Notes: generated from the sequence alone by a model not told the origin. Positions 1-64,000 are shown, numbered from the stretch's first letter. The stretch is 64,000 nt of DNA from an uncultured Planctomycetales bacterium (GCA_964579435.1 CAZOGI010000011.1:18655-82654), one strand, 5' to 3'. Translations and numbers: made by a program.

Positions 1-428
1 CGACCTTTTCGGCGAATCCCCTGGGAACGGCGATCGGCCTGGAGACCATGCGGCTCATCGAGTCGTCCGATTTCGCCAATGAGATCCCGCGCAAAGGCTC
101 GTACCTGGTCTCGCGGTTCAAGCAGTTGCGCAAAAAGTATCCGCAGATCGGGCATGTCGACGGGCTGGGGTTGGCCGTGCGCATCGAGATGTGCCAGCGT
201 GACGGCTTTACCCCGGACAAAGAGCTGACCGATGCGATCGCCGCGCTCGGCCTCAGCGGCACCCTGACTGCCGGCGGCGGAAAAAAACGCGGGTTGATAC
301 TGGATGTGGGAGGCTACTACAAGAACGTCTTTACCCTGGCACCCAGTTTCTATATTTCCAAGCGGGAGATCGATCTGGGAGTCGATCTTTTCGAGGAAGC
401 CTTGACCCGCGCACTCGCCGGCCAGTAA
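1..428 (+). CDS. Class-III (omega) aminotransferase, C-terminal part; 5' end lies outside the window
   Basis: The frame is open from nt 3. The translation ...NPLGTAIGLETMRLIE...GGYYKNVFTLAPSFYISKREID matches the C-terminal small domain of class-III PLP aminotransferases. Confidence 0.7.
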   Translation, partial: TFSANPLGTAIGLETMRLIESSDFANEIPRKGSYLVSRFKQLRKKYPQIGHVDGLGLAVRIEMCQRDGFTPDKELTDAIAALGLSGTLTAGGGKKRGLILDVGGYYKNVFTLAPSFYISKREIDLGVDLFEEALTRALAGQ

Positions 429-470
429 CCGCTCCCGTTATCCGCACCCGCGTGCTGCAGATCGGCAATT

Positions 471-1682
471 ATGGATACACGCATAGTCATTACCGGTGTC
501 GGCCTGGTGAGTTCCCTGGGGACCGGCAGGGAGTGTTTTTTCGAAGCGCTCTTTGCGGGCGCCGACGGGACAGGGCCGGTACAGCTTTTCGATACGGCCT
601 CCTTGCCGGTGAAGCTGGCCGCGCCGGTGAAGGATTTCTCTGCCGAACAGATACTGGGCGCTCAGGGTCTGCGCACGCTTGACCGCAGTACCCGATTGCT
701 CCTTGCCGCCGGGAAGCTGGCGCTGCAGGATGCCGGATTGGCCGAAGGAGCCGTTGTTCCCGAAGCATTGGGGGTGGCGACCGGATCGACCCTGGGCAGC
801 CTCAAGAGCATCTGCGGATTCGATATCGAATCGCTGCGCGAGGGGCCGCGCTACGTCAATCCCGCGCTCTTTCCCAATACGGTTTTGAACTCTTCCTCGA
901 GCCAGCTCTCGATCCGCTGCAATGCCCGGGCGTTCAACGTGACCATGTCGCAGGGCGCCTGCAGCGGCCTGGCGGCGCTGCGTTATGCCGCGCAGGCGCT
1001 TCTGGCCGGGCGGGCGCGGGTGGTGCTTGCCGGCGGGGTCGAAGAGCTGTGCGAAGAGGCTTTTATGGGCATGCTCTCGGCCGGGATCCTCTCCGGAAGC
1101 CGGCCGGGGAGCGAGACGCTTTCCTGTCCCTTTGACCGCAGGCGTAACGGCCTTGTCGCCGGTGAAGGGGCCTGCGTGCTGGTGGTGGAAACACTGCGCG
1201 ATGCCCGGCGGCGCAACGCCGTTATTCTCGGGGAGTGTTGCGGTTGGGGCGAGGGTTTCGGCAGGAGCGACGGATTGCAAAGGTCGATGACCGAGGCGAT
1301 GCGCTCGGCGCACTGCCGGGGTGAGGATCTGGCCTACCTTTCGGCATCGGCTGTTTCCCTTCCTGATCAGGATGCCCGGGAGGCCCGGGCAATCAGACAA
1401 ACCTTCGGGGCCGACGCCGGCGGGCTGCCGGTCAGCGCGCTCGCTTCGCAGATCGGTTCTTGTTACAGCGCTGCGGGATCGTTTCAGGCCGTTTCGGCGC
1501 TCGGGGCGTTGCAAGCGGACCGTATTCCGGCGACGATACACACCGATCTGCCGGATGAAACGCTGGGGATCGACGTGGTTACGCAGCCGCGCGGCGGCTC
1601 GGGAAAAGAGTACGTATTGGTCAATGCCGTTGACGCGACCGCGGCCTCGGCCAGCCTGGTTCTGCGGCGTTATTGCGGGTGA
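471..1682 (+). CDS. Beta-ketoacyl synthase paralog (CLF-like). It retains the Cys region (GACSG) but lacks both catalytic His residues
   Basis: 403 aa with a thiolase/KAS fold (VITGVGLVS, VLAGGVEE, GEGACVLVVE). The positions of the HGTGT and GHxxGAAG motifs read SASAVS and GSCYSAAG. Confidence 0.8.
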   Translation: MDTRIVITGVGLVSSLGTGRECFFEALFAGADGTGPVQLFDTASLPVKLAAPVKDFSAEQILGAQGLRTLDRSTRLLLAAGKLALQDAGLAEGAVVPEALGVATGSTLGSLKSICGFDIESLREGPRYVNPALFPNTVLNSSSSQLSIRCNARAFNVTMSQGACSGLAALRYAAQALLAGRARVVLAGGVEELCEEAFMGMLSAGILSGSRPGSETLSCPFDRRRNGLVAGEGACVLVVETLRDARRRNAVILGECCGWGEGFGRSDGLQRSMTEAMRSAHCRGEDLAYLSASAVSLPDQDAREARAIRQTFGADAGGLPVSALASQIGSCYSAAGSFQAVSALGALQADRIPATIHTDLPDETLGIDVVTQPRGGSGKEYVLVNAVDATAASASLVLRRYCG

Positions 1683-1686
1683 TGCG

Positions 1687-2436
1687 ATGTCCTTGAAAGA
1701 CAAGCGGGCACTGGTCACGGGAGGCTCCCGGGGAATCGGGCGCGCCATATGCTCGATGCTCCTGCGGGAAGGGGCGCGGGTTGTTTTTACCTACCACTGC
1801 GCGCAGGAGGCGGCGCGCGCCTTGCAGGAGGAAGCCGCCGGCCGGGGCGCAGTGTGTCTGCCGCTGCGGGCGGACGTGCGGGATTTCGAAGGATCGCGCG
1901 GCGCGGTCGAAGAGGCAAAACGGCTTCTCGGCGGGCTGGATATCCTCGTCAATAACGCCGGCATAACCGCGGATAAGGCGTTGATGATGATGTCCCGGCA
2001 GGACTGGGAGGCGGTCGTGGAGACCAACCTCGGCGGGGTGTTCAACATGACCCGCAACGCGATCGTCGCCTTTCTGAAGCAGAAGGGCGGCTCGATCGTC
2101 AATATCACTTCGGTCAGCGGCATGGTGGGATTGCCTCGCCAGACGAATTACGCCGCCGCTAAGGCCGGGATCATCGGCTTCACCAAGGCGCTCGCCCGGG
2201 AGGTCGCCGCCTACGGCATCCGCGTCAACGCGGTTGCCCCCGGATTCATCGAGACGGACATGGTCGCCGGGCTCGCCCCGCAGCTGCGCGAACGCATGCT
2301 GGCGCGGATTCCGGCAGGGCGTTTCGGGTCAGCCGATGACGTAGCGTATGCGGTCCGGTTCCTCCTCGGGGAGGAGGCCGCGTTCATAACCGGTCAGGTG
2401 CTGGTCAGCGACGGCGGATTGTCTTTGGCATTGTAG
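1687..2436 (+). CDS. 3-oxoacyl-ACP reductase-like short-chain dehydrogenase (FabG paralog)
   Basis: Glycine-rich motif TGGSRGIGRA, NNAG, and YAAAKAG Tyr/Lys catalytic motif. The ATG at 1687 lies in the long ORF frame and follows the upstream stop at 1682. Confidence 0.85.
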   Translation: MSLKDKRALVTGGSRGIGRAICSMLLREGARVVFTYHCAQEAARALQEEAAGRGAVCLPLRADVRDFEGSRGAVEEAKRLLGGLDILVNNAGITADKALMMMSRQDWEAVVETNLGGVFNMTRNAIVAFLKQKGGSIVNITSVSGMVGLPRQTNYAAAKAGIIGFTKALAREVAAYGIRVNAVAPGFIETDMVAGLAPQLRERMLARIPAGRFGSADDVAYAVRFLLGEEAAFITGQVLVSDGGLSLAL

Positions 2437-2451
2437 AAACAAGGAGAGGAT

Positions 2452-2709
2452 ATGGCGGATCTTGCGCACGAGCTTAAACAGGTGATTGCCGAAATCATCG
2501 AGAAAGACCCCGGACTCATCGCGGATGATGCGCGTTTCGCCGAGGATCTGGGGGTTGATTCCATGATGGCCCTTGAGATACTCGCGGCGATCGAGAAGAA
2601 ATACAAAATCCAGATCCCCGAAGACAAACTGATGGAGATGTCCACCTTCAGTAAGACCCTGGCGATCGCCCGGGAGTATCTGGAGAAAAAACAGAATGCC
2701 TCCGCTTGA
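2452..2709 (+). CDS. Dedicated acyl carrier protein
   Basis: 85 aa with the LGVDSMMALE phosphopantetheine-attachment Ser motif. AGGAGAGG ribosome-binding site (RBS) upstream. Confidence 0.85.
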   Translation: MADLAHELKQVIAEIIEKDPGLIADDARFAEDLGVDSMMALEILAAIEKKYKIQIPEDKLMEMSTFSKTLAIAREYLEKKQNASA

Positions 2710-3136
2710 AGCCGCAGACCTGAAGAGAATCCTGCCCCAGCGGTATCCTTTCCTGATGATCGACCGGGTGGTGGAGTGTGAGCCCCTGAAGCGGGTCGTT
2801 GCCCTCAAGAATGTCTCTTACACCGAGGCGTTCTTTGCCGGGCATTTTCCGGGTACGTCCGTTTTTCCCGGGGTGCTGCTGGTGGAGGCAATGGCCCAGG
2901 CTTCGATCGTCCTGGTCGCATCGGCCCGCGCGGATGCGCCTGAGCGCGGGACGTTTTATCTGGGGGCGGTCAAGGCGCGGTTCCTGCGGCCGGTGGTGCC
3001 GGGGGACCAGGTGCGTATAGTGGTAGAGCCGGAGAAGCTGGTGAGCGGCAAGGGAATCGTCAAGGCCCAGGCGTTTGTGGGTGATGCCGAAGTGGCGGGC
3101 GCACAGATCACCTTCGGGTTTACCAAGGAGGCATGA
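2696..3136 (+). CDS. FabZ-like 3-hydroxyacyl-ACP dehydratase
   Basis: RYPFLMIDRV...HFPGTSVFPGVLLVEAMAQA hot-dog motifs. Overlaps the ACP stop by 14 nt. Confidence 0.85.
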   Translation: MPPLEAADLKRILPQRYPFLMIDRVVECEPLKRVVALKNVSYTEAFFAGHFPGTSVFPGVLLVEAMAQASIVLVASARADAPERGTFYLGAVKARFLRPVVPGDQVRIVVEPEKLVSGKGIVKAQAFVGDAEVAGAQITFGFTKEA

Positions 3137-3625
3137 ATGAAGCGCGCAGAAATGAGTACCTCGGGTTTCCCCCGGGCGTTCAGAGGGGCAGGTCTTTTGC
3201 TGTGCGTGATCGCACTTGTTGTTTCGTGCGCGCACGCGCAAACGGCATCGACGAACGAATTACAGGAAGGTCGCTACGTCCTGGTCATGATGAAGGGCCG
3301 CGCGATCTCCAACACGCGGGTGCCGACGATGATCCTGGACAGTTACCAGGGGATCGTCTGGACCTGCCAGAACCTGCAGGACAGCAATCCCCTGTGGGTG
3401 AAGGTTGATCTTGCCCGTAACGCCGGCACCATCGGCCGCAAGCGCTACGTCGCACGCATGCTCGAGTGGCAGGATGCGGATCTGCGCATGCCGGGTATCG
3501 TTTTGGATGTGGAAGAGGGGATCATCTGGACCTGTCCCAACATCATCGACGGCAAGGCGGTCTGGATACGCAAGGATCTTCGTAAAGAAACCGGCGAACA
3601 GGCCGGTGACGGCGGCAATGAGTAG
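3137..3625 (+). CDS. Lipoprotein or secreted protein with internal tandem duplication, unknown function
   Basis: Signal peptide with lipobox-like VVSC. Two repeats (QGIVWTCQNL...PLWVKVDL and EGIIWTCPNI...AVWIRKDL). The start abuts the FabZ-like stop. Confidence 0.6.
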   Translation: MKRAEMSTSGFPRAFRGAGLLLCVIALVVSCAHAQTASTNELQEGRYVLVMMKGRAISNTRVPTMILDSYQGIVWTCQNLQDSNPLWVKVDLARNAGTIGRKRYVARMLEWQDADLRMPGIVLDVEEGIIWTCPNIIDGKAVWIRKDLRKETGEQAGDGGNE

Positions 3626-3791
3626 GATCTCGATTCTTTCGTTGTGCATGGTACTGCTCGCCTGCGGGTGCGCCCCGCGCATGAAGTATCACCGCGACGC
3701 CGAAGGTCTGCTGCAAAATTCCTGCCGCAGCGGTGAGGGTGTCAATACGCAGGATCTGCAGAAAGAGCCCAAGGATCTGACGCAGCGATGA
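3618..3791 (+). CDS. Small lipoprotein (57 aa), unknown function
   Basis: MSRISILSLCMVLLACGC signal with LLAC lipobox. Overlaps the upstream stop. Its stop overlaps the KS start (ATGA at 3788). Confidence 0.45.
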   Translation: MSRISILSLCMVLLACGCAPRMKYHRDAEGLLQNSCRSGEGVNTQDLQKEPKDLTQR

Positions 3792-4993
3792 AGAGGCGCG
3801 TCGTCATTACCGGGTTGGGGGTGGTTTCGGCGATCGGCAGCGGGGCCTTGCCTTTCTGGGAGGCGCTTATCAACGGGACCAGCGGCATCGGGGAGATAAC
3901 CGCTTTCGACACGACGGGTTACCCGACGCACCGGGGAGGGCAGATCAAGGGGTTTGATCCCCGGCAGTACCTGAGCGTACGTTGCGTCTCCCGGATGGGG
4001 AGGGCTTCGCACCTGGCGGTTTCCGCGGCGCAGCAGGCTTTTGTCGACGCCGAACTTGCCCAGCCGCTGCGGCGCACCGCGGGCTTGTGTTTCGGCAGCA
4101 CGATGGGGGAATCCGCGGTCCTGCAGGAGCTGGATGAGGCATGGCTTGCCGCAGGGTTCGCCGGGCTGGACCCGGCGAAGGTGAGGCAGTGTCCCGTCAG
4201 CACGATCGCCGCGCACTGCATGGCCGAATGCCGGCTGCGGGGGCCGGTGCGGGTCATAACCAACGCCTGCGCGGCCGGTAATTTCGCGCTCGGGGCGGCG
4301 TTCGACCTGATCCGCAGCGGCGAGGCCGAGGTGATGCTGGCAGGGGGGGCGGATGCGTTTTCGCGCATCGCCTTTACCGGGTTCAACCGGATGCTGGCGG
4401 TTGCGCCGCAGAAATGTCAGCCTTTTGACAAGAACCGCAAAGGCATGATGGTCGCGGAGGGCGCGGCGTTTTTCGTCCTTGAGTCGCAGGCGCACGCCGC
4501 GGCACGGGGTAAGCGCGCCTACGCCGAGGTCCTGGGATACGGCATCAGCTGCGACGCGCATCATATGAGCGCTCCGCACCACCGCGGCATCGCTGCCGCC
4601 CTGCAGGGAGCGCTCGATGCGGCGGGGATAACCTGCGGCGACGTCGATTATATCAGCGCGCACGGGACCGGCACGCCGGCGAATGACCGCGAGGAGTGCC
4701 TGGCGCTGCGCAGCGTTTTCGCAGATTCCTCCCGTCGCATACCGGTCAGTTCGATCAAATCAATGCTCGGCCACACGATGGGCGCGGCTTCGGCGATCGA
4801 AACGGTCGCCTGTTGCATGGCGATCGCGCACGGCGTGGTGCCCCCGACGGTCAATTTCGAGACGCCGGACCCGGACTGTGACATCGACTGCGTCCCCAAT
4901 GTCGCGCGCCGAATGCGCGTGCGGGTTGCGCTCAATACCGCCTCGGCTTTCGGCGGCAACAACGCCTGCGTCGCCCTGGCGGAGGCCGCCTGA
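3788..4993 (+). CDS. Beta-ketoacyl-ACP synthase (FabF/FabB-like KS) with an intact Cys-His-His triad
   Basis: ITNACAAG (Cys), SAHGTGTP (His) and SMLGHTMGAAS (His). 401 aa. Confidence 0.9.
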   Translation: MKRRVVITGLGVVSAIGSGALPFWEALINGTSGIGEITAFDTTGYPTHRGGQIKGFDPRQYLSVRCVSRMGRASHLAVSAAQQAFVDAELAQPLRRTAGLCFGSTMGESAVLQELDEAWLAAGFAGLDPAKVRQCPVSTIAAHCMAECRLRGPVRVITNACAAGNFALGAAFDLIRSGEAEVMLAGGADAFSRIAFTGFNRMLAVAPQKCQPFDKNRKGMMVAEGAAFFVLESQAHAAARGKRAYAEVLGYGISCDAHHMSAPHHRGIAAALQGALDAAGITCGDVDYISAHGTGTPANDREECLALRSVFADSSRRIPVSSIKSMLGHTMGAASAIETVACCMAIAHGVVPPTVNFETPDPDCDIDCVPNVARRMRVRVALNTASAFGGNNACVALAEAA

Positions 4994-5841
4994 TGCAGGC
5001 TCCTGAGCTGCGCCCCCACGGTTTTTTCCATAAAGGTTCCTCCACCGGGATACTCCTCATCCACGGGATAACCGGTGCCCCGGCCGAAATGCAGTTCCTC
5101 GGCCGCAAGCTCAACGGTGCAGGGTTTTCCGTTCTCTGCAACAGCCTCCCCGGCCATTGCGCGGGCCTGCAGGCGCTGCAGGCGGTCACCTGGCAGGAGA
5201 TCGCCGCTGCCTGCGCAGAGGATCTGCGGCAGCTGCGTTCGTGTTGCGAGACGGTTTTTGTCTGCGGGCTCTCGGCCGGAGCGCTCCTGTCTTTGTATCT
5301 GGCCGCGCAGCAGGCAGAGGCGGTCCGCGGGATCGTTGCGCTTGCCCCCACTTTTTTTTATGACGGCTGGGCGGTGCACAAGGGCAGGGCGGTGCTTGAG
5401 CTGCTTTGGCATATCCCGTTCGTGCGCAAAAGGGTGCTCATTCCCGAAAGCCATCCCTTCGGCCTTAAAGATGAGACGCTGCGCAGCATCATCGAGCGGC
5501 TGTACCGGCTGCAGCGGCACGATACGAAGGCCAAACAGTCAGCCGAGGCGCTTTCTTTCGGCAGCCCGTTCTTTCCCGCTGCCTGCCTCTATCAGCACGC
5601 GCGTTTCGTGAAGGTCGTCAGGCCGCTCCTGCCGACGGTCAAGGCGCCGCTTTTGATCCTGCATGCGCGCGAGGACGACATGGTCAGCCTCAAGAACGCC
5701 GAATATTGCCTGCGCAGCTGCGGCAGCGCGGACAAAAAGCTCATCGTCCTTACGAACAGTTACCATATGATCACTATCGATCAGGAAAAAGAGGCGGTCG
5801 CGCAGGAGGTTGTCGCATTCCTGAGCCGGCTGGCGGCGTGA
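4993..5841 (+). CDS. Alpha/beta-hydrolase fold esterase or thioesterase
   Basis: GLSAG nucleophile elbow, LLIHGITG oxyanion region, C-terminal His. 1-nt TGATG overlap with the KS stop. Confidence 0.75.
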   Translation: MQAPELRPHGFFHKGSSTGILLIHGITGAPAEMQFLGRKLNGAGFSVLCNSLPGHCAGLQALQAVTWQEIAAACAEDLRQLRSCCETVFVCGLSAGALLSLYLAAQQAEAVRGIVALAPTFFYDGWAVHKGRAVLELLWHIPFVRKRVLIPESHPFGLKDETLRSIIERLYRLQRHDTKAKQSAEALSFGSPFFPAACLYQHARFVKVVRPLLPTVKAPLLILHAREDDMVSLKNAEYCLRSCGSADKKLIVLTNSYHMITIDQEKEAVAQEVVAFLSRLAA

Positions 5842-7358
5842 AGAGCGGTTACGACGCGATCGTCGTCGGCGCCGGGATCGGCGGGCTTTTCGCGGCCTTG
5901 GAGCTTTCCACCAAGGGAAAGCGCGTCCTGCTCCTGGAGGCGCAGCCGGTGCCCGGCGGGTTCGCGACGCAGTTCAGGCGCCGCGGGTTCACCTTCGAAT
6001 CGTCGCTGCACTGCGTCGACGGCCTCGGCAAGGACCAGCCGATACGCATGTACCTGCAGATGAACGCGTTCGTGGCCGGGATCTCTTTCCTGCCCCTGAA
6101 GGAATTCGCGCGCATCAGCTATCCCCAGCACGATTTCCTCATCGACGCGGACGTACAGGGCTACAAGAAATACCTCCTCGCCCAGTTTCCGGGAGACAAG
6201 AGCGGGATCGAGCGGCTCTTTTTGTTCTACGAGCGGTTCTACCGCGAGTTCGACGCCTTTGAGGAATCGAGCCTCCCCGAAGCCATGCGCATGCTGCTGT
6301 GCCCGTTTCTCTTCCGCACGATCCTGAAGACCTCGCTGATGAGCGTCGAGCGGCTCCTGAACGGGTTCGTGCGTTCCCCGCAGCTGAAGGCGATCCTCGC
6401 CGACCATTGGCGTTTTCTCGGCTTGCCGCCGAGCGAGCTCTCGGCTTTCTATTTCCTCGTGGCGCTGCGCGGCTATTATTTCGAGAAGACCGCGTATGTC
6501 CGGGGCGGGTATCCGCAACTGGTGCGCGCGATCGTGGAGACGCTGCGCACGCGGGGGGCGGAAATCCTGTTTAAGACGACCGTCAACGCCATCCTGACCG
6601 ACGGCCGCCGGCGGGTGCGGGGTGTGCGCACCGGCGACGGCACGGAGTATCTGGCGCCGGTAGTCGTCTCCAACGTCAATGTCCCCGATACCGTCAGCGT
6701 GCTCCTGGACGACGCCCGCCTGCGCGCGACGCTGGGCAGCAGGGTCAACGGCATGGAAAAGAGCGTCTCCATCTTCCAGGTGTATCTGGGGCTCAACCGG
6801 CCGGCAAAGGATCTGGGGATGAGCTGCCCGCTGCGTTTCATCAACCCTTCCTACGATCACGAGGCGTCTTTTGCCGCAAGCGTGCGCGGCGATTACGCGC
6901 ATGCTCCCCTGGGGCTGGTCGATCACGCCCAGGTCGACGCGACGCTGGTGCCCGAAGGCAAGGGGAGTCTCATCATCATGGTCTACGATTCGTTCCGCAA
7001 CTGGCAGAGCGCCAGCATCGACCGGGCGGAATACGAGCGTAAAAAAGAGGCCGTCTGCGCTCAGTTGATCGCGCGCGCGCAAGCGCACCTGCCGGGCCTG
7101 GCGGCGGCAATCGAGGTCAGGGAGGCGGCAACTCCCCTGACGATGCAGCGCTACACGCATGCCCCGGAAGGCGCCGTGTACGGGTTTGCCCAGACGATCG
7201 CACAATCGTCGGTCAACCGTTTCCCGCAGAAGCTTGCGGTCTCGGGGCTTTTTTTGGCCGGGGCATGGACTTTCCCCGGCGCGGGGATGCACGGCTGTTT
7301 CCATTCGGGGCTGGAGGCGGCATCCCTGGCGTTGCGCTATCTTTCTCGAGCCCGATAG
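5838..7358 (+). CDS. FAD-dependent oxidoreductase of the phytoene desaturase (CrtI/CrtD) family
   Basis: GTG start overlapping the upstream TGA. YDAIVVGAGIGGL Rossmann dinucleotide-binding motif and an amine-oxidase-like C-terminus. Confidence 0.75.
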   Translation: MKSGYDAIVVGAGIGGLFAALELSTKGKRVLLLEAQPVPGGFATQFRRRGFTFESSLHCVDGLGKDQPIRMYLQMNAFVAGISFLPLKEFARISYPQHDFLIDADVQGYKKYLLAQFPGDKSGIERLFLFYERFYREFDAFEESSLPEAMRMLLCPFLFRTILKTSLMSVERLLNGFVRSPQLKAILADHWRFLGLPPSELSAFYFLVALRGYYFEKTAYVRGGYPQLVRAIVETLRTRGAEILFKTTVNAILTDGRRRVRGVRTGDGTEYLAPVVVSNVNVPDTVSVLLDDARLRATLGSRVNGMEKSVSIFQVYLGLNRPAKDLGMSCPLRFINPSYDHEASFAASVRGDYAHAPLGLVDHAQVDATLVPEGKGSLIIMVYDSFRNWQSASIDRAEYERKKEAVCAQLIARAQAHLPGLAAAIEVREAATPLTMQRYTHAPEGAVYGFAQTIAQSSVNRFPQKLAVSGLFLAGAWTFPGAGMHGCFHSGLEAASLALRYLSRAR

Positions 7359-7369
7359 GCAGAATTCCC

Positions 7370-7399
7370 TTGACATAACCCGTTACAATCATTTATAGT
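7370..7399 (+). promoter_or_regulatory. Sigma70-like promoter TTGACA-18-TATAGT upstream of the PagL-like gene
   Basis: TTGACA at 7370-7375 and TATAGT at 7394-7399. A perfect AGGAGG RBS lies upstream of the ATG at 7460. Confidence 0.5.
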
Positions 7400-7459
7400 T
7401 AAGGAAAATGCGTCGTCTGTTTTTCTATTGAAGAAGCCCTACTACCATCAGGAGGAAAG

Positions 7460-8065
7460 ATGAGGAACGGTCTTGCCTTTTTTCTGGCGTTGCTGTTAGG
7501 GATTAGCGCGTCATCTGCGGTCAGCGCCGCCGAGGATGCCTCCTGCGGCAACGGTTTCCTTAAGAATATCCAGGCGGTCGAATGCCTGGTGGGGTTTAGC
7601 ACGGGAAAGCTGCGGGAGCAGCGTGATTACCGGATGATCCCCTTGATGTTCGCCCTCGATTTCAATTTCAAGGAACTGCTGGAGAATAAGACAAAATTCA
7701 AATATTACGGCCTGCTCCAGTTCCAGATCGAGCCGTATATCTCGACGGTTTACCAGCCCGATCCCAACGTCGAGCTCGGCAACGGCTTTGTCCTGAAACT
7801 GGGCTTGTTGCCGGAGCGTTTCGCGTTCCAGCCGTACGTCAAGGGCGGGGCGGGGATGTCTTTTATGTCGCAGCACACCCGCGAGCAGTCGACGGGCTTC
7901 AATTTCTACGAGTATGTCGCCTTGGGCGGGCACTATTTCCTGAAAAAATCGCTTGCTGTTACGGTCGAGTACCGTTTCCGTCATCTCTCGAACGCCGGCA
8001 TCGACCATCCGAATAAGGGTATCGAGAGCCATTTCGGCATGGTGGGAGTCCTTTATTCTTTCTAG
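7460..8065 (+). CDS. pagL: Outer-membrane lipid A 3-O-deacylase (PagL family)
   Basis: Signal peptide. Beta-barrel ending in aromatic F. RFRHLSNAG matches the PagL His/Ser catalytic motif HxSNx. Confidence 0.7.
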   Translation: MRNGLAFFLALLLGISASSAVSAAEDASCGNGFLKNIQAVECLVGFSTGKLREQRDYRMIPLMFALDFNFKELLENKTKFKYYGLLQFQIEPYISTVYQPDPNVELGNGFVLKLGLLPERFAFQPYVKGGAGMSFMSQHTREQSTGFNFYEYVALGGHYFLKKSLAVTVEYRFRHLSNAGIDHPNKGIESHFGMVGVLYSF

Positions 8066-8069
8066 CTTC

Positions 8070-8546
8070 CTGACGCACGGCAGACTGCTTTCGCGGTGGT
8101 TTCTTTTCTTTTCCCCGGGCCTCTTTGCGGCGGCTCTGGTCGGGGCGCGTCCTCTTGCGGTTGAGGCGGCTTCATACGCCGTGGAGGCGCAGGCAATCCC
8201 TTCCGAGGTCGCCTACGGGGATACCTTCCTGTATACCGTCAGCGTTTCTTCTTCCGAAAAAGAGTTTCCTGTCCCTACGTTCCCGCCGCTGGAAGCGTTT
8301 ACCGTGCTCTCGCAGGTGCAGTCGCTTTTTGAGTATCCGGCGCGCCCGTTGCGCTACGTCCAGCTATTTCTGATCAGGCTGCGGCCGAAATATTACGGGC
8401 CGGTGACGATCGAACCGTGCCTTTTGCGCGTCGGGGAAGAAACCTTCCAGAGCCAGCAGCTCATCGTGACCGTCAGGGGGCATGATCCGGCGCAGGAACT
8501 GCAGCGTTCATTTTTCGAACAGGAAGAGGGGCGTTTGCGAAAATGA
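8070..8546 (+). CDS. Secreted protein, weak BatD-like N-terminal domain; start codon uncertain
   Basis: Signal peptide LLSRWFLFFSPGLFAAALVGARPLAVEA. There is no in-frame ATG, GTG or TTG after the PagL-like stop, so a CTG or ATT start is implied. Confidence 0.35.
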   Translation: MTHGRLLSRWFLFFSPGLFAAALVGARPLAVEAASYAVEAQAIPSEVAYGDTFLYTVSVSSSEKEFPVPTFPPLEAFTVLSQVQSLFEYPARPLRYVQLFLIRLRPKYYGPVTIEPCLLRVGEETFQSQQLIVTVRGHDPAQELQRSFFEQEEGRLRK

Positions 8547-10645
8547 ATCCGCCGGCGCGCATCGATGATCAGGTGCGATTTCTTAAGGGTATCGGCCCGC
8601 AGCGCTCGCTCGCGCTGCAGAAGGCCGGGATCGAGACGGTTGAGGACCTCCTGTATTATTTACCGCGCCGCTACGAAGACCGCCGCAGCTTCACCCCGAT
8701 CTCCCGGCTTTGTCCGGATCAGGAGCAGACCGTGCGCGCCAGCGTCCTGGCGGCAGGGCAGCGTCGCTCGCGGCGGCGTGCGAATTTTTCGATCCTGGAG
8801 GTGGCGGTCGGCGACGAGTCTGGCAAGGTCAGCTGCGTGTGGTTCAACCAGCCGTACCTGAAAGCATATTTTAAGGTGGGACGAAGCCTGATCCTGCACG
8901 GCAAGCTCGAGCGCTACGGCAGCCGGCTTCAATTCACGGCGCCCGAATTCGAGTTCGACGATGGGGCTGAGGCCGATTCGCTCAACGTCGGCAGGATCGT
9001 TCCTGTTTATCGCCTCATGGGGGCGATCGGTCAGCGCAGCTTGCGCCGGGTCATGAAGCAGGCGGCCGAACGGTACGCGCATCTGCTTCCGGAGATCCTC
9101 GATCTTTCCCTGCGGCAGCGGCTCGATCTGATCAACCGGACCCAAGCGGTCCTGCAGATCCATTTTCCCGATACCCCCGAGCTGCAGCAACAGGCATACC
9201 GCCGGCTTTCGTTCGAGGAGTTTTTCCTGTTTCAGATCCCCCTGGCGATCCGCAAAATTCGCAAGAAAAAAACCGCGGGGATCAGCCACCGGCCTGCCGG
9301 GGCGCTCTCCCGGGATTTCCTGAAGAAACTTCCCTTTGCATTGACCGCTTCCCAGCAGAAGGTCGTTGCCGAGATCACGCAGGACCTTGCCGCTCCTTAT
9401 CCGATGCAGCGGCTTTTGCAGGGTGATGTCGGCTCAGGAAAGACCGTCTGTTCGACCCTGGCGGCATTGATGGTGCTGGAAGGCGGCTATCAGGTCGCGT
9501 TCATGGTGCCGACGGAGGTCCTGGCGCAGCAGCATTACAGCCGGATACTCGGGCAGCTGGGTGAATTGGGCGCGGAGCACGCGGCGCTCTGCAGGATGGG
9601 ACTTTTGACCAGCGGCCTGGAGCGCGCACCCAAAGAGCGGCTCTTGGGCTCGATCGCCGAAGGAAAAATCCGGCTGGTCATCGGCACCCACGCGCTCCTG
9701 CAGGAATCGGTCAAATTCAGGAACCTGGGGCTCGTTATTATCGACGAGCAGCATAAATTCGGCGTCGGTCAGCGCGCGCTCCTTCCTGCCAAAGGCAATA
9801 ATCCCGATGTCCTGATCATGACCGCCACCCCGATCCCCCGGACGCTGGCGATAACCCTCTACGGTGATCTGGATGTTTCGGTGATCACCGAGATGCCCGC
9901 GGGCCGTCAACCGATCGCCACGCGCAGCTTCAGTTTCGAGCAGGAGCCTTTCGTCTACGCATCGCTCCTTGCCCAGGTGCGCGCGGGGCGGCAGGCCTTC
10001 GTAGTACTGCCGGTCATCGAGGATTCCGAGGCGCTTGCCCTGGCCGGCGCCAAACGGCGCTTCGAGGAATTGAAAGCCGGATCGCTTCGGGGGCTGCGTC
10101 TGGGGCTGCTGCACGGTCAGCTCGCCTCAGCCCAGCAGGCTCAGCTTATCGAGCGCTTCAAGGGCGGCGATATCGACGTTCTCGTGGCCACGACCATACT
10201 GGAGGTCGGCATCGATATTCCCCGTGCCACCTGCATCGTTATCGAGCATGCGGACCGTTTCGGCCTGGCGCAATTGCATCAGCTGCGCGGACGGGTCGGC
10301 AGGGGGGACGCCGCTTCCGAATGTCTCCTCGTGAGCGACGCCCAAACCCCTCAGGCCCAGGCGCGCCTGCAGGCATTGGTCAATTCCTGCGACGGGTTCC
10401 GTATCGCCGAAGAGGATCTGCGTATCAGGGGGCCGGGTGAGTTTTTCGGCAGCCGCCAGCACGGGGTCGTGCCGATGCGCATCGGCGATCCCCTGACCCA
10501 GATGCGCCTGTTGAAAGCGGCGCGCGAAGAAGCGCTGCGCCTGGTGGGGGCTGATCCGCTCCTGTCGGTTGCGGCGCACGCCGGCATCAGGCGTCTTCTC
10601 CTGCGCCGTTTCCCGGAATACGAAAAGACACTTTCCATCGGATGA
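8543..10645 (+). CDS. recG: ATP-dependent DNA helicase RecG
   Basis: Wedge domain, GDVGSGKT Walker A, DEQHKFGV. 700 aa. Confidence 0.95.
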   Translation: MNPPARIDDQVRFLKGIGPQRSLALQKAGIETVEDLLYYLPRRYEDRRSFTPISRLCPDQEQTVRASVLAAGQRRSRRRANFSILEVAVGDESGKVSCVWFNQPYLKAYFKVGRSLILHGKLERYGSRLQFTAPEFEFDDGAEADSLNVGRIVPVYRLMGAIGQRSLRRVMKQAAERYAHLLPEILDLSLRQRLDLINRTQAVLQIHFPDTPELQQQAYRRLSFEEFFLFQIPLAIRKIRKKKTAGISHRPAGALSRDFLKKLPFALTASQQKVVAEITQDLAAPYPMQRLLQGDVGSGKTVCSTLAALMVLEGGYQVAFMVPTEVLAQQHYSRILGQLGELGAEHAALCRMGLLTSGLERAPKERLLGSIAEGKIRLVIGTHALLQESVKFRNLGLVIIDEQHKFGVGQRALLPAKGNNPDVLIMTATPIPRTLAITLYGDLDVSVITEMPAGRQPIATRSFSFEQEPFVYASLLAQVRAGRQAFVVLPVIEDSEALALAGAKRRFEELKAGSLRGLRLGLLHGQLASAQQAQLIERFKGGDIDVLVATTILEVGIDIPRATCIVIEHADRFGLAQLHQLRGRVGRGDAASECLLVSDAQTPQAQARLQALVNSCDGFRIAEEDLRIRGPGEFFGSRQHGVVPMRIGDPLTQMRLLKAAREEALRLVGADPLLSVAAHAGIRRLLLRRFPEYEKTLSIG

Positions 10646-12231
10646 AGCCCTTCCTGTCCCTGAGCGTCCTGTTTTGGCTTCTTGCCGCGGCGGCGAATCC
10701 GTTCTGGGCCGGGTGGGCGTTTTTCACCGACGGGAAAATCGATTCCCCGCGGGGCTTGGCGCTGGTGCTCGCCGTTCAGGCGCTTTTGGGCGGGGCGGGT
10801 TTATTCTGGCTCCGGAGATCGGTTCCCGAAGGAGCGCGCGCGGCGGCCGCGCGGGCAACCTGGATCGTTTTTACCGCTGCCTTTTTCTTCGCTGCCGGCG
10901 GACTGGAGGTGCTCTTGTCCGACCGGTTTTCGTCTGCCGCAGAGATCCGCCCCGCAGGGTGCCTCGTTGCGGTTCTTGCCCTGTGTGTCGCGGTGAGTAC
11001 TGCGCTGTGTTTGCGCCTCGGCAAAAAAAAAGCCTTTTTCACCGGGGCGGCGTCAGTCCTTTTCGGCTGTACGGCTCTCATTCTGGCCGATGTTCTTGTT
11101 TCGTTCTTTGTTCCGCCCTGGCCGGCGCGGGTCCTGCACGGGCTTAAGCCGCGCGATGTCCCGCGGGTCTGGGGGTACCGCACCTTCGAGCAGTATAATA
11201 CCGATTTCAATTCCTGGGGGCAGCGCGACCGGGAACGCAGTGTCGTCCCCGGCTCAGGGGCGTACCGGATCGTCCTGATAGGGGATTCATTTCTCGAGCA
11301 GGGAGCTCGCCGGTCCTTAAGCGTGGCGCTGGAGCGCCAGGTGCACGACAAGGGGATAGAATTCGTCAATCTGGGCGTCTCGGCGACCGGCCCCGACGAT
11401 TACTATTACCGGCTCAAAGAGGTTGCGCTGCGGCTGCAACCGAAGGAATGCTGGGTGTTTTTGTTCTGCGGCAACGATTTTTCGTTAAGCGATCCAACCC
11501 TGCCGAATTCTTTCCTCGGCATCGTCTCGGTTGCGCCGCGCGGTTCTTTCCTGCAGGCGCTGCGGTTGCCACACCTGAATTTCCTTTTGGCTCCCCGGTC
11601 CCGGCGTTTCGATGAGATATTCGGCGCCCGCAGCCTTTTTGCTTCAGAGAAAAGGTTTTTCGATCGCCTCAGGAGCGCTCCTGACGAAGAAATGCCCGAG
11701 CTCTTGTCTGCGGTGCGCCCGGCGCAGGAACGGCCGCATCTTCTTGAGCGGTTGCGCGCGCGCGATCTGTCCCCGTTGTATCAGGCGCTGCGTTCCCCGC
11801 GCCCACAGATGTTGCGTTCCGATCTCCTGAACCGGATATTGGCATCTTGGGGGATGGGGCATGAGCGCGTCAGATCAGAAGACGTAGAGCGCGCCATCGC
11901 CTATCTGGCGGGGATGCGGGAGACGTGTCGCCGGGCCGGGGTCTCTTTGAAGATCGTGCTCATTCCCGATCCGTTGGTAGATAAGCGGGTGCAGCGTCTC
12001 TGGAAGCCGCTTTCAAACGGCGTGGATGTTTTCAGCGGCCAGCGAAACGCATGCCGTCAGGTGAAAAGCTGGTGCCGCGGCAGCGCGGGCTGTTCCGTCG
12101 TGGATCTGGAACCGGTCCTGGCCGGACGCTACGGCATGTACGGCACGTTCGATCCCCACTGGAGCGATCGCGGGATCGATACGGTCGCCCATTTTCTCGC
12201 GTCAGGGGTAGCGCGAAAGGAGCGGCGGTGA
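10642..12231 (+). CDS. Membrane-anchored SGNH/GDSL-family hydrolase
   Basis: Four to five N-terminal TM helices, then the IVLIGDSF, GNDF and DPHWSD SGNH blocks. ATGA overlap with recG. Confidence 0.6.
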   Translation: MKPFLSLSVLFWLLAAAANPFWAGWAFFTDGKIDSPRGLALVLAVQALLGGAGLFWLRRSVPEGARAAAARATWIVFTAAFFFAAGGLEVLLSDRFSSAAEIRPAGCLVAVLALCVAVSTALCLRLGKKKAFFTGAASVLFGCTALILADVLVSFFVPPWPARVLHGLKPRDVPRVWGYRTFEQYNTDFNSWGQRDRERSVVPGSGAYRIVLIGDSFLEQGARRSLSVALERQVHDKGIEFVNLGVSATGPDDYYYRLKEVALRLQPKECWVFLFCGNDFSLSDPTLPNSFLGIVSVAPRGSFLQALRLPHLNFLLAPRSRRFDEIFGARSLFASEKRFFDRLRSAPDEEMPELLSAVRPAQERPHLLERLRARDLSPLYQALRSPRPQMLRSDLLNRILASWGMGHERVRSEDVERAIAYLAGMRETCRRAGVSLKIVLIPDPLVDKRVQRLWKPLSNGVDVFSGQRNACRQVKSWCRGSAGCSVVDLEPVLAGRYGMYGTFDPHWSDRGIDTVAHFLASGVARKERR

Positions 12232-12770
12232 GGATCACGACCGGTATCTTCAAGAACCGGCTGCTTCGCTTTCCTGCCCATATCCGCGCCACCCAGGCCA
12301 AGGTGCGCAAGGCGGTTTTCGATATCCTCGGCGGGGTGGAGGGGCTGCGTCTGCTTGAGCTCTTTGCCGGATCCGGGGCAATCGGCTTTGAGGCGCTTTC
12401 GCGGGGCGCCGCCGAAGTGGTCTTTGTGGAAAACGATCCGGCCTGCGTGAGTATCCTCAACGCCAACAGCGCGGCCTTGGGGGTGCTTTCCTGCAGCGTT
12501 GTCAGGCAGGATGCGCAGGAAGCGCTGCGGCGGTTCTCCCGGGCAGGGGGGCGGTTCGACCTTGTTTTCCTCGATCCACCGTACCGCCAGGACCTGGCAA
12601 AAAAAACCTTGCAAACGCTGAGTGAGTGTGCTATAGTTTCCCGCGATGGTTTGGTAGTCGCACAGCATCACCGGAAAGAAATTCTCCCAGACGCGCTGGG
12701 AGATTTGCATTTATTGAGGAGCTTCAGCTACGGCGATACGGTTTTATCGGTGTATCGCTGTGATCAGTAA
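12228..12770 (+). CDS. rsmD: 16S rRNA (guanine966-N2)-methyltransferase RsmD
   Basis: GTG start overlapping the upstream stop. LELFAGSGAIGFEALSRGA and FLDPPY motifs. Confidence 0.85.
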   Translation: MRITTGIFKNRLLRFPAHIRATQAKVRKAVFDILGGVEGLRLLELFAGSGAIGFEALSRGAAEVVFVENDPACVSILNANSAALGVLSCSVVRQDAQEALRRFSRAGGRFDLVFLDPPYRQDLAKKTLQTLSECAIVSRDGLVVAQHHRKEILPDALGDLHLLRSFSYGDTVLSVYRCDQ

Positions 12771-12808
12771 GATCGTCGGGAGACATCAGACAAAGGCGCC
12801 AGGGGCAA

Positions 12809-12881
12809 GGTAAGGGTTGGTTTTGCTTCTACTGGTGTCAGGTGTCCTGTGTCTTGTGTCTAACCCTGATCCGTTACCCGG
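12809..12881 (-). repeat. GACAC-heptad palindromic intergenic repeat element, copy a (reverse orientation)
   Basis: The core ctggtgtcaggtgtcctgtgtcttgtgtc is the reverse complement of GACACAAGACACAGGACACCTGACACCAG. Flanked by GGTAAC-like arms. Confidence 0.6.
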
Positions 12882-12889
12882 AGGTCCGC

Positions 12890-13375
12890 ATGTGCCAGGC
12901 AGCGATCTATCCAGGGACGTTCGATCCGGTCACGTACGGACATCTCGATCTCATCAGGCGCGCGGTGGGGGTATTCGGGGAGGTGACGGTCGCGGTCGCC
13001 GCCAATCCGCACAAGAAACCGCTCTTTAGCATGCAGGAGCGGGTTAAACTCCTGCAGCGCTCAACCGCGGATTTCCCCGGGGTGACGGTGGAGTCGTTCC
13101 ACGGGTTGGTCGTCGATTACGCGCACCGCAAAAAAGCGAAGGTCCTTATACGCGGCCTGCGGATGCTCTCCGATTTCGAGTATGAATTCCAGATGGCGCT
13201 GACGAACCGTAAATTCAATCCCGAAGTCGAAACCATTTTCCTGATGCCTCAGGATTGTTACAGCTATCTCTCCAGCAAGCTGCTGCGCGAAGCAGTCTCT
13301 TTGGGGGCAGATGTCTCTTTCTTCGTTCCTGATTTCGTTCAGGCCGCGCTCAAAAAGAAAATCGGCAACCGTTAG
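12890..13375 (+). CDS. coaD: Phosphopantetheine adenylyltransferase
   Basis: MCQAAIYPGTFDPVTYGHLD nucleotidyltransferase motif. Confidence 0.9.
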   Translation: MCQAAIYPGTFDPVTYGHLDLIRRAVGVFGEVTVAVAANPHKKPLFSMQERVKLLQRSTADFPGVTVESFHGLVVDYAHRKKAKVLIRGLRMLSDFEYEFQMALTNRKFNPEVETIFLMPQDCYSYLSSKLLREAVSLGADVSFFVPDFVQAALKKKIGNR

Positions 13376-13402
13376 CGGGCAGGCAGGTATGCCTGGTCGC
13401 AG

Positions 13403-13840
13403 TTGAGGATTCCGGTCGCGCAGGTGCCGGCCGAGGGGATCCGGATGGCAGCCGTTCTTGATCCGGCGGATCTGGATGTCGCAATCGGGGGAGGGTCTCT
13501 CTGCGGCCCGGTTACGGTTGCGGCGACGGTGAGCCGCATCACCAATGCCCTGACCGTCGTGATGACGCTGCAGGGGTCCCTTCGGGTGCAGTGCGGCCGT
13601 TGCCTGAGAGAAATCATTCGCGATTTTCAAGGAGAGGCGCGGTTCAGCTATCAGATGGATCCGGGCACCCGGGAGATAGATCTGGTCCCGGAGATCCGCG
13701 AAGAGATCCTGGCGCAGTATCCGCTGAAGCCCTTGTGCGATCCCGCGTGCAAAGGGTTGTGCGGGGGCTGCGGGAAAAACCTCAATACCGGCGCCTGCGC
13801 CTGCACGGCTCAGGCAGGACACAACAGCATGAGATCGTAG
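13403..13840 (+). CDS. yceD: YceD/DUF177 family protein (23S rRNA accumulation); start uncertain (TTG 13403 or ATG 13445)
   Basis: C-terminal CxxC...CxxC cluster typical of DUF177. Conserved position upstream of rpmF. Confidence 0.6.
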   Translation: MRIPVAQVPAEGIRMAAVLDPADLDVAIGGGSLCGPVTVAATVSRITNALTVVMTLQGSLRVQCGRCLREIIRDFQGEARFSYQMDPGTREIDLVPEIREEILAQYPLKPLCDPACKGLCGGCGKNLNTGACACTAQAGHNSMRS

Positions 13841-13857
13841 AAAGGAGCGCGGAACAC

Positions 13858-14058
13858 GTGCCATTACCAAAACGAAGACATTCCAAGGCGCGCGGCAGAA
13901 GGCGCCGTACCCACTGGACACTGACGGGCGTTTCGCTCACCCCCTGTCCGCAGTGCAAGCAGCAGAAGGCGCCGCACCGCGTCTGCCCGGTGTGCGGTTT
14001 TTATGGCGGCCGGCAGGCGATGGAAGTGACGGTCCGCGAGAAAAAACCAAAACGCTGA
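13858..14058 (+). CDS. rpmF: 50S ribosomal protein L32
   Basis: GTG start. VPLPKRRHSKARGRRRRTHW, then CxxC...CxxC. Confidence 0.85.
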   Translation: MPLPKRRHSKARGRRRRTHWTLTGVSLTPCPQCKQQKAPHRVCPVCGFYGGRQAMEVTVREKKPKR

Positions 14059-14083
14059 TAATCCGAGGAGCCAAGAGACGCAT

Positions 14084-15091
14084 ATGAAGATCGTGGTCGA
14101 TGCGATGGGGGGGGATCATGCCCCGGAGGTCGTCATTGAAGGCGCGATCGCCGCGGTGAAGGAGTATGATCTGGAGGTCGTCCTTGTCGGCGATGCCGAA
14201 GGGGTGCACGAGCTCCTGCGCCGGCACCGGTGCACGGACCGGCGCATCAGCGTTCATCCGGCGCTTGAGGTCATCGGGATGGGAGAGCCTGCAGCCGCCA
14301 GCGTGCGCAAGAAGCGGCGTTCTTCGATCGTGGTGGGGGTCAGCCTGGTGAAGGCGGGGGAAGGGCAGGCGTTTGTCTCTGCCGGCAATACCGGGGCGGT
14401 CGTGTGTGCCGCGACCCTGGGGCTGGGCCTTCTGCCGGGCGTCGAGCGGCCGGGGATCGCGGTCGTTGCCCCCTCGTTGGACGGTATCTCCCTGATCATG
14501 GACGTCGGCGCCAACATCGATCCCAAGCCGATGCAGCTGTTGCAGTACGGCATCATGGCCGACGCCTACTGCCGCACTATCCTGGGAAAGCCTTCTCCTT
14601 CGGTAGCACTCCTGAATATCGGTGAGGAGGAGAAGAAAGGCACGGAGTTCCTCAAGGAGACGTATGAGTTACTCGAGAAAAGCGGGCTTAATTTCATCGG
14701 TAACGTCGAAGGCAAGGATCTTTTTTCCGGGAAGAGCGATATCATCCTCTGTGACGGTTTCGTCGGCAACGTCGCCCTGAAGGTCTCCGAGAGCGCGGCC
14801 GAGGCGATGCAGACCTTTTTGAAGCGGCACCTGTTGGGGCATTTCCTGGGCCGCATCGGGATCCTCTTCATGCTTCCCAGCCTCAAACGGTTCAAGAAAG
14901 AGCTCGATTATTCGGAGTACGGCGGCGCGCCCCTTTTGGGCGTCAACGGCGTCGTGATCATCAGCCACGGCCGCTCCAACGCCAAGGCGATCAAGAACGC
15001 CATCCGCGTCGCCAAGGAAGAGGTTGAGCGTAAATTCAACGAGAGTATTATCGAGGCGGTTTCCCGCACGCCGGGAGCGCATGCCTCATGA
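14084..15091 (+). CDS. plsX: Phosphate acyltransferase PlsX
   Basis: MKIVVDAMGGDHAP... sequence with full-length similarity. Confidence 0.95.
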   Translation: MKIVVDAMGGDHAPEVVIEGAIAAVKEYDLEVVLVGDAEGVHELLRRHRCTDRRISVHPALEVIGMGEPAAASVRKKRRSSIVVGVSLVKAGEGQAFVSAGNTGAVVCAATLGLGLLPGVERPGIAVVAPSLDGISLIMDVGANIDPKPMQLLQYGIMADAYCRTILGKPSPSVALLNIGEEEKKGTEFLKETYELLEKSGLNFIGNVEGKDLFSGKSDIILCDGFVGNVALKVSESAAEAMQTFLKRHLLGHFLGRIGILFMLPSLKRFKKELDYSEYGGAPLLGVNGVVIISHGRSNAKAIKNAIRVAKEEVERKFNESIIEAVSRTPGAHAS

Positions 15092-16065
15092 AAAAGGTCG
15101 GTATTGTCGGAGTCGGCGAGTATCTGCCGAAGCGGGTCTTGACCAACGCGGACCTGGAGAAGATGGTCGATACGTCCGATGAATGGATCACGACCCGCAC
15201 CGGCATCAAGCAGCGGCGCCTGGCGGCGGCCGGCGAGGCGGCTTCCGACCTGGCGGTGAAAGCCGCTCAGGACGCGCTGGCCGATGCCGACATCGCTGCC
15301 GGGTCGCTCGATCTGATCATCGTCGCCACGATCACCGGGGATATGCCGTTTCCCTCGAGCGCCTGTCTGGTGCAGCAGGCGCTGGGTGCGGAAAAGGCCG
15401 TTGCCTTCGACGTCGCGGCGGCCTGCGCCGGGTTCGTCTATGCCCTGACCGTCGCTCAGCAGTTCATCGCCACGGGGTGTTTCAAGAACGCACTGGTGAT
15501 CGGCACCGAGGTTCTGTCTTCGATCACCGATTGGCAGGACCGCAATACCTGCGTCTTGTTCGGTGATGGGGCAGGGGCGGCGGTTCTGGCGGCGGTTGAG
15601 TCGGGGGGGATCCGGTCTTCCTACCTGGGCAGCGACGGCAGGCTCAGCGATCTTTTGATGGTCCCTGCCGGGGGCTCGCGCTTGCCCGCCAGTGCCCAGA
15701 CGGTCCAGGAGCGGCAGCATTATATCAAGATGCGCGGCAACGAGCTTTTCAAGGTGGCGGTCAATGCCATGGCAGAAGCTGCGCAGGCTGCCGTGCGCAG
15801 GGCGAAACTGGAGTGCGCGGACATAGATCTGGTTATCCCGCATCAGGCGAATATCCGCATCATCATGGCCGTGGCCAAGAAGCTGGGCCTGGCTCCCGAA
15901 AAGATCTATCTGAATATCGAACGTTACGGCAATATCTCTTCGGCTTCAACCGCCACCGCGTTATGCGAAGCGGTCCGCGAGGGCAGGGTCAAGAAGGGCG
16001 ACAACGTCCTGCTCGTGGCCTTCGGCGCCGGGCTTGTCTGGGGAGCGTGCGTCATCCAATGGTAA
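15088..16065 (+). CDS. fabH: 3-oxoacyl-ACP synthase III
   Basis: ATGA overlap with plsX. AACAGF active-site Cys, and His/Asn motifs. Confidence 0.95.
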   Translation: MKKVGIVGVGEYLPKRVLTNADLEKMVDTSDEWITTRTGIKQRRLAAAGEAASDLAVKAAQDALADADIAAGSLDLIIVATITGDMPFPSSACLVQQALGAEKAVAFDVAAACAGFVYALTVAQQFIATGCFKNALVIGTEVLSSITDWQDRNTCVLFGDGAGAAVLAAVESGGIRSSYLGSDGRLSDLLMVPAGGSRLPASAQTVQERQHYIKMRGNELFKVAVNAMAEAAQAAVRRAKLECADIDLVIPHQANIRIIMAVAKKLGLAPEKIYLNIERYGNISSASTATALCEAVREGRVKKGDNVLLVAFGAGLVWGACVIQW

Positions 16066-17009
16066 CGCGGCGGGGCTACCTTTTTGCGGGCCAGGGCAGC
16101 CAGTATGTCGGCATGGGCAAGGACCTTTTCGGGGCTTTTGCGCAGAGCCGCGCGATTTTCGAGCGTGCCGATGCGGCGCTGGGATTTAGCCTCTCCCGGC
16201 TGTGCTTTGAGGGGCCGCTGGAAGAGCTGGCCAAGACGAGCAATTCCCAGCCGGCGATCGTGACGGTCAGTATCGCCGCGTTCGAGGCGTTACGGGCCTC
16301 CTTCCCCCACGAAACAGCCGCGGCGGTGGCGGGCCTGAGCCTCGGGGAATACGCTGCGTTAACAGCCGCGGGTGTCCTTTCGTTCGAGGAGGCGGTGGTC
16401 CTGGTGCGCAAACGCGGCCTCTTTATGGAGGAGGCTGCGAGCGCGCGGCCGGGCAAGATGCTTTCGGTCATCGGGATGGAGACGGAAACGGTGCGTGCCG
16501 TCTGCGCCGAGGCCGGCTGCGAGGTGGCCAATTATAATTGTCCCGGGCAGGTCGTGGTTTCGGGCAGTCCCGAAGCGGTTTCCCGGGTCAGGGAGCGCGC
16601 TCTGGCGGCAGGGGCGAAGATGGCGGTTGAACTGCAGGTGAGCGGTGCTTTCCACTCTTCCTTCATGCAGAGTGCCTCCGAGCGCCTGGCGCAGGAATTG
16701 GGGCCGCTCTGCTTTAAAGAGCCTCTGGTTCCGGTTGTCTGCAACGTGACCGCATGTCCCGCCGGGTCCGTTGACGAGATCAAGCGCAATCTTATCCGTC
16801 AGGTCTCTTCGAGCGTGCTTTGGGAGGATTCGATGCGTTTTCTCCTGGGGCAGGGGATACGCTCGTATCTTGAATTCGGGCCGGGCAAGGTTTTACGCGG
16901 ACTGATGCGCCGGATCGATCCGGAGGCGGCGGTGCGTACCGTTGAGAACGCCCAGGATATCCGCCGTTTGCAGGAAGAAGGGATGTCTGTCCCAAAGGAG
17001 GGGGTATGA
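16059..17009 (+). CDS. fabD: Malonyl-CoA:ACP transacylase
   Basis: LFAGQGSQYVGMG, GLSLGEY active-site Ser. Confidence 0.95.
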   Translation: MVTRRGYLFAGQGSQYVGMGKDLFGAFAQSRAIFERADAALGFSLSRLCFEGPLEELAKTSNSQPAIVTVSIAAFEALRASFPHETAAAVAGLSLGEYAALTAAGVLSFEEAVVLVRKRGLFMEEAASARPGKMLSVIGMETETVRAVCAEAGCEVANYNCPGQVVVSGSPEAVSRVRERALAAGAKMAVELQVSGAFHSSFMQSASERLAQELGPLCFKEPLVPVVCNVTACPAGSVDEIKRNLIRQVSSSVLWEDSMRFLLGQGIRSYLEFGPGKVLRGLMRRIDPEAAVRTVENAQDIRRLQEEGMSVPKEGV

Positions 17010-17749
17010 GATTGAAAGATACCGTTGCCCTGGTGACCGGATCGGCCCAGGGGATCGGCCGGGAGATCGCCTTGGCCTTTGCGCGCGAAGGGTCGGATAT
17101 CGTCATTACCGACATTAATCTGGAGAAGGCGCAGAGTACCAGCGGGGAGATCGAGGCTTTGGGGCGGCGTTCGCTTGCGCTTCAGATGAATGTCGCTCTG
17201 CCGCAAAGCGTTGACGAATGCCTCAACAAAATTCTTGACAAATGGGGAAAGGTTGATATATTAGTTAACAATGCGGGCATCACCCGGGACGGTTTGCTGC
17301 TGCGCATGAGCGAGGCAGACTGGGATGCGGTGGTGGACGTCAACCTCAAGGGGACGTTCAACTGCACCAAAGCGGTTTCCAAGGTGATGATCAAGCAGCG
17401 AAGCGGCCGTATCATCAACATCGCTTCGATCATCGGCGTGATCGGCAACGCGGGGCAGGCGAATTACTCAGCCTCAAAAGCCGGAATCATCGCTCTTACC
17501 AAAACAGCGGCAAAAGAACTCGCCAGCCGCGCTATTACGGTGAACGCCGTTGCCCCGGGGTTCATCCAGACCGACATGACTGCCAGGCTCTCCGATGAGC
17601 TGAAACAGAAGATGCTGGCAAGCATTCCGATGAACAAGCTGGGCACGCCTGCGGATGTCGCGGGCGCATGTCTTTTCTTTGCCGGTCCCGAGGCAGCATA
17701 TATAACCGGACAGACCCTCATAGTAGACGGCGGAATGGTTATGGTATAG
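17006..17749 (+). CDS. fabG: 3-oxoacyl-ACP reductase
   Basis: TGSAQGIGREIA, NNAGITRD, YSASKAG. Confidence 0.95.
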   Translation: MRLKDTVALVTGSAQGIGREIALAFAREGSDIVITDINLEKAQSTSGEIEALGRRSLALQMNVALPQSVDECLNKILDKWGKVDILVNNAGITRDGLLLRMSEADWDAVVDVNLKGTFNCTKAVSKVMIKQRSGRIINIASIIGVIGNAGQANYSASKAGIIALTKTAAKELASRAITVNAVAPGFIQTDMTARLSDELKQKMLASIPMNKLGTPADVAGACLFFAGPEAAYITGQTLIVDGGMVMV

Positions 17750-17792
17750 GGCCGGTCGCCGCAAGCCAAACGTAACATAAAGGAGGAACAGA

Positions 17793-18032
17793 ATGGCGGT
17801 ACAGGATAAGGTGAAGTCGATCATCGCCGAACAGCTGGGCGTGAAGGCCGAAGAGGTTACTCCCGAAGCTTCGTTTATCGATGATTTGGGCGCGGATTCC
17901 CTGGACACCGTTGAGCTGGTCATGGCGTTGGAAGAAGAGTTCGGCATTGAGATCCCCGATGAGGACGCCGAGAAGATCACGACCGTCGGCGATGCCGTCA
18001 AGTATATCGAGGAAAAAACCGCCAATAAATAA
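17793..18032 (+). CDS. acpP: Acyl carrier protein
   Basis: [20 protein letters not shown]. Confidence 0.95.
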
Positions 18033-18096
18033 AGCGTGACGCTTCCCTTTTTTGAATAAAAAGTACCCCGCCGTTGTCCGTGGCGGGGTAACTTTT
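18033..18096 (+). terminator. Intrinsic terminator or attenuator downstream of acpP
   Basis: AGCGTGACGCT hairpin followed by a T6 run, then CCCCGCC-N9-GGCGGGG (18066-18088) followed by TAACTTTT. Confidence 0.5.
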
Positions 18097-18130
18097 AGTG
18101 GCTCGGATGCAGGAGGTTGACCGTACGACT

Positions 18131-19375
18131 ATGCATAGACGCGTTGTGGTAACGGGAGTGGGAGTAGTGACGCCGGTCGGCAACGATATCGCTTCATTCT
18201 GGAAGGCGATCACCGAAGGGGTGTCGGGTATCGGGCCGCTGCAGACGTTCGATGTCTCGAAATTCGACAGCCGTATCGCCGGGGAGATCAAGGAGTTCGA
18301 TCCGCTCGCCTTCGGGATCTCCAAAAAAGAATCCAACCGCATGGAGAAATTCGTGCAGTACGCGGTTGCCGCCACCCATCAGGCGGTCCGGGACGCGCAT
18401 CTCGATTTTTCGAAAGAGGATTGCCGGCGCAGCGGGGTGGTGATCGGCTCCGGGATCGGCAGCCTCCATATCATCGAAAAGGAGTACGAGCAGTACCTCA
18501 AGAGCGGCCCCGGGAGGATAACCCCGTTTCTCATTCCGATGCTCATCGTCAACGAAGCGGCGGGGCAGGTGGCGATTGTCCACGGGCTCAAAGGGCCCAA
18601 TTCCTGCGTGACGACCGCCTGCGCCTCCGGGACGCACGCCATCGGCGAGGCCTTCCGGATCATCCAGCGCGGCGATGCCGATGTCATGGTGACCGGCGGG
18701 ACGGAAAGCTGCATTACCCATCTGGGGGTGGGAGGGTTTTGTTCGCTCAAGGCGCTTTCGACCCGGAATCATGAGCCGCAGAAGGCCAGTCGTCCTTTTG
18801 ACGCCGAGCGGACCGGTTTTGTCATGGCCGAAGGCTGCGGGGTGGTGGTCCTGGAGAGCCTGGAGCATGCGCGCGCGCGCAAAGCGCAGATTTACGCGGA
18901 GATGTGCGGTTTCGGCATGTCCTGCGACGCCTATCATATCACCGCCCCGGATCCCGACGGCGAGGGGGCATCGCTGGCGATGCGCTGGGCTTTGGAGGAT
19001 GCGCGCATCCCCGCCGACCGGGTCGATTATATCAATGCTCACGGAACATCCACGAAGTTGAACGATAAGGTCGAGACGCTCGCCATCAAGAAGGCGCTCG
19101 GCGCCCATGCAAAAAAGGTGATGGTCTCCTCGACCAAGTCGATGCTCGGCCATCTCCTCGGCGCCGCCGGCGGGGTGGAATGCATCGTCTGCTGCCTGAC
19201 GATCAAGCACGGCATCGTCACGCCCACCGTTAATTACGAGTTTCCCGATCCGGACTGCGATCTGGATTACGTCCCCAACGCCTCCCGCAGGAAAGCCGTC
19301 GATGTCTGTCTTTCCAACTCGCTCGGTTTCGGGGGGCATAACGCCACTATCGCCGTACGCGCCTTTAAGGAATAG
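18131..19375 (+). CDS. fabF: 3-oxoacyl-ACP synthase II
   Basis: MHRRVVVTGVGVVTP aligns with the canonical FabF N-terminus. Alternative starts at GTG 18098 and ATG 18107. TACASG Cys, HGTST and GHLLGAAG His motifs. Confidence 0.9.
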   Translation: MHRRVVVTGVGVVTPVGNDIASFWKAITEGVSGIGPLQTFDVSKFDSRIAGEIKEFDPLAFGISKKESNRMEKFVQYAVAATHQAVRDAHLDFSKEDCRRSGVVIGSGIGSLHIIEKEYEQYLKSGPGRITPFLIPMLIVNEAAGQVAIVHGLKGPNSCVTTACASGTHAIGEAFRIIQRGDADVMVTGGTESCITHLGVGGFCSLKALSTRNHEPQKASRPFDAERTGFVMAEGCGVVVLESLEHARARKAQIYAEMCGFGMSCDAYHITAPDPDGEGASLAMRWALEDARIPADRVDYINAHGTSTKLNDKVETLAIKKALGAHAKKVMVSSTKSMLGHLLGAAGGVECIVCCLTIKHGIVTPTVNYEFPDPDCDLDYVPNASRRKAVDVCLSNSLGFGGHNATIAVRAFKE

Positions 19376-19399
19376 CGGGCAAAGACGGCGACACGCCGA

Positions 19400-20722
19400 T
19401 TGAGCAGCCGAATGGGATTGACCCTCGCTCAAAAAATCCTGATGCGCCACGCCGGTCTTGAAGACGCGCCGCCGGGTTCGTTTCTGGAGGCGCGGCTGGA
19501 CCTGTGTTTGGGCAACGATATCACCGCGCCCCTGGCGATCGAGGAGTTCCGCAAGGCCGGTTTCACGAAGGTCTTCGACCGCACTAAGGTCGTCCTGGTG
19601 CCCGACCACTTTGCGCCGGCAAAAGATGCGCGCAGCGCCAACCAGTGCAGGATGGTCGCCGATTTCGCGCGGCAGCAGAACCTGACGAATTACTTCGAGG
19701 TCGGGTGCATGGGGATCGAGCACGCGCTGCTGCCCGAGCGCGGGCTCATCGAGCCGGGTTTTCTGGTGATCGGCGCCGATTCGCATACCTGCACGTACGG
19801 GGCGCTGGGCGCGTATGCCAGCGGGGTCGGTTCGACCGACCTGGCGCGCGCTTTCGTCGACGGGAAGTGCTGGTTCAAGGTCCCGGAAACCATCCGCTTC
19901 ATCTATAAAGGTAAACTGCCTGCCTGGGTCAGCGGTAAGGATCTTATCCTCTATACGATCGGTTCTATCGGCGTGGACGGGGCGCTGTACCGGGCGATGG
20001 AGTTTGCCGGTCCGGTCATCGAGAGGCTGGATATGGACAGCCGCTTCGCCATGTCGAACATGGCGATCGAAGCAGGGGCGCGGGCCGGGCTCATCGAGCC
20101 GGACGCGATAACCGTTTCTTCGGTCACCGAAGCGCTGCGTGCGCGGGGCAGAAAGGTTACTGCGGCCCAGAAAAAGAAATGGCTGGCGCTCAGGAGCGAT
20201 CCCGATGCCGCTTACGAAAAGGTGTACGAGTGGGAGGTGACGGGCCTGGAGCCTCAGGTTGCCTGTCCGCACCTTCCCAGCAACGTCAAAGGGGTTTCAC
20301 AGTTGGGCGATGTCCGGGTCGATCAGGTCGTCATCGGCTCCTGTACGAACGGGCGCATCTCGGATCTGCGCACGGCCGCACTCCTCCTGCGCGGCAAGAA
20401 ATGCGCGGCGGGAGTCCGTTTGATCGTCATCCCGGCGACGCAAAAGATCTACCGCCAGGCGGTCAAAGAGGGGTTGGCCCGGATCTTTGTCGAGGCCGGC
20501 GGTGTGTTTTCGACCCCGACGTGCGGGCCGTGTTTGGGCGGGCATATCGGTATCCTGGCCGCGGGGGAGACCGCCCTGGCGACCACGAACCGCAATTTCC
20601 TCGGGCGCATGGGCAGCCCGCAATCGTTCGTCTATCTTTCCAATCCGGCGGTTGCGGCGGCCTCGGCGGTGACCGGCAGGATCACCCACCCGAAGCTCAT
20701 CCAGGCAAGGAAGCGCCGATGA
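19400..20722 (+). CDS. leuC: 3-isopropylmalate dehydratase large subunit
   Basis: Aconitase-family Cys ligands (SCTNGR, CGPCLG). Confidence 0.9.
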   Translation: MSSRMGLTLAQKILMRHAGLEDAPPGSFLEARLDLCLGNDITAPLAIEEFRKAGFTKVFDRTKVVLVPDHFAPAKDARSANQCRMVADFARQQNLTNYFEVGCMGIEHALLPERGLIEPGFLVIGADSHTCTYGALGAYASGVGSTDLARAFVDGKCWFKVPETIRFIYKGKLPAWVSGKDLILYTIGSIGVDGALYRAMEFAGPVIERLDMDSRFAMSNMAIEAGARAGLIEPDAITVSSVTEALRARGRKVTAAQKKKWLALRSDPDAAYEKVYEWEVTGLEPQVACPHLPSNVKGVSQLGDVRVDQVVIGSCTNGRISDLRTAALLLRGKKCAAGVRLIVIPATQKIYRQAVKEGLARIFVEAGGVFSTPTCGPCLGGHIGILAAGETALATTNRNFLGRMGSPQSFVYLSNPAVAAASAVTGRITHPKLIQARKRR

Positions 20723-21231
20723 TCATCCAGGGCACGGTTTTTTCTTTCGGCAACGACGTCAATACCGACGACATCATCGCGGCGAAGTACCTGGTCTCTA
20801 CCGACGCCGCGGAGCTGGGCAAGCACTGTATGGAGACGATCCGGCCGGATTTCGCGCCGGCGGTCAAGCCCGGCTCGATCATCGTGGCGGGAAAGAATTT
20901 CGGGTGCGGTTCTTCCCGCGAACACGCGCCGCTGGCGATCAAGGGCTGCGGAGTCTCTGCGGTCATCGCGGTCAGCTTTGCAGGCATTTTTTTCCGCAAC
21001 GCGATCAATATCGGCCTGCCGTTCCTGGAATTGGCCGAGGCGCCGCTTATCCGCGAAGGGGATGAACTGGTCATCGACCTCTCGCAGGGAACGATCGATG
21101 ACCGCACGCAAGGGCGTCTCTTCAAGACAGCCGCTTTTCCGCCCTTTTTACAGGAGATCGTCAATCAGAACGGCCTGATGAACTGGATCCGCACCAGGCC
21201 CCAACCGCCAGCCAGGGGGAAGAAGCGATGA
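20719..21231 (+). CDS. leuD: 3-isopropylmalate dehydratase small subunit
   Basis: ATGA overlap. Aconitase swivel-domain motifs GKNFGCGSSREHAP. Confidence 0.9.
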   Translation: MIIQGTVFSFGNDVNTDDIIAAKYLVSTDAAELGKHCMETIRPDFAPAVKPGSIIVAGKNFGCGSSREHAPLAIKGCGVSAVIAVSFAGIFFRNAINIGLPFLELAEAPLIREGDELVIDLSQGTIDDRTQGRLFKTAAFPPFLQEIVNQNGLMNWIRTRPQPPARGKKR

Positions 21232-21488
21232 AGATCGAGAAAGTGAAACGCAAGGTCAGCATCATCTGCAACGACGGCTCGTCGGTCCGCGGCCTGGTGC
21301 ATATCAACGAGGGGGAGCGGGTCCTGGATTTTTTCAACGATGAAAGGGAGGAATTCATCGCCCTGACTTCGGCTGAATTCTTCTATGCCGAAGACGTCCA
21401 GTCGTTCAAGATGCCCACGAAGGCATTACGCAAGAAAGAGTTCATTATCCTGAACAAGTCGTCGATCAAGTGGATCGAAGAGGTTTAG
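21228..21488 (+). CDS. Hypothetical 86-aa protein translationally coupled inside the leu operon
   Basis: ATGA overlap with leuD. GC content noticeably lower than neighbouring genes. No motif I recognise. Confidence 0.5.
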   Translation: MKIEKVKRKVSIICNDGSSVRGLVHINEGERVLDFFNDEREEFIALTSAEFFYAEDVQSFKMPTKALRKKEFIILNKSSIKWIEEV

Positions 21489-21504
21489 TAAGAAGGGGGT
21501 TTAC

Positions 21505-22566
21505 ATGTATCGGATAGCGGTTGTCCCGGGCGACGGCACGGGCCCGGAGGTCGTCAACGAGGGGCTCAAGGTGTTGGCGGCGGCTGCGGATGCCTTCGGG
21601 TTCCGTTTCCAGACGACGGTCTTTGATTTCGGCGGCGAACGGTACCTGCGCACCGGCAAGACGCTCGATGAGGACGATAGCGCGGAGCTGAAGAAGTACG
21701 CCGCGATCTATTTGGGGGCGATCGGCCATCCGCAGGTCAAACCCGGGATACTGGAGACCGGGATACTGCTGAAGCTGCGTTTTTCCCTCGACCAGTACAT
21801 CAACCTTCGTCCGGTCAAGCTCTACAACGCGGCATTCTGCCCGCTCAAGGACAAGCGTCCCGAGGATATCGATTTCGTCGTGGTCAGGGAGAATTCCGAA
21901 GGGCTCTATAAGGGGATGGGGGAGTTCCGCCAGAAGGGAACGGCCGATGAGGTCGCCCTGCAGATCTCCTATAACACGCGCAAGGGGGTCGAGCGCTGCA
22001 TCCGTTACGCCTTCCAGTACGCGCGGCAGCGCAACAAGAAGAAGCGGCTCACCCTCTGCGGCAAGACCAATGTCCTGACCTATGCCTGGGACCTCTGGGA
22101 GCGTACCTTTTACGAAGTCGCCAAGGAATTTCCCGACATCAAAACCGACTACGCGCACGTCGACGCCACGACCATGTGGTTCGTGAAGAACCCGGAGTGG
22201 TTTGACGTGATCGTGACCGATAACATGTTCGGGGATATCATCACCGACCTGGGGGCGATGATCCAGGGAGGCATGGGTATCGCCGCGGGTGGCAACATCA
22301 ACCCCGAAGGGGTCTCGATGTTCGAGCCGATCGGCGGCAGCGCCCCCAAGTACACCGGGCAGAACGTGATCAATCCGCTGGCGGCGATCTGCGCGGCGGG
22401 GATGATGCTGGAGTCGCTCGGGGAAAAGGCGGCGGCGACGGCGATCGAAAACGCGGTCATAGGGATCGTCGCCAAAGATCTGAAGTCCCTGGCGGCAGGC
22501 AAGATGGGGTATTCGACGTCGGAAGTGGGGGATATGGTCGCGCGTGCGATCAAAAGTTCGCGATAG
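21505..22566 (+). CDS. leuB: 3-isopropylmalate dehydrogenase (isocitrate/isopropylmalate DH family)
   Basis: RIAVVPGDGTGPEV NAD-binding motif and NLFGDI-like motif. Operon context with leuCD. Confidence 0.85.
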   Translation: MYRIAVVPGDGTGPEVVNEGLKVLAAAADAFGFRFQTTVFDFGGERYLRTGKTLDEDDSAELKKYAAIYLGAIGHPQVKPGILETGILLKLRFSLDQYINLRPVKLYNAAFCPLKDKRPEDIDFVVVRENSEGLYKGMGEFRQKGTADEVALQISYNTRKGVERCIRYAFQYARQRNKKKRLTLCGKTNVLTYAWDLWERTFYEVAKEFPDIKTDYAHVDATTMWFVKNPEWFDVIVTDNMFGDIITDLGAMIQGGMGIAAGGNINPEGVSMFEPIGGSAPKYTGQNVINPLAAICAAGMMLESLGEKAAATAIENAVIGIVAKDLKSLAAGKMGYSTSEVGDMVARAIKSSR

Positions 22567-22799
22567 TTTTCAATCAGCGCACAGCGGAGGTTTGTTTTGA
22601 GCAGGACGTGGTGAGGCTAAAGCGGGCATGGATCGTCCGCTATGGGATACTCGGCGAGAGCGAGGCCGTAACCCCGAGCGCAGCGAGCCGCGCAGGGGCG
22701 AGCAAGCGATCCTGCGAGAAACAAACCGGAGCGGAATCGCTTTAGTTTAAGAGAAGCCGATTATTACAGGTAAAACATACGACGGAGTTGTTCAATACT

Positions 22800-23834
22800 A
22801 TGGCCAAAAACAAGAAAGCAGTGACGGTGGCGGTCGTGGGGGTGGGTGCGGTGGGCATCGAGATGCTTCGGGTCCTGCGTCAGCGCGCATTTCCCTGCGC
22901 GGCGATCCGGGTCTTCGCGCGCTCCGAGCGCGATATCTCGGTTGAGGGCGAGACGTTCCACGTCGAGGCGATCGCTCCCGAGCGTTTCGAAGGGGTGGAT
23001 ATCGCGCTCTTCGCCGGCACCGAGGGGGAGAAGGGCGCGGCGGCGACCTACGCTTCCGAGGCGGTTTTGCGCGGGGCGGTGGTCATCGACAACGGGGCGG
23101 ATTTTCGCATGCGGCCGGACGTGCCGCTGGTCGTGCCGGAGGTCAATGCCGCCGATATCCGCCGACACAAGGGCATTATCGCCAATCCCAACTGCTCGAC
23201 GATCCAGATGGTCGTGGCGCTCTGGCCGCTGCACAAGAAGGCCGGCATCAAGCGGATCGTGGTGACCACCCTGCAGGCTTCCTCCGGGGCCGGGCGCGCC
23301 GCCGTGGAGCAGCTGCGCGAAGAGACCGCGGTCATCTCCTCGGGGCAGTTTACGGCTTTGAACGTCCAGCTCCAACAGCGGGCGATGCCGCAACAGCTGG
23401 CCTTCAACGTTTTTCCCCAGATCGGCGGTTTTGCCGAGGACGACTTTACCAGCGAAGAATGGAAATTGGTGCGCGAAACGCACAAGATCATGCATGATCC
23501 CAAGATCCGCGTCTCGGCGACCACCGTGCGCGTTCCGGTCAGGACCGGGCACTCCGAGAGCATTTATATCGAAACCAGGGACCATCTCTGCGTCGAAAAA
23601 GCACGCCAGATCCTCGGTAAAGCTCCCGGCGTCGTGGTTATGGATGAGCCGCAGAAGGGGCTCTATCCCATGCCCAAAGACGTCGAGGGAAGGGACGAGA
23701 CTTTTGTCGGGCGGATCCGACGCGACCCGTTCGTGAAGAACGGCATGTGGCTGTGGGTAGTCGCGGATAACCTGCGTAAAGGCGCGGCAACCAATGCCGT
23801 GCAGATCGCGGAGCGTCTCGTATCCGCACGGTAA
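22800..23834 (+). CDS. asd: Aspartate-semialdehyde dehydrogenase
   Basis: VAVVGVGAVG, NPNCSTIQM active-site Cys. Alternative TTG start at 22788. Confidence 0.9.
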   Translation: MAKNKKAVTVAVVGVGAVGIEMLRVLRQRAFPCAAIRVFARSERDISVEGETFHVEAIAPERFEGVDIALFAGTEGEKGAAATYASEAVLRGAVVIDNGADFRMRPDVPLVVPEVNAADIRRHKGIIANPNCSTIQMVVALWPLHKKAGIKRIVVTTLQASSGAGRAAVEQLREETAVISSGQFTALNVQLQQRAMPQQLAFNVFPQIGGFAEDDFTSEEWKLVRETHKIMHDPKIRVSATTVRVPVRTGHSESIYIETRDHLCVEKARQILGKAPGVVVMDEPQKGLYPMPKDVEGRDETFVGRIRRDPFVKNGMWLWVVADNLRKGAATNAVQIAERLVSAR

Positions 23835-23864
23835 TCGTTCGAAGCCGGGGACGCGCTCGAGGAC

Positions 23865-24635
23865 ATGCGTTTTTTTAAGCTGATCCTGCAGTTCGACGGT
23901 ACCGGTTATTGCGGCTGGCAGCTGCAGCGCGCCTCCCGCGCCGGCCCGGCAAAGCCTTCGGTTCAATCAACCCTCCAGCGGGTTCTCGGTGGCATCCTCC
24001 AGCAACAGGTGAAGGTTATCGGCTGCGGCCGCACCGACGCCGGCGTGCACGCAGACGGTTTCGTCGCTCATTTTTCGGCGCGCACGCACCTTCCTGCCGC
24101 GCGTTTGCGCGCGGCGCTCAACGCGCTCCTGCCTGGCGATATCGCCGTTGTGGATGTGCGGGAAGTTCCTGCCTCTTTTCACAGCCGTTACCGCTGCCGC
24201 AGCAAAACCTACCGCTACAGCCTCGATACGCGAGACGTTCCCGACGTTTTCTCACGGCGCTGGGCCCTGCACTGCCCGTGGCCGCTTGATCTGGCACGCA
24301 TGCGGCGTGAAGCGCGTATCCTGGCGGGGGAGCATGATTTTGGGGCTTTTGCCTCCGGCCCCGGGAAGAGAGGCGGCACGGTCCGCAGGATCGACAAGAT
24401 TAGCATTGTAAAGCGGGGGAGGATGCTTTATATTATTATTAGGGGAAATGGTTTCCTGCGCCATATGGTGCGCGCGTTGGTAGGCACCCTCCTGGAGATC
24501 GGCCGCGGAAAGATGCCGTCGGGGAGCATGCGCGCTATCCTCAAAGGGCGCTCGCGCCGGGCTGCCGGCCCGACCGCCGCGGCAAAAGGCTTGTGCCTGA
24601 TCGAGGCCTCCTATGCCGGGGATGCCGCAAAATAA
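23865..24635 (+). CDS. truA: tRNA pseudouridine(38-40) synthase
   Basis: GCGRTDAGVHA catalytic Asp motif. Confidence 0.9.
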   Translation: MRFFKLILQFDGTGYCGWQLQRASRAGPAKPSVQSTLQRVLGGILQQQVKVIGCGRTDAGVHADGFVAHFSARTHLPAARLRAALNALLPGDIAVVDVREVPASFHSRYRCRSKTYRYSLDTRDVPDVFSRRWALHCPWPLDLARMRREARILAGEHDFGAFASGPGKRGGTVRRIDKISIVKRGRMLYIIIRGNGFLRHMVRALVGTLLEIGRGKMPSGSMRAILKGRSRRAAGPTAAAKGLCLIEASYAGDAAK

Positions 24636-24647
24636 GGAGAAGATGAG

Positions 24648-25511
24648 ATGAGGCTGTTGAGAGGGTTTACGCTCCTGGAGCTGGTCATTGTTCTCATAAT
24701 CATCGGTATCTTCTCGACCCTCGGCGTGGCCTGGTACGGGAAGTTTCTCGATGATTCGCGGGCATCCCTGTGTCAGGCGAACCTGGAGGCGCTCAAGGCC
24801 GCCCTGGATGTCTACGCGATGGAGCATGATTCCCTGCCGGCTGACTTAAGCAAGCTGCCCCCGGAGACCATAGAGCGCGCGTACGCGCAGATACTCAAGG
24901 ATGGCGGGTTGCGCCTGCAGCTGGCGTATCTAGCCGATCTAATGGATCAGCGTCAGTACGCGTATGCGGCGGATTTCCTGAAGAACGTCGCCGGCGGCAA
25001 TGTGAGCGTCACGATATGCCCGGTGCGCAAGCTGCAGGGCGGTGGGATTTCGTATGGTTTGAATGTGGCATTGCAGAGCATCTCCTACCTCGATTATCAG
25101 CTGTTGCCTGCCCTGACCCCATTGGTCGCTGACGCGAACGGGTCAACTTTTTCGGCAACCGCCTTGGGGGTCATAACCGGATCAGTCGATCGTCATCCGC
25201 TTTACGGCAGCAATGCCACCGGCAGCAGGGCGCTGGCTGTCTTGGCCGATGGGTTCGTCTATGAGTATCGCGGCGGCGTGCAGCAGCGGCTTCGCCCCAA
25301 GAAGACCAAAGACCGGGTGTATAAGAACATCACCTGGGCAACGGTCAAGGCCGCGTATGACAACGAGAAGGCATGCAAGAATGCCTGCAAAGCCTCTTCC
25401 CAGGCCGACGGCATCTCTTTTGAGACCAAGCAGGCGTGCTCCGGGTATTGCCGGACCCAGTACGGCAAGACCATAGACGATAAATGCAAGCTTATAGCGA
25501 CGTGCCCGTAG
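24648..25511 (+). CDS. Prepilin-type N-terminal cleavage/methylation domain protein with a Cys-rich C-terminus
   Basis: GFTLLELVIVLIIIGI class-III signal. C-terminal KACKNACK...CSGYC...CKLIATCP. Confidence 0.7.
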   Translation: MRLLRGFTLLELVIVLIIIGIFSTLGVAWYGKFLDDSRASLCQANLEALKAALDVYAMEHDSLPADLSKLPPETIERAYAQILKDGGLRLQLAYLADLMDQRQYAYAADFLKNVAGGNVSVTICPVRKLQGGGISYGLNVALQSISYLDYQLLPALTPLVADANGSTFSATALGVITGSVDRHPLYGSNATGSRALAVLADGFVYEYRGGVQQRLRPKKTKDRVYKNITWATVKAAYDNEKACKNACKASSQADGISFETKQACSGYCRTQYGKTIDDKCKLIATCP

Positions 25512-25524
25512 CGAAAGCGGTTTT

Positions 25525-27855
25525 TTGGTGAAGGCTGCATCCTCGCAGACGAAGCCGCAGTTAGGCGCCCGTCAGGTGCGTTGGGGGTTGGTTCTTCTGG
25601 CGGGCGTTTTTGCCCTGAACGTATCCGGGTATTTCCCTTTCCGGGGGCTGGATGATACCGCTGCCTGGTACGCGTATACCTTCTCGGCGAAGCGCTCTCC
25701 CGCCCGGTTTGTCGGTATCGAGATAGACGAGTATTCCCTGAAGCAGCTCGGGCAGCGCTGGCCGTGGCGCCGGGATGTGTATGCGCAGCTGGTGGATGTG
25801 GTCGGCAGGGAAGGGGCGCATACCCTGGGTTTCGACCTGGCGTTTGTCGGCGCCTCAGATTATCCCGACGATGATACGCGTTTCACCCAGGCTTTGCGCG
25901 CTTCTAAGGTGCGCACCGTCCTGGGTTATTTTTTCGACCCGCAAAAGGCCGCGGCGGTGTTTCCGTATGCGCCGCTGCGCGAAGCGGCCTTCTCCTGCGG
26001 GATGGTCAACACCCCTTTCGACCGGGACGGCAAAAACCGCCGCCAGCGGGCTTTTATCGAATATGAGGGGCAGCGGCTGTATTCTTTCTCGCTCGCCGTC
26101 GCCTCTGCTTTCCGGCAGGAATCTGAGGATGAGTTGAGCCGCCGGCTTCCGCTGCTGCCCGACAAGACCTACCGCGTCAACTACCGGATAAAACCGAAAG
26201 ATATCGTGCGCGTCAGCTTTTCCGATTGCCTCTTTTCCCTCGGGGAGCTCAAGCATCGTTTCGGCGATTCTTTCCTCAAAGGGGCGCTGGTGGTCGTGTA
26301 CCCGGCCTCGGATATTGTGCACCGCGATATCCGCGATACCCCCCTGGGCCGGATGCCGGGAGGATTGTTGCATCTCAACGCCATCGAGAATATCCTTGCG
26401 GCGCATCCGCTGCGCAACTCCGCGCTCTTGCTTTTGTGCTGTCTTCTCGTTTCCTATCTTGTTCTCTCCCGGGCGCTGGTGCGGCTTAATTTTTTGCAGG
26501 GGTTCCTGATTGCCGCGGGCATAGCGGTTTTCCTGCTGTGGCTGTCGGTGGCCGGCCGCTCCATCGGCCTGACCTTCGATTACGACAGCTGTATCCTGTA
26601 TCTTCTGCTCTATTATGCCGTCGGCTGGATCGATTCGTACCGGACCTTCACCGAGCGCATGAGGCGGATCAAGGCCAAGGCGACGCTCGACCCGCTCAGC
26701 AGGCTCTTTACGCTGCGGCAGTTTTATTTTTATCTCTTCCAGGAGATCAAGCATTTGCGCGTGCGCAAGAAGGTCTTCCTGGTTTTCATCGACCTGAAAC
26801 AGTTCGTCTCGGCCTGCGACGAGCTCTCGGTGGGGCAGACGCAGGATCTGTGGAAGGAGCTCGCCGCCCAGCTGGAGCTCCCGGGCAGTTTCTGGTCCTT
26901 GTACGCGCAGGGACAGCTCCTGGGCGCGGCGGTTTCGACAACGCGCAAGGCGAACGCGGAGTTCTGCGGGCTGCTGCAGCGGCTGCAGCAGCTCTTCTCC
27001 CGGCGGGCCTTGCCCGTTGATGTCTCTCTTGCCGCGGTGCCGTTTACCAGCAAATACCCGGTCGGCAGCGTGGTTCTGATGCTTGCCGAGAGCGCGGCAC
27101 AGGGAAAGGGTACGGCGGTTCTGCTCGCTGTCGCGCGCATGCGAGAAATGCTGCGGTCGGCTGCGCCGCAGCAGAAAGAGCACGCCTTCATCGAGAGCCT
27201 CGACGAAGATATCGAAGAAAAGAACACCCAGCTGCTCCTGCTCCTGGAGAATCTGAAGCGCGAACACGGCAAGACCAAAGAGGCGTTCTTCCAGATCATT
27301 TCTTCCCTGGTCAACGCCCTGGAAGCGAAAGACCCGTATACCGAGGGGCATTCGGAGCGGGTGAGCCGGTATGCGCTGCGCCTTGCCCTGACGGTAGGCT
27401 GGGGTAAGGAAGAACAGGAGAAGCTGCGCAAGGCCGCGCTCCTGCACGACCTGGGAAAGATCGGCATCCCGGACCAGGTGCTGCATAAGCGGGGGAAGCT
27501 GGACGATCAGGAGTTCGATATCATCCGTAAGCACGAGGTGATCGGGGTCAGGATCCTTGAGCCCCTGACCGAATTGCGCGAGATCCTTCCCTGGATCCTG
27601 TATCACCACGAAAAATGGGACGGCAGCGGCTATCCGCACGGCCTTGCGGGATCGTCTATCCCCGAAGGGGCGCAGATCATTTCGCTCGCCGATGTCTATG
27701 ACGCCCTGACGACCGGCCGGGACTATAAGCCGGCTTTCTCTCAGGAGGAGGCGCTGGCGGAAATTGAACGCAACAGCGGCAGACAGTTCAACCCGCAACT
27801 GGTCTCGGAGTTCGTGAAACTGATGCGGGGGGAGGGAAAGATACATGACACGTGA
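25525..27855 (+). CDS. CHASE2 sensor / HD-GYP c-di-GMP phosphodiesterase membrane protein
   Basis: N-terminal TM helix, periplasmic domain, three TM helices, then HDLGKIGIPD and HHEKWDGSGYP HD-GYP motifs. 776 aa. Confidence 0.8.
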   Translation: MVKAASSQTKPQLGARQVRWGLVLLAGVFALNVSGYFPFRGLDDTAAWYAYTFSAKRSPARFVGIEIDEYSLKQLGQRWPWRRDVYAQLVDVVGREGAHTLGFDLAFVGASDYPDDDTRFTQALRASKVRTVLGYFFDPQKAAAVFPYAPLREAAFSCGMVNTPFDRDGKNRRQRAFIEYEGQRLYSFSLAVASAFRQESEDELSRRLPLLPDKTYRVNYRIKPKDIVRVSFSDCLFSLGELKHRFGDSFLKGALVVVYPASDIVHRDIRDTPLGRMPGGLLHLNAIENILAAHPLRNSALLLLCCLLVSYLVLSRALVRLNFLQGFLIAAGIAVFLLWLSVAGRSIGLTFDYDSCILYLLLYYAVGWIDSYRTFTERMRRIKAKATLDPLSRLFTLRQFYFYLFQEIKHLRVRKKVFLVFIDLKQFVSACDELSVGQTQDLWKELAAQLELPGSFWSLYAQGQLLGAAVSTTRKANAEFCGLLQRLQQLFSRRALPVDVSLAAVPFTSKYPVGSVVLMLAESAAQGKGTAVLLAVARMREMLRSAAPQQKEHAFIESLDEDIEEKNTQLLLLLENLKREHGKTKEAFFQIISSLVNALEAKDPYTEGHSERVSRYALRLALTVGWGKEEQEKLRKAALLHDLGKIGIPDQVLHKRGKLDDQEFDIIRKHEVIGVRILEPLTELREILPWILYHHEKWDGSGYPHGLAGSSIPEGAQIISLADVYDALTTGRDYKPAFSQEEALAEIERNSGRQFNPQLVSEFVKLMRGEGKIHDT

Positions 27856-27915
27856 CACAAGACACATGACACATGTTTAGGCGAAAAGTTTCTGGCCTGC
27901 GGTGTTATGTTACTG
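27844..27915 (+). repeat. GACAC-heptad repeat element, copy b (supplies the HDT-stop of the upstream gene)
   Basis: CATGACACGTGACACAAGACACATGACACATG. The CATGACACGTGA encodes H-D-T-stop of the HD-GYP gene. Confidence 0.6.
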
Positions 27916-27940
27916 AAATCAGAACAAGCAAAAAAAATAT

Positions 27941-27968
27941 TTGACAAACAACGAATATATAGTATAAT
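27941..27968 (+). promoter_or_regulatory. Consensus sigma70 promoter TTGACA-16-TATAAT with an upstream A-tract, abutting rplM
   Basis: TTGACA at 27941-27946 and TATAAT at 27963-27968. The ATG at 27978 is only 9 nt downstream, so the mRNA is leaderless or nearly so. Confidence 0.6.
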
Positions 27969-27977
27969 TTTCAACCT

Positions 27978-28409
27978 ATGCAGAAAACATACGTTCCCCG
28001 CAAAGAAGATATCAAGCGCCAGTGGCTGATCGTTGACGCCAAAGACAAAGTGTTGGGCCGCGTTGCGGCAAAAGTAGCGAGTTTGCTGCGCGGCAAACAC
28101 AAGACGGTCTTTACCCCCCATATGGATACGGGGGACGGGGTCATCGTGATCAATGCCGCTTTGGTGCGCGTGACCGGACGCAAACTCTCGCAGAAGGTGT
28201 ATCGCCGTTTTTCCGGCTACCCGGGCGGTTTGAAAGAGGTGACTCTCTCAAACATGCTCTCGAAAAAGCCGGAGACGGTGATGAAGCTGGCGGTCCAGCG
28301 GATGCTGCCGCAGAATCGGCTGGGCAGGGATTTGATGAAGAATCTGAAGATATTCGCAGATGAGGTTCACCGGCAGCAGGCTCAGAAGCCGGCGGCTCTG
28401 GAGGCTTAA
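27978..28409 (+). CDS. rplM: 50S ribosomal protein L13
   Basis: [30 protein letters not shown]. Confidence 0.95.
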
Positions 28410-28417
28410 GGACTGGA

Positions 28418-28810
28418 ATGGCTGAGAAAATCCCCATATATATCGGCAGGAGAAAAGAAGCGATTGCCCGGGTGCGGGTCAAGCCCGGCGCCGGCGTTAT
28501 TGTCGTCAACGGCAAACCGTACGATACCTACTTCCTCCGGGAAACGGATCAGATCATCGTCAAGCAGCCTTTGATCGCGACGAATAACCTGGCCAAATTC
28601 GATATCTCCGCGCGTCTGTGCGGCGGCGGGTTGACCGGCCAGGCGGGAGCTTTGCGCCTGGGCATCGCGCGCGCGCTGGCGGCTTCGGATGCTACCTATA
28701 AGGATGTCATGCGCAAGCAGGGCTTCCTGACGCGCGATCCGCGGGCGAAGGAGCGCAAGAAGTACGGCCTGAAGGGGGCACGCAAACGCTTCCAGTGGAC
28801 AAAACGCTAA
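28418..28810 (+). CDS. rpsI: 30S ribosomal protein S9
   Basis: C-terminal GARKRFQWTKR. Confidence 0.95.
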   Translation: MAEKIPIYIGRRKEAIARVRVKPGAGVIVVNGKPYDTYFLRETDQIIVKQPLIATNNLAKFDISARLCGGGLTGQAGALRLGIARALAASDATYKDVMRKQGFLTRDPRAKERKKYGLKGARKRFQWTKR

Positions 28811-28844
28811 ACTAACGCTGCGCAGTGCGCAGTTGCAGGACTGA

Positions 28845-28883
28845 CCCCGCGGGGCGCTAAAGCGATCCGCGGGGTTTTTGTTT
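28845..28883 (+). terminator. Rho-independent terminator after rpsI
   Basis: CCCCGCGG-N14-CCGCGGGG followed by TTTTTGTTT. Confidence 0.65.
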
Positions 28884-29065
28884 GCGGGCTCATGAGCGTA
28901 GGTTGTTTGACACACCCCCCGCGCTCAGGGGCAACTTGTTCAATAAGGCATTGCGCCAATGTCCCCTCGCGGGGAAGTTGCGCGGGTGTTGCGCTTTCTG
29001 CGCAAAGACACCGGACCCCAGAAGCTTTAAGAGAGAGGTATGGTCTTGTTCCGACGAGAAAATGC

Positions 29066-29094
29066 TTGACGATGCGTTTGATTTCGATTAATAT
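29066..29094 (+). promoter_or_regulatory. Sigma70-like promoter TTGACG-17-TAATAT upstream of argC
   Basis: TTGACG at 29066-29071 and TAATAT at 29089-29094. Confidence 0.45.
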
Positions 29095-29146
29095 GGACTC
29101 ATTGTTGCGACGCTACGGTCCTGCCACACCGAAAGGAAATCCGACG

Positions 29147-30175
29147 ATGGTACGGGTAGGGATTATCGGCGCCAGCGGTTTCGCCGGCGAAGAGCTTTTG
29201 GCGATACTGCTTCGCCACGCCCATGTTTCGATTAAGCACCTCTCCGCGAAGATCGACGCTGCGCGGCCGATCACCGAGCTTTTTCCGCGCTTCAAGAACC
29301 AGATCGACCTGGTCTGCGGACTCCCCGATGCGGCGGCTGCCGCCGCATCGTGCGAATGCGTCTTCCTGGCGTTGCCGCACACCGTTTCGCTTTCGTTCGT
29401 CCCGGAGCTGCTCAAGGCCGGGGTACGCGTGATCGATCTCTCCGCCGACTACCGTTTCCGCGATGCAGGCGTGTATGAAAAGCATTACCATACCAAGCAT
29501 CCGGACGCCGCTTCGCTTAAAAAAGCGGTGTACGGCCTGACGGAGCTCTATCGCCAGGATGTCGCCCGGGCCCATTTTGTGGCTAACCCCGGTTGTTATC
29601 CGACGGCCGCGATCCTGGGATTGGCGCCGCTTTTGTCGTGCGCCCACGATTCCCTCGATACCGCTTCGATCATCATCGATGCAAAGTCCGGCGTATCCGG
29701 TGCCGGCCGCAAGGTGCATGAATCATTCATCTTCTGCGAGGTGAACGAGGACTTCAGGGCATACAAGGTTGACGCGCATCAGCATGCCCCGGAGATCGAC
29801 CAGGAGCTTTCGCGCCTTGCCGGCACGCGCCTGAGCGCGACGTTCGTGCCGCACCTGCTGCCTCTGAACCGGGGGATATTGGAGACGATATATGTGCGCA
29901 AAAAACCCGGTAAAAAAGCGCAGGACCTTAAGGCCCTGAAGTTGTTCCAGCGATTCTATAAAGAGGAACCGTTTGTGCGCGTGCGGGAAGCGGGCGTTTT
30001 CCCGCGGCTGCGCGACGTCGTGAATACGAACTTCTGCGATATCGGTGTCTACGAGACCAGCGATAAGATCATCGTGATCTCGGCGATCGATAATCTCCTC
30101 AAGGGCGCCGCCGGGCAGGCGGTGCAGAATTTCAACGTGATGTTCGGTTTCCCCCAGACCCAGGGGTTGGCATGA
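29147..30175 (+). CDS. argC: N-acetyl-gamma-glutamyl-phosphate reductase
   Basis: VRVGIIGASGFAGEEL and active-site Cys (NPGCYPTA). Confidence 0.9.
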   Translation: MVRVGIIGASGFAGEELLAILLRHAHVSIKHLSAKIDAARPITELFPRFKNQIDLVCGLPDAAAAAASCECVFLALPHTVSLSFVPELLKAGVRVIDLSADYRFRDAGVYEKHYHTKHPDAASLKKAVYGLTELYRQDVARAHFVANPGCYPTAAILGLAPLLSCAHDSLDTASIIIDAKSGVSGAGRKVHESFIFCEVNEDFRAYKVDAHQHAPEIDQELSRLAGTRLSATFVPHLLPLNRGILETIYVRKKPGKKAQDLKALKLFQRFYKEEPFVRVREAGVFPRLRDVVNTNFCDIGVYETSDKIIVISAIDNLLKGAAGQAVQNFNVMFGFPQTQGLA

Positions 30176-31308
30176 AACTCTACCCAAAGGCGATCCTGCC
30201 CCGGGGGTTCCGCGCCAGCGCCACCGTTGCCGGTATCAAGCGTTCGGGAAGGCTTGATCTTGCCTTTATCGATTTCGGCGCTCCTGCCGTCGCCGCGCAT
30301 CTGTTTACGACCAATACCCTCCAGGCAGCGCCGCTGCGCCTGAACCAGCGGTATCTGGGCGAGCACCGGACGTTCCGGGGGCTGCTCGTCAACAGCGGCA
30401 ATGCCAACTGTTTTACGCTGCGCCAGGGGATCCGCGACGCTGCTTCGCTCGCCGAGCGCTGTGCCCGCCTCCTGGGAGTCGTTCCGGGGACGATCCTGGT
30501 CGGCTCAACGGGTATCATCGGCAGGAGGCTGCCGGTCGAGAAGATAGACCGGGCCCTTCCGGGCCTGTGCGCGGCGGTGACCGAGAACGGCATTCAGGCC
30601 GCGGCGCGGGCGATCATGACGACGGACACCTTCGCCAAAGAGGCGACGGCCCGCTTTTGCGTCGGTCGCACGCCGGTGACGGTCTGCGGCATCGCCAAAG
30701 GAGCCGGGATGATCGCGCCGAACATGGCGACGATGCTCTGTTATGTCTTCACCGACGCCTCCCTGACCCGCGCGCGGCTTGAGCGGATCGTGCGCCGCTG
30801 CGCCCAGACGAGCTTCAACGCCATAACGATCGACGGGTGCATGAGCACCAACGATACCCTCGGGGTCTTTGCCAACGGCCAAAGCCGGGTGCGTATCGCC
30901 TCGGACGCACAGGAGCGCGCGTTTTCCCAAGCGCTCGGTGCGGTTTTCCTGAGGCTGGCGCAGCTTATCGTGCGCGATGCGGAGGGCGCGACCAAGTTCG
31001 TGACGATCCAAGTCGACGGCGCCCGTTCTCCCCGGGAGGCGCGCGGCGCGGCGCTTGCCGTTGCCAACTCCAGTCTCTGTAAGTGCGCTTTCTACGGGTC
31101 AAGCCCCAATATATTCGGTCGCACGGTTGCGGCACTGGGCGCGGCGGGGGTGCGCTTTGACGAGGAGAAGATCAAGGTCACCTTCTCGCCCCTCAAGAAA
31201 AAGGATATAACCCTGCGCATCCGCTTGGGAAGCGCGGGCGCTTCGGCAACGATCTATACCTGCGATCTGACGCCCGCATACGTCAGGATCAACGCCGAAT
31301 ACAACTAA
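30172..31308 (+). CDS. argJ: Bifunctional ornithine acetyltransferase / N-acetylglutamate synthase
   Basis: ATML autoproteolysis site (MATMLCYVFTD). Confidence 0.9.
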   Translation: MKLYPKAILPRGFRASATVAGIKRSGRLDLAFIDFGAPAVAAHLFTTNTLQAAPLRLNQRYLGEHRTFRGLLVNSGNANCFTLRQGIRDAASLAERCARLLGVVPGTILVGSTGIIGRRLPVEKIDRALPGLCAAVTENGIQAAARAIMTTDTFAKEATARFCVGRTPVTVCGIAKGAGMIAPNMATMLCYVFTDASLTRARLERIVRRCAQTSFNAITIDGCMSTNDTLGVFANGQSRVRIASDAQERAFSQALGAVFLRLAQLIVRDAEGATKFVTIQVDGARSPREARGAALAVANSSLCKCAFYGSSPNIFGRTVAALGAAGVRFDEEKIKVTFSPLKKKDITLRIRLGSAGASATIYTCDLTPAYVRINAEYN

Positions 31309-31339
31309 ATAAGGAGCCTGCTGCGGCAGCGAGGCACGT

Positions 31340-32194
31340 ATGGAAGAGGCGATCCGCAAGGCGGAAGTTCTTATCGAAGCGCTGCCTTACATCAAGAAGT
31401 TCCACCGTAAGGCCGTGGTCATCAAGTACGGGGGCAGCATCCTGGGCGAGGAGAAGATCCGCCGGACCGTGCTGGAGGACATCGTTTTCCTGAGTTTCAT
31501 GGGGTTGCGTCCGCTCCTCGTCCACGGCGGCGGCCCCAATATCAGCGAGCGCATGCGCACGACCGGCAAAAAGACCGAATTCGTCGACGGGATGCGGGTG
31601 ACCGATGAGGAGACCCTGCGCCTGGTCTCCGAGGAGCTCAAGACCCTCAACGATACCATCGTCAAGGAGCTCACCGACCTGGGCGCCCACGCCGTCGGCC
31701 TCAACGGCCGGGACAACAATCTGATCCAGGCCCAGAAGAAAAAGGCAAAGATCGACCTGGGGCTGGTCGGGCAGGTGACGGGGGTCGAAGCCGCGGGGCT
31801 GCAGGAGCTGCTGAAGGCAAATACCGTGCCGGTCATCATCCCGATGGGCATCGGTACCGACGGGAAAGTGTACAACGTCAACGCGGACGAGGCGGCGGCG
31901 CAGGTAGCGGTGGCGGCGAAAGCCGAGAAGTTCGTGCTCCTGACCAACGTCAAGGGGATCATGCGCAACGCCGAGGATCCGGCGTCTTTCATCTCGACCC
32001 TCAACATAAAGGAAACCCGTTCGCTGATCGCTTCGGGGGTGGTGCAGCAGGGGATGATCCCCAAGGTGAGCGCCTGCATCGAGGCTTTGGAGGGCGGCGT
32101 CCGCAAGACCCATATCATCGATGCGCGCATGCCGCACGGCCTGCTCCTTGAGATTTTTACCGATACCGGCGTCGGGACCGAGATCGTCAAATAG
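31340..32194 (+). CDS. argB: Acetylglutamate kinase
   Basis: VIKYGGS, LLVHGGGP. Confidence 0.9.
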   Translation: MEEAIRKAEVLIEALPYIKKFHRKAVVIKYGGSILGEEKIRRTVLEDIVFLSFMGLRPLLVHGGGPNISERMRTTGKKTEFVDGMRVTDEETLRLVSEELKTLNDTIVKELTDLGAHAVGLNGRDNNLIQAQKKKAKIDLGLVGQVTGVEAAGLQELLKANTVPVIIPMGIGTDGKVYNVNADEAAAQVAVAAKAEKFVLLTNVKGIMRNAEDPASFISTLNIKETRSLIASGVVQQGMIPKVSACIEALEGGVRKTHIIDARMPHGLLLEIFTDTGVGTEIVK

Positions 32195-32219
32195 GGTATT
32201 TCGTCAGGATAGGGTAACC

Positions 32220-33404
32220 ATGAAAAAACAGGAATTGTTCCAGGTCTACCAGGACGGGGTGCTGCCGACGTATACCAAGACCCCGCTGATCTTCGTGAAG
32301 GGCAAGGGCAGCTTTCTGTGGGATATCGACAACCGGCGTTTCCTGGACTTCTTCCCGGGATGGGGGGTCGGCAACCTCGGACACTGTCATCCCAAGGTCG
32401 TGCAGGCGGTGCGGGAACAGAGCGGCAAACTTATTTTCGTGCCGAACAATTATTACCACCCCGGCCAGGCACGGCTCGTACGGGAGCTGTCGCGCCATAC
32501 CTTTGCGGCGAAGATGTTTTTCTGTAATTCGGGTGCCGAAGCCAACGAAGGGGCGATCAAGTTCAGCCGTAAATACGGCAAGGGCCGCTACGAGGTCATC
32601 TCTTTCCTGAACTCTTTTCACGGCCGCACCCTGGCTGCCCTGGCGGCGACCGGCCAGGAGAAATATCAGCGGGGCTTTGAGCCGTTGCCGGCCGGTTTCA
32701 AATCAATCCCCTTCAACGATCTGGCTGCGGTCAGGTCGGCGGTCTCGGATAAGACCGCCGCGATCCTGATTGAATTGATACAGGGGGAGGGCGGGATCAA
32801 TATCGCTTCCCCTGATTTCGTCAAAGGGCTGCGCGCGCTCTGCGATGAGCGGGATATCCTGCTTATCGTCGATGAAGTGCAGACCGGCATCGGCCGTACC
32901 GGCACGATGTTCTGCTACCAGCACTACGGTATCGAGCCGGATATCATGACCCTGGCAAAGGCTTTGGGCGGGGGGTTGCCGATCGGTATGATGGTGGTGC
33001 GCAAGGCGATCGCCGAGACCCTGCAACCGGGGATGCACGCCTCGACCTTCGGCGGCGGACCGGTGGTGACGCGCGCTGCCGAGGCGGTGCTCAAGGCGGT
33101 CCGCCAGGAGCGGCTCTTGAGCAATGCGTCGCAGAAAGGCGAGTACCTCAGAGAGAAGCTCCGGGGTCTGGCGCAACGGTATCCGCTCATCAAGGAGATC
33201 CGCGGCAAAGGCTTGATGGTGGGGGTGGAGCTTTCCGTCCCCGGCAAGGCCCTGGTTGAGGAGTGCATGAAGCGGGGATTGCTTATCAACTGCACCCATG
33301 ACTGCGTCCTGCGCCTGATGCCAGCGCTCTCGGTGAGCAAGAAAGAGATCGATACGGCGATGGGGATATTGACCGCTTCGTTGGAAACCGTTGCGAAAGG
33401 GTGA
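32220..33404 (+). CDS. argD: Acetylornithine aminotransferase
   Basis: Class-III aminotransferase. DEVQTGIGRTG PLP-Lys region. Confidence 0.9.
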   Translation: MKKQELFQVYQDGVLPTYTKTPLIFVKGKGSFLWDIDNRRFLDFFPGWGVGNLGHCHPKVVQAVREQSGKLIFVPNNYYHPGQARLVRELSRHTFAAKMFFCNSGAEANEGAIKFSRKYGKGRYEVISFLNSFHGRTLAALAATGQEKYQRGFEPLPAGFKSIPFNDLAAVRSAVSDKTAAILIELIQGEGGINIASPDFVKGLRALCDERDILLIVDEVQTGIGRTGTMFCYQHYGIEPDIMTLAKALGGGLPIGMMVVRKAIAETLQPGMHASTFGGGPVVTRAAEAVLKAVRQERLLSNASQKGEYLREKLRGLAQRYPLIKEIRGKGLMVGVELSVPGKALVEECMKRGLLINCTHDCVLRLMPALSVSKKEIDTAMGILTASLETVAKG

Positions 33405-34378
33405 GTGTGATGGATAAAGATCTTCTCTCGATCCTTGACCTGAGCACCGCCGATCTGGAGCGGCTTTTCTCCCTGACCGACCGGCTCAAGAAGAACCGCA
33501 AGCAGTTCGCCCGTTCCCTCTCGGGCAAGACCCTGGCGCTCATTTTCCAGAAACCCTCGAACCGGACCAGGGTATCGTTCGAAGTGGGGATGAACCAGAT
33601 GGGCGGGCACAGCATTTATCTTGCCCCGCACGAGATCAATCTGGGGGTGCGCGAGTCGATCAAGGATGTGGCCAAGACGCTCTCCCGGTATATCGACGGG
33701 GTGGTGCTGCGCACCTTCGCCCACGATAACGTCCGCGAGATGGCGCGGCACGCCTGCGTCCCGGTTATCAACGGGCTTTCGGATTTTTCCCACCCCTGTC
33801 AGGCGCTTGCCGACCTCTATACGGTGCGCGAGCAATTCAAGGAGATAAGCGGGCGTACCCTCGCCTACATCGGCGACGGAAACAACGTCTGCAACTCGCT
33901 TCTTTTCATTTGTTCGAAACTGGGGGTCAACATCAATGTCGCCACTCCCCGCGGGTTTGAGCCCCAGGCGCATGTCGTCGATGAGGCGCGCCGGCTGGCC
34001 GCCAAGACCAAAGCGCGGGTGAGCATTTTCAACGTCGTCTCCTCGGCCGCGGAGGCCGCGGACGTCATTTATACCGACGTCTGGACCAGCATGGGACAGG
34101 AAACCGAAGCGGAATCGCGCCGCAGGGCGTTCGCGGCGTTCCAGATCAACCGGGCCCTCCTTCAGCGGGCGAAAAAGCACGTCTTGATCATGCATTGCCT
34201 GCCCGCGCACCGGGGCGAGGAGATAACCGACGAGGTAATAGACAGCGTGCATTCCGTGGTTTTCGATCAGGCGGAGAACCGTTTGCATGTGCAGAAGGCG
34301 GTGCTCCTGGAGCTTTTGAAGAAAAACGGCGCGCAAGGCGGTAACGTATGCCGCGTGCAGCGAAAGGCACACTCATGA
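33401..34378 (+). CDS. argF: Ornithine carbamoyltransferase
   Basis: STRTR carbamoyl-phosphate motif, HCLP. GTG at 33401 overlaps the argD stop; alternative ATG at 33410. Confidence 0.9.
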   Translation: MSVMDKDLLSILDLSTADLERLFSLTDRLKKNRKQFARSLSGKTLALIFQKPSNRTRVSFEVGMNQMGGHSIYLAPHEINLGVRESIKDVAKTLSRYIDGVVLRTFAHDNVREMARHACVPVINGLSDFSHPCQALADLYTVREQFKEISGRTLAYIGDGNNVCNSLLFICSKLGVNINVATPRGFEPQAHVVDEARRLAAKTKARVSIFNVVSSAAEAADVIYTDVWTSMGQETEAESRRRAFAAFQINRALLQRAKKHVLIMHCLPAHRGEEITDEVIDSVHSVVFDQAENRLHVQKAVLLELLKKNGAQGGNVCRVQRKAHS

Positions 34379-35559
34379 AGAAAGTGGTTCTGGCGTATTC
34401 CGGGGGGCTCGATACCTCCTGTATCGTCAAATGGTTGACTGACCGGGGCTGGGGGGTGGTTTGCTTCGTCGCCGATCTCGGCCAGGGGCTGGGCAGGGGA
34501 GAGGACCTGGCGGCGATCCGCGCGCGGGCGATGGCTGCCGGCGCGCAGAAGGTGGTCATCAAAGACCTGCAGGACGAATTCGTCGCTGATTTTATCGTCC
34601 CGGCGCTGAAGGCCGATGCCGCCTATGAGGGCAAATATCTCCTGGCGACGGCTTTGGGCAGGCCTTTGATAGCCAAACACCTCGTGCAAATCGCCCATGC
34701 CGAAGGAGCGCAGGCAATCGCGCACGGCTGTACCGGAAAAGGCAATGACCAGGTCAGGTTTGAGGTGACGGCGCAGATACTGGATCCGCGTTTGGAGATC
34801 ATCGCTCCCGTGCGGCAGTGGGAATTCAAGTCGCGTGAGGAAGAGATCGAGTATGCCCTCAAGAGCGGGATCCCTATTGACGTGACCAAAAAGAAACCAT
34901 ACAGCATCGACCGCAACCTTTGGGGCATCAGCATCGAGGCGGGGATTCTGGAGGATCTGCGGCAGGAACCGCCGCAGGATGCATACCTCATGACGAAAAA
35001 TCCCGGTCAGTGGCCGGGCGCCGCGCGCTACCTGCGCATCGGGTTCGAAAAGGGCGTTGCGGTGATGCTGGACGGGAAGCGCATGAAGCTGAAGGATATG
35101 ATCGTTACCCTCAACCGGGTCGCGGGCGCCTACGGCGTCGGACGGTATGACATGGTGGAGAACCGCCTGGTGGGCATTAAGTCCCGGGAGATCTATGAAG
35201 CGCCGGCGGCGACCGTGCTGATGAACGCGCACCGCGAGCTTGAATGCCTGGTGCTTGACCGGGAGCTGGCGCACTATAAAGAGACGGTTTCCCTCAAGTA
35301 CGCTGAGTTGGTCTATTACGGGCTCTGGTATTCCCCGCTCAAAGAGGCACTCGACGCCTTCGTCGCGCAGACGCAAAAGAGGGTCAGCGGGGAGGTCAGG
35401 CTGAAGCTGCATAAGGGCAGTTGCGTTGCGGTCGGGCGTTCGTCGCGCTATTCGCTGTATCAGAAAAAACTGAGCACCTACGGCGCCGAGGATGCGTTCG
35501 ACCAGTCGCTGGCCGAGGGGTTCATCAGGCTGTGGGCGTTGCCGTATCGGCGGGCGTAG
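34375..35559 (+). CDS. argG: Argininosuccinate synthase
   Basis: AYSGGLDTS PP-loop. ATGA overlap with argF. Confidence 0.95.
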   Translation: MKKVVLAYSGGLDTSCIVKWLTDRGWGVVCFVADLGQGLGRGEDLAAIRARAMAAGAQKVVIKDLQDEFVADFIVPALKADAAYEGKYLLATALGRPLIAKHLVQIAHAEGAQAIAHGCTGKGNDQVRFEVTAQILDPRLEIIAPVRQWEFKSREEEIEYALKSGIPIDVTKKKPYSIDRNLWGISIEAGILEDLRQEPPQDAYLMTKNPGQWPGAARYLRIGFEKGVAVMLDGKRMKLKDMIVTLNRVAGAYGVGRYDMVENRLVGIKSREIYEAPAATVLMNAHRELECLVLDRELAHYKETVSLKYAELVYYGLWYSPLKEALDAFVAQTQKRVSGEVRLKLHKGSCVAVGRSSRYSLYQKKLSTYGAEDAFDQSLAEGFIRLWALPYRRA

Positions 35560-35570
35560 AAGGGGACGAC

Positions 35571-35670
35571 GGGTAACCAGATACAAGACACCAGACACAA
35601 GACACAAGAATAATTCATTCTGCGGCGACGCATAAGCGGTCTCTGCTTGTCTCTGGTGCATTGTTACCGG
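35571..35670 (+). repeat. GACAC-heptad palindromic repeat element, copy c
   Basis: GGGTAACCAGATACAAGACACCAGACACAAGACACAAGA ... TCTCTGCTTGTCTCTGGTGCATTGTTACCGG forms an imperfect ~100-bp inverted repeat. Confidence 0.6.
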
Positions 35671-35684
35671 TAAAGAGGAAGACA

Positions 35685-37082
35685 ATGGCGGACAAACTCT
35701 GGGGCACACGGTTCCCGAAGAAGACCAGCGTCCTGACGGATAGGTTTACCTCCAGTATCTCCTACGACCGGCGCCTGGCGCTCTATGATATCCGCGGCAG
35801 CATCGCCCATGCCCGGATGCTCGGAAAACAGGGGATCATACCCGCGCGCGACGCCGGCGCCATCGTGCGCGGGCTCCAGACGCTGGAACACAGGCTCCGT
35901 AAGGGGCTGCTGCGCATCGACCCCGCGGCGGAGGATATCCATTCGGCGGTACAGGAAGCGCTGCAGCGGCTTATCGGCGCGCCTGCCGCGCGGCTGCATA
36001 CCGCGCGTTCGCGCAACGACCAGATCGCCCTTGATATCCGTCTCTATATGAAAGACGCGGTGCAGGACCTGTGCGAGGCAGTGGTCTTGCTGCAGCGTCA
36101 GGTCGTGCAGTTCGCCCGGCAGAACAAAGAGGTGATTATCCCCGGCTATACGCACCTGCAGACGGCGCAGTGCGTCCTGTTGAGCCATCATCTTCTGGCG
36201 TATGTCGAGGCCTTGGAGCGAGACCGGGAGCGCCTGAGCGGTTCGCTCAAACGCATCGACCAGATGCCCCTGGGCAGCGGCGCCCTTTCGGGTACCGGTC
36301 TGCCGATCGACCGCGAAGCGGTGCGCCGGATGCTGGGGTTCTCCCGCCTGACCCGCAACAGCATCGACAGCGTCAGCGACCGCGACAGCATCATCGAGGT
36401 GCTGGCGGCGCTCTCCATCCTGATGGTCCACCTTTCTCGTATCGCCGAGGATCTGATTCTTTGGGCGACGAAAGAGTTCCATTTCATCGACATCGATTTC
36501 TCCTTCTGCACCGGTTCCAGCATCATGCCGCACAAGAAGAACCCCGACGTCTTGGAGCTCATCCGCGGGTCGGCGGCTCAGGTCCACGGGAGCCTCTCGG
36601 CCCTGCTGATGCTCATGAAAGGCCTGCCGCTCTCCTATAACCGCGACCTTCAGCTGGACAAGCCGCCGCTCTTCGAATCGGTCGATACCGCCAAAGAGGT
36701 CCTGGCGATATTCGTGGCGCTTTTCCAGAATATCGTCATCGAACGGGAGGCGGTACGCGCCCGTATAAACGACGAGGCTCTTTTTTCGGTGGATATCGTG
36801 GAGTATCTTATCCGCAAAGGCGCTTCGTACCGCCAGGCCCACGATATCGTCGGCCGACTGGTGAGGGAGTGTCTCGATAAGGGCCGTCCGATCCGCACCC
36901 TCGGCCGCGCGGCGTTGCAGCAGTTTTCGCCGCTGCTAAAAGAGGATGTCAAAGCGATCCTCTCCCCGGAAGCTTCGGTGCGGCTGAAACGTTCCCGGGG
37001 AGGGACGAATCCGCAGATGGTTGGGCGCGAACTTGCGCGCTGGGAGCGCGTGCTGGGCGTGCGCAGAAGGAGGAACGAATGA
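35685..37082 (+). CDS. argH: Argininosuccinate lyase
   Basis: MADKLWGTRF start. GSSIMPHKKNPD fumarate-lyase signature. Confidence 0.95.
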   Translation: MADKLWGTRFPKKTSVLTDRFTSSISYDRRLALYDIRGSIAHARMLGKQGIIPARDAGAIVRGLQTLEHRLRKGLLRIDPAAEDIHSAVQEALQRLIGAPAARLHTARSRNDQIALDIRLYMKDAVQDLCEAVVLLQRQVVQFARQNKEVIIPGYTHLQTAQCVLLSHHLLAYVEALERDRERLSGSLKRIDQMPLGSGALSGTGLPIDREAVRRMLGFSRLTRNSIDSVSDRDSIIEVLAALSILMVHLSRIAEDLILWATKEFHFIDIDFSFCTGSSIMPHKKNPDVLELIRGSAAQVHGSLSALLMLMKGLPLSYNRDLQLDKPPLFESVDTAKEVLAIFVALFQNIVIEREAVRARINDEALFSVDIVEYLIRKGASYRQAHDIVGRLVRECLDKGRPIRTLGRAALQQFSPLLKEDVKAILSPEASVRLKRSRGGTNPQMVGRELARWERVLGVRRRRNE

Positions 37083-37633
37083 GGCAGACTCTTTGCGTTC
37101 TGGGGGGGGTAGTGTTTCTGGGGGCGTTTTTAAGTCCGCTCGGCGCCCAGTCCCCCGAGGAAAAACTGACGATAACCACGTACTATCCGTCCCCGTTCGG
37201 CTCTTACAACGAGTTACGGGCAAGGAAATTGGCGCTCGGGGATGCCGAGATGCCTTCGCGCGCGGGGGATATGACTTTCCACTTGCAGGCAGGCGACCCT
37301 GCTGCCTGGCCCGCCGGGAAAGAGGGGCAAGCGAGCTATTCGCAGCAGGTCAAGGCGCTTTTTTATTACGACGGGTCCCTCTGGCGTCGGGCGTCGGGCG
37401 CACAGGCCTCGGCGGTAGTGGAGAAAAACTCGAACATCAACGCGACGTTTCCTCTGGGGATGACGGTCGCCGAATGGCCGGTGTGTTTCCTGGTCGGTTT
37501 CGGCTCGACGGCCGGCAGCGGCGCATTCGACGACGGCTGCTCGATCATCGATCAGGGGGGGAACTGGGCGATGCAGATATGGGCCGACGGCGGCGAGAAC
37601 ATCAAGTGTCAGGCGCGCTGCCTCAAATTCTAA
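37079..37633 (+). CDS. Secreted hypothetical protein (signal peptide) embedded between argH and lysA
   Basis: ATGA overlap with argH. MRQTLCVLGGVVFLGAFLSPLGAQS signal. Confidence 0.55.
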   Translation: MRQTLCVLGGVVFLGAFLSPLGAQSPEEKLTITTYYPSPFGSYNELRARKLALGDAEMPSRAGDMTFHLQAGDPAAWPAGKEGQASYSQQVKALFYYDGSLWRRASGAQASAVVEKNSNINATFPLGMTVAEWPVCFLVGFGSTAGSGAFDDGCSIIDQGGNWAMQIWADGGENIKCQARCLKF

Positions 37634-37645
37634 AGACATCTTTGT

Positions 37646-38923
37646 ATGCACGATTTCCATTACCGTAACGGCACGCTCTACTGCGAAGGGATGTCCGTCG
37701 TTTCCCTGGCGCGCCGCTACGGCACGCCGCTGTACCTGTACAGCTCTGCCACGCTCACCGGCCACCTACGCAAGCTTCAGGAGGCGTTCGCGCCGGTACA
37801 ACCCCTCATCTGCTATTCCGTCAAGGCGAATTCAAACCTCGCGCTCCTGCGTTCGCTCATCCGCTGCGGCGCCGGCCTGGACATCGTCTCGGGAGGCGAA
37901 CTGTACCGGGCGCTGCGCGCCGGGTGCCCCGCGCAGCGCATCGTCTATGCCTCGGTCGGCAAAACCGCAGAGGAGATCGCCGAGGCAATACGCCGGGGGA
38001 TCCTCTTCTTCAACGTCGAGTCCCTGCCCGAGCTGGCGCAGATCGACCGCGTCGCACGCCGGCTCCGGCGAACCGCCCAGATCGCCATCCGCATCAACCC
38101 CGACGTCGAGGCAAAGACGCATCACTACATCACCACCGGCACCCTGACCAACAAATTCGGCATCGATCTGAAGAGCGCGCGGAACATCTTCGCGGCGCGC
38201 AAAAAATTCTCCCGTTTACGCCTGACGGGAGTGCATATCCATATCGGTTCCCAAATAACCGAGAGCGCTCCTTTTGTCGCGGCCCTGACCAAGATCGCTT
38301 CCTTCGTAAAGGAGCTTAAAGCAGCAGGCGCCCCCCTTGAATACCTGAATATCGGCGGCGGGATGGGGATCGTCTACCGCGACGAAACCCCCCAAACGGC
38401 GGTGGTCTATGCGCGCCGGATCGTGCCGCTCCTGCAGCGTACGGGCCTGCGGATCATTATGGAGCCGGGCAGGTTTATCGTCGGGAATGCCGGGATACTG
38501 GCGGCAAAAGTGCTCTACGTCAAGCGTTCGGTGCGCAAGACCTTCGTGATCGTCGACGCCGGCATGAACGATCTGGTGCGTCCTTCGCTCTACGGGGCGT
38601 ATCACCTGATCCAACCGGCGCGCCGCAGAGGCGGGACATGCGAGAAAGTCGATGTGGTGGGGCCGATCTGCGAGAGCGGTGATTTCCTGGCCAAGGAGCG
38701 GCTCCTGCCGCGGGTAAAGGAGAACGATATCCTGGCGGTGATGAGCGCCGGGGCGTACGGGTTTTCCATGTCATCGACCTACAACTCGCGCCGCCGTGCC
38801 GCTGAGGTGCTGGTCAAAGGCAACGAGGCGTATCTGGTCCGCCGGAGGGATTCATTCCCGGACCTGGTGCGCAACGAGATAGTCCCTGCCTGGCTGCAGG
38901 GGAAAGAGAGAATCACCCCATGA
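37646..38923 (+). CDS. lysA: Diaminopimelate decarboxylase
   Basis: Fold-III PLP decarboxylase. YSVKAN PLP-Lys, EPGR, CESGD. Confidence 0.9.
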   Translation: MHDFHYRNGTLYCEGMSVVSLARRYGTPLYLYSSATLTGHLRKLQEAFAPVQPLICYSVKANSNLALLRSLIRCGAGLDIVSGGELYRALRAGCPAQRIVYASVGKTAEEIAEAIRRGILFFNVESLPELAQIDRVARRLRRTAQIAIRINPDVEAKTHHYITTGTLTNKFGIDLKSARNIFAARKKFSRLRLTGVHIHIGSQITESAPFVAALTKIASFVKELKAAGAPLEYLNIGGGMGIVYRDETPQTAVVYARRIVPLLQRTGLRIIMEPGRFIVGNAGILAAKVLYVKRSVRKTFVIVDAGMNDLVRPSLYGAYHLIQPARRRGGTCEKVDVVGPICESGDFLAKERLLPRVKENDILAVMSAGAYGFSMSSTYNSRRRAAEVLVKGNEAYLVRRRDSFPDLVRNEIVPAWLQGKERITP

Positions 38924-39756
38924 ATATTCCAGGGCAGGGAATGCGCAAGGTACCGTTCACGAAACTGGTCGCTTCCGGCAACGATTTTGTGCTTGTCGAA
39001 GAAAAACACCTTCCCGCGCGCGTTCCCCTGACCGCGCTCGCGCGCATGATGACGAACCGCACCGAAGGCATCGGCGCCGACGGGCTTCTGGTCGTGCGCG
39101 CCGGTAGTGCCTCCTGCGCCCGGATGCGTATCTTCAACGCCGACGGTTCGGAAGCAGAGATGTGCGGCAACGGCGCGCGCTGCGTCGCGTACTATCTGGG
39201 AAAGGCGCATTCCTCTTTCCTGACCGCGGCCGGCCGCATCGAAGCGGCGCTCGCACAGACGGGCGTGCGGGTCCACCTGACCGATCCGTTCGGCCTCAAG
39301 GAGGATCTCCCGATTAGGGTCTGCGGCCGGACCCTGCGGGTGAACGTCCTGAATACCGGGGTGCCGCATGCGGTCGTTTTCGTGAACGGGCTTGAAAAAA
39401 TCCCTGTCTTTTCCCTCGGAAGGGCGATCCGGTTTCACCGCCGGTTTGCCCCCGCCGGGACAAATGTCAATTTCGTTGAGCCGCAGTCGCAGGATGCCAT
39501 CCGGGTACGGACCTATGAACGTGGCGTCGAAGACGAAACCGGCGCCTGCGGTACCGGCAGCGTTGCCGCCGCGCTCATTTTTTCGCTCAAGAGCGGATTC
39601 TGCGGATGCGTCAAGGTACACACCGCCAGCGCCGAAGTCCTGCGGGTTTATTTCGAGCGTGAGGGCAGGTCTTTTCGCCGCGTCTGGCTTGAGGGGAGCG
39701 TGCGTCGGATAGGCGCGGGGACGTTTTTCGTCCCGAGTGCAAAGGAGAAGACATGA
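38920..39756 (+). CDS. dapF: Diaminopimelate epimerase
   Basis: ASGNDFVLV and two catalytic Cys (MCGNGARC, GACGTGS). Alternative start at ATG 38941. Confidence 0.9.
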   Translation: MNIPGQGMRKVPFTKLVASGNDFVLVEEKHLPARVPLTALARMMTNRTEGIGADGLLVVRAGSASCARMRIFNADGSEAEMCGNGARCVAYYLGKAHSSFLTAAGRIEAALAQTGVRVHLTDPFGLKEDLPIRVCGRTLRVNVLNTGVPHAVVFVNGLEKIPVFSLGRAIRFHRRFAPAGTNVNFVEPQSQDAIRVRTYERGVEDETGACGTGSVAAALIFSLKSGFCGCVKVHTASAEVLRVYFEREGRSFRRVWLEGSVRRIGAGTFFVPSAKEKT

Positions 39757-40310
39757 TCTTTGTAGCCGCCGCGGTCGTTGCCGGTTTCGTGGTATTCGTT
39801 TTCGTCGGACTCTACAACAACCTTATCGTCCTCAAGAACCAGACGCGCAATGCCTGGAGCCAGATCGACGTGCAGCTCAAGCGCCGCCACGACCTGATCC
39901 CCAACCTGATTGAGGCGGTGAAGGGGGCGATGGAGTACGAACAGTCGACCCTCTCCCGGATCGTGGAAGCGCGCAACCGCGCGATGAGCGCGCAGGGAGT
40001 GCGCGAGAAGGCCCAGCAGGAGAACGTGTTGACCGAGGCGCTGGGGAAGCTCTTTGCGCTCGCCGAAAACTATCCGCAGCTGAAGGCTAATCAGAACCTG
40101 CTGCAGCTGCAGCAGGAACTTTCCTCGACCGAGGACGGGATAAGCGCTTCGCGGCAGTTCTATAACGAAAGCGCCACACGGTTCAATACCGCCCAGGAAA
40201 CATTCCCCGGGTCGCTGGTCTCGCGTATGGGCGGTTTTATGCCGGCGCAGCTGTTTGTGGTCGATGACGCAAGCCAGCGCCAGGCCCCGCGGGTCGACCT
40301 CAAAGGATAA
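39753..40310 (+). CDS. lemA: LemA family membrane protein
   Basis: N-terminal TM helix, then NAWSQIDVQLKRRHDLIPNL LemA motif. Confidence 0.8.
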   Translation: MIFVAAAVVAGFVVFVFVGLYNNLIVLKNQTRNAWSQIDVQLKRRHDLIPNLIEAVKGAMEYEQSTLSRIVEARNRAMSAQGVREKAQQENVLTEALGKLFALAENYPQLKANQNLLQLQQELSSTEDGISASRQFYNESATRFNTAQETFPGSLVSRMGGFMPAQLFVVDDASQRQAPRVDLKG

Positions 40311-40320
40311 GGGAGGCGGG

Positions 40321-41226
40321 ATGCGAAAGGAAGGATCCGGTATGTTCAGAGGCTCTATAGTCGCGATCGTCACGCCGTTCAAAAAAGGGACCGTTGATGA
40401 GAAGACCCTGCGCGCGCTCATCGAGTTCCAGATCACCAACGGCACCAGCGGGATCGTCCCCTGCGGGACCACGGGGGAGTCGGCGACCCTTTCGGTAGAG
40501 GAGCACGAACGCGTCATCGAAGTGACCATCGACCAGGCGAAGAAACGCGTACCCGTCATCGCCGGGACGGGTTCGAATTCAACCGCCGAAGCGATCGAGT
40601 TGACCCGCCATGCCGCGCGGGCGGGGGCAGACGCGTCTTTGCAGGTTTCTCCCTACTACAACCGGCCGACCCAGCAGGGGCTCTACGCTCATTTCCGGGC
40701 GGTCGCCGAAGCGGTCAAGATCCCGATCATCCTCTACAACATCGCCTCCCGTACCGGCGTCAATATCGAGCCGGAGACCATGGCGCGGCTGGCACGCGAC
40801 TGCAAGAATATCGTCGGGGTCAAGGAGGCCTCGGGTAACCTCGACCAGATGGCGCGCGTGCGCCAGGCTTGCGGCGAACGATTTCTTCTGTTGTCTGGGG
40901 ACGACAGCCTGACCCTGCCCGTTTTAAGCATCGGCGGCGCCGGGATTATCTCGGTTGCGGCTAACCTCATCCCCCAGGATGTCGCCTCGATGGTCAGCGC
41001 CTTTGAGAGCGGGGATCTTGCGGCTGCGCAGGCGCTGCATTACCGGATGCTCCCGCTCGTTAAAGCGCTTTTTTTGGAGACCAACCCCATCCCCGTCAAG
41101 ACAGCCCTGGGGCTTATGGGGATGTGCGAGCCGACGCTGCGGTTGCCGATGTGCGAACCGACGCCCCCGACACTGGAGCGTCTGAAACAGGCCCTGAGCG
41201 AGTACGGGCTCCTGAAGGCCAAGTAG
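40321..41226 (+). CDS. dapA: 4-hydroxy-tetrahydrodipicolinate synthase
   Basis: GGGAGG RBS, then ATG 40321. GTTGES, Schiff-base Lys region. Confidence 0.9.
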   Translation: MRKEGSGMFRGSIVAIVTPFKKGTVDEKTLRALIEFQITNGTSGIVPCGTTGESATLSVEEHERVIEVTIDQAKKRVPVIAGTGSNSTAEAIELTRHAARAGADASLQVSPYYNRPTQQGLYAHFRAVAEAVKIPIILYNIASRTGVNIEPETMARLARDCKNIVGVKEASGNLDQMARVRQACGERFLLLSGDDSLTLPVLSIGGAGIISVAANLIPQDVASMVSAFESGDLAAAQALHYRMLPLVKALFLETNPIPVKTALGLMGMCEPTLRLPMCEPTPPTLERLKQALSEYGLLKAK

Positions 41227-41236
41227 GGAGGAAGCG

Positions 41237-41989
41237 GTGGAATTCCCCAAAACAAATCAAAACAGGATCAAGATCGGGATCATCGGCGCCTGCGGCAAGA
41301 TGGGGCGGCGGCTGTTTGAGCTTGCGGCGCACGACGATGACCTCGAGATCACGTTTGCCCTCGAGCAGAAAGGCACCGCCGCGATCGGAAAAGAGCTCGG
41401 CAAGATCAAGGTCTCCTCGAACCCCGACGGGGTCTTCCTGACCGACGTGGTCATCGATTTTACGGTCCCGCAGGCCTCGATGGCAAATCTTTCCGCGGTT
41501 GCCCGGCACCGTAAAGCGCTTGTCCTGGGCACGACCGGTTTTAGCGCCGAAGAGCTCAGGGAGATAGAGGAAGCCTCAAAGGTCATCCCGGTCGTGTTCT
41601 CCCCGAATATGTCCGTCGGGGTGAACGTGCTTTTCTCGATCCTTCCGGAAATCGCCCGGCGCCTGGGGCGGGAATACAAGATCGAGATCGTCGAGGCCCA
41701 CCATACGGCCAAGAGGGACGCTCCGTCGGGCACTGCGCGCAAGTGCGCCGAGGTGCTGCAGGCGTACGTGCAGGAGCCGATCCCCACGCATTCCATCCGC
41801 CTCGGCGATATTGTCGGCGACCACACCATTATCTTCTGCGGCAATGCCGAGCGTATCGAGGTGAAACACCAGGCACATTCGAGGGACCTCTTCGCCATCG
41901 GCGCTCTGAAGGCGGCCAAGTGGGTGCACGGCAAGCCGCCGGGATTGTATTCGATGCAGCAGGTCCTGGAAAAGAAACATGACACATGA
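41237..41989 (+). CDS. dapB: 4-hydroxy-tetrahydrodipicolinate reductase
   Basis: GTG start 5 nt after GGGAGG. IGIIGACGKMGR. Ends ...KKHDT, with the tail encoded by repeat copy d. Confidence 0.9.
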   Translation: MEFPKTNQNRIKIGIIGACGKMGRRLFELAAHDDDLEITFALEQKGTAAIGKELGKIKVSSNPDGVFLTDVVIDFTVPQASMANLSAVARHRKALVLGTTGFSAEELREIEEASKVIPVVFSPNMSVGVNVLFSILPEIARRLGREYKIEIVEAHHTAKRDAPSGTARKCAEVLQAYVQEPIPTHSIRLGDIVGDHTIIFCGNAERIEVKHQAHSRDLFAIGALKAAKWVHGKPPGLYSMQQVLEKKHDT

Positions 41990-42064
41990 CACCAGACACC
42001 GGAATGATTCTTCCCGCGGTGACGGGGGGGAGTACGGGTTATTCTTTGTTTCTGGTGCCCGGTG
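41978..42064 (+). repeat. GACAC-heptad palindromic repeat element, copy d (supplies the HDT-stop of dapB)
   Basis: CATGACACATGACACCAGACACCGG ... TTTGTTTCTGGTGCCCGGTG inverted arms. Confidence 0.6.
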
Positions 42065-42074
42065 CGTTTGAGCA

Positions 42075-43280
42075 ATGACTAAACAAAAGGTGCTTGCGTT
42101 GAAACAACTTTCCCCGGGTTTTCCCGTTTCCAAGCGGCTGCAGGCGCTGCCGCCGTATCTGTTCGTCGAGATCGACAAGGCAAAACGTAAGGCGCGCGCC
42201 GAAGGCAGGGATATCATCGACCTGGGTATCGGCGATCCCGATCAGCCGACCCCGGCGCATATCATCGAGCGCCTGCGCCAGGCGGCAGGCGATCCGGCGA
42301 ATCACCGCTATGCCCTGGATCAGGGGATGCCGGCTTTGCGTCAGGAGATCGCCGCCTGGTACCACCGTCGTTTCGGCGTGAGTCTCGATCCCGATACCGA
42401 GATCCTTCCCTTGATCGGCTCCAAAGAGGGGATCGCGCACCTGCCTCTGGCATTCGTCAACCCGGGAGAGGCGGCCCTGGTGCCCGATCCCTGCTACCCG
42501 CCGTATAAAGGCGGCGTGATCTTTGCCGGGGGCACCCCGGTGCTGATGCCGCTGCGCGAGGAGAACGGGTTCCTCCCCGATCTGGATGCCGTCTCCGTTT
42601 CTGCCCGTAAGAAGGCGCGTCTGTTCTTTATGAATTATCCGAACAATCCAACCGGAAGCGTTGCCGACGCGGCATTCTATGGAAAAGCCGTGCAATACGC
42701 CCGTCGTCACCGGATGATCGCCGTTTCGGACCTTGCCTATTCCGAGATGAGCTATGACGGTTACCGGCCGCAGAGTTTTCTGGAGATACCGGGGGCGCGG
42801 GAGGTGGGTATCGAATTCCACTCCCTCTCCAAGACCTACAACATGACCGGCTGGAGGGTCGGCTGGGCGTGCGGGAACGCCGCCCTGATCGCGGGCCTGG
42901 CAAAGGTCAAGTCCAACATCGATTCCGGGATCTTCACCGCCCTGCAGCATGCGGCGGTTGCCGCCCTGCAGACCCCCGAGACGCTCCTGCGCTCGCTCTG
43001 CGCGATGTACCAGGCGCGCCGCGATGCGCTCGTGCAGGGGCTGCGTTCCCTCGGCTGGTCGGTGAGCGCGCCGAAGGCGACCTTTTATCTGTGGGTAAAG
43101 ATCCCGGTCAAAAAGATGGGATCGATCGCCTGCGCCGCTGCGGTGCTGGAGCGTGCGGATATCGTCGTGACGCCGGGAGTCGGTTTCGGTGCGCACGGCG
43201 AGGGATATATCCGCATGGCCTTGACCGTACCCGAAGAGCGCATCCGGGAAGCGCTCAGGCGTCTTGAGAGCGTTTTTTAA
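42075..43280 (+). CDS. dapL: LL-diaminopimelate aminotransferase (class-I aminotransferase)
   Basis: LPPYLFVEIDK N-terminal DapL signature, then class-I aminotransferase motifs (LSKTYNMTGWRVG). Confidence 0.8.
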   Translation: MTKQKVLALKQLSPGFPVSKRLQALPPYLFVEIDKAKRKARAEGRDIIDLGIGDPDQPTPAHIIERLRQAAGDPANHRYALDQGMPALRQEIAAWYHRRFGVSLDPDTEILPLIGSKEGIAHLPLAFVNPGEAALVPDPCYPPYKGGVIFAGGTPVLMPLREENGFLPDLDAVSVSARKKARLFFMNYPNNPTGSVADAAFYGKAVQYARRHRMIAVSDLAYSEMSYDGYRPQSFLEIPGAREVGIEFHSLSKTYNMTGWRVGWACGNAALIAGLAKVKSNIDSGIFTALQHAAVAALQTPETLLRSLCAMYQARRDALVQGLRSLGWSVSAPKATFYLWVKIPVKKMGSIACAAAVLERADIVVTPGVGFGAHGEGYIRMALTVPEERIREALRRLESVF

Positions 43281-43323
43281 AACGGTTGCCTCCGGGACGG
43301 AAACCGGCGGCAGCAAAGTGCCG

Positions 43324-43725
43324 ATGGTCATTTGTTATCTGGCGCTCGGGTCCAACCTCGGGCCGCGGCGCCGGACGATCAGAAAGGCAGTGCAGTTGAT
43401 CAGCGCCTTGCCGGGGACCCGGGTCCTCAAGCGTTCGCGACTCATCGAAACAGAAGCCGTCGGCGGTCCTGCCGGGGGGCCGCGGTTTTTCAATGCCTGC
43501 ATCAAAATTGAAACGTCCCTTCCTGTTTATTCACTGCTGGGCTGTCTCCAGCGCATCGAAAAAGAGCTCGGACGCACGCGTACGAAACGCTGGGGAGCGC
43601 GCACCATCGATGTGGATATTTTGCTCTACGGCGACCGGATCATCGATACCCGCCGTCTGAAGCTTCCGCATCCGCGGATGTTCGGGCGGCAGTTCGTGTT
43701 GCGGCCTTTACGGGAGGTGCTATGA
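43324..43725 (+). CDS. folK: 2-amino-4-hydroxy-6-hydroxymethyldihydropteridine pyrophosphokinase
   Basis: ICYLALGSNLG...RWGARTIDVDILLYGD HPPK motifs. Confidence 0.85.
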   Translation: MVICYLALGSNLGPRRRTIRKAVQLISALPGTRVLKRSRLIETEAVGGPAGGPRFFNACIKIETSLPVYSLLGCLQRIEKELGRTRTKRWGARTIDVDILLYGDRIIDTRRLKLPHPRMFGRQFVLRPLREVL

Positions 43726-44576
43726 AGCTCCTGCGCTCTCCCGCGGCAATACGCCGGCAGGTAATGCGGCTGCGCAGGCAGGGGCGCAGCGTGGCTTTCG
43801 TGCCGACGATGGGGGCGTTGCATGAAGGCCACTGCAGCCTGATACGGCGCGCCCGCGCCGAGTGCGGTTGCGTCGTCGTGAGCATATTCGTCAATCCCCT
43901 CCAGTTCGGCCCGCGCGAGGATCTCGCGCGCTACCCCCGGCCGCTCGCGCAGGATCTGGCCGCCTGCCGCCGGGAAGGGGTCGCGGCGGTCTTTCTGCCG
44001 AGCGCCGCGTCCTTGTACCCCGGCGGATTCTGCACGCGGGTCTCGGTCGAAGGCATAAGCGATGTCCTCTGCGGCCGCTCACGCCCGGGGCATTTTTCGG
44101 GCGTGGCGACGGTGGTTGCCAAACTCCTGAATATCGTGCAGCCGACGGCCGCCTATTTCGGTCAGAAAGATTTTCAGCAGACCGTGGTCATTCGCCGGAT
44201 GTGCGCCGATCTGAACGTTGCGGTGCGCATTCGCGTTTGTGCGACGGTCCGCGAGCCCGACGGCCTGGCCATGAGTTCGCGCAACCGTTACTTAAGCCCC
44301 GCCGAGCGCAGTGAAGCGGTTTTGCTCTTTCGCGCCCTCCGGCAGGCGGCCGCGTTAGCCCGTTCGGGGGTGCGTGCCCCCGCGGCGCTGATGCGCTCGA
44401 TGCGCGCCTGTTTGGCGCACTCGCGGGTGCGTATCGATTATCTTGCGGTCGTCGACCCGCGGACGCTCATGCCGCTGCGCCGGATAGAGAAGACGGCGTT
44501 GATCGCCGCGGCGGTGTGGCTCGGCAAGACCCGTTTGATCGATAATATCCTTATCGGCGGCAGGGGGAGGGTATGA
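43722..44576 (+). CDS. panC: Pantoate--beta-alanine ligase
   Basis: FVPTMGALHEGH HIGH-type motif. ATGA overlap. Confidence 0.9.
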   Translation: MKLLRSPAAIRRQVMRLRRQGRSVAFVPTMGALHEGHCSLIRRARAECGCVVVSIFVNPLQFGPREDLARYPRPLAQDLAACRREGVAAVFLPSAASLYPGGFCTRVSVEGISDVLCGRSRPGHFSGVATVVAKLLNIVQPTAAYFGQKDFQQTVVIRRMCADLNVAVRIRVCATVREPDGLAMSSRNRYLSPAERSEAVLLFRALRQAAALARSGVRAPAALMRSMRACLAHSRVRIDYLAVVDPRTLMPLRRIEKTALIAAAVWLGKTRLIDNILIGGRGRV

Positions 44577-45361
44577 GGCTGGCAGTCGGTATTGTCGGGT
44601 GCGGCGCGATCGGCACTTCTTTAGCCGGGGTTATCCGGCGTTCTTTCAAGAGCAGGGCGCGGCTCTGCGCTCTCTTCGATGTCGACCGGGAAAAGGCCCG
44701 CCGGCTCTCCCGCGCACTGCAGGGATCGGCAGGACTTGCCGTTTCTTCGCTTCAGGAACTGATCCGCAGGTCTTCGCTGGTGATCGAAGCTGCGTGCGCC
44801 GCGGATTCGGCGCGGATCGCGCGCCAGGCGATCGCGGCAAAGCGGGATGTTTTGGTTTTAAGCGTCGGCGGCCTGTTGGGTACGCTCCCGGCGCTGGAGC
44901 GCGCCGCCCGCAGAACCGGCGCGCGGCTGTACCTGCCCAGCGGGGCAATCGCCGGGTTGGATGCGGTCAAGGCGTTGCGGGCAGGGGGCCTCGTGCGGGT
45001 CACCTTGACGACCCGTAAACATCCGTCTTCCCTGCCTGCAGCTGCGGCGGTCAGAAAAAAGCGGGTCGTCTTTGAGGGCAACGCCCTCGAGGCGGTCCGC
45101 AGATTTCCGCAGAATATCAACGTTGCAGCGGCCTTGAGCATCGCCGGCCTGGGGGCGCGGCGAACGCGCGTGCGTATCGTCGCCGATCCCGCGGCGCGCC
45201 GCAATATCCATGAGATCGAAGTGGTGGCGAAGGCGGGACGGGGGGTGTTCAGAACAGAGAATGTGTTGCATCCGCGCAACCGCAAAACCAGTTACCTTGC
45301 GGTGCTGTCTGCGGTCGAGGTGGTGCGCGGGATTTTGTCGCCGGTGAAAATCGGCACGTAA
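44573..45361 (+). CDS. L-aspartate dehydrogenase-like NAD(P) oxidoreductase
   Basis: VGIVGCGAIG Rossmann motif, NVAAALS region. Confidence 0.65.
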   Translation: MRLAVGIVGCGAIGTSLAGVIRRSFKSRARLCALFDVDREKARRLSRALQGSAGLAVSSLQELIRRSSLVIEAACAADSARIARQAIAAKRDVLVLSVGGLLGTLPALERAARRTGARLYLPSGAIAGLDAVKALRAGGLVRVTLTTRKHPSSLPAAAAVRKKRVVFEGNALEAVRRFPQNINVAAALSIAGLGARRTRVRIVADPAARRNIHEIEVVAKAGRGVFRTENVLHPRNRKTSYLAVLSAVEVVRGILSPVKIGT

Positions 45362-45393
45362 CAAAATACGAAAGCGAAAGGAGGTGATTCGGC

Positions 45394-45636
45394 ATGGCGA
45401 AAAAGCTGGTGAAACTGGGTGTGAAGAGGGAGAAGGGATACCTCTATTACATCGGCAAAGACGGAGACGTCTATTGCGCAAAGATGGCCCGCGGAAGCAA
45501 AAAGGGCGGTAGCCCCAAGAAGGTTGCTAAAGCAGGCATCAAACGTCAGGAAGGGTGCTTATACTTCCTCGATAAGCAGGGCGACGTTTCTTGCGCGATC
45601 ATGAAAAGAGGCGGTAAGAAAAAGAAGAAGAGATAG
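45394..45636 (+). CDS. Small Lys-rich protein built from two ~35-aa tandem repeats, unknown function
   Basis: AGGAGG RBS. Repeats KLGVKREKGYLYYIGKDGDVYCAKMARG and KAGIKRQEGCLYFLDKQGDVSCAIMKRG. Poly-K tail. Confidence 0.55.
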   Translation: MAKKLVKLGVKREKGYLYYIGKDGDVYCAKMARGSKKGGSPKKVAKAGIKRQEGCLYFLDKQGDVSCAIMKRGGKKKKKR

Positions 45637-45650
45637 AAGCATGAGGTGCC

Positions 45651-45707
45651 GGGGATGCCCTCCTTCGGGCGCGTTTTTTCTGAACGAGCTGTTGGAGGGC
45701 ATCCCCA
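45651..45707 (+). terminator. Perfect 13-bp inverted repeat hairpin (GGGGATGCCCTCC / GGAGGGCATCCCC, 31-nt loop) with no clear T-run
   Basis: Read directly from the sequence. Lies between the small repeat gene and the GT1 gene. Confidence 0.35.
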
Positions 45708-45740
45708 TTAGTGCGGTTCCTGGGGAAAGGTTCTTAATCG

Positions 45741-46781
45741 GTGCGGATCGGTTTTTTTCGCCATAGCATCCTGAATCGCGGCGGCGACAAGGCGGCGCTT
45801 GCCTATGCGCAGGCGCTCTCCCGTCGCGGCCATACGGTCACTCTCTGGGTGCGGCGTATCGAGACGGTTTTTCCCCTTCCGGAGGGCGTACGCATCGAGC
45901 GCCTTGCGGCAGCGTCAAAGGCGGGCACCGTCTGGGCCGCCCTGACGCGGCGCCTTCCCGTCGATGTCGTGGTCGTGGACATCGTCGCCCTTGCCCTGTT
46001 GCTTTCGTTGCGCAATTCCGGCCGGGTGGTCTATCTGGCCGAAGATTACGACGAGTCGTACTACCGTTCTTTCCTGATGCGCGCGCTCATCCGGATCCTC
46101 TACCACTGCGCTTTGCAGGGACGCCGGATCCCGGCGGTTGCCGTCTCCGCGGAATTGGCGCAGATCTTCCGGCGGCGTTTCCGGCGGGAAGCCCCGGTCA
46201 TCCCCAACGGGATCGATCTGGATGAATTCCCTGTGTTGGCGCCCCGGCGGGAGCGCGCCGGGTGTTTGCGCGTGCTTGTTTTTTCCCGGGGCGATTACCG
46301 AAAAGGGTTCGATATCGCCCGCGCGGTGCTGGCTTCCAGCGTCCGGGAAGGGAAAGAGCCGTTTGAGGTCTGGGCAGTGGGGGAGGAGGCCAGAATAGAC
46401 GGCCTGACCGTCGTCAACTACGGGTTTGTCGCGCCCCGGCGCGTACACGAACTCCTGCGGGAAGCGGATATTCTGCTCTATCCGACCCGGCACGAAGGTT
46501 TGCCCTTTTTCGTTCTCGAAGCCCTTGCCTGCGGCTGTTGCGTCGTGACGACGACGGCTGCCGGGGTCGTGACCGACGGCGTCGATGCTTTGGTGAGCGC
46601 ACCCGGCGATGCGCGGCTTCTGCAGCGGCATCTCTGCGCACTCCTGAGCGATCCCTCCTTGCGGGCGCGCCTGCGTGCCCAGGGCTACCGGACCGTGCAG
46701 CGCTATTCTTTCGGGCAGAGCGCGCAGCGTCTGGAGGCGTTTCTCGGCGAGGTCTGCGGCAGCGGGGGCTCTCGGCCATGA
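45741..46781 (+). CDS. Family-1 (GT4-type) glycosyltransferase
   Basis: C-terminal EGLPFFVLEALACG E-x7-E-like motif. Confidence 0.8.
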   Translation: MRIGFFRHSILNRGGDKAALAYAQALSRRGHTVTLWVRRIETVFPLPEGVRIERLAAASKAGTVWAALTRRLPVDVVVVDIVALALLLSLRNSGRVVYLAEDYDESYYRSFLMRALIRILYHCALQGRRIPAVAVSAELAQIFRRRFRREAPVIPNGIDLDEFPVLAPRRERAGCLRVLVFSRGDYRKGFDIARAVLASSVREGKEPFEVWAVGEEARIDGLTVVNYGFVAPRRVHELLREADILLYPTRHEGLPFFVLEALACGCCVVTTTAAGVVTDGVDALVSAPGDARLLQRHLCALLSDPSLRARLRAQGYRTVQRYSFGQSAQRLEAFLGEVCGSGGSRP

Positions 46782-48634
46782 AACGGACCAGAATCGATGC
46801 CGGGTATCTGGTCATCGCGGCGGTGGCGTTGTTCTGGGTGATCCTGGTCAGCCTCAGATACCTGTTCTTTGGTTTCTTCGACTGGAACCTGGCGATCCAT
46901 ACGCAGATCATGAATTCCCTGCTGCGGCACGATACGGCGTTGGCGCTCATGGGACGGCAGCATTTTCTCGCCAATCATCTCAATCTCATCGCCTTCCCGC
47001 TTCTTCCCTTCTATGCCCTCGCGCGGCATCCGCTCTTTCTGCTCTATCTGGGTGTGGGGTCCGCCGTTGTTGCCGCAGCCTGCTTTTACCGCCTGGTTCA
47101 GGATGTCCTTCCCCGGCCGTGGCGATTCGCCGCCTTGCTTGTTTTCCTCCTTTATCCGGCGCTCTGGCACGGGATCCTCTATGAGTTTGATTTCTCTGTC
47201 CTGAGCGTCGCTTTCTGGTCGCTCATGCTGCTTTCGTTCCGCCGGGAACGGTTGCCCTGGTCCCTGTTCTGGTGCATCCTGGCGCTCCTGTGCAAAGAAG
47301 ATGCGTTTCTCCTGGGGCTGGGCTGGGGCGTCTATGCCGCGCTTTTTACCCGGATACGTCTGCGCTGGCGGGCGATTTTCCTGCTGGTTCCGGCTGCCTA
47401 CGGTTTCCTGTCTTTCCGCCTGCTCATTCCGTTCTTCAGTGCGGGCAAGCCCTATTTCTATTCATTCCTCTTTGACGGGGCAGGATCAGCGTTCCTGCAA
47501 CCGCCGCAGATGATCTACGCGAAGCTTTCCGCGGGCGGCTCCTATCTGTACCAGTTGTTCGCTCCGGTCGCATTCCTGCCGTTCCTGAGCGCCTCGGCCG
47601 TAGCCTTTCTGCCCTTCTGCGCAATGCAGCTTTTCTCATCGAACCCTTCCCAGCAGACCGTCTATTTCCACTATGCCCTTGTTGCCATACCGTTTGTCTT
47701 CTGGGGATTTCTGGCCGGATTGCGGAAGCTGCGCGCGAAGAATACGCCGGGGCTCCTCGCGGCGGTCCTGGTGACCTGTTTTTTGTTTGAGGCAGCTTCG
47801 CTTCCCTATGATAAAATAGCCCGGAGTGTGCGCCTTGCAGGCCCGTATTCGGTGCGCCGCTACGTTATTGCCTGGGTTCGTTCGATGCCTGCGGGAGCGC
47901 GGGTGGTCTCGGGTTTTCGTTTCCTGCCGCTTCTGGTGCGCGAGCACGCGGCGTACGCCTTTCACGTTCTTTTTTCAAAGGCCGGGCTTCCCGGCTCGTT
48001 CGATTACGCCCTGCTTGATTTCAGCGAACCGCTTTTTCAGCGCTACTACCCGCTCGACGGGGGGCTTATCCTGCGGGAGTTCCTGCAGCGCCACGGCCTC
48101 TCGCCCGCGGCCAGCGTCGGCGACATCGTTTTTTTCTCCCGCGCCGCAGCGGCGCCGCAGCTGGTGGAGTTTCTCGGCGAGCAGCCGGATCCTGAGAAGG
48201 CGCTGGTGAAGCTGGGGGAGGAGCTGGCACTGGAGAGCTGTTCTTTTCCCGAAACGGGGCGCGCCGGTTCGCCCCTTGAGCTGCGGTTGCGGTGGCGTAA
48301 GCTGGGCGAGAGCCGCGTCAACCACGGGGTTCTCTTTTTGCTGGTTGACAGCCGGATGCGCGTCTGCGTGCAGGCGCAGCATTCCATCGGCTACCGGATG
48401 TACCCGACGCGTTCCTGGAAGACCGCAGCGGTCGTGCAGGAGCGTTTCCGGATGCCGCTGCCGGAGGGGATGGCAGGCACGTATACCCTGTACGTTTTTT
48501 TCTATCCATGGATCTGCGATTCCCTGCCCGGTGTCCCGGACGGGGACCGCGAGGTTGATCTCCTGACGTTGCGGGAAGGCAGCAGCCGGTATATCCCGCT
48601 GGGCAGTGTGCGTATCGAAAAAGGAGGCAGGTGA
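46778..48634 (+). CDS. Large polytopic membrane protein, DUF2079-like; putative GT-C-fold glycosyltransferase
   Basis: ATGA overlap. About 10 predicted TM helices plus a ~250-aa C-terminal soluble domain. Confidence 0.5.
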   Translation: MKRTRIDAGYLVIAAVALFWVILVSLRYLFFGFFDWNLAIHTQIMNSLLRHDTALALMGRQHFLANHLNLIAFPLLPFYALARHPLFLLYLGVGSAVVAAACFYRLVQDVLPRPWRFAALLVFLLYPALWHGILYEFDFSVLSVAFWSLMLLSFRRERLPWSLFWCILALLCKEDAFLLGLGWGVYAALFTRIRLRWRAIFLLVPAAYGFLSFRLLIPFFSAGKPYFYSFLFDGAGSAFLQPPQMIYAKLSAGGSYLYQLFAPVAFLPFLSASAVAFLPFCAMQLFSSNPSQQTVYFHYALVAIPFVFWGFLAGLRKLRAKNTPGLLAAVLVTCFLFEAASLPYDKIARSVRLAGPYSVRRYVIAWVRSMPAGARVVSGFRFLPLLVREHAAYAFHVLFSKAGLPGSFDYALLDFSEPLFQRYYPLDGGLILREFLQRHGLSPAASVGDIVFFSRAAAAPQLVEFLGEQPDPEKALVKLGEELALESCSFPETGRAGSPLELRLRWRKLGESRVNHGVLFLLVDSRMRVCVQAQHSIGYRMYPTRSWKTAAVVQERFRMPLPEGMAGTYTLYVFFYPWICDSLPGVPDGDREVDLLTLREGSSRYIPLGSVRIEKGGR

Positions 48635-48636
48635 TC

Positions 48637-49518
48637 ATGCAGAATCGGTTCCGTGCGCTTGTCCGCGGCATGAGGCCCGCGCAACTGGTCAAGAGCGTTT
48701 TTGTCATGGCGCCCCTCGTTTTTGGCGGGAGAGTATTCGACCCGGCGTCAGTAAAAGCTGCGTTGACGAGCGCGGCGGCTTTCTGCGCCGCGGCAGCCGG
48801 ACTGTACCTTTTTAACGACGTGCTCGATCGCAGCCGTGACCGGGAGCATCCGGTGAAATCGAACCGTCCCTGCGCAAACGGCGAGCTGCCGGTGCGTGTC
48901 GCGCTGGTGGCCAGCATCCTGTGTCTGGCGGCTGCGGTGTATGTGGGGATCTTGGTTGAGCAGCGGGCGGTCATTGCGCTGATCGGCGGCTACGTCGCCC
49001 TGAATCTGGTCTATTCGCTCTTGCTGAAACATTGGGTGCTTATTGATGTCTTTGCGATCGCGCTCGGTTTTCAGCTGCGCATCTGGGCCGGCGCCGCAAG
49101 CATCTCGATCGAGCCGTCGGAATGGCTGCAGGCCTGCGTATTCCTCCTGGCTCTTTTCCTGGCGTTCTGCAAGCGCAAATACGAAATGTCTTACCTGAAC
49201 GAGCGGGCCCAGGCCCACCGCAGCGTCTACGCCGTCTATACCCGTGAGTTCCTCACGCAGTGTATCACGATGTTCGCCGGCCTGACGATCCTGGCGTATG
49301 TTTTGTACTGTTTGTCTCCCGATATCCTGCGCCGTCCGCACGGCACCCGGATGCTCTTTTCGACTCCCTTTGTCGCCTATGGCATTCTGCGCTATCTTTT
49401 CGTGGCCGAGACGCGTACCACCCCCGGGGATCCGACCGAACAGCTTTTCACCGACCCTGGTTTGGCAGCGGCGGTCTGCGCGTGGATAGTCTGCGTTTTC
49501 CTGATGCTTTATGTCTGA
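48637..49518 (+). CDS. UbiA-family prenyltransferase resembling decaprenyl-phosphate phosphoribosyltransferase (DPPR synthase)
   Basis: NDVLDRSRDREHPVKSNRP matches the NDxxDxxxDxxHPxKxxRP signature. Seven to nine TM helices. AAGGAGG RBS 9 nt upstream of ATG 48637. Confidence 0.7.
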   Translation: MQNRFRALVRGMRPAQLVKSVFVMAPLVFGGRVFDPASVKAALTSAAAFCAAAAGLYLFNDVLDRSRDREHPVKSNRPCANGELPVRVALVASILCLAAAVYVGILVEQRAVIALIGGYVALNLVYSLLLKHWVLIDVFAIALGFQLRIWAGAASISIEPSEWLQACVFLLALFLAFCKRKYEMSYLNERAQAHRSVYAVYTREFLTQCITMFAGLTILAYVLYCLSPDILRRPHGTRMLFSTPFVAYGILRYLFVAETRTTPGDPTEQLFTDPGLAAAVCAWIVCVFLMLYV

Positions 49519-50680
49519 TCATCCGTGCGTCCCTTGGAGCTGGGTTGTTTTTCAGGATACCTCCCTGCGTATCAAGCTCCTGAAACTGTTGGACCGGTTT
49601 ATCGGCCCGGTGCTGTGCCGGATCGCCGTTTTGTTGCTCAGGCCGGCTCCCGCACGCAGCCCGGCGCCGCAGCGGTTTCTCGTCATCCGGCCCGGAGGGA
49701 TCGGGGATGCGGTCTTGACCATTCCCCTGGTGCGGGAGCTCTCGCGCAGTTTCCCGGGAAGCCGCATCGATATACTCGCCCAGCGGCGCAATCGCGCGGT
49801 TTTCGCATTAGCCGACGAGGGTGGGGGGGCGGTATTTTCTGCCGACGGATTCGCGTTTTTCCGGGTCCTGGCGCAGTTGCGCCGGAGGCGCTACGATGCG
49901 ATCTTCGACACCGAGCAGTGGCATATTTTTTCGGCATTGACCGCTGTTCTGGTCGGGTCGGGCGAGCGGGTCGGTTTCGACAGCCGGCCCCTGCGTTCGC
50001 GCCTGTACCATCGGCGCGTCCCGTTTAGGCTTGAGGAATTTGAGGCGCAAAAGTTCCTTTCCCTGCTGGATGCGTATGCCCCGCAGGAAAACCCGCGCGC
50101 GATAGAGGTGCCGTTTATTCGGCTGCGCGCTGCGGCGCAAAAGCAAAGGAGCGCGCAGGGATTCTGTGTCGTCATCTCGGTGAGCGCGCACGCGCGGCTG
50201 CGCCTGTGGCCGTTTGAGCGTTGGGAGGAGTTGTGCCGCTTCCTGATCGCCAAAGGACGTACGGTGATTCTGGTCGGTTCTGTCGCGCAGCGGCCGCTTG
50301 CCCGGCGGCTTCTGGAGGCGGTCCGTGGCGCCGGGGCGTTCTCCTCGTTCGTAGGGGAGACGACGTTGGCCGAAACCGCCGCGTTGATTGCCGCAGCCGA
50401 CTATTATATCGGCATGGATTCGGGGGTGCTGCACCTGGCGTACGCGCTGGGCAAACCTGCGGTCGGCCTCTTCGGCCCGGGGATTGCGGCGCAGTGGGGA
50501 CCGCCGGGTGAGTTCTACCGGCAGGTCGCATCGTCCGTGGCTTGCCGGCCCTGCGGCCGGCTCAGTTATACCCCGCCCTGTCGGCGACCGCGGTGCATGG
50601 AGGCGATAACGGCAGAGGCGGTGGTGCGGGCTGCGCAGGAGTTGGAAGAAGTCATTCGGCAAAAGGGGCAAGGACGGTAA
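49511..50680 (+). CDS. Family-9 glycosyltransferase (heptosyltransferase-like)
   Basis: FLVIRPGGIGDAVLTIPLVRELSR N-terminal GT9 motif. C-terminal Cys-rich CRPCGRLSYTPPCRRPRC. Confidence 0.7.
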   Translation: MSDHPCVPWSWVVFQDTSLRIKLLKLLDRFIGPVLCRIAVLLLRPAPARSPAPQRFLVIRPGGIGDAVLTIPLVRELSRSFPGSRIDILAQRRNRAVFALADEGGGAVFSADGFAFFRVLAQLRRRRYDAIFDTEQWHIFSALTAVLVGSGERVGFDSRPLRSRLYHRRVPFRLEEFEAQKFLSLLDAYAPQENPRAIEVPFIRLRAAAQKQRSAQGFCVVISVSAHARLRLWPFERWEELCRFLIAKGRTVILVGSVAQRPLARRLLEAVRGAGAFSSFVGETTLAETAALIAAADYYIGMDSGVLHLAYALGKPAVGLFGPGIAAQWGPPGEFYRQVASSVACRPCGRLSYTPPCRRPRCMEAITAEAVVRAAQELEEVIRQKGQGR

Positions 50681-50692
50681 CCGGGATTGTCT

Positions 50693-53548
50693 ATGCAAAA
50701 AGAACATATCATCCTGCGCGGCGCGCGCGAGCACAACCTGAAGGGGATAGATCTGACCCTTCCCCGCAATCAGCTGATCGTGGTGACCGGGCTCTCCGGT
50801 TCGGGAAAATCGAGTTTGGCGTTCGATACCATTTACGCCGAGGGGCAGCGCCGTTACGTGGAGAGCCTTTCGGCGTACGCCCGTCAGTTCCTGGAGCAAC
50901 TGCAGAAGCCGCAGGTCGAGTATATCGAGGGGCTCTCTCCGGCCATCGCCATCGAGCAGCGCGGCGCCGGAGGCAACCCCCGTTCGACCGTAGCGACGCA
51001 GACCGAGATATACGATTATCTGCGGCTGCTTTTCGCGCGTATCGGCACGGTCACCTGTGCGCACTGCGGCTCTCCCGTTCAGCGTCAATCGGCTCAAGAG
51101 ATCGTCGAACGCGTCGCGGCACTGGCCGCGGGAACCGAAGCGCTTGTCCTGGCGCCCCTGGTGCGGGGCAAGAAGGGTTCGCAGGAGGCGCTCCTGAAGC
51201 AGGTGCAGAAAGCGGGTTTTGCCCGGGTGCGCCTCGATGGAAAAGTGCTGCCGCTGCCGGTGCAGGCGCTGCCGGATAAGAATAAGGCGCATACCGTCGA
51301 TGTCGTCGTCGACCGCCTGCTCCTGGGGCCGCAGGCACGGGGGAGACTGACCGATTCCGTGGAAACGGCATTGAAGGTGGGGAAGGGTTTAGTGCTTATC
51401 CATATCCCCCCGGCTTCCCCGGCACCGGTGCCGGATGCCGCAGGATCCCGCCGCCGCGGCGCCACGTTTCCCGGAGACCATCTTTTCAGCGAACAGTACG
51501 CGTGTTTGCGCTGCGGCAACAACCTGCCCGAGGTTGAGCCGCGCATTTTTTCTTTCAATTCCCCTTACGGCGCCTGTCCGGCCTGCAACGGCCTGGGGAC
51601 AAAGCTGGAGTTCGACGTTGATTTGCTGATTCCCGACCGGACCAAATCCATCAACGGGGGAGCGATCGAAGCCTGGAAGCGGGGCGGGCGCGGATACATC
51701 CTTTACTACCGCTGGCTTATGCGCGAGCTTGCCTCCGAGACGGGTTTCAGCCTCGAGACTCCCTTCGGCAAATTGGCGCAGACGGTCCAGTCGACCATCC
51801 TCTACGGAAAGCCGCTTGCCTATGCAGCCGGAAAGCCGTTCGAGGGGATCATCCCGCATCTGGAGAGGCTCTTCCGTTGCACGGACAGCGACTATCTGAA
51901 AGAAGAGATCAGCCGTTTCATGTCGAGCCTGCCCTGTCCCGCCTGTAAGGGGACGCGTCTGAAGAAAGAGAGCCTCGGGGTGCTGGTCGGCGGCAAGAAT
52001 ATCTGGGAGGTGACGCGCCTTTCGATCAAGGAGGCGCACGCGTTTTTTTCCCGGCTGGAGCTTGCGCCGAAGCAGGCCGTCATCGCCGAGCAGGTGCTCA
52101 AGGAGATCCTGCAAAAGCTCTCCTTTTGTATCGATGTGGGGCTTGAATATCTGACGCTGGAGCGCAAGAGCTCGACCCTCTCCGGCGGCGAGGCGCAGCG
52201 TATCCGCCTGGCCACCCAGGTCGGCTCCGGCCTGGTCGGGGTGCTCTATATACTGGATGAGCCCAGCATCGGCCTGCATCAGCGGGATAACGAGAAGCTC
52301 ATCCAGACGCTCCTGGCCCTGCGTGACCTGGGCAATACCCTTATTGTCGTCGAACACGATGAGTATACGATCCGCGCCGCCGATTATGTGGTGGACCTGG
52401 GCCCCGGGGCCGGCCGCCACGGCGGGGAGATCGTCTTCGCCGGTCCGACGAAAGAGCTCCTGCGCAGCGACGTTTCGCTAACCGCGCGGTATCTGCGGGG
52501 CGAGCTGGCCGTCGGCTCGGCGCGCAGCCGCAGGCCGGTCGACCCGAAACGGATCCTGAAGGTACGGGGGGCCGGCGAGCACAACCTCAAGAAGATAGAC
52601 GTTTCTTTCCCTCTCGGGCTTTTCATCGGCGTGACCGGCGTCTCGGGCTCGGGCAAATCGACGCTGGTCAACGATATCCTCTACCGCGCCCTCGCCGCGC
52701 GGCTGTATCAGGCCCGCGAGAAGCCCGGCCTTCATCGGGCGTTGAGCGGTTGCGAGCACATCGATAAGGTCATCGTGGTCGACCAGGAACCGATCGGACG
52801 CACTCCCCGGTCCAATGCCGCGACGTATACCGGGGTTTTTTCCCCGATCCGGGAGCTCTTCAGTTCGCTTCCCGAAGCGAAAGTGCGCGGGTACCGGCCG
52901 GGCAGGTTCTCTTTCAACGTGAAGGGGGGGCGCTGCGAAGCCTGCCAGGGAGACGGGATCAAGAAGATAGAGATGCATTTCCTCTCCGATGTCTACGTCA
53001 AATGCGATATCTGCCAGGGGAGGCGTTTTAACGAAGCGACGCTGGGGGTCCGTTACAAGGGAAAGTCCATAGCCGATGTCCTGGAGCTGACGGTCGAAGA
53101 GGCCCTGGAGCTTTTCGGCTCGATCCCCAAGATCAGCAATATACTGACGTACCTCTCGGACGTGGGTTTGGGATATATCCAGGTCGGTCAGTCGGCGACC
53201 ACGCTCTCGGGGGGCGAGGCGCAGCGGATCAAGCTGGCGACGGAACTCTCCCGCCGCGGCACGGGCAAGACCCTCTACATACTCGATGAGCCGACGACCG
53301 GGCTGCACTTCGCCGATGTCAGCCGGCTGCTGCAGGTCTTGCAGCGGCTCGTGGATAAGGGCAATACCGTTCTGGTGATCGAACATAACCTGGATGTGAT
53401 CCGGGCCGCGGACTATGTGATCGATCTGGGCCCCGAGGGAGGGGACCGGGGGGGGCGGGTGGTTGCCGCAGGTACGCCCGAAGAGATAGCCGCGGCAGCG
53501 GATTCCTTTACCGGCGCGTTTCTGAGAAAGGCGTTGAATAACCGATAG
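50693..53548 (+). CDS. uvrA: Excinuclease ABC subunit A
   Basis: Two ABC modules with Walker A GLSGSGKSSL and GVSGSGKSTL. Zinc fingers. Confidence 0.95.
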   Translation: MQKEHIILRGAREHNLKGIDLTLPRNQLIVVTGLSGSGKSSLAFDTIYAEGQRRYVESLSAYARQFLEQLQKPQVEYIEGLSPAIAIEQRGAGGNPRSTVATQTEIYDYLRLLFARIGTVTCAHCGSPVQRQSAQEIVERVAALAAGTEALVLAPLVRGKKGSQEALLKQVQKAGFARVRLDGKVLPLPVQALPDKNKAHTVDVVVDRLLLGPQARGRLTDSVETALKVGKGLVLIHIPPASPAPVPDAAGSRRRGATFPGDHLFSEQYACLRCGNNLPEVEPRIFSFNSPYGACPACNGLGTKLEFDVDLLIPDRTKSINGGAIEAWKRGGRGYILYYRWLMRELASETGFSLETPFGKLAQTVQSTILYGKPLAYAAGKPFEGIIPHLERLFRCTDSDYLKEEISRFMSSLPCPACKGTRLKKESLGVLVGGKNIWEVTRLSIKEAHAFFSRLELAPKQAVIAEQVLKEILQKLSFCIDVGLEYLTLERKSSTLSGGEAQRIRLATQVGSGLVGVLYILDEPSIGLHQRDNEKLIQTLLALRDLGNTLIVVEHDEYTIRAADYVVDLGPGAGRHGGEIVFAGPTKELLRSDVSLTARYLRGELAVGSARSRRPVDPKRILKVRGAGEHNLKKIDVSFPLGLFIGVTGVSGSGKSTLVNDILYRALAARLYQAREKPGLHRALSGCEHIDKVIVVDQEPIGRTPRSNAATYTGVFSPIRELFSSLPEAKVRGYRPGRFSFNVKGGRCEACQGDGIKKIEMHFLSDVYVKCDICQGRRFNEATLGVRYKGKSIADVLELTVEEALELFGSIPKISNILTYLSDVGLGYIQVGQSATTLSGGEAQRIKLATELSRRGTGKTLYILDEPTTGLHFADVSRLLQVLQRLVDKGNTVLVIEHNLDVIRAADYVIDLGPEGGDRGGRVVAAGTPEEIAAAADSFTGAFLRKALNNR

Positions 53549-53571
53549 GCGGATGTTATAGTACCTTACCT

Positions 53572-56052
53572 ATGAAACGCAGAACTATGCCCCCGGGGTT
53601 CGTCGCCGCCCTCCTGTGTGTCGTCGTCCTCTTTTTGTCCGCGCCGGGCTTGCCCGCGCAGGAGACATCCAAGGAAGAAGAGGTCCTCTTTGTCGCGAAA
53701 AAAGCGTATGAAGACGGGTTCTATGAGGTAAGCCTCGGGTTGCTCGAGCGGTTCCTGAAGAGTTATCCCTCCTCCACAAAACGCGCCGAGGCCCAGTTCC
53801 TGATCGGGCAATGTTATTATCATCAGGGCAAGTTTCTCGACGCGTTGACGCAGTTCGAGAAGCTCCTGGGCCAGTCATTCGCCAAGGAGGTCCAGGACGG
53901 CGTGATCTACTGGATCGCCGAAGTCCATTTCAAGGGAAACAATTTCAACAAGGCCTCTTATTACTACCGTCGCGTTATCGATGAGTTCGCTTCGTCGTCC
54001 TATGTGCCGGCGGCGACGTATTCCCTCGGCTGGTGCTACGTGCAGGAGTCGAAATTCAGCGAAGCGGAGCGTACCTTCGCCGTCGTCCAGGAGCGGTATC
54101 CCAACGAAGCCTTCGCGCGTGACGCCGCTTTCAAGCGGCTGGAGTGCCTCTATCAGCTCAAGGAGTATGCGGCGCTTCGGGAGATGCTGCAAAAGCAGTT
54201 CGACTATTACGGCAAGGATATCGCCAAGCTGGCCTATCTGCATTTTTACCTCGCGGAGGCCTCTTTTTACGAGGGGAATTACGAGGAGTCGCTCCTGCAG
54301 TACACCAAGGTTCTTTCGGTCTCGCACGATGCGCGCATGAATGCCCTGGCGCAACTGGGCAGCGGCTGGGCGAATCTCAAGCTCAAGAGGTTCAAAGAGG
54401 CGGGCGAGGCGTTCGCCCGGGTGGAGTCGGCGGCCCTTGACGAGGCGAGTCGCGATATCTTCATGTTGGGCAGCGCCGTGCTCGCTTCCGAAGAGAAGCG
54501 TTTTGGCGAAGCAGGCCGGCAGTACGAGGAACTGATCGCCGTTTCGGCGGACCAGGGGGTGTTGACCCAGGCATACCTGGGCAAGGCCGAATCCCTCTAT
54601 AATACCGCCGAATACCACGCCTCGATCGCCGCATTCCAGGAGGCGCTCAAGCGGGTGGGAGCCGCGACTTCCCCGGAAACGGTAGACAAGCTCCACTACG
54701 GCCTTGCCTGGGCGTACCTCAAGGACGGCGAATTCAAAGAGGCGATCTCGCAGTTCCAGAAGATCGTCAAGCAGAGCGAAGACAAGATGGTCAAGGTCGC
54801 CGCCCTCTGTCAGATCGGCGACGCCTACCAGGATGCGGGCAACTACGAGAAGGCGGTCGAGACGTACGACCGCATCATCAAGGAGTATCCCGACAGTTTC
54901 TACAGCGATTACGTGCAGTATCAACTGGGCCTGACCTTCCTGAAATTCTCGCGCTACGACGCGGCGATCATGGCCTTCGAGGCCCACAGGCGGCGTTTCC
55001 CGCAGTCGAAGCTGATCGATGATGCCGCGTATGCCCTGGGCCTGGCGTATTTCCAGCGCGAGGATTACTCGGCCAGCCGAGATCTCTTCCAGCGTTTTCT
55101 CGCCGACTACAAGGATAGTTCCCTGGCGCCGCAGGCACTGTACCTGCTGGGGACGAGTCTTTTCAATCTGGGAAAATTCTCCGAAGCGATCGAAGTCTTC
55201 CGTTCGGTCATTAAGGCGTACGGTTCGGATACGGAGCTGTGCCAGAAGGCGGAGTACGAGATCGCAGACTGTTATTACCAGATGGGAGATGAGAAAGAGG
55301 CGATGGCCCGCTTCAAGGCCCTGCGCGCCAAGTATCCCGATTCCTCCCTGACGGTTGAGGTCATGTGGTGGCTGGGCGAGTACTATTACCGGCAGCGCGA
55401 TTTTGCGCTGGCCAAGAGGTATTTTTCCTCCCTGATCAGCGATTTCCCCAAAAGCGCGCTGGTGACCGACGCCGGGTATGCCTTAGGCACGATCGCCGAG
55501 GAAGAGGGCGATTATACGCAGGCATTGGCTCAGTATGCCCAGGTGGTCTCTTCCGGGAAGGCGGACCTGGCTGGTACCGCTTCGATCGCGATCGCGGACA
55601 TTTACGTGAAGCAGAAGCAGTTTGAGGCGGCGCTGGGGGTGTATCGTGAAGCGTTGGAGAAATACGCGAACCTGGCGGCGCTCATCTATCCGAAGATGGG
55701 CGAAGTGTACCGGGGGCTGCGTCAGTACGACGATGCCCTGGGGGTATTGCGTAAGAGCCTGGAGGTTGTTCCCGTGCAGGAGATGGGGAGCGTGCAGTTG
55801 CGGATCGGGGAGATCGAAGAAGAGCGCGGCCGGGCGAAGGAGGCTATCGAGGCGTACCTGCGGGTGACGTACCTGTACGCGCCGGAGAGTTCCCTGGCAG
55901 TGCGCGCACTGTTGCGCGTCGCCCAGTTGTACGAGAACCAGGAGCAGTTCCGGGAAGCGATAGCCGTGTATGAAAAGGTCGCGGAGCGCTCGGTTGCCGA
56001 GGCGGCGTATGCCCGGGAGCGGGTCGATTTTCTCCGCGCACATCTGAAATAG
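53572..56052 (+). CDS. Secreted tetratricopeptide-repeat protein (826 aa)
   Basis: Signal peptide. About 20 TPR-like units (recurrent A..Y..G.Y..A...F..). Confidence 0.75.
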   Translation: MKRRTMPPGFVAALLCVVVLFLSAPGLPAQETSKEEEVLFVAKKAYEDGFYEVSLGLLERFLKSYPSSTKRAEAQFLIGQCYYHQGKFLDALTQFEKLLGQSFAKEVQDGVIYWIAEVHFKGNNFNKASYYYRRVIDEFASSSYVPAATYSLGWCYVQESKFSEAERTFAVVQERYPNEAFARDAAFKRLECLYQLKEYAALREMLQKQFDYYGKDIAKLAYLHFYLAEASFYEGNYEESLLQYTKVLSVSHDARMNALAQLGSGWANLKLKRFKEAGEAFARVESAALDEASRDIFMLGSAVLASEEKRFGEAGRQYEELIAVSADQGVLTQAYLGKAESLYNTAEYHASIAAFQEALKRVGAATSPETVDKLHYGLAWAYLKDGEFKEAISQFQKIVKQSEDKMVKVAALCQIGDAYQDAGNYEKAVETYDRIIKEYPDSFYSDYVQYQLGLTFLKFSRYDAAIMAFEAHRRRFPQSKLIDDAAYALGLAYFQREDYSASRDLFQRFLADYKDSSLAPQALYLLGTSLFNLGKFSEAIEVFRSVIKAYGSDTELCQKAEYEIADCYYQMGDEKEAMARFKALRAKYPDSSLTVEVMWWLGEYYYRQRDFALAKRYFSSLISDFPKSALVTDAGYALGTIAEEEGDYTQALAQYAQVVSSGKADLAGTASIAIADIYVKQKQFEAALGVYREALEKYANLAALIYPKMGEVYRGLRQYDDALGVLRKSLEVVPVQEMGSVQLRIGEIEEERGRAKEAIEAYLRVTYLYAPESSLAVRALLRVAQLYENQEQFREAIAVYEKVAERSVAEAAYARERVDFLRAHLK

Positions 56053-56067
56053 CCGAAAGGAGCGGGT

Positions 56068-56700
56068 ATGGATCTCTACAAGATGCAGATGCTGCAGATT
56101 TTCCGGGCCGGAGGGCCGGTCATGTGGCCCATTCTGTTGTGCTCGATAGTGGCCCTGGCGATCGTGCTTGAGAAATTCTGGCATTTGAACCGGATCCGTA
56201 TCGACACGCAGGATTTTCTGCGCAAGATCCTCGACAAGATGAAGCACCATCAGACCAAGGAGGCGCTTGAAGTCTGCGACGCGCAGCAGGGCCCGATCGC
56301 CAATATCCTGAAGGCCGGGATCCTGCGTTATGACCGCCCGCGGCCGCAGATCAAGGAGGCGATCGAGGACGCCTCGTTGTACGAGATCCCCCGCCTGGAG
56401 AAGAACCTTCCGGCGCTGGCGACGATCGCGCACGTATCCCCGCTGCTGGGGCTGTTGGGGACCGTCACCGGCATGGTCAGGACGTTCCAGATGATCCAGG
56501 CAAAGACTTCTTCGCTGCAGCCGGTTTCCCCCGGAGACCTGGCCGGCGGCATCTGGGAGGCCCTGTTGACGACGGTTGCCGGATTGATCGTGGCGATCCC
56601 CACGTTTGTGGCCTACAACTATCTGGTCAACCGGGTCAACTCCCTGATCCTTGAGATGGAGAAGGGGGCGACCGAATTCGTGAATTTCCTTTCGGAATAG
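56068..56700 (+). CDS. exbB: MotA/TolQ/ExbB proton-channel protein
   Basis: Three TM helices. PLLGLLGTVTGM signature. Confidence 0.85.
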   Translation: MDLYKMQMLQIFRAGGPVMWPILLCSIVALAIVLEKFWHLNRIRIDTQDFLRKILDKMKHHQTKEALEVCDAQQGPIANILKAGILRYDRPRPQIKEAIEDASLYEIPRLEKNLPALATIAHVSPLLGLLGTVTGMVRTFQMIQAKTSSLQPVSPGDLAGGIWEALLTTVAGLIVAIPTFVAYNYLVNRVNSLILEMEKGATEFVNFLSE

Positions 56701-56715
56701 GTCCAGGAGGCCGCT

Positions 56716-57117
56716 ATGCGTTTCAAGCGCCACATCAATCTCGAGCACGGGCTGCGGCAGATCGATATCGCGCCGCTCATCGATGTAGTCTTTCAGCTTT
56801 TGATCTTTTTCATGCTTACTTCCAATTTCGTCATGCAGCCGGGTATCCGGGTGAATCTGCCCAAGGCGGTCACCAGCGAGGTGGTGAAGCTGGAGAATAT
56901 CGAGATCATCGTCTCCGCGGAGAATATCGTCTATTACCACGGCAGCGTCGTCACCTCGGTCGATCTCAAGAAGCTCTTTGCCCAGGCGGCCACCCGTTCC
57001 CGGGCGGTGCTGATCAAGTCTGACCGCCGGGCTTCGTTGGGCAGGGTCGTGGAGGTTTGGGATATGTGCCGCGACGCGGGCATCGCCCAAATCAATATCG
57101 CGACGAACCAGGAGTGA
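56716..57117 (+). CDS. exbD: ExbD/TolR biopolymer transport protein
   Basis: Single TM helix. IDIAPLIDVVFQLLIFFM. Confidence 0.85.
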   Translation: MRFKRHINLEHGLRQIDIAPLIDVVFQLLIFFMLTSNFVMQPGIRVNLPKAVTSEVVKLENIEIIVSAENIVYYHGSVVTSVDLKKLFAQAATRSRAVLIKSDRRASLGRVVEVWDMCRDAGIAQINIATNQE

Positions 57118-57120
57118 GGG

Positions 57121-57744
57121 ATGCAGGGATCGGTGCGCAGCGCGATCCTCGTGTCGGTGTGCAGCCATTGCCTTTTGGGCGCACTCTTGGTGCTTTCGTT
57201 CGGGCCGCGGCTCAAGACGCTTGCGCTGCCCACGGCTTCGTTCTGGGGGGCGTATCTGCGGACTGAGGATCTTGGGGGGACGCTGAAGCGTATCGGCAGC
57301 GTGCGCCCGCGGCGCCAGGCATCCGCGTCGCATCTGCCTCCCGCATCAGCGCTGCCTCCGGGAAACCTCGCCGGTGTTTTTCAGAAACCGTTCAGCCCCG
57401 TGCCGCCGAGTTTCCCGCGCGTGGCCTGCGCCCCGCAGGCATATGTCCTGCCTCCGCCGGTGCGACGGGAAGCGGTACTGATGCTTTACCCGCCGCTGCC
57501 GCAGCATTTCCGCCTCTATTTCAAGGACCGCCAGCGGGTGCACATCGAGTTTCTCGTGCGCATGTATGCGGAGGCAAAGACGCCGTCCTTGGTGGTGAAA
57601 CGCAAGATCTCTTCGGGTAACATCGAGGCGGATCTTTTGAGCATGCGCTACCTGAACCGGTATCTCTTCGAACAGCGCGGCCGGTTCTCTTTTGCCGACT
57701 GGGAGCCGGTCAAGATCGATCTGGAGCTCAAGGACGCGCGATGA
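57121..57744 (+). CDS. TonB-family energy transducer (putative)
   Basis: N-terminal TM helix, Pro-rich linker, C-terminal domain. Follows ExbB/ExbD. Confidence 0.5.
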   Translation: MQGSVRSAILVSVCSHCLLGALLVLSFGPRLKTLALPTASFWGAYLRTEDLGGTLKRIGSVRPRRQASASHLPPASALPPGNLAGVFQKPFSPVPPSFPRVACAPQAYVLPPPVRREAVLMLYPPLPQHFRLYFKDRQRVHIEFLVRMYAEAKTPSLVVKRKISSGNIEADLLSMRYLNRYLFEQRGRFSFADWEPVKIDLELKDAR

Positions 57745-57962
57745 TCACCGTCGATTTTTCCGGCGCCGTCGGGTTGTATCTGGCCGTCGCCCTGTCGCTG
57801 TTCTTCTGTCTCTGGTTGCTCTGGCGCCGGCAGAAGGACAAGACCTATACGCTGGAAAAACGGTTCCTCTGGTTCTGCGCGGTCTGCACGTATACCTATA
57901 TCAGTACGAGCGAAGAGGCGATATCGCAGTGCCCGCGCTGCGGCAGTTACAACCGGCGATGA
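57741..57962 (+). CDS. Small membrane protein with a C-terminal Cys4 zinc-ribbon
   Basis: ATGA overlap. TM helix, then CAVC...CPRCG. Confidence 0.5.
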   Translation: MITVDFSGAVGLYLAVALSLFFCLWLLWRRQKDKTYTLEKRFLWFCAVCTYTYISTSEEAISQCPRCGSYNRR

Positions 57963-57991
57963 CGCGGGAAAGGCGCAGGCGCAGAATTTTG

Positions 57992-58020
57992 TTGACAGGA
58001 GAGAGGGTTACTTTACAATA
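57992..58020 (+). promoter_or_regulatory. Sigma70-like promoter TTGACA-17-TACAAT
   Basis: TTGACA at 57992-57997 and TACAAT at 58015-58020, upstream of the wHTH/PilX-like genes. Confidence 0.5.
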
Positions 58021-58037
58021 CTAATCGGGAGGCCCGT

Positions 58038-58235
58038 ATGATAACGGAAATAGGCATAGTTGCCGGAGAGATTTGGCATTATCTTGACCAGCACGGGGCG
58101 GTGATGCTTTCCGAGTTGGCGCGCGGGATAGACCGTCCGCGGGACATTGTCTTGATGAGCGTCGGCTGGTTGGCGCGCGAAGGGCATGTCCTGGTCCAGC
58201 AGCTCGATAACGATTACCGGGTTACTCACCGGTAA
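58038..58235 (+). CDS. Small winged-helix DNA-binding protein (DUF2582-like)
   Basis: 65 aa. Helix-turn-helix-like ELARGIDRPRDIVLMSVGWLAREGHV. Confidence 0.5.
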   Translation: MITEIGIVAGEIWHYLDQHGAVMLSELARGIDRPRDIVLMSVGWLAREGHVLVQQLDNDYRVTHR

Positions 58236-58239
58236 GGCC

Positions 58240-58689
58240 ATGGTGAGCGTGTCTGCGCGAAAAATGACGGATCCGGTGCGCAAGCGCCGCGGCGCGGCTT
58301 TGATCATTGTTCTGGCTTCCCTGTTGGTATTGGTGGCGCTGCTCAATCTGGTTTTGGGTATGGTCTCCAGCCAGTCCCGCCTGACGCATCATCAGGTCAG
58401 CCGTGTACAGGCCTATTATGCGGCAATGGCAGGTATCAATCTGGCGAATGAGCGCCTGCGGTTAGGGGGCTGGACCGTCGGGGCAGACTGCGCGAGCACC
58501 AACTGTTGCGCTACTCCCTGCCTTTTGAGCGTCGAGGACGGAAACTTCGCCACGACTTTTCCTGCTTCGGTGAGCGAAGTGCAAATCCGTATTTTGCCTC
58601 CGGCTCATGCAGATTGTATTGAGCCTCAAGGATCGGAGGCTTGCATCAGCGCCACCGCATTATTCACTTACTCCACGAGTCCTTCCTGA
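58240..58689 (+). CDS. PilX-like type IV pilus minor pilin / assembly protein
   Basis: KRRGAALIIVLASLLVLVALLNLVLGMVSSQ matches the PilX N-terminal domain pattern. Confidence 0.5.
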   Translation: MVSVSARKMTDPVRKRRGAALIIVLASLLVLVALLNLVLGMVSSQSRLTHHQVSRVQAYYAAMAGINLANERLRLGGWTVGADCASTNCCATPCLLSVEDGNFATTFPASVSEVQIRILPPAHADCIEPQGSEACISATALFTYSTSPS

Positions 58690-58901
58690 TTTTCTTCGAA
58701 CTGCAATCCTGTCAAAGCGTTGCCCGAGTTTTTCTGTAACACCATTGTTTTAAATATCTTATAAATTTTTTACCATTAAGACGGTTGTTGAATAAGTAAG
58801 TATAAGTAAATCCTTAAATGAAAATAGAAAAAAATGCTTGACAAAGGAATTGCTTTATGTTTAAATGAACACAATGTAAGTTTAAAGATAAATGAGGAAG
58901 T
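58690..58901. other. 212-bp AT-rich island (about 30% GC in a 65% GC region) containing a TTGACA-17-TTAAAT promoter (58838-58866)
   Basis: Composition read directly from the sequence. A GAGGAAG RBS precedes the ATG at 58902. Confidence 0.6.
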
Positions 58902-59096
58902 ATGATACCGCGATTAATGGACATAGATGAGTTGGCCGATTACCTGAGACTGAAGAAGCAGACCATTTACAATTGGCTGCATGAGGGCAAGATTGCAGGG
59001 ATCAAGGTCGGGGGGGTCTGGCGGTTCGATCGGCGCGATATCGATGACTGGCTTAAAAGCCGGCGCCGTTTCAGCAAGAGCGCACTCAAACAATGA
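58902..59096 (+). CDS. Excisionase/Xis-family helix-turn-helix DNA-binding protein
   Basis: 64 aa. LKKQTIYNWLHEGKIAGIKVGGVWRF matches the MerR-like excisionase HTH pattern. Confidence 0.65.
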   Translation: MIPRLMDIDELADYLRLKKQTIYNWLHEGKIAGIKVGGVWRFDRRDIDDWLKSRRRFSKSALKQ

Positions 59097-60652
59097 AAAC
59101 ATCTCTCGGTATCTATTTAGGTAATAAGTACATCGGTATTGTCGAGGCCAAGGGCAAGGCCGTCCTCAATACGACGCGCATCAGCAGGGCCCAGGTCTCC
59201 GGAGATGGCCTCGAGGAAAAAGTCCCGGATGATCTGAAGCTGGTGACGTTGTTCAAGGATGAGTTCCGCAAGCTCAATATAACCTCAGCCGATGCCACGC
59301 TGTGCCTGTCAGGCAACGATCTGATCATCCGCACCTTCGAGATGCCGATCCTGCCGAAGAACGAGCTGAAGAGCGCGGTTAATTTCGAAGCGAAGAAATA
59401 CATCCCGTTTAAGATCGAAGAGCTCATCGTTGATTTCCAGGTGGTCGTTGACCGGATCAACCGCAGGAACCTGGTTGTTTTTTGCGGCATCAAGCGGGAG
59501 ATCCTGAACAAATATGCCAACGTTGCCAAGCAGTGCGGCTTTACTTTGGCGCGCATCGAATATTCAGGTTTCAGCCTGGTGCGCATCCTTGGCCTTTGCG
59601 GGTTTACGCGCAAAGGCATCAGCTGTCTCATCGGGCTCGACGCACAGGAGGGAGATGACCTGCAGTTTGCGGTCATGGAGGACGGGTTCCCGCTTTTCAG
59701 CCGCGACATATCCCTCGTGAGCGCGGTCCCTGAGTCCGTCTCAGGTGCCGGCGGCGCCGCATCCGCGGAAGTCACGGTCATGGACCGCCTGAAAACGGAA
59801 CTGCGTGTCTCCTTCGATTATTTCCAGAGGAAATTTCCTTCCAAGAGCCTCCAGAAGATTCACTTTATCGCCGCCCAGCAATACCATGCCGAGTTGAGCG
59901 CTTTTGCGCGCGATCTGGGGATGGATGCCAAATTCGCTTCGGTCGACAAGTATCTTGAAAAGGCCGGCGGTTTTTCTTTGAGCGTCCTGAAAGGCCTCAG
60001 CGCCGCGTTTGCCCCGTCAATCCCGACCGCTGTCAGGCTGAACCTGGTTGCGGCTCAGACCCGCCTGCAGGCGCAGCCGCGCGAACGCCGGATTCAATTC
60101 GATTTCGCTTCGTTTTTTCAGGATCTCTCGATCGATTTCAAGGCGGTCCTGCTGGGGATCTTCATCTGCGCTTCGGTGTGGGGGTATGGGATGTACCAGC
60201 GGTATCCGGTCCAGGAAGCCATCGCGACGGCGATAAAAGAGCGGCCGGAGGTGCCTTCGATACAGGGCGATCCGGCGCCGGATGCCCTGCAGAAGACCGA
60301 ATCACAGTTTTCCAAAAAATACGATACCCTCAGCAAGCTCGTCAAAGATCAGGTTTTTTTCACCGAAATACTCGATTCGCTGCCCCGCCTGACCCCCAAA
60401 GGGGTTTGGTTACAGGGTTGCGCGATAAAGAAGCTCCCGAAAGAATCCGGGTTGGAGTGTGATTTGCGCGGGAGCGCTTTTCTGGGCGACGCCAATGAGG
60501 AAGGGCAGATGATCCGTGAGTTTGCCGCCCGGCTCCAGCAGAACGAGCAGTTCGCGCGGTATTTCAAGAAAGTCGATATCTTGTCCCTGGAACGGGCGAC
60601 CCGTAACAAGTTGACGGTTACGCAGTTCGCCATTTCATGCAGGAGTAAATAG
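59093..60652 (+). CDS. pilM: Type IV pilus assembly protein, PilM (actin-like ATPase) fused to a PilN-like TM/periplasmic domain
   Basis: PilM-like N-terminal ~350 aa. TM helix AVLLGIFICASVWGYGMY at about residue 365. C-terminal periplasmic domain. Confidence 0.7.
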   Translation: MKTSLGIYLGNKYIGIVEAKGKAVLNTTRISRAQVSGDGLEEKVPDDLKLVTLFKDEFRKLNITSADATLCLSGNDLIIRTFEMPILPKNELKSAVNFEAKKYIPFKIEELIVDFQVVVDRINRRNLVVFCGIKREILNKYANVAKQCGFTLARIEYSGFSLVRILGLCGFTRKGISCLIGLDAQEGDDLQFAVMEDGFPLFSRDISLVSAVPESVSGAGGAASAEVTVMDRLKTELRVSFDYFQRKFPSKSLQKIHFIAAQQYHAELSAFARDLGMDAKFASVDKYLEKAGGFSLSVLKGLSAAFAPSIPTAVRLNLVAAQTRLQAQPRERRIQFDFASFFQDLSIDFKAVLLGIFICASVWGYGMYQRYPVQEAIATAIKERPEVPSIQGDPAPDALQKTESQFSKKYDTLSKLVKDQVFFTEILDSLPRLTPKGVWLQGCAIKKLPKESGLECDLRGSAFLGDANEEGQMIREFAARLQQNEQFARYFKKVDILSLERATRNKLTVTQFAISCRSK

Positions 60653-60653
60653 G

Positions 60654-61160
60654 ATGGCAGGCGAAACCCCCGGGATCCTCTCGAACAAGAGTTTTTTCCT
60701 GAACGCCGCGGTTGTACTCCTGGCCGTTTTCGGGGCGCTGCAGATTCACAAGATGAACGGCAAGGAGATGGTGCGGCTGCAGGATGAATTGTCTTCACAG
60801 AAAAAAAAGAACGAATTGCGCAAAAAGATAATCGGCCTGGAATCGAAGATCGAACGCCTCAGGCCGCTCTTCCCGCAGCAGAATCCTTCCGATGTGATGC
60901 TGGGGGTTTCGGAGATGGCGCGGGCAAGCGGGCTGGTCGTGAATTCGGTCCGTCCTTCGGGCACGGTTACCCAGCCGGATTATTTCAACCACGTCTACGT
61001 GCTGTCGGTGGGGGCGAAGGATTTTCATCAGCTCGGTGATTTTGTCAGCAAACTGGAGAACGCAAAAGAGATTTTTGTCTTGAACGAACTCCAGCTTAAC
61101 CCCCAGGCGAACGAAAAATACACCGTATCGGTTGCCGTTGCGCGCATCGAGATGCGCTGA
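60654..61160 (+). CDS. pilO: Type IV pilus assembly protein PilO
   Basis: N-terminal TM helix, coiled coil, C-terminal domain. Position between pilM/N and pilP. Confidence 0.65.
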   Translation: MAGETPGILSNKSFFLNAAVVLLAVFGALQIHKMNGKEMVRLQDELSSQKKKNELRKKIIGLESKIERLRPLFPQQNPSDVMLGVSEMARASGLVVNSVRPSGTVTQPDYFNHVYVLSVGAKDFHQLGDFVSKLENAKEIFVLNELQLNPQANEKYTVSVAVARIEMR

Positions 61161-61176
61161 ACGGGTGAGGACGCTT

Positions 61177-61680
61177 ATGACGAGAGAGAAGAGGAACAAC
61201 CGGAAGGGGCGCCGGAGGCCGGGGCAATGGCTGCCCCTGCTGATTGCCGCCTGCGCCCTGTTCGTGCGTGAGGCATCGGCTGTCCCCTCCCAGTATAAAG
61301 CGATGGAAGAGTATAAGCGCTCGGAAAACGCGCCCGTATCCGGCACGGAGAAGATCGAACGCAAAAAGGTCCAGTACGCCGCCAAGAAATATCCCGATCC
61401 TTTCAAGGATCCGACGGCGCTCACCAAAGGCGCGGGCCCTGGTAAAACCCGGGAAGGCGAGCGTCCGCTCCCGCCTCTGCAGGTTGCCGGAATTACCTGG
61501 GGCGGCATTTTCCCGATGGCGATCATCAACGGGCGCGTCCTCCGGGAGGGGGATACGATCCAGGGGGCAAAGATCATTAAGATCGCCGAGGACGGCATAA
61601 TCGTTCTCTTTGATTCCCGGCAGCATACGCTGTCCGCTCCTTCGGCGGCGTACCGGCAGCAGAAAAAACAGAAAGAATAA
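61177..61680 (+). CDS. pilP: Type IV pilus assembly lipoprotein PilP-like
   Basis: Lipobox IAAC. DPF motif and C-terminal beta-domain (GRVLREGDTIQGAKIIKI). Confidence 0.55.
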   Translation: MTREKRNNRKGRRRPGQWLPLLIAACALFVREASAVPSQYKAMEEYKRSENAPVSGTEKIERKKVQYAAKKYPDPFKDPTALTKGAGPGKTREGERPLPPLQVAGITWGGIFPMAIINGRVLREGDTIQGAKIIKIAEDGIIVLFDSRQHTLSAPSAAYRQQKKQKE

Positions 61681-61692
61681 AGGGAGGGCACG

Positions 61693-63231
61693 ATGAAGAG
61701 AGTGGCCATGTTCGGTCTTATCTGTACCGTTCTTCTGACGGGTATTCCCTGGCACGGGGTTAGAGCCGAGCCTGTCCTGGGGATGGCTGATCCGACCCTG
61801 GTCATGCCCGATCCGGAGCCGATGATCTCGATGGACTTCAAGGATGCCTCGCTCAAGGATATCCTTAAGGTCTTTTCGATACAATCGCGCCTCAACTTTA
61901 TCGCTTCCCAGGCGGTCCAGGACCGCAAGATGACGCTCTACCTGGACAAGGTCCCGCTCAACAAGGCGATGGAGAAGCTCTTCGACGCCAATAACCTCTC
62001 CTACGAATTGGACCGGACATCCGATATCTTCATCGTCAAAGACTGGGGGGCTCCGGTCCGCGAAACGATCACCAAGATATACGCCCTGCGCTATACGTCG
62101 CTTCCCAATTCCAATATCCGGCGCGAGATCAATAAGAACCTTGCTTCCGGGGGCGGTTCCACGCAGGGCGGAGGGGATATTGTGGCGGTCGTCAAGAACG
62201 TCCTGAGCGCAAACGGCAAAGTTGTCGAGAATACGCGTACCAACAGCATCATCGTCACCGATATCCCCAAGCAGTTCGAGATCATCGATTCGATCATCGC
62301 CAAGCTCGACGTGCCGATACCCGAGGTGATGCTCGAGGTCGAAATGCTCGATGTCCTGAAAGCGACCGTGGATAAGATGGGAGTGTATTTCCCGGATTCC
62401 ATCATGTCGCTGGATATGAGCGCCAATTCGCGCATGACCAAATTCCCGTTCGGCAACAAAGCGCAGAACGGACAGGACTGGACCCTGGAGATGGACGATG
62501 CTTCCGCAACGGGATGGGAGTTCGATCCCTGGCGCGCGTCGCATTTCGGGCCGACGGTCTTTTCGTTCCTCAATGCTAATTTTGCCCTTAACCTCATCAA
62601 ACAGCAGACCGACACCAAGACCCTGGCGCGCCCGCGGATCATGACGCTCAACCACGAGACCGCGGAGATCAAGATCGTCACGCAGGAAACGGTCGGGCAG
62701 AGCGAGGTCAGGCAAGGCGAAGGGACCGCCAGTACCACGACCGTCACCGCCGAGCGCTTTGAAACCGGCGTGACGATGCGGGTCACCCCGCAGATCAACA
62801 TGGAGACGGGCGAAATTACCATGTTCGTCATGCCGTCGGTTAAAGACGTTTCCTCCTCTTCCCTCACCGAATTCAACACCAAGGATCCCGAAGAGCGCAC
62901 GACAAAATCCGTCATCACGGTCAAAGACGGCGAGACGATCATCATCGGCGGATTGATCCACAACGCGTTCAACGAGATCAAGCGCCAGGCCCCCGGCCTC
63001 GGCGATATCCCCATCCTGGGGGCGCTCTTCCGGCACCGCAATAAAGACCGCGACCGCGAGCGGGAGCTGCTGGTGTTCATCACCCCGCGCATCGTCCGTG
63101 ACCCGCGCTTCAAGATCGCTTCATCGACGCCGATGCCGGTCATGCCCGAGCGGGAGCAGGCCCGTTCATATGACGATTTTAACCGGGATGCGGTGGTCGC
63201 GACGAGCCTGAATGAACTTGACCGGTACTAA
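61693..63231 (+). CDS. pilQ: Type IV pilus secretin PilQ (GspD/secretin family)
   Basis: Secretin C-domain GGLIHNAFNEIKRQAPGLGDIPILGALF...LLVFITPRIV. Confidence 0.9.
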   Translation: MKRVAMFGLICTVLLTGIPWHGVRAEPVLGMADPTLVMPDPEPMISMDFKDASLKDILKVFSIQSRLNFIASQAVQDRKMTLYLDKVPLNKAMEKLFDANNLSYELDRTSDIFIVKDWGAPVRETITKIYALRYTSLPNSNIRREINKNLASGGGSTQGGGDIVAVVKNVLSANGKVVENTRTNSIIVTDIPKQFEIIDSIIAKLDVPIPEVMLEVEMLDVLKATVDKMGVYFPDSIMSLDMSANSRMTKFPFGNKAQNGQDWTLEMDDASATGWEFDPWRASHFGPTVFSFLNANFALNLIKQQTDTKTLARPRIMTLNHETAEIKIVTQETVGQSEVRQGEGTASTTTVTAERFETGVTMRVTPQINMETGEITMFVMPSVKDVSSSSLTEFNTKDPEERTTKSVITVKDGETIIIGGLIHNAFNEIKRQAPGLGDIPILGALFRHRNKDRDRERELLVFITPRIVRDPRFKIASSTPMPVMPEREQARSYDDFNRDAVVATSLNELDRY

Positions 63232-63240
63232 CAACCCCTG

Positions 63241-64000
63241 ATGCCTAAAGAAAAATATCTTAAGATCGGAGAGCTCCTCATCAAGGAGGGGCTTCTCTCC
63301 GGTTCCCAGCTGGAGCGGGCAATCGCCGTTCAGCACAAAGAGGGAGGACGGCTGGGGGAGATCTGTGTGCGGCTGGGCCTGGTGAAGGAGGACGATCTGG
63401 TCAAAGTCCTCAGCAAGCAGCTCGGGGCGCCTTATTTTTCACTCGGCACCGGGATGCTTAAGCCCGCGATCGACCAGGGCCTGGACCAGCTCATTCCGCA
63501 CGAGTTCGCCTTGAAAAACCTGGTGCTCCCGCTCTCCCGGACGTTGCGCTCCCTGACCATCGCGATGGCCGATCCGCTGGATTTTATCCTCATCGACAAT
63601 GTCCGCAAGCTCACCGGGTGCGAGCTCAATACGGTCATCGCCACCAAGACCGATATCCTCAAAGCTATCGAAGAGTTTTATGACCGTTCGGCGATGTTTC
63701 GCGACGCGGTCAAGGCCAGTTACGACATCTCGGGACGCGACCAGATCATAATCGAGGACGAGTCGACCAAGCAGGAGCTGAGTCTCGATAACCTCATCGC
63801 GCTCGCCGAAGAGGCGCCGGTCGTCAAGCTGGTTGATCTGATCGTGCGCCAGGCGATCGACGAGCGCGCTTCGGACATCCACTTCGAGCCGTTTAAAGAC
63901 CGCATCAGCCTGCGTTACCGCATCGACGGGAAGCTCTATGAGATGCCTCCGCCGGCGCGCCACCTGCACCTGCCGATCATCTCGCGCATCAAGATCCTGG
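63241..64000 (+). CDS. pilB: Type IV pilus assembly ATPase PilB (GspE family), N-terminal part; the frame runs off the window end
   Basis: Open frame from ATG 63241. GspE N-terminal domain similarity (LIKEGLLSGSQLERAIAVQHKEGGRLGEI...). Confidence 0.8.
   Translation, partial: MPKEKYLKIGELLIKEGLLSGSQLERAIAVQHKEGGRLGEICVRLGLVKEDDLVKVLSKQLGAPYFSLGTGMLKPAIDQGLDQLIPHEFALKNLVLPLSRTLRSLTIAMADPLDFILIDNVRKLTGCELNTVIATKTDILKAIEEFYDRSAMFRDAVKASYDISGRDQIIIEDESTKQELSLDNLIALAEEAPVVKLVDLIVRQAIDERASDIHFEPFKDRISLRYRIDGKLYEMPPPARHLHLPIISRIKIL

Follow-up and report, generated by a model that had tools for sequence, protein, structure and literature searches.

A cluster of four genes in the 64-kb stretch of DNA from an uncultured Planctomycetales bacterium analyzed here (hereafter the window) probably specifies the periplasmic addition of a pentofuranose, most likely ribofuranose, to an envelope glycan. 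The genes lie at 45741-50680 on the + strand, where the first-pass annotation had placed them, and by ORF and family assignment encode, in order, a GT4-type glycosyltransferase, a DUF2079 membrane protein, a UbiA-superfamily protein and a GT9 enzyme (Table 1). Kelly et al. 2024 described widespread systems in which a polyprenyl-phosphate 5-phosphoribosyltransferase (PPPRS), a flippase and a GT-C enzyme add pentofuranoses to Gram-negative glycans, including the periplasmic pentofuranosylation of O antigens (PMC11127046). We propose that the module is an Omnitrophota-type version of these three-component systems, with a DUF2079-family GT-C replacing GT136. As the system type was already described in 2024, the new element is this GT-C partner: the searchable literature gives no function for DUF2079 and no paper in it mentions the family, and the pairing with a PPPRS gives DUF2079 a testable function.

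Table 1. Genes of the module and the terminator-like site upstream of it
Feature	Coordinates	Strand	Remarks
Terminator-like GC hairpin with T-run	45649..45677	+	Pattern scan and sequence; in the 104-bp gap after a small basic-protein gene
GT4-type (Glycos_transf_1 / Glyco_transf_4) cytoplasmic GT-B glycosyltransferase	45741..46781	+	346 aa, GTG start
DUF2079 polytopic membrane protein, predicted GT-C glycosyltransferase	46778..48634	+	618 aa, PF09852 E 2.5e-23
UbiA-superfamily polyprenyl-phosphate 5-phosphoribosyltransferase (PPPRS / DPPR-synthase-like), predicted	48637..49518	+	293 aa, PF01040
GT9 (heptosyltransferase-like) GT-B enzyme	49511..50680	+	389 aa, PF01075 (Glyco_transf_9) E 7e-30

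Successive stop and start codons within the module overlap or abut, leaving no intergenic room for another gene. The GT4-type stop and the DUF2079 start share an ATGA, and the UbiA and GT9 frames overlap by 8 nt (ATGTCTGA). The predicted GT-C and PPPRS genes adjoin each other, with the TGA stop of the former (48632-48634) followed by the UbiA ATG at 48637 and a AAAGGAGG Shine-Dalgarno placed 9 nt 5' of that ATG; judged by this arrangement, translation of the two is coupled, as had been proposed. A second candidate start of the UbiA gene is a GTG at 48631, and a DUF2079 start at TTG 46538 was set aside in favor of the ATG at 46778. The hairpin upstream of the GT4-type gene is the probable upstream boundary of a GT4-DUF2079-UbiA-GT9 transcription unit, although terminator-like sites across the region are as numerous as expected by chance, so that it lends this boundary weak support.

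Profile and motif comparisons place the UbiA protein in the decaprenyl-/polyprenyl-phosphate phosphoribosyltransferase (PPPRS) group rather than with MenA/UbiA, in agreement with its initial assignment. Its best NCBIfam match is NF008977 (decaprenyl-phosphate phosphoribosyltransferase; 227.1 bits, below the cut-off of 234), and the NF008978 score is likewise below its cut-off (197.6 against 207 bits). The DPPRS models thus score 227.1, 197.6 and 115.8 bits, versus 19-40 bits for models of other prenyltransferases (GGGP and others), with those of the UbiA type and heme o synthase reaching just 19-30 bits and a MenA model being absent from the NCBIfam matches. At E<=0.01, PDB yields nothing but two chains of DPPR synthase, 8j8j (E 3e-24) and 8j8k. 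The protein displays the motifs N60-D61-x2-D64-x3-D68, H71-P72-x-K74-x2-R77-P78 and K179-R180-x2-E183, which fall on columns that are invariant or nearly so among 23 homologues and align with the Mtb DPPRS. All columns invariant in these homologues are retained, and the DPPRS-specific block NDxxDxxxDRxHPxKxxRP, whose signature had first drawn attention to the protein, is intact; Pfam detects no additional domain in its 293 aa. It could be held that the adjacency of the genes is meaningless and that we are dealing with a prenyltransferase of the aromatic or quinone type (MenA/UbiA/heme o synthase-like), given that many homologues carry the JGI label '4-hydroxybenzoate polyprenyltransferase' and that the DPPRS scores fall slightly under their cut-offs. 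However, this reading is scarcely credible, being essentially refuted by the profile scores, PDB matches and motif conservation, and the DUF2079-UbiA order is found again in at least 6 other loci.

Homologues of this PPPRS at 38-45% identity occur in Omnitrophota, Myxococcales, Burkholderiales, Planctomycetota, Chloroflexi and others, as well as on 90 plasmid or replicon records. The first-pass annotation, which could name only Pseudomonas pilin arabinosylation as a Gram-negative example, therefore overstated the rarity of a system that is in fact widespread (PMC11127046); its interpretation is partly supported: it is right in the main, though the system is less exotic than it suggested. In a neighbor-joining tree the window protein falls outside the clade of Omnitrophota UbiA proteins linked to DUF2079 and GT9, and clusters loosely, through long branches, with sequences linked to PMT_2.

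Gene neighborhoods repeatedly couple DUF2079 to this enzyme group. In 6 of the 7 Omnitrophota-clade loci with upstream DNA available, DUF2079 lies directly 5' of the PPPRS gene. In three Omnitrophota loci (L093, L094, L095) one or two DUF2079 copies stand directly upstream of it within Wzx-type polysaccharide clusters, and on three contigs (L013, L021, L037) DUF2079 fragments hold the same position. Two further loci, L001 and L006, are syntenic with the window and share the order panC-aspDH-small ORF-DUF2079-X-uvrA-TPR, in which the GT4-type gene is missing and X is a polyprenyl-phosphate-hexose-synthase-like GT2+methyltransferase fusion with best matches to AglJ, dolichyl-phosphate hexose transferase, PpgS and ArnC. 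As these loci pair DUF2079 with the GT2 fusion and the window pairs it with UbiA, the donor synthase is swapped while DUF2079 stays, an argument for DUF2079 being a GT-C whose sugar donors are polyprenyl monophosphates.

The predicted structure of the DUF2079 protein, for which PF09852 is the sole Pfam match, supports a GT-C fold, in keeping with its initial designation as a candidate GT-C. Its AlphaFold2 model (pLDDT 70 overall, 80-96 across most of the membrane domain) runs from a helical membrane domain (residues ~8-370) through a mixed periplasmic domain to a C-terminal beta-sandwich (~470-618), the C-terminal domain being modeled with low confidence. The top Foldseek matches in PDB are ALG12, ALG9, PglB, ArnT, STT3 and ALG3 (E-values of 1e-4 to 4e-2) and also PIG-U, with probabilities of 0.99-1.00 and modest TM-scores of 0.30-0.53; the eight matches with E<=0.001 are all GT-C enzymes with polyprenyl-phosphate- or -diphosphate-linked donors. 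At the sequence level, a profile derived from ten aligned DUF2079 homologues (A1) found no solved GT-C, and the GT-C-like PPPRS partner of Lactococcus did not match this profile.

The acidic-loop motif of GT-C enzymes is only half retained: the first Asp of the DxD is present (D35, at the TM1/EL1 junction, invariant in 146/146 aligned subfamily sequences), but the near-invariant second Asp is replaced by Asn, giving D35-W-N37 instead of the D-[WF]-D of the subfamily. Of the 146 aligned sequences (the window protein counted), 144 have Asp at position 37, the exceptions being this Asn and one Gly. D37N may attenuate the enzyme, and the DUF2079 protein might even be catalytically impaired or repurposed, with the PPPRS product used by another GT-C encoded elsewhere or the module decaying. 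Its divergence would fit such a fate: nothing among 1.84 billion representatives is >37% identical to it, and it is only 27-29% identical to the L001/L006 copies, although the housekeeping genes around it share 46-66% identity with their counterparts there. We nevertheless consider impairment improbable, because the ORF has its full length of 618 aa (most of the 149 nearest representatives have 600-660) and is free of frameshifts, its translational coupling is retained, and D35, Q43, H67, E136, E174, Y299 and D414 are all kept; moreover, the N37 codon (46886-46888) differs from Asp by a single G-to-A, and a one-base assembly error could equally give Asn.

The GT9 protein, which has an N-terminal extension and an RPGGIGDAV motif, scores 89.7, 87.7 and 84.1 bits against the heptosyltransferase I/II/III equivalogs (WaaC/WaaF/WaaQ), reaching none of their cut-offs (134.6, 185.3 and 170.2). 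It is 34-36% identical to, and shares its N-terminal architecture with, GT9 genes adjoining UbiA or DUF2079 in four loci (L021, L014, L034, L095), and a related GT9 adjoins UbiA or its DUF2079 partner in 4/8 loci of the Omnitrophota clade. By these similarities it belongs to a group recurring beside PPPRS/DUF2079 in Omnitrophota-type loci. The upstream glycosyltransferase was originally called GT1, which holds for the Pfam 'group 1' family (Glycos_transf_1) but not for the CAZy class, which is GT4-type; it matches PF13692 (E 1.1e-17), PF00534 (E 2.7e-15) and PF13439 (E 1.6e-7), with all NCBIfam equivalogs under cut-off.

Taken together, these assignments suggest a pathway that would start at the cytoplasmic face, where family membership predicts that the UbiA-type PPPRS moves 5-phosphoribose from PRPP onto polyprenyl phosphate, presumably undecaprenyl phosphate. 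A phosphatase and a flippase encoded elsewhere would then strip the 5-phosphate and bring polyprenyl-P-Ribf to the periplasmic face. There, fold and conserved gene neighborhood suggest that an envelope glycan receives the pentofuranose from the DUF2079 GT-C, whose C-terminal beta-sandwich would serve as an acceptor-binding module like those of GT136 and the Emb enzymes. The co-localized GT9 and GT4 enzymes may make or lengthen the acceptor in the cytoplasm. Two components required by the published three-component model, the phosphatase and the flippase, are missing locally: the 64-kb window has no phosphoribose phosphatase (HAD or PAP2) and no homologue of the HAD-IB protein of L097 or the HAD-like proteins of L093/L094, and neither it nor the cluster encodes a small SMR/GtrA/MATE-type flippase, with no GtrA homologue in the window and no small 4-TM protein among all its ORFs in a crude hydropathy screen.

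The sugar is most likely ribofuranose because no DprE1/E2 is found nearby, in line with the polyprenyl-P-ribose donor and the absence of such epimerases from the window put forward in the first-pass annotation. In tblastn searches of the window, the DprE1-like protein of L004 (Myxococcales) gave no match better than E 1, and a DprE2-like SDR query retrieved only generic SDRs at 24-25% identity (1705-2274 and 17033-17623); furthermore, no FAD_binding_4 / DprE1-like gene was called within +/-10 kb of the PPPRS in L093-L095. The same pathway could instead deliver D-arabinofuranose or xylofuranose if DprE1/DprE2-like or ORF13-like epimerases elsewhere in the genome acted on polyprenyl-P-Ribf, a conversion before transfer that takes place in mycobacteria, P. 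aeruginosa Pa5196 and C. youngae O2. The visible DNA is 64 kb of the genome, and PPPRS homologues do adjoin DprE1-like and DprE2-like genes in L004, in ~7/88 surveyed loci and on a Flammeovirgaceae plasmid. Yet these very cases show that the epimerase genes, where used, normally adjoin the PPPRS gene (see also PMC11127046), and we regard an epimerized sugar as unlikely.

Among characterized systems, that of Citrobacter youngae O1/O2 (ORF15 PPPRS-PRP, ORF14 transporter, ORF12 GT136; PMC11127046) resembles the module in the Asp-rich motifs of its UbiA-type PPPRS and in a GT-C of ~11 TM helices, in which a catalytic Asp follows TM1 and the C-terminal domain is beta-rich, and the DUF2079 sister loci share its LPS or polysaccharide gene cluster setting. 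In C. youngae-type systems and the module alike, lack of an epimerase implies Ribf. The C. youngae GT-C, however, is GT136, whose closest known relative by sequence is ArnT (PMC11127046), whereas that of the module is a Pfam DUF2079 protein; the C. youngae PPPRS has a fused HAD phosphatase domain (PRP) and a transporter gene beside it, both lacking in the module, and the module in turn includes GT9 and GT4 genes. The mycobacterial decaprenyl-phospho-arabinose pathway likewise combines a lipid-linked pentofuranose donor with a transferase of the GT-C type, and its DPPR synthase Rv3806c is homologous to the window UbiA, PDB 8j8j being the closest structural relative by sequence. It also involves Rv3807c, DprE1/DprE2 and Emb/Aft GT-Cs, whereas the module lacks DprE1/DprE2, a PAP2 phosphatase and an Emb/Aft-type (Arabinose_trans) GT-C, and its host is a diderm with LPS and presumably an undecaprenyl rather than a decaprenyl phosphate carrier.

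As to the acceptor, our guess is LPS, with its core or a chain linked to it as the likeliest target; a PagL-like lipid A deacylase is encoded in the window, and therefore the organism makes LPS. Alternatively, DUF2079 might act like TfpW or a PMT-type O-glycosyltransferase on a protein such as a type IV pilin or pseudopilin. Pa5196 pilin arabinosylation by TfpW likewise pairs a Gram-negative PPPRS homologue with a GT-C, a precedent cited in PMC11127046, and in Victivallis (L008) a prepilin-type N_methyl gene and a T2SSF gene immediately precede that of a DUF2079 homologue. The window itself has a prepilin-like gene (24648-25511) and, 8.4 kb downstream of the module, pilMNOQ (PilM/N, PilO and secretin at 59093-63231), the type IV pilus genes noted at the outset. 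But TfpW is encoded next to pilA and its system includes DprE1/E2 homologues, while the DUF2079 gene adjoins GT4 and UbiA and no pilin gene, and no such epimerase is found in the window; L008 is one locus; and the Omnitrophota DUF2079-UbiA pairs sit in Wzx-type polysaccharide clusters and beside GT9. The earlier link to the pili is weak, as uvrA, the TPR gene and exbBD intervene and pilMNOQ forms part of a syntenic backbone found also in L001, a relative without the UbiA gene. A protein acceptor hence seems doubtful, and a glycan target is preferred.

The two-step ArnC/ArnT and GtrB/GtrC systems combine a GT2 polyprenyl-P-sugar synthase with a GT-C, a pairing that recurs with DUF2079 in L001/L006. 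The module differs in having a PRPP-dependent UbiA-type synthase in place of the GT2, and the GT2 of L001/L006, unlike those of the ArnC/ArnT and GtrB/GtrC type, carries a fused methyltransferase domain.

The four genes are densely packed on the forward strand between 45741 and 50680 (see table): the GT4 and DUF2079 reading frames overlap at an ATGA, the DUF2079 and UbiA genes are separated by a 2-nt gap with a AAAGGAGG Shine-Dalgarno sequence ahead of the UbiA start, and the UbiA and GT9 genes overlap by 8 nt, with the start of uvrA lying 7 nt past the end of the GT9 gene. A terminator-like hairpin lies within the 104-bp gap 5' of the GT4 gene, 3' of the gene for a lysine-rich repeat protein. 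ORF, Pfam and profile checks agree with the module coordinates and family labels of the first-pass annotation, in which "GT1" denotes Pfam group 1, i.e. CAZy GT4. A foreign origin of the module was set aside: nothing stands out in its GC content, and T-richness of the codons for membrane proteins is the probable cause of the strongly negative AT skew at 46-50 kb.

Features of the window and of related loci
Locus	Feature	Coordinates	Strand	Basis or remark
Window	PagL-like lipid A 3-O-deacylase	7460-8065	+	PF09411, E 4e-20
Window	Polytopic membrane protein, 529 aa, 3' of recG	10642-12231	+	weak, sub-threshold match to AlgX SGNH acetyltransferase domain
Window	Protein with prepilin-type N-terminal methylation motif, 287 aa	24648-25511	+	
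Window	Membrane CHASE2 sensor fused to HD (HD-GYP-like) domain	25525-27855	+	directly 3' of the prepilin-type gene
Window	Lysine-rich protein, 80 aa	45394-45636	+	two ~35-aa repeats, KLGVKRxKGxLYxIxKxGDVxCAxMxRGxKK
Window	GT4-type enzyme, 346 aa	45741-46781	+	Pfam Glycos_transf_1 / Glyco_transf_4
Window	DUF2079 membrane protein, 618 aa	46778-48634	+	PF09852, E 2.5e-23
Window	N37 codon of the DUF2079 gene	46886-46888		AAC
Window	UbiA-superfamily protein, 293 aa	48637-49518	+	profile matches
Window	GT9 enzyme, 389 aa	49511-50680	+	profile matches
L001	Lysine-rich repeat protein	9648-9896		same position as in the window
L007 (Planctomycetales contig)	DUF2079 homologue inserted in an ABC-2 transporter operon, between the genes for ATPase and permease	1988-6975		operon includes GldG-like auxiliary component
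L008 (Victivallis)	Prepilin-type gene and T2SSF gene, DUF2079 homologue directly after	9403-11797		
L009	DUF362 gene near PPPRS	7870-9006		
L034	UbiA (PPPRS) - FkbM-type methyltransferase - GT9 - MurJ/MatE-like MOP-family flippase	85-4162		
L093	DUF2079-DUF2079-UbiA inside cluster of GT2, GT11 and methyltransferase genes			
L093	Tandem DUF2079 duplicates 5' of single PPPRS gene	7013-9957		37% identity within pair
L093	Conserved pair adjoining DUF2079-UbiA	4916-7016		
L094	DUF2079-DUF2079-UbiA, then GT2, Wzx-type flippase, methyltransferase and GT4 genes			
L094	Tandem DUF2079 duplicates 5' of single PPPRS gene	4526-8472		46% identity within pair
L094	Conserved pair adjoining DUF2079-UbiA	9449-11409		
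L095	GT9-DUF2079-UbiA, then WbpB/D/E-like set and Wzx-type gene			

The top curated profiles for the UbiA-superfamily protein were three decaprenyl-phosphate phosphoribosyltransferase (DPPR synthase) models, at 227.1, 197.6 and 115.8 bits (the two highest slightly below their cut-offs of 234 and 207), whereas models for heme o synthase, UbiA, GGGP synthase and chlorophyll synthase scored at most 40 bits. Its only solved sequence relatives are two DPPR synthase chains, 8j8j (E 3e-24) and 8j8k, and in an alignment with 22 homologues all invariant columns are retained, including N60-D61-x2-D64-x3-D68, K74, R77-P78 and K179-R180-x2-E183. These profiles, structures and motifs therefore uphold the first-pass assignment to the DPPR synthases as against the menaquinone/ubiquinone prenyltransferases, and the alternative of a quinone-type enzyme whose adjacency to the other genes is meaningless is essentially excluded. 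By family membership, this polyprenyl-phosphate phosphoribosyltransferase (PPPRS) would convert PRPP to polyprenyl-P-5-phosphoribose.

PPPRS-like proteins with 38-45% identity are spread over many diderm phyla, and 90 records of plasmids or secondary replicons also carry them. In loci that include Burkholderiales and Omnitrophota ones (L011, L002, L003, L009) the PPPRS gene is overlapped or flanked by PMT_2-type GT-C genes; DprE1/DprE2-like pairs accompany it in Myxococcales, on a Flammeovirgaceae plasmid and in about 7 of 88 loci; and a Lactococcus plasmid carries a full set comprising a GT-C-like hypothetical protein, PPPRS, a HAD-IB phosphatase and GtrA. A pentofuranosylation system was demonstrated in Citrobacter youngae O1/O2 by Kelly et al. 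2024 (PMC11127046). Its PPPRS, fused to a HAD phosphatase, produces undecaprenyl-P-ribofuranose (undecaprenyl-P-Ribf) from PRPP; a small transporter is the proposed agent of the flipping step; and periplasmic addition of alpha-Ribf to the O antigen is carried out by ORF12, the founding member of GT136, a GT-C enzyme with a C-terminal carbohydrate-binding module. Epimerases, where present, turn the donor into xylofuranose (Xylf) or arabinofuranose (Araf). These authors call the strategy widespread, and our search of the literature on GT136 and on Omnitrophota LPS found nothing beyond their paper (PMC11127046). The window module belongs to this kind of system. The first-pass interpretation was right in substance but overstated rarity, in that its view of Pseudomonas pilin as nearly the only Gram-negative case is outdated by the many diderm phyla and by the Citrobacter work (PMC11127046). 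What is new here is that DUF2079 is the proposed GT-C partner, that GT9 and GT4 genes are embedded in the module, and that donor synthases are swapped at a syntenic Omnitrophota locus.

For DUF2079 (PF09852), of which 1,863 representatives at 50% identity match the window protein at E<=1e-3, no functional paper was found in the searchable literature, and the family profile gave only noise against PDB sequences, matching no solved structure. An AlphaFold2 model built on ten homologues (mean pLDDT 70; 80-96 across most of the membrane domain) predicts a helical bundle followed by a mixed domain and a C-terminal beta-sandwich at about residues 470-618. Foldseek comparison with the PDB returned eight matches at E<=0.001, all of them GT-C glycosyltransferases (ALG12, ALG9, PglB, ArnT, STT3), with ALG3 and PIG-U lower in the list and modest TM-scores of 0.30-0.53; the C-terminal part matched Ig-like lipid- or sugar-binding sandwiches. 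When the window protein was aligned with the 149 50%-identity representatives nearest to it, a subfamily motif, D-[WF]-D, emerged at the junction of the first transmembrane helix and first extracytoplasmic loop; all 146 aligned sequences have the first Asp, and 144 of them have the second. The window protein keeps D35 but has N37 in place of the second Asp, and thus the acidic loop motif that the first-pass annotation looked for in a GT-C enzyme is present in part only. The N37 codon is one transition away from GAC, and the Asn may reflect either a mistake in the assembly or a genuine change of the active site; a rival reading holds that the D37N change has impaired this copy, which otherwise keeps Q43, H67, E136, E174, Y299 and D414.

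A genome scan with a 2-sequence DUF2079 alignment yielded four loci only, and a metagenome scan with DUF2079 patterns gave no matches. Two relatives, L001 (JGI metagenome) and L006 (Candidatus Omnitrophica MAG), share with the window the backbone panC-aspDH-small basic ORF-DUF2079-X-uvrA-TPR gene, which in L001 runs on with exbB, exbD and pilM. Their UvrA proteins are 63-66% identical to that of the window, so that an Omnitrophota origin of the window is very probable; their DUF2079 proteins are 62% identical to each other and each only 27-29% to the window version. Neither locus has a UbiA, GT4 or GT9 gene, X being in both a GT2 domain-methyltransferase fusion of 501-516 aa, and the top matches of the GT2 domain (AglJ, a dolichyl-phosphate hexose transferase, PgfS, PpgS and ArnC) are all makers of polyprenyl-phosphate sugars. 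With this fusion standing where the window has UbiA, DUF2079 is thus the constant element of the syntenic locus and the lipid-linked-donor synthase the variable one, a pattern expected if DUF2079 is a GT-C enzyme using polyprenyl-monophosphate sugars. On balance, we favor a donor-transferase relationship between PPPRS and DUF2079. A wider reading, offered tentatively since its parts taken jointly fall a little short of an even chance, is that DUF2079 is an unrecognised GT-C family using polyprenyl-monophosphate sugars and, in Omnitrophota, a dedicated polyprenyl-P-Ribf transferase acting on LPS, with its syntenic donor synthase exchangeable between a PRPP-dependent UbiA in the window genome and the GT2-methyltransferase fusion in the relatives.

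The DUF2079-PPPRS pair and the GT2 synthase at the same syntenic site together provide a concrete, testable biochemical hypothesis for DUF2079, which could constitute a new CAZy GT-C family, and the modular swap of donor synthases points to a route to surface-glycan diversity. To our knowledge, the envelope chemistry of Omnitrophota, an uncultivated phylum, is essentially unknown. If true, the hypothesis would extend the 2024 pentofuranose-addition model to this phylum; the principle itself is not new, since pairing a lipid-linked donor with a GT-C enzyme is established logic.

The gene pair recurs among 80 loci obtained by scanning metagenome contigs with the UbiA alignment. On three short contigs (L013, L021, L037) a C-terminal DUF2079 fragment, detected with our own HMM and with Pfam agreeing, ends right before the UbiA gene, and the order DUF2079-UbiA-GT9 in L021 is that of the window. 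GT9 proteins encoded 3' of UbiA in L021, L014 and L034 are 34-36% identical to the window GT9 and have the same N-terminal extension. In a neighbour-joining tree the UbiA proteins from all five contigs fall into a single clade, and a database search from L021 showed the L021-type clade to be large and labelled Omnitrophica/Omnitrophota by NCBI. Complete gene contexts came from three long contigs of this clade, L093, L094 and L095 (see table). DUF2079 lies directly 5' of PPPRS in 6 of the 7 Omnitrophota-clade loci with upstream sequence, and a window-group GT9 adjoins UbiA or DUF2079 in 4 of 8 clade loci (5 of 9 with the window included). The window UbiA is divergent, with 38-43% identity to the clade proteins, and in the tree falls outside this DUF2079-linked clade, loosely with PMT_2-linked sequences; therefore what we claim is an arrangement in common, which stops short of proven orthology for the cassette as a whole.

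Several clade contigs show further peculiarities. The tandem DUF2079 duplicates of L093 and L094 suggest two transferases using one common donor. Of the conserved pair adjoining DUF2079-UbiA in these contigs, one member is weakly HAD-like (DxDxT and GDxxxSD motifs; Pfam HAD E 0.008-0.19) and, from its motifs and sub-threshold match, a lead as a candidate phosphoribose phosphatase; the other, of 428-466 aa, has no family match and is 35% identical between the loci. The MOP-family protein of L034 is a possible flippase partner for a lipid-linked pentose in that contig.

In the proposed pathway, polyprenyl-P-5-phosphoribose would next be dephosphorylated and flipped, neither step being encoded locally. 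The window has no homologues of the HAD-IB and GtrA proteins of the Lactococcus plasmid or of the L093/L094 HAD-like protein and its partner, and in a crude hydropathy screen it yielded no small membrane protein with four helices; therefore the phosphatase and flippase steps must come from elsewhere or be dispensable. The lysine-rich repeat protein, which matches no Pfam or NCBIfam model, was ruled out as a flippase, being soluble. DUF2079 would then move a pentofuranose onto an envelope glycan in the periplasm, a role suggested by its fold, by its conserved pairing with PPPRS and by the swap of donor synthases. As the first-pass annotation had noted, the 64-kb window has no DprE1/DprE2-like epimerase, its SDRs being generic only and none of its genes DprE1-like, and because of this absence the sugar is most likely Ribf; the rival is an Araf or Xylf donor made by epimerases encoded elsewhere. 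A bolder extension of the Ribf reading, raised because no phosphatase was found, is that the transferred group could be ribofuranose-5-phosphate, which if true would represent a novel type of envelope modification.

On the cytoplasmic face, GT9 and GT4 would make or lengthen the acceptor. The proximity of GT9 and of Wzx-type clusters points to LPS core or an LPS-linked chain as the most likely acceptor, and we hold LPS as the target with lower confidence than the PPPRS-DUF2079 relationship. A PagL-like deacylase is encoded in the window, so the organism makes LPS, and the gene indicates an LPS-containing outer membrane. The rival acceptor is a protein or pilin, the one observation in its favor being the Victivallis locus, where DUF2079 lies 3' of a prepilin gene. 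The 776-aa membrane protein 3' of the window's own prepilin-like gene was ruled out as a second GT-C, being a CHASE2/HD-domain protein.

Among same-strand neighbors of PPPRS-like UbiA in the metagenome loci (L013-L092), DUF362 is the commonest (11 of 108 neighboring proteins), with GHMP kinases (5) and UDP-glucose dehydrogenases (4) seen repeatedly as well. Elsewhere in the window, the 529-aa protein encoded 3' of recG may be a glycan O-acetyltransferase.
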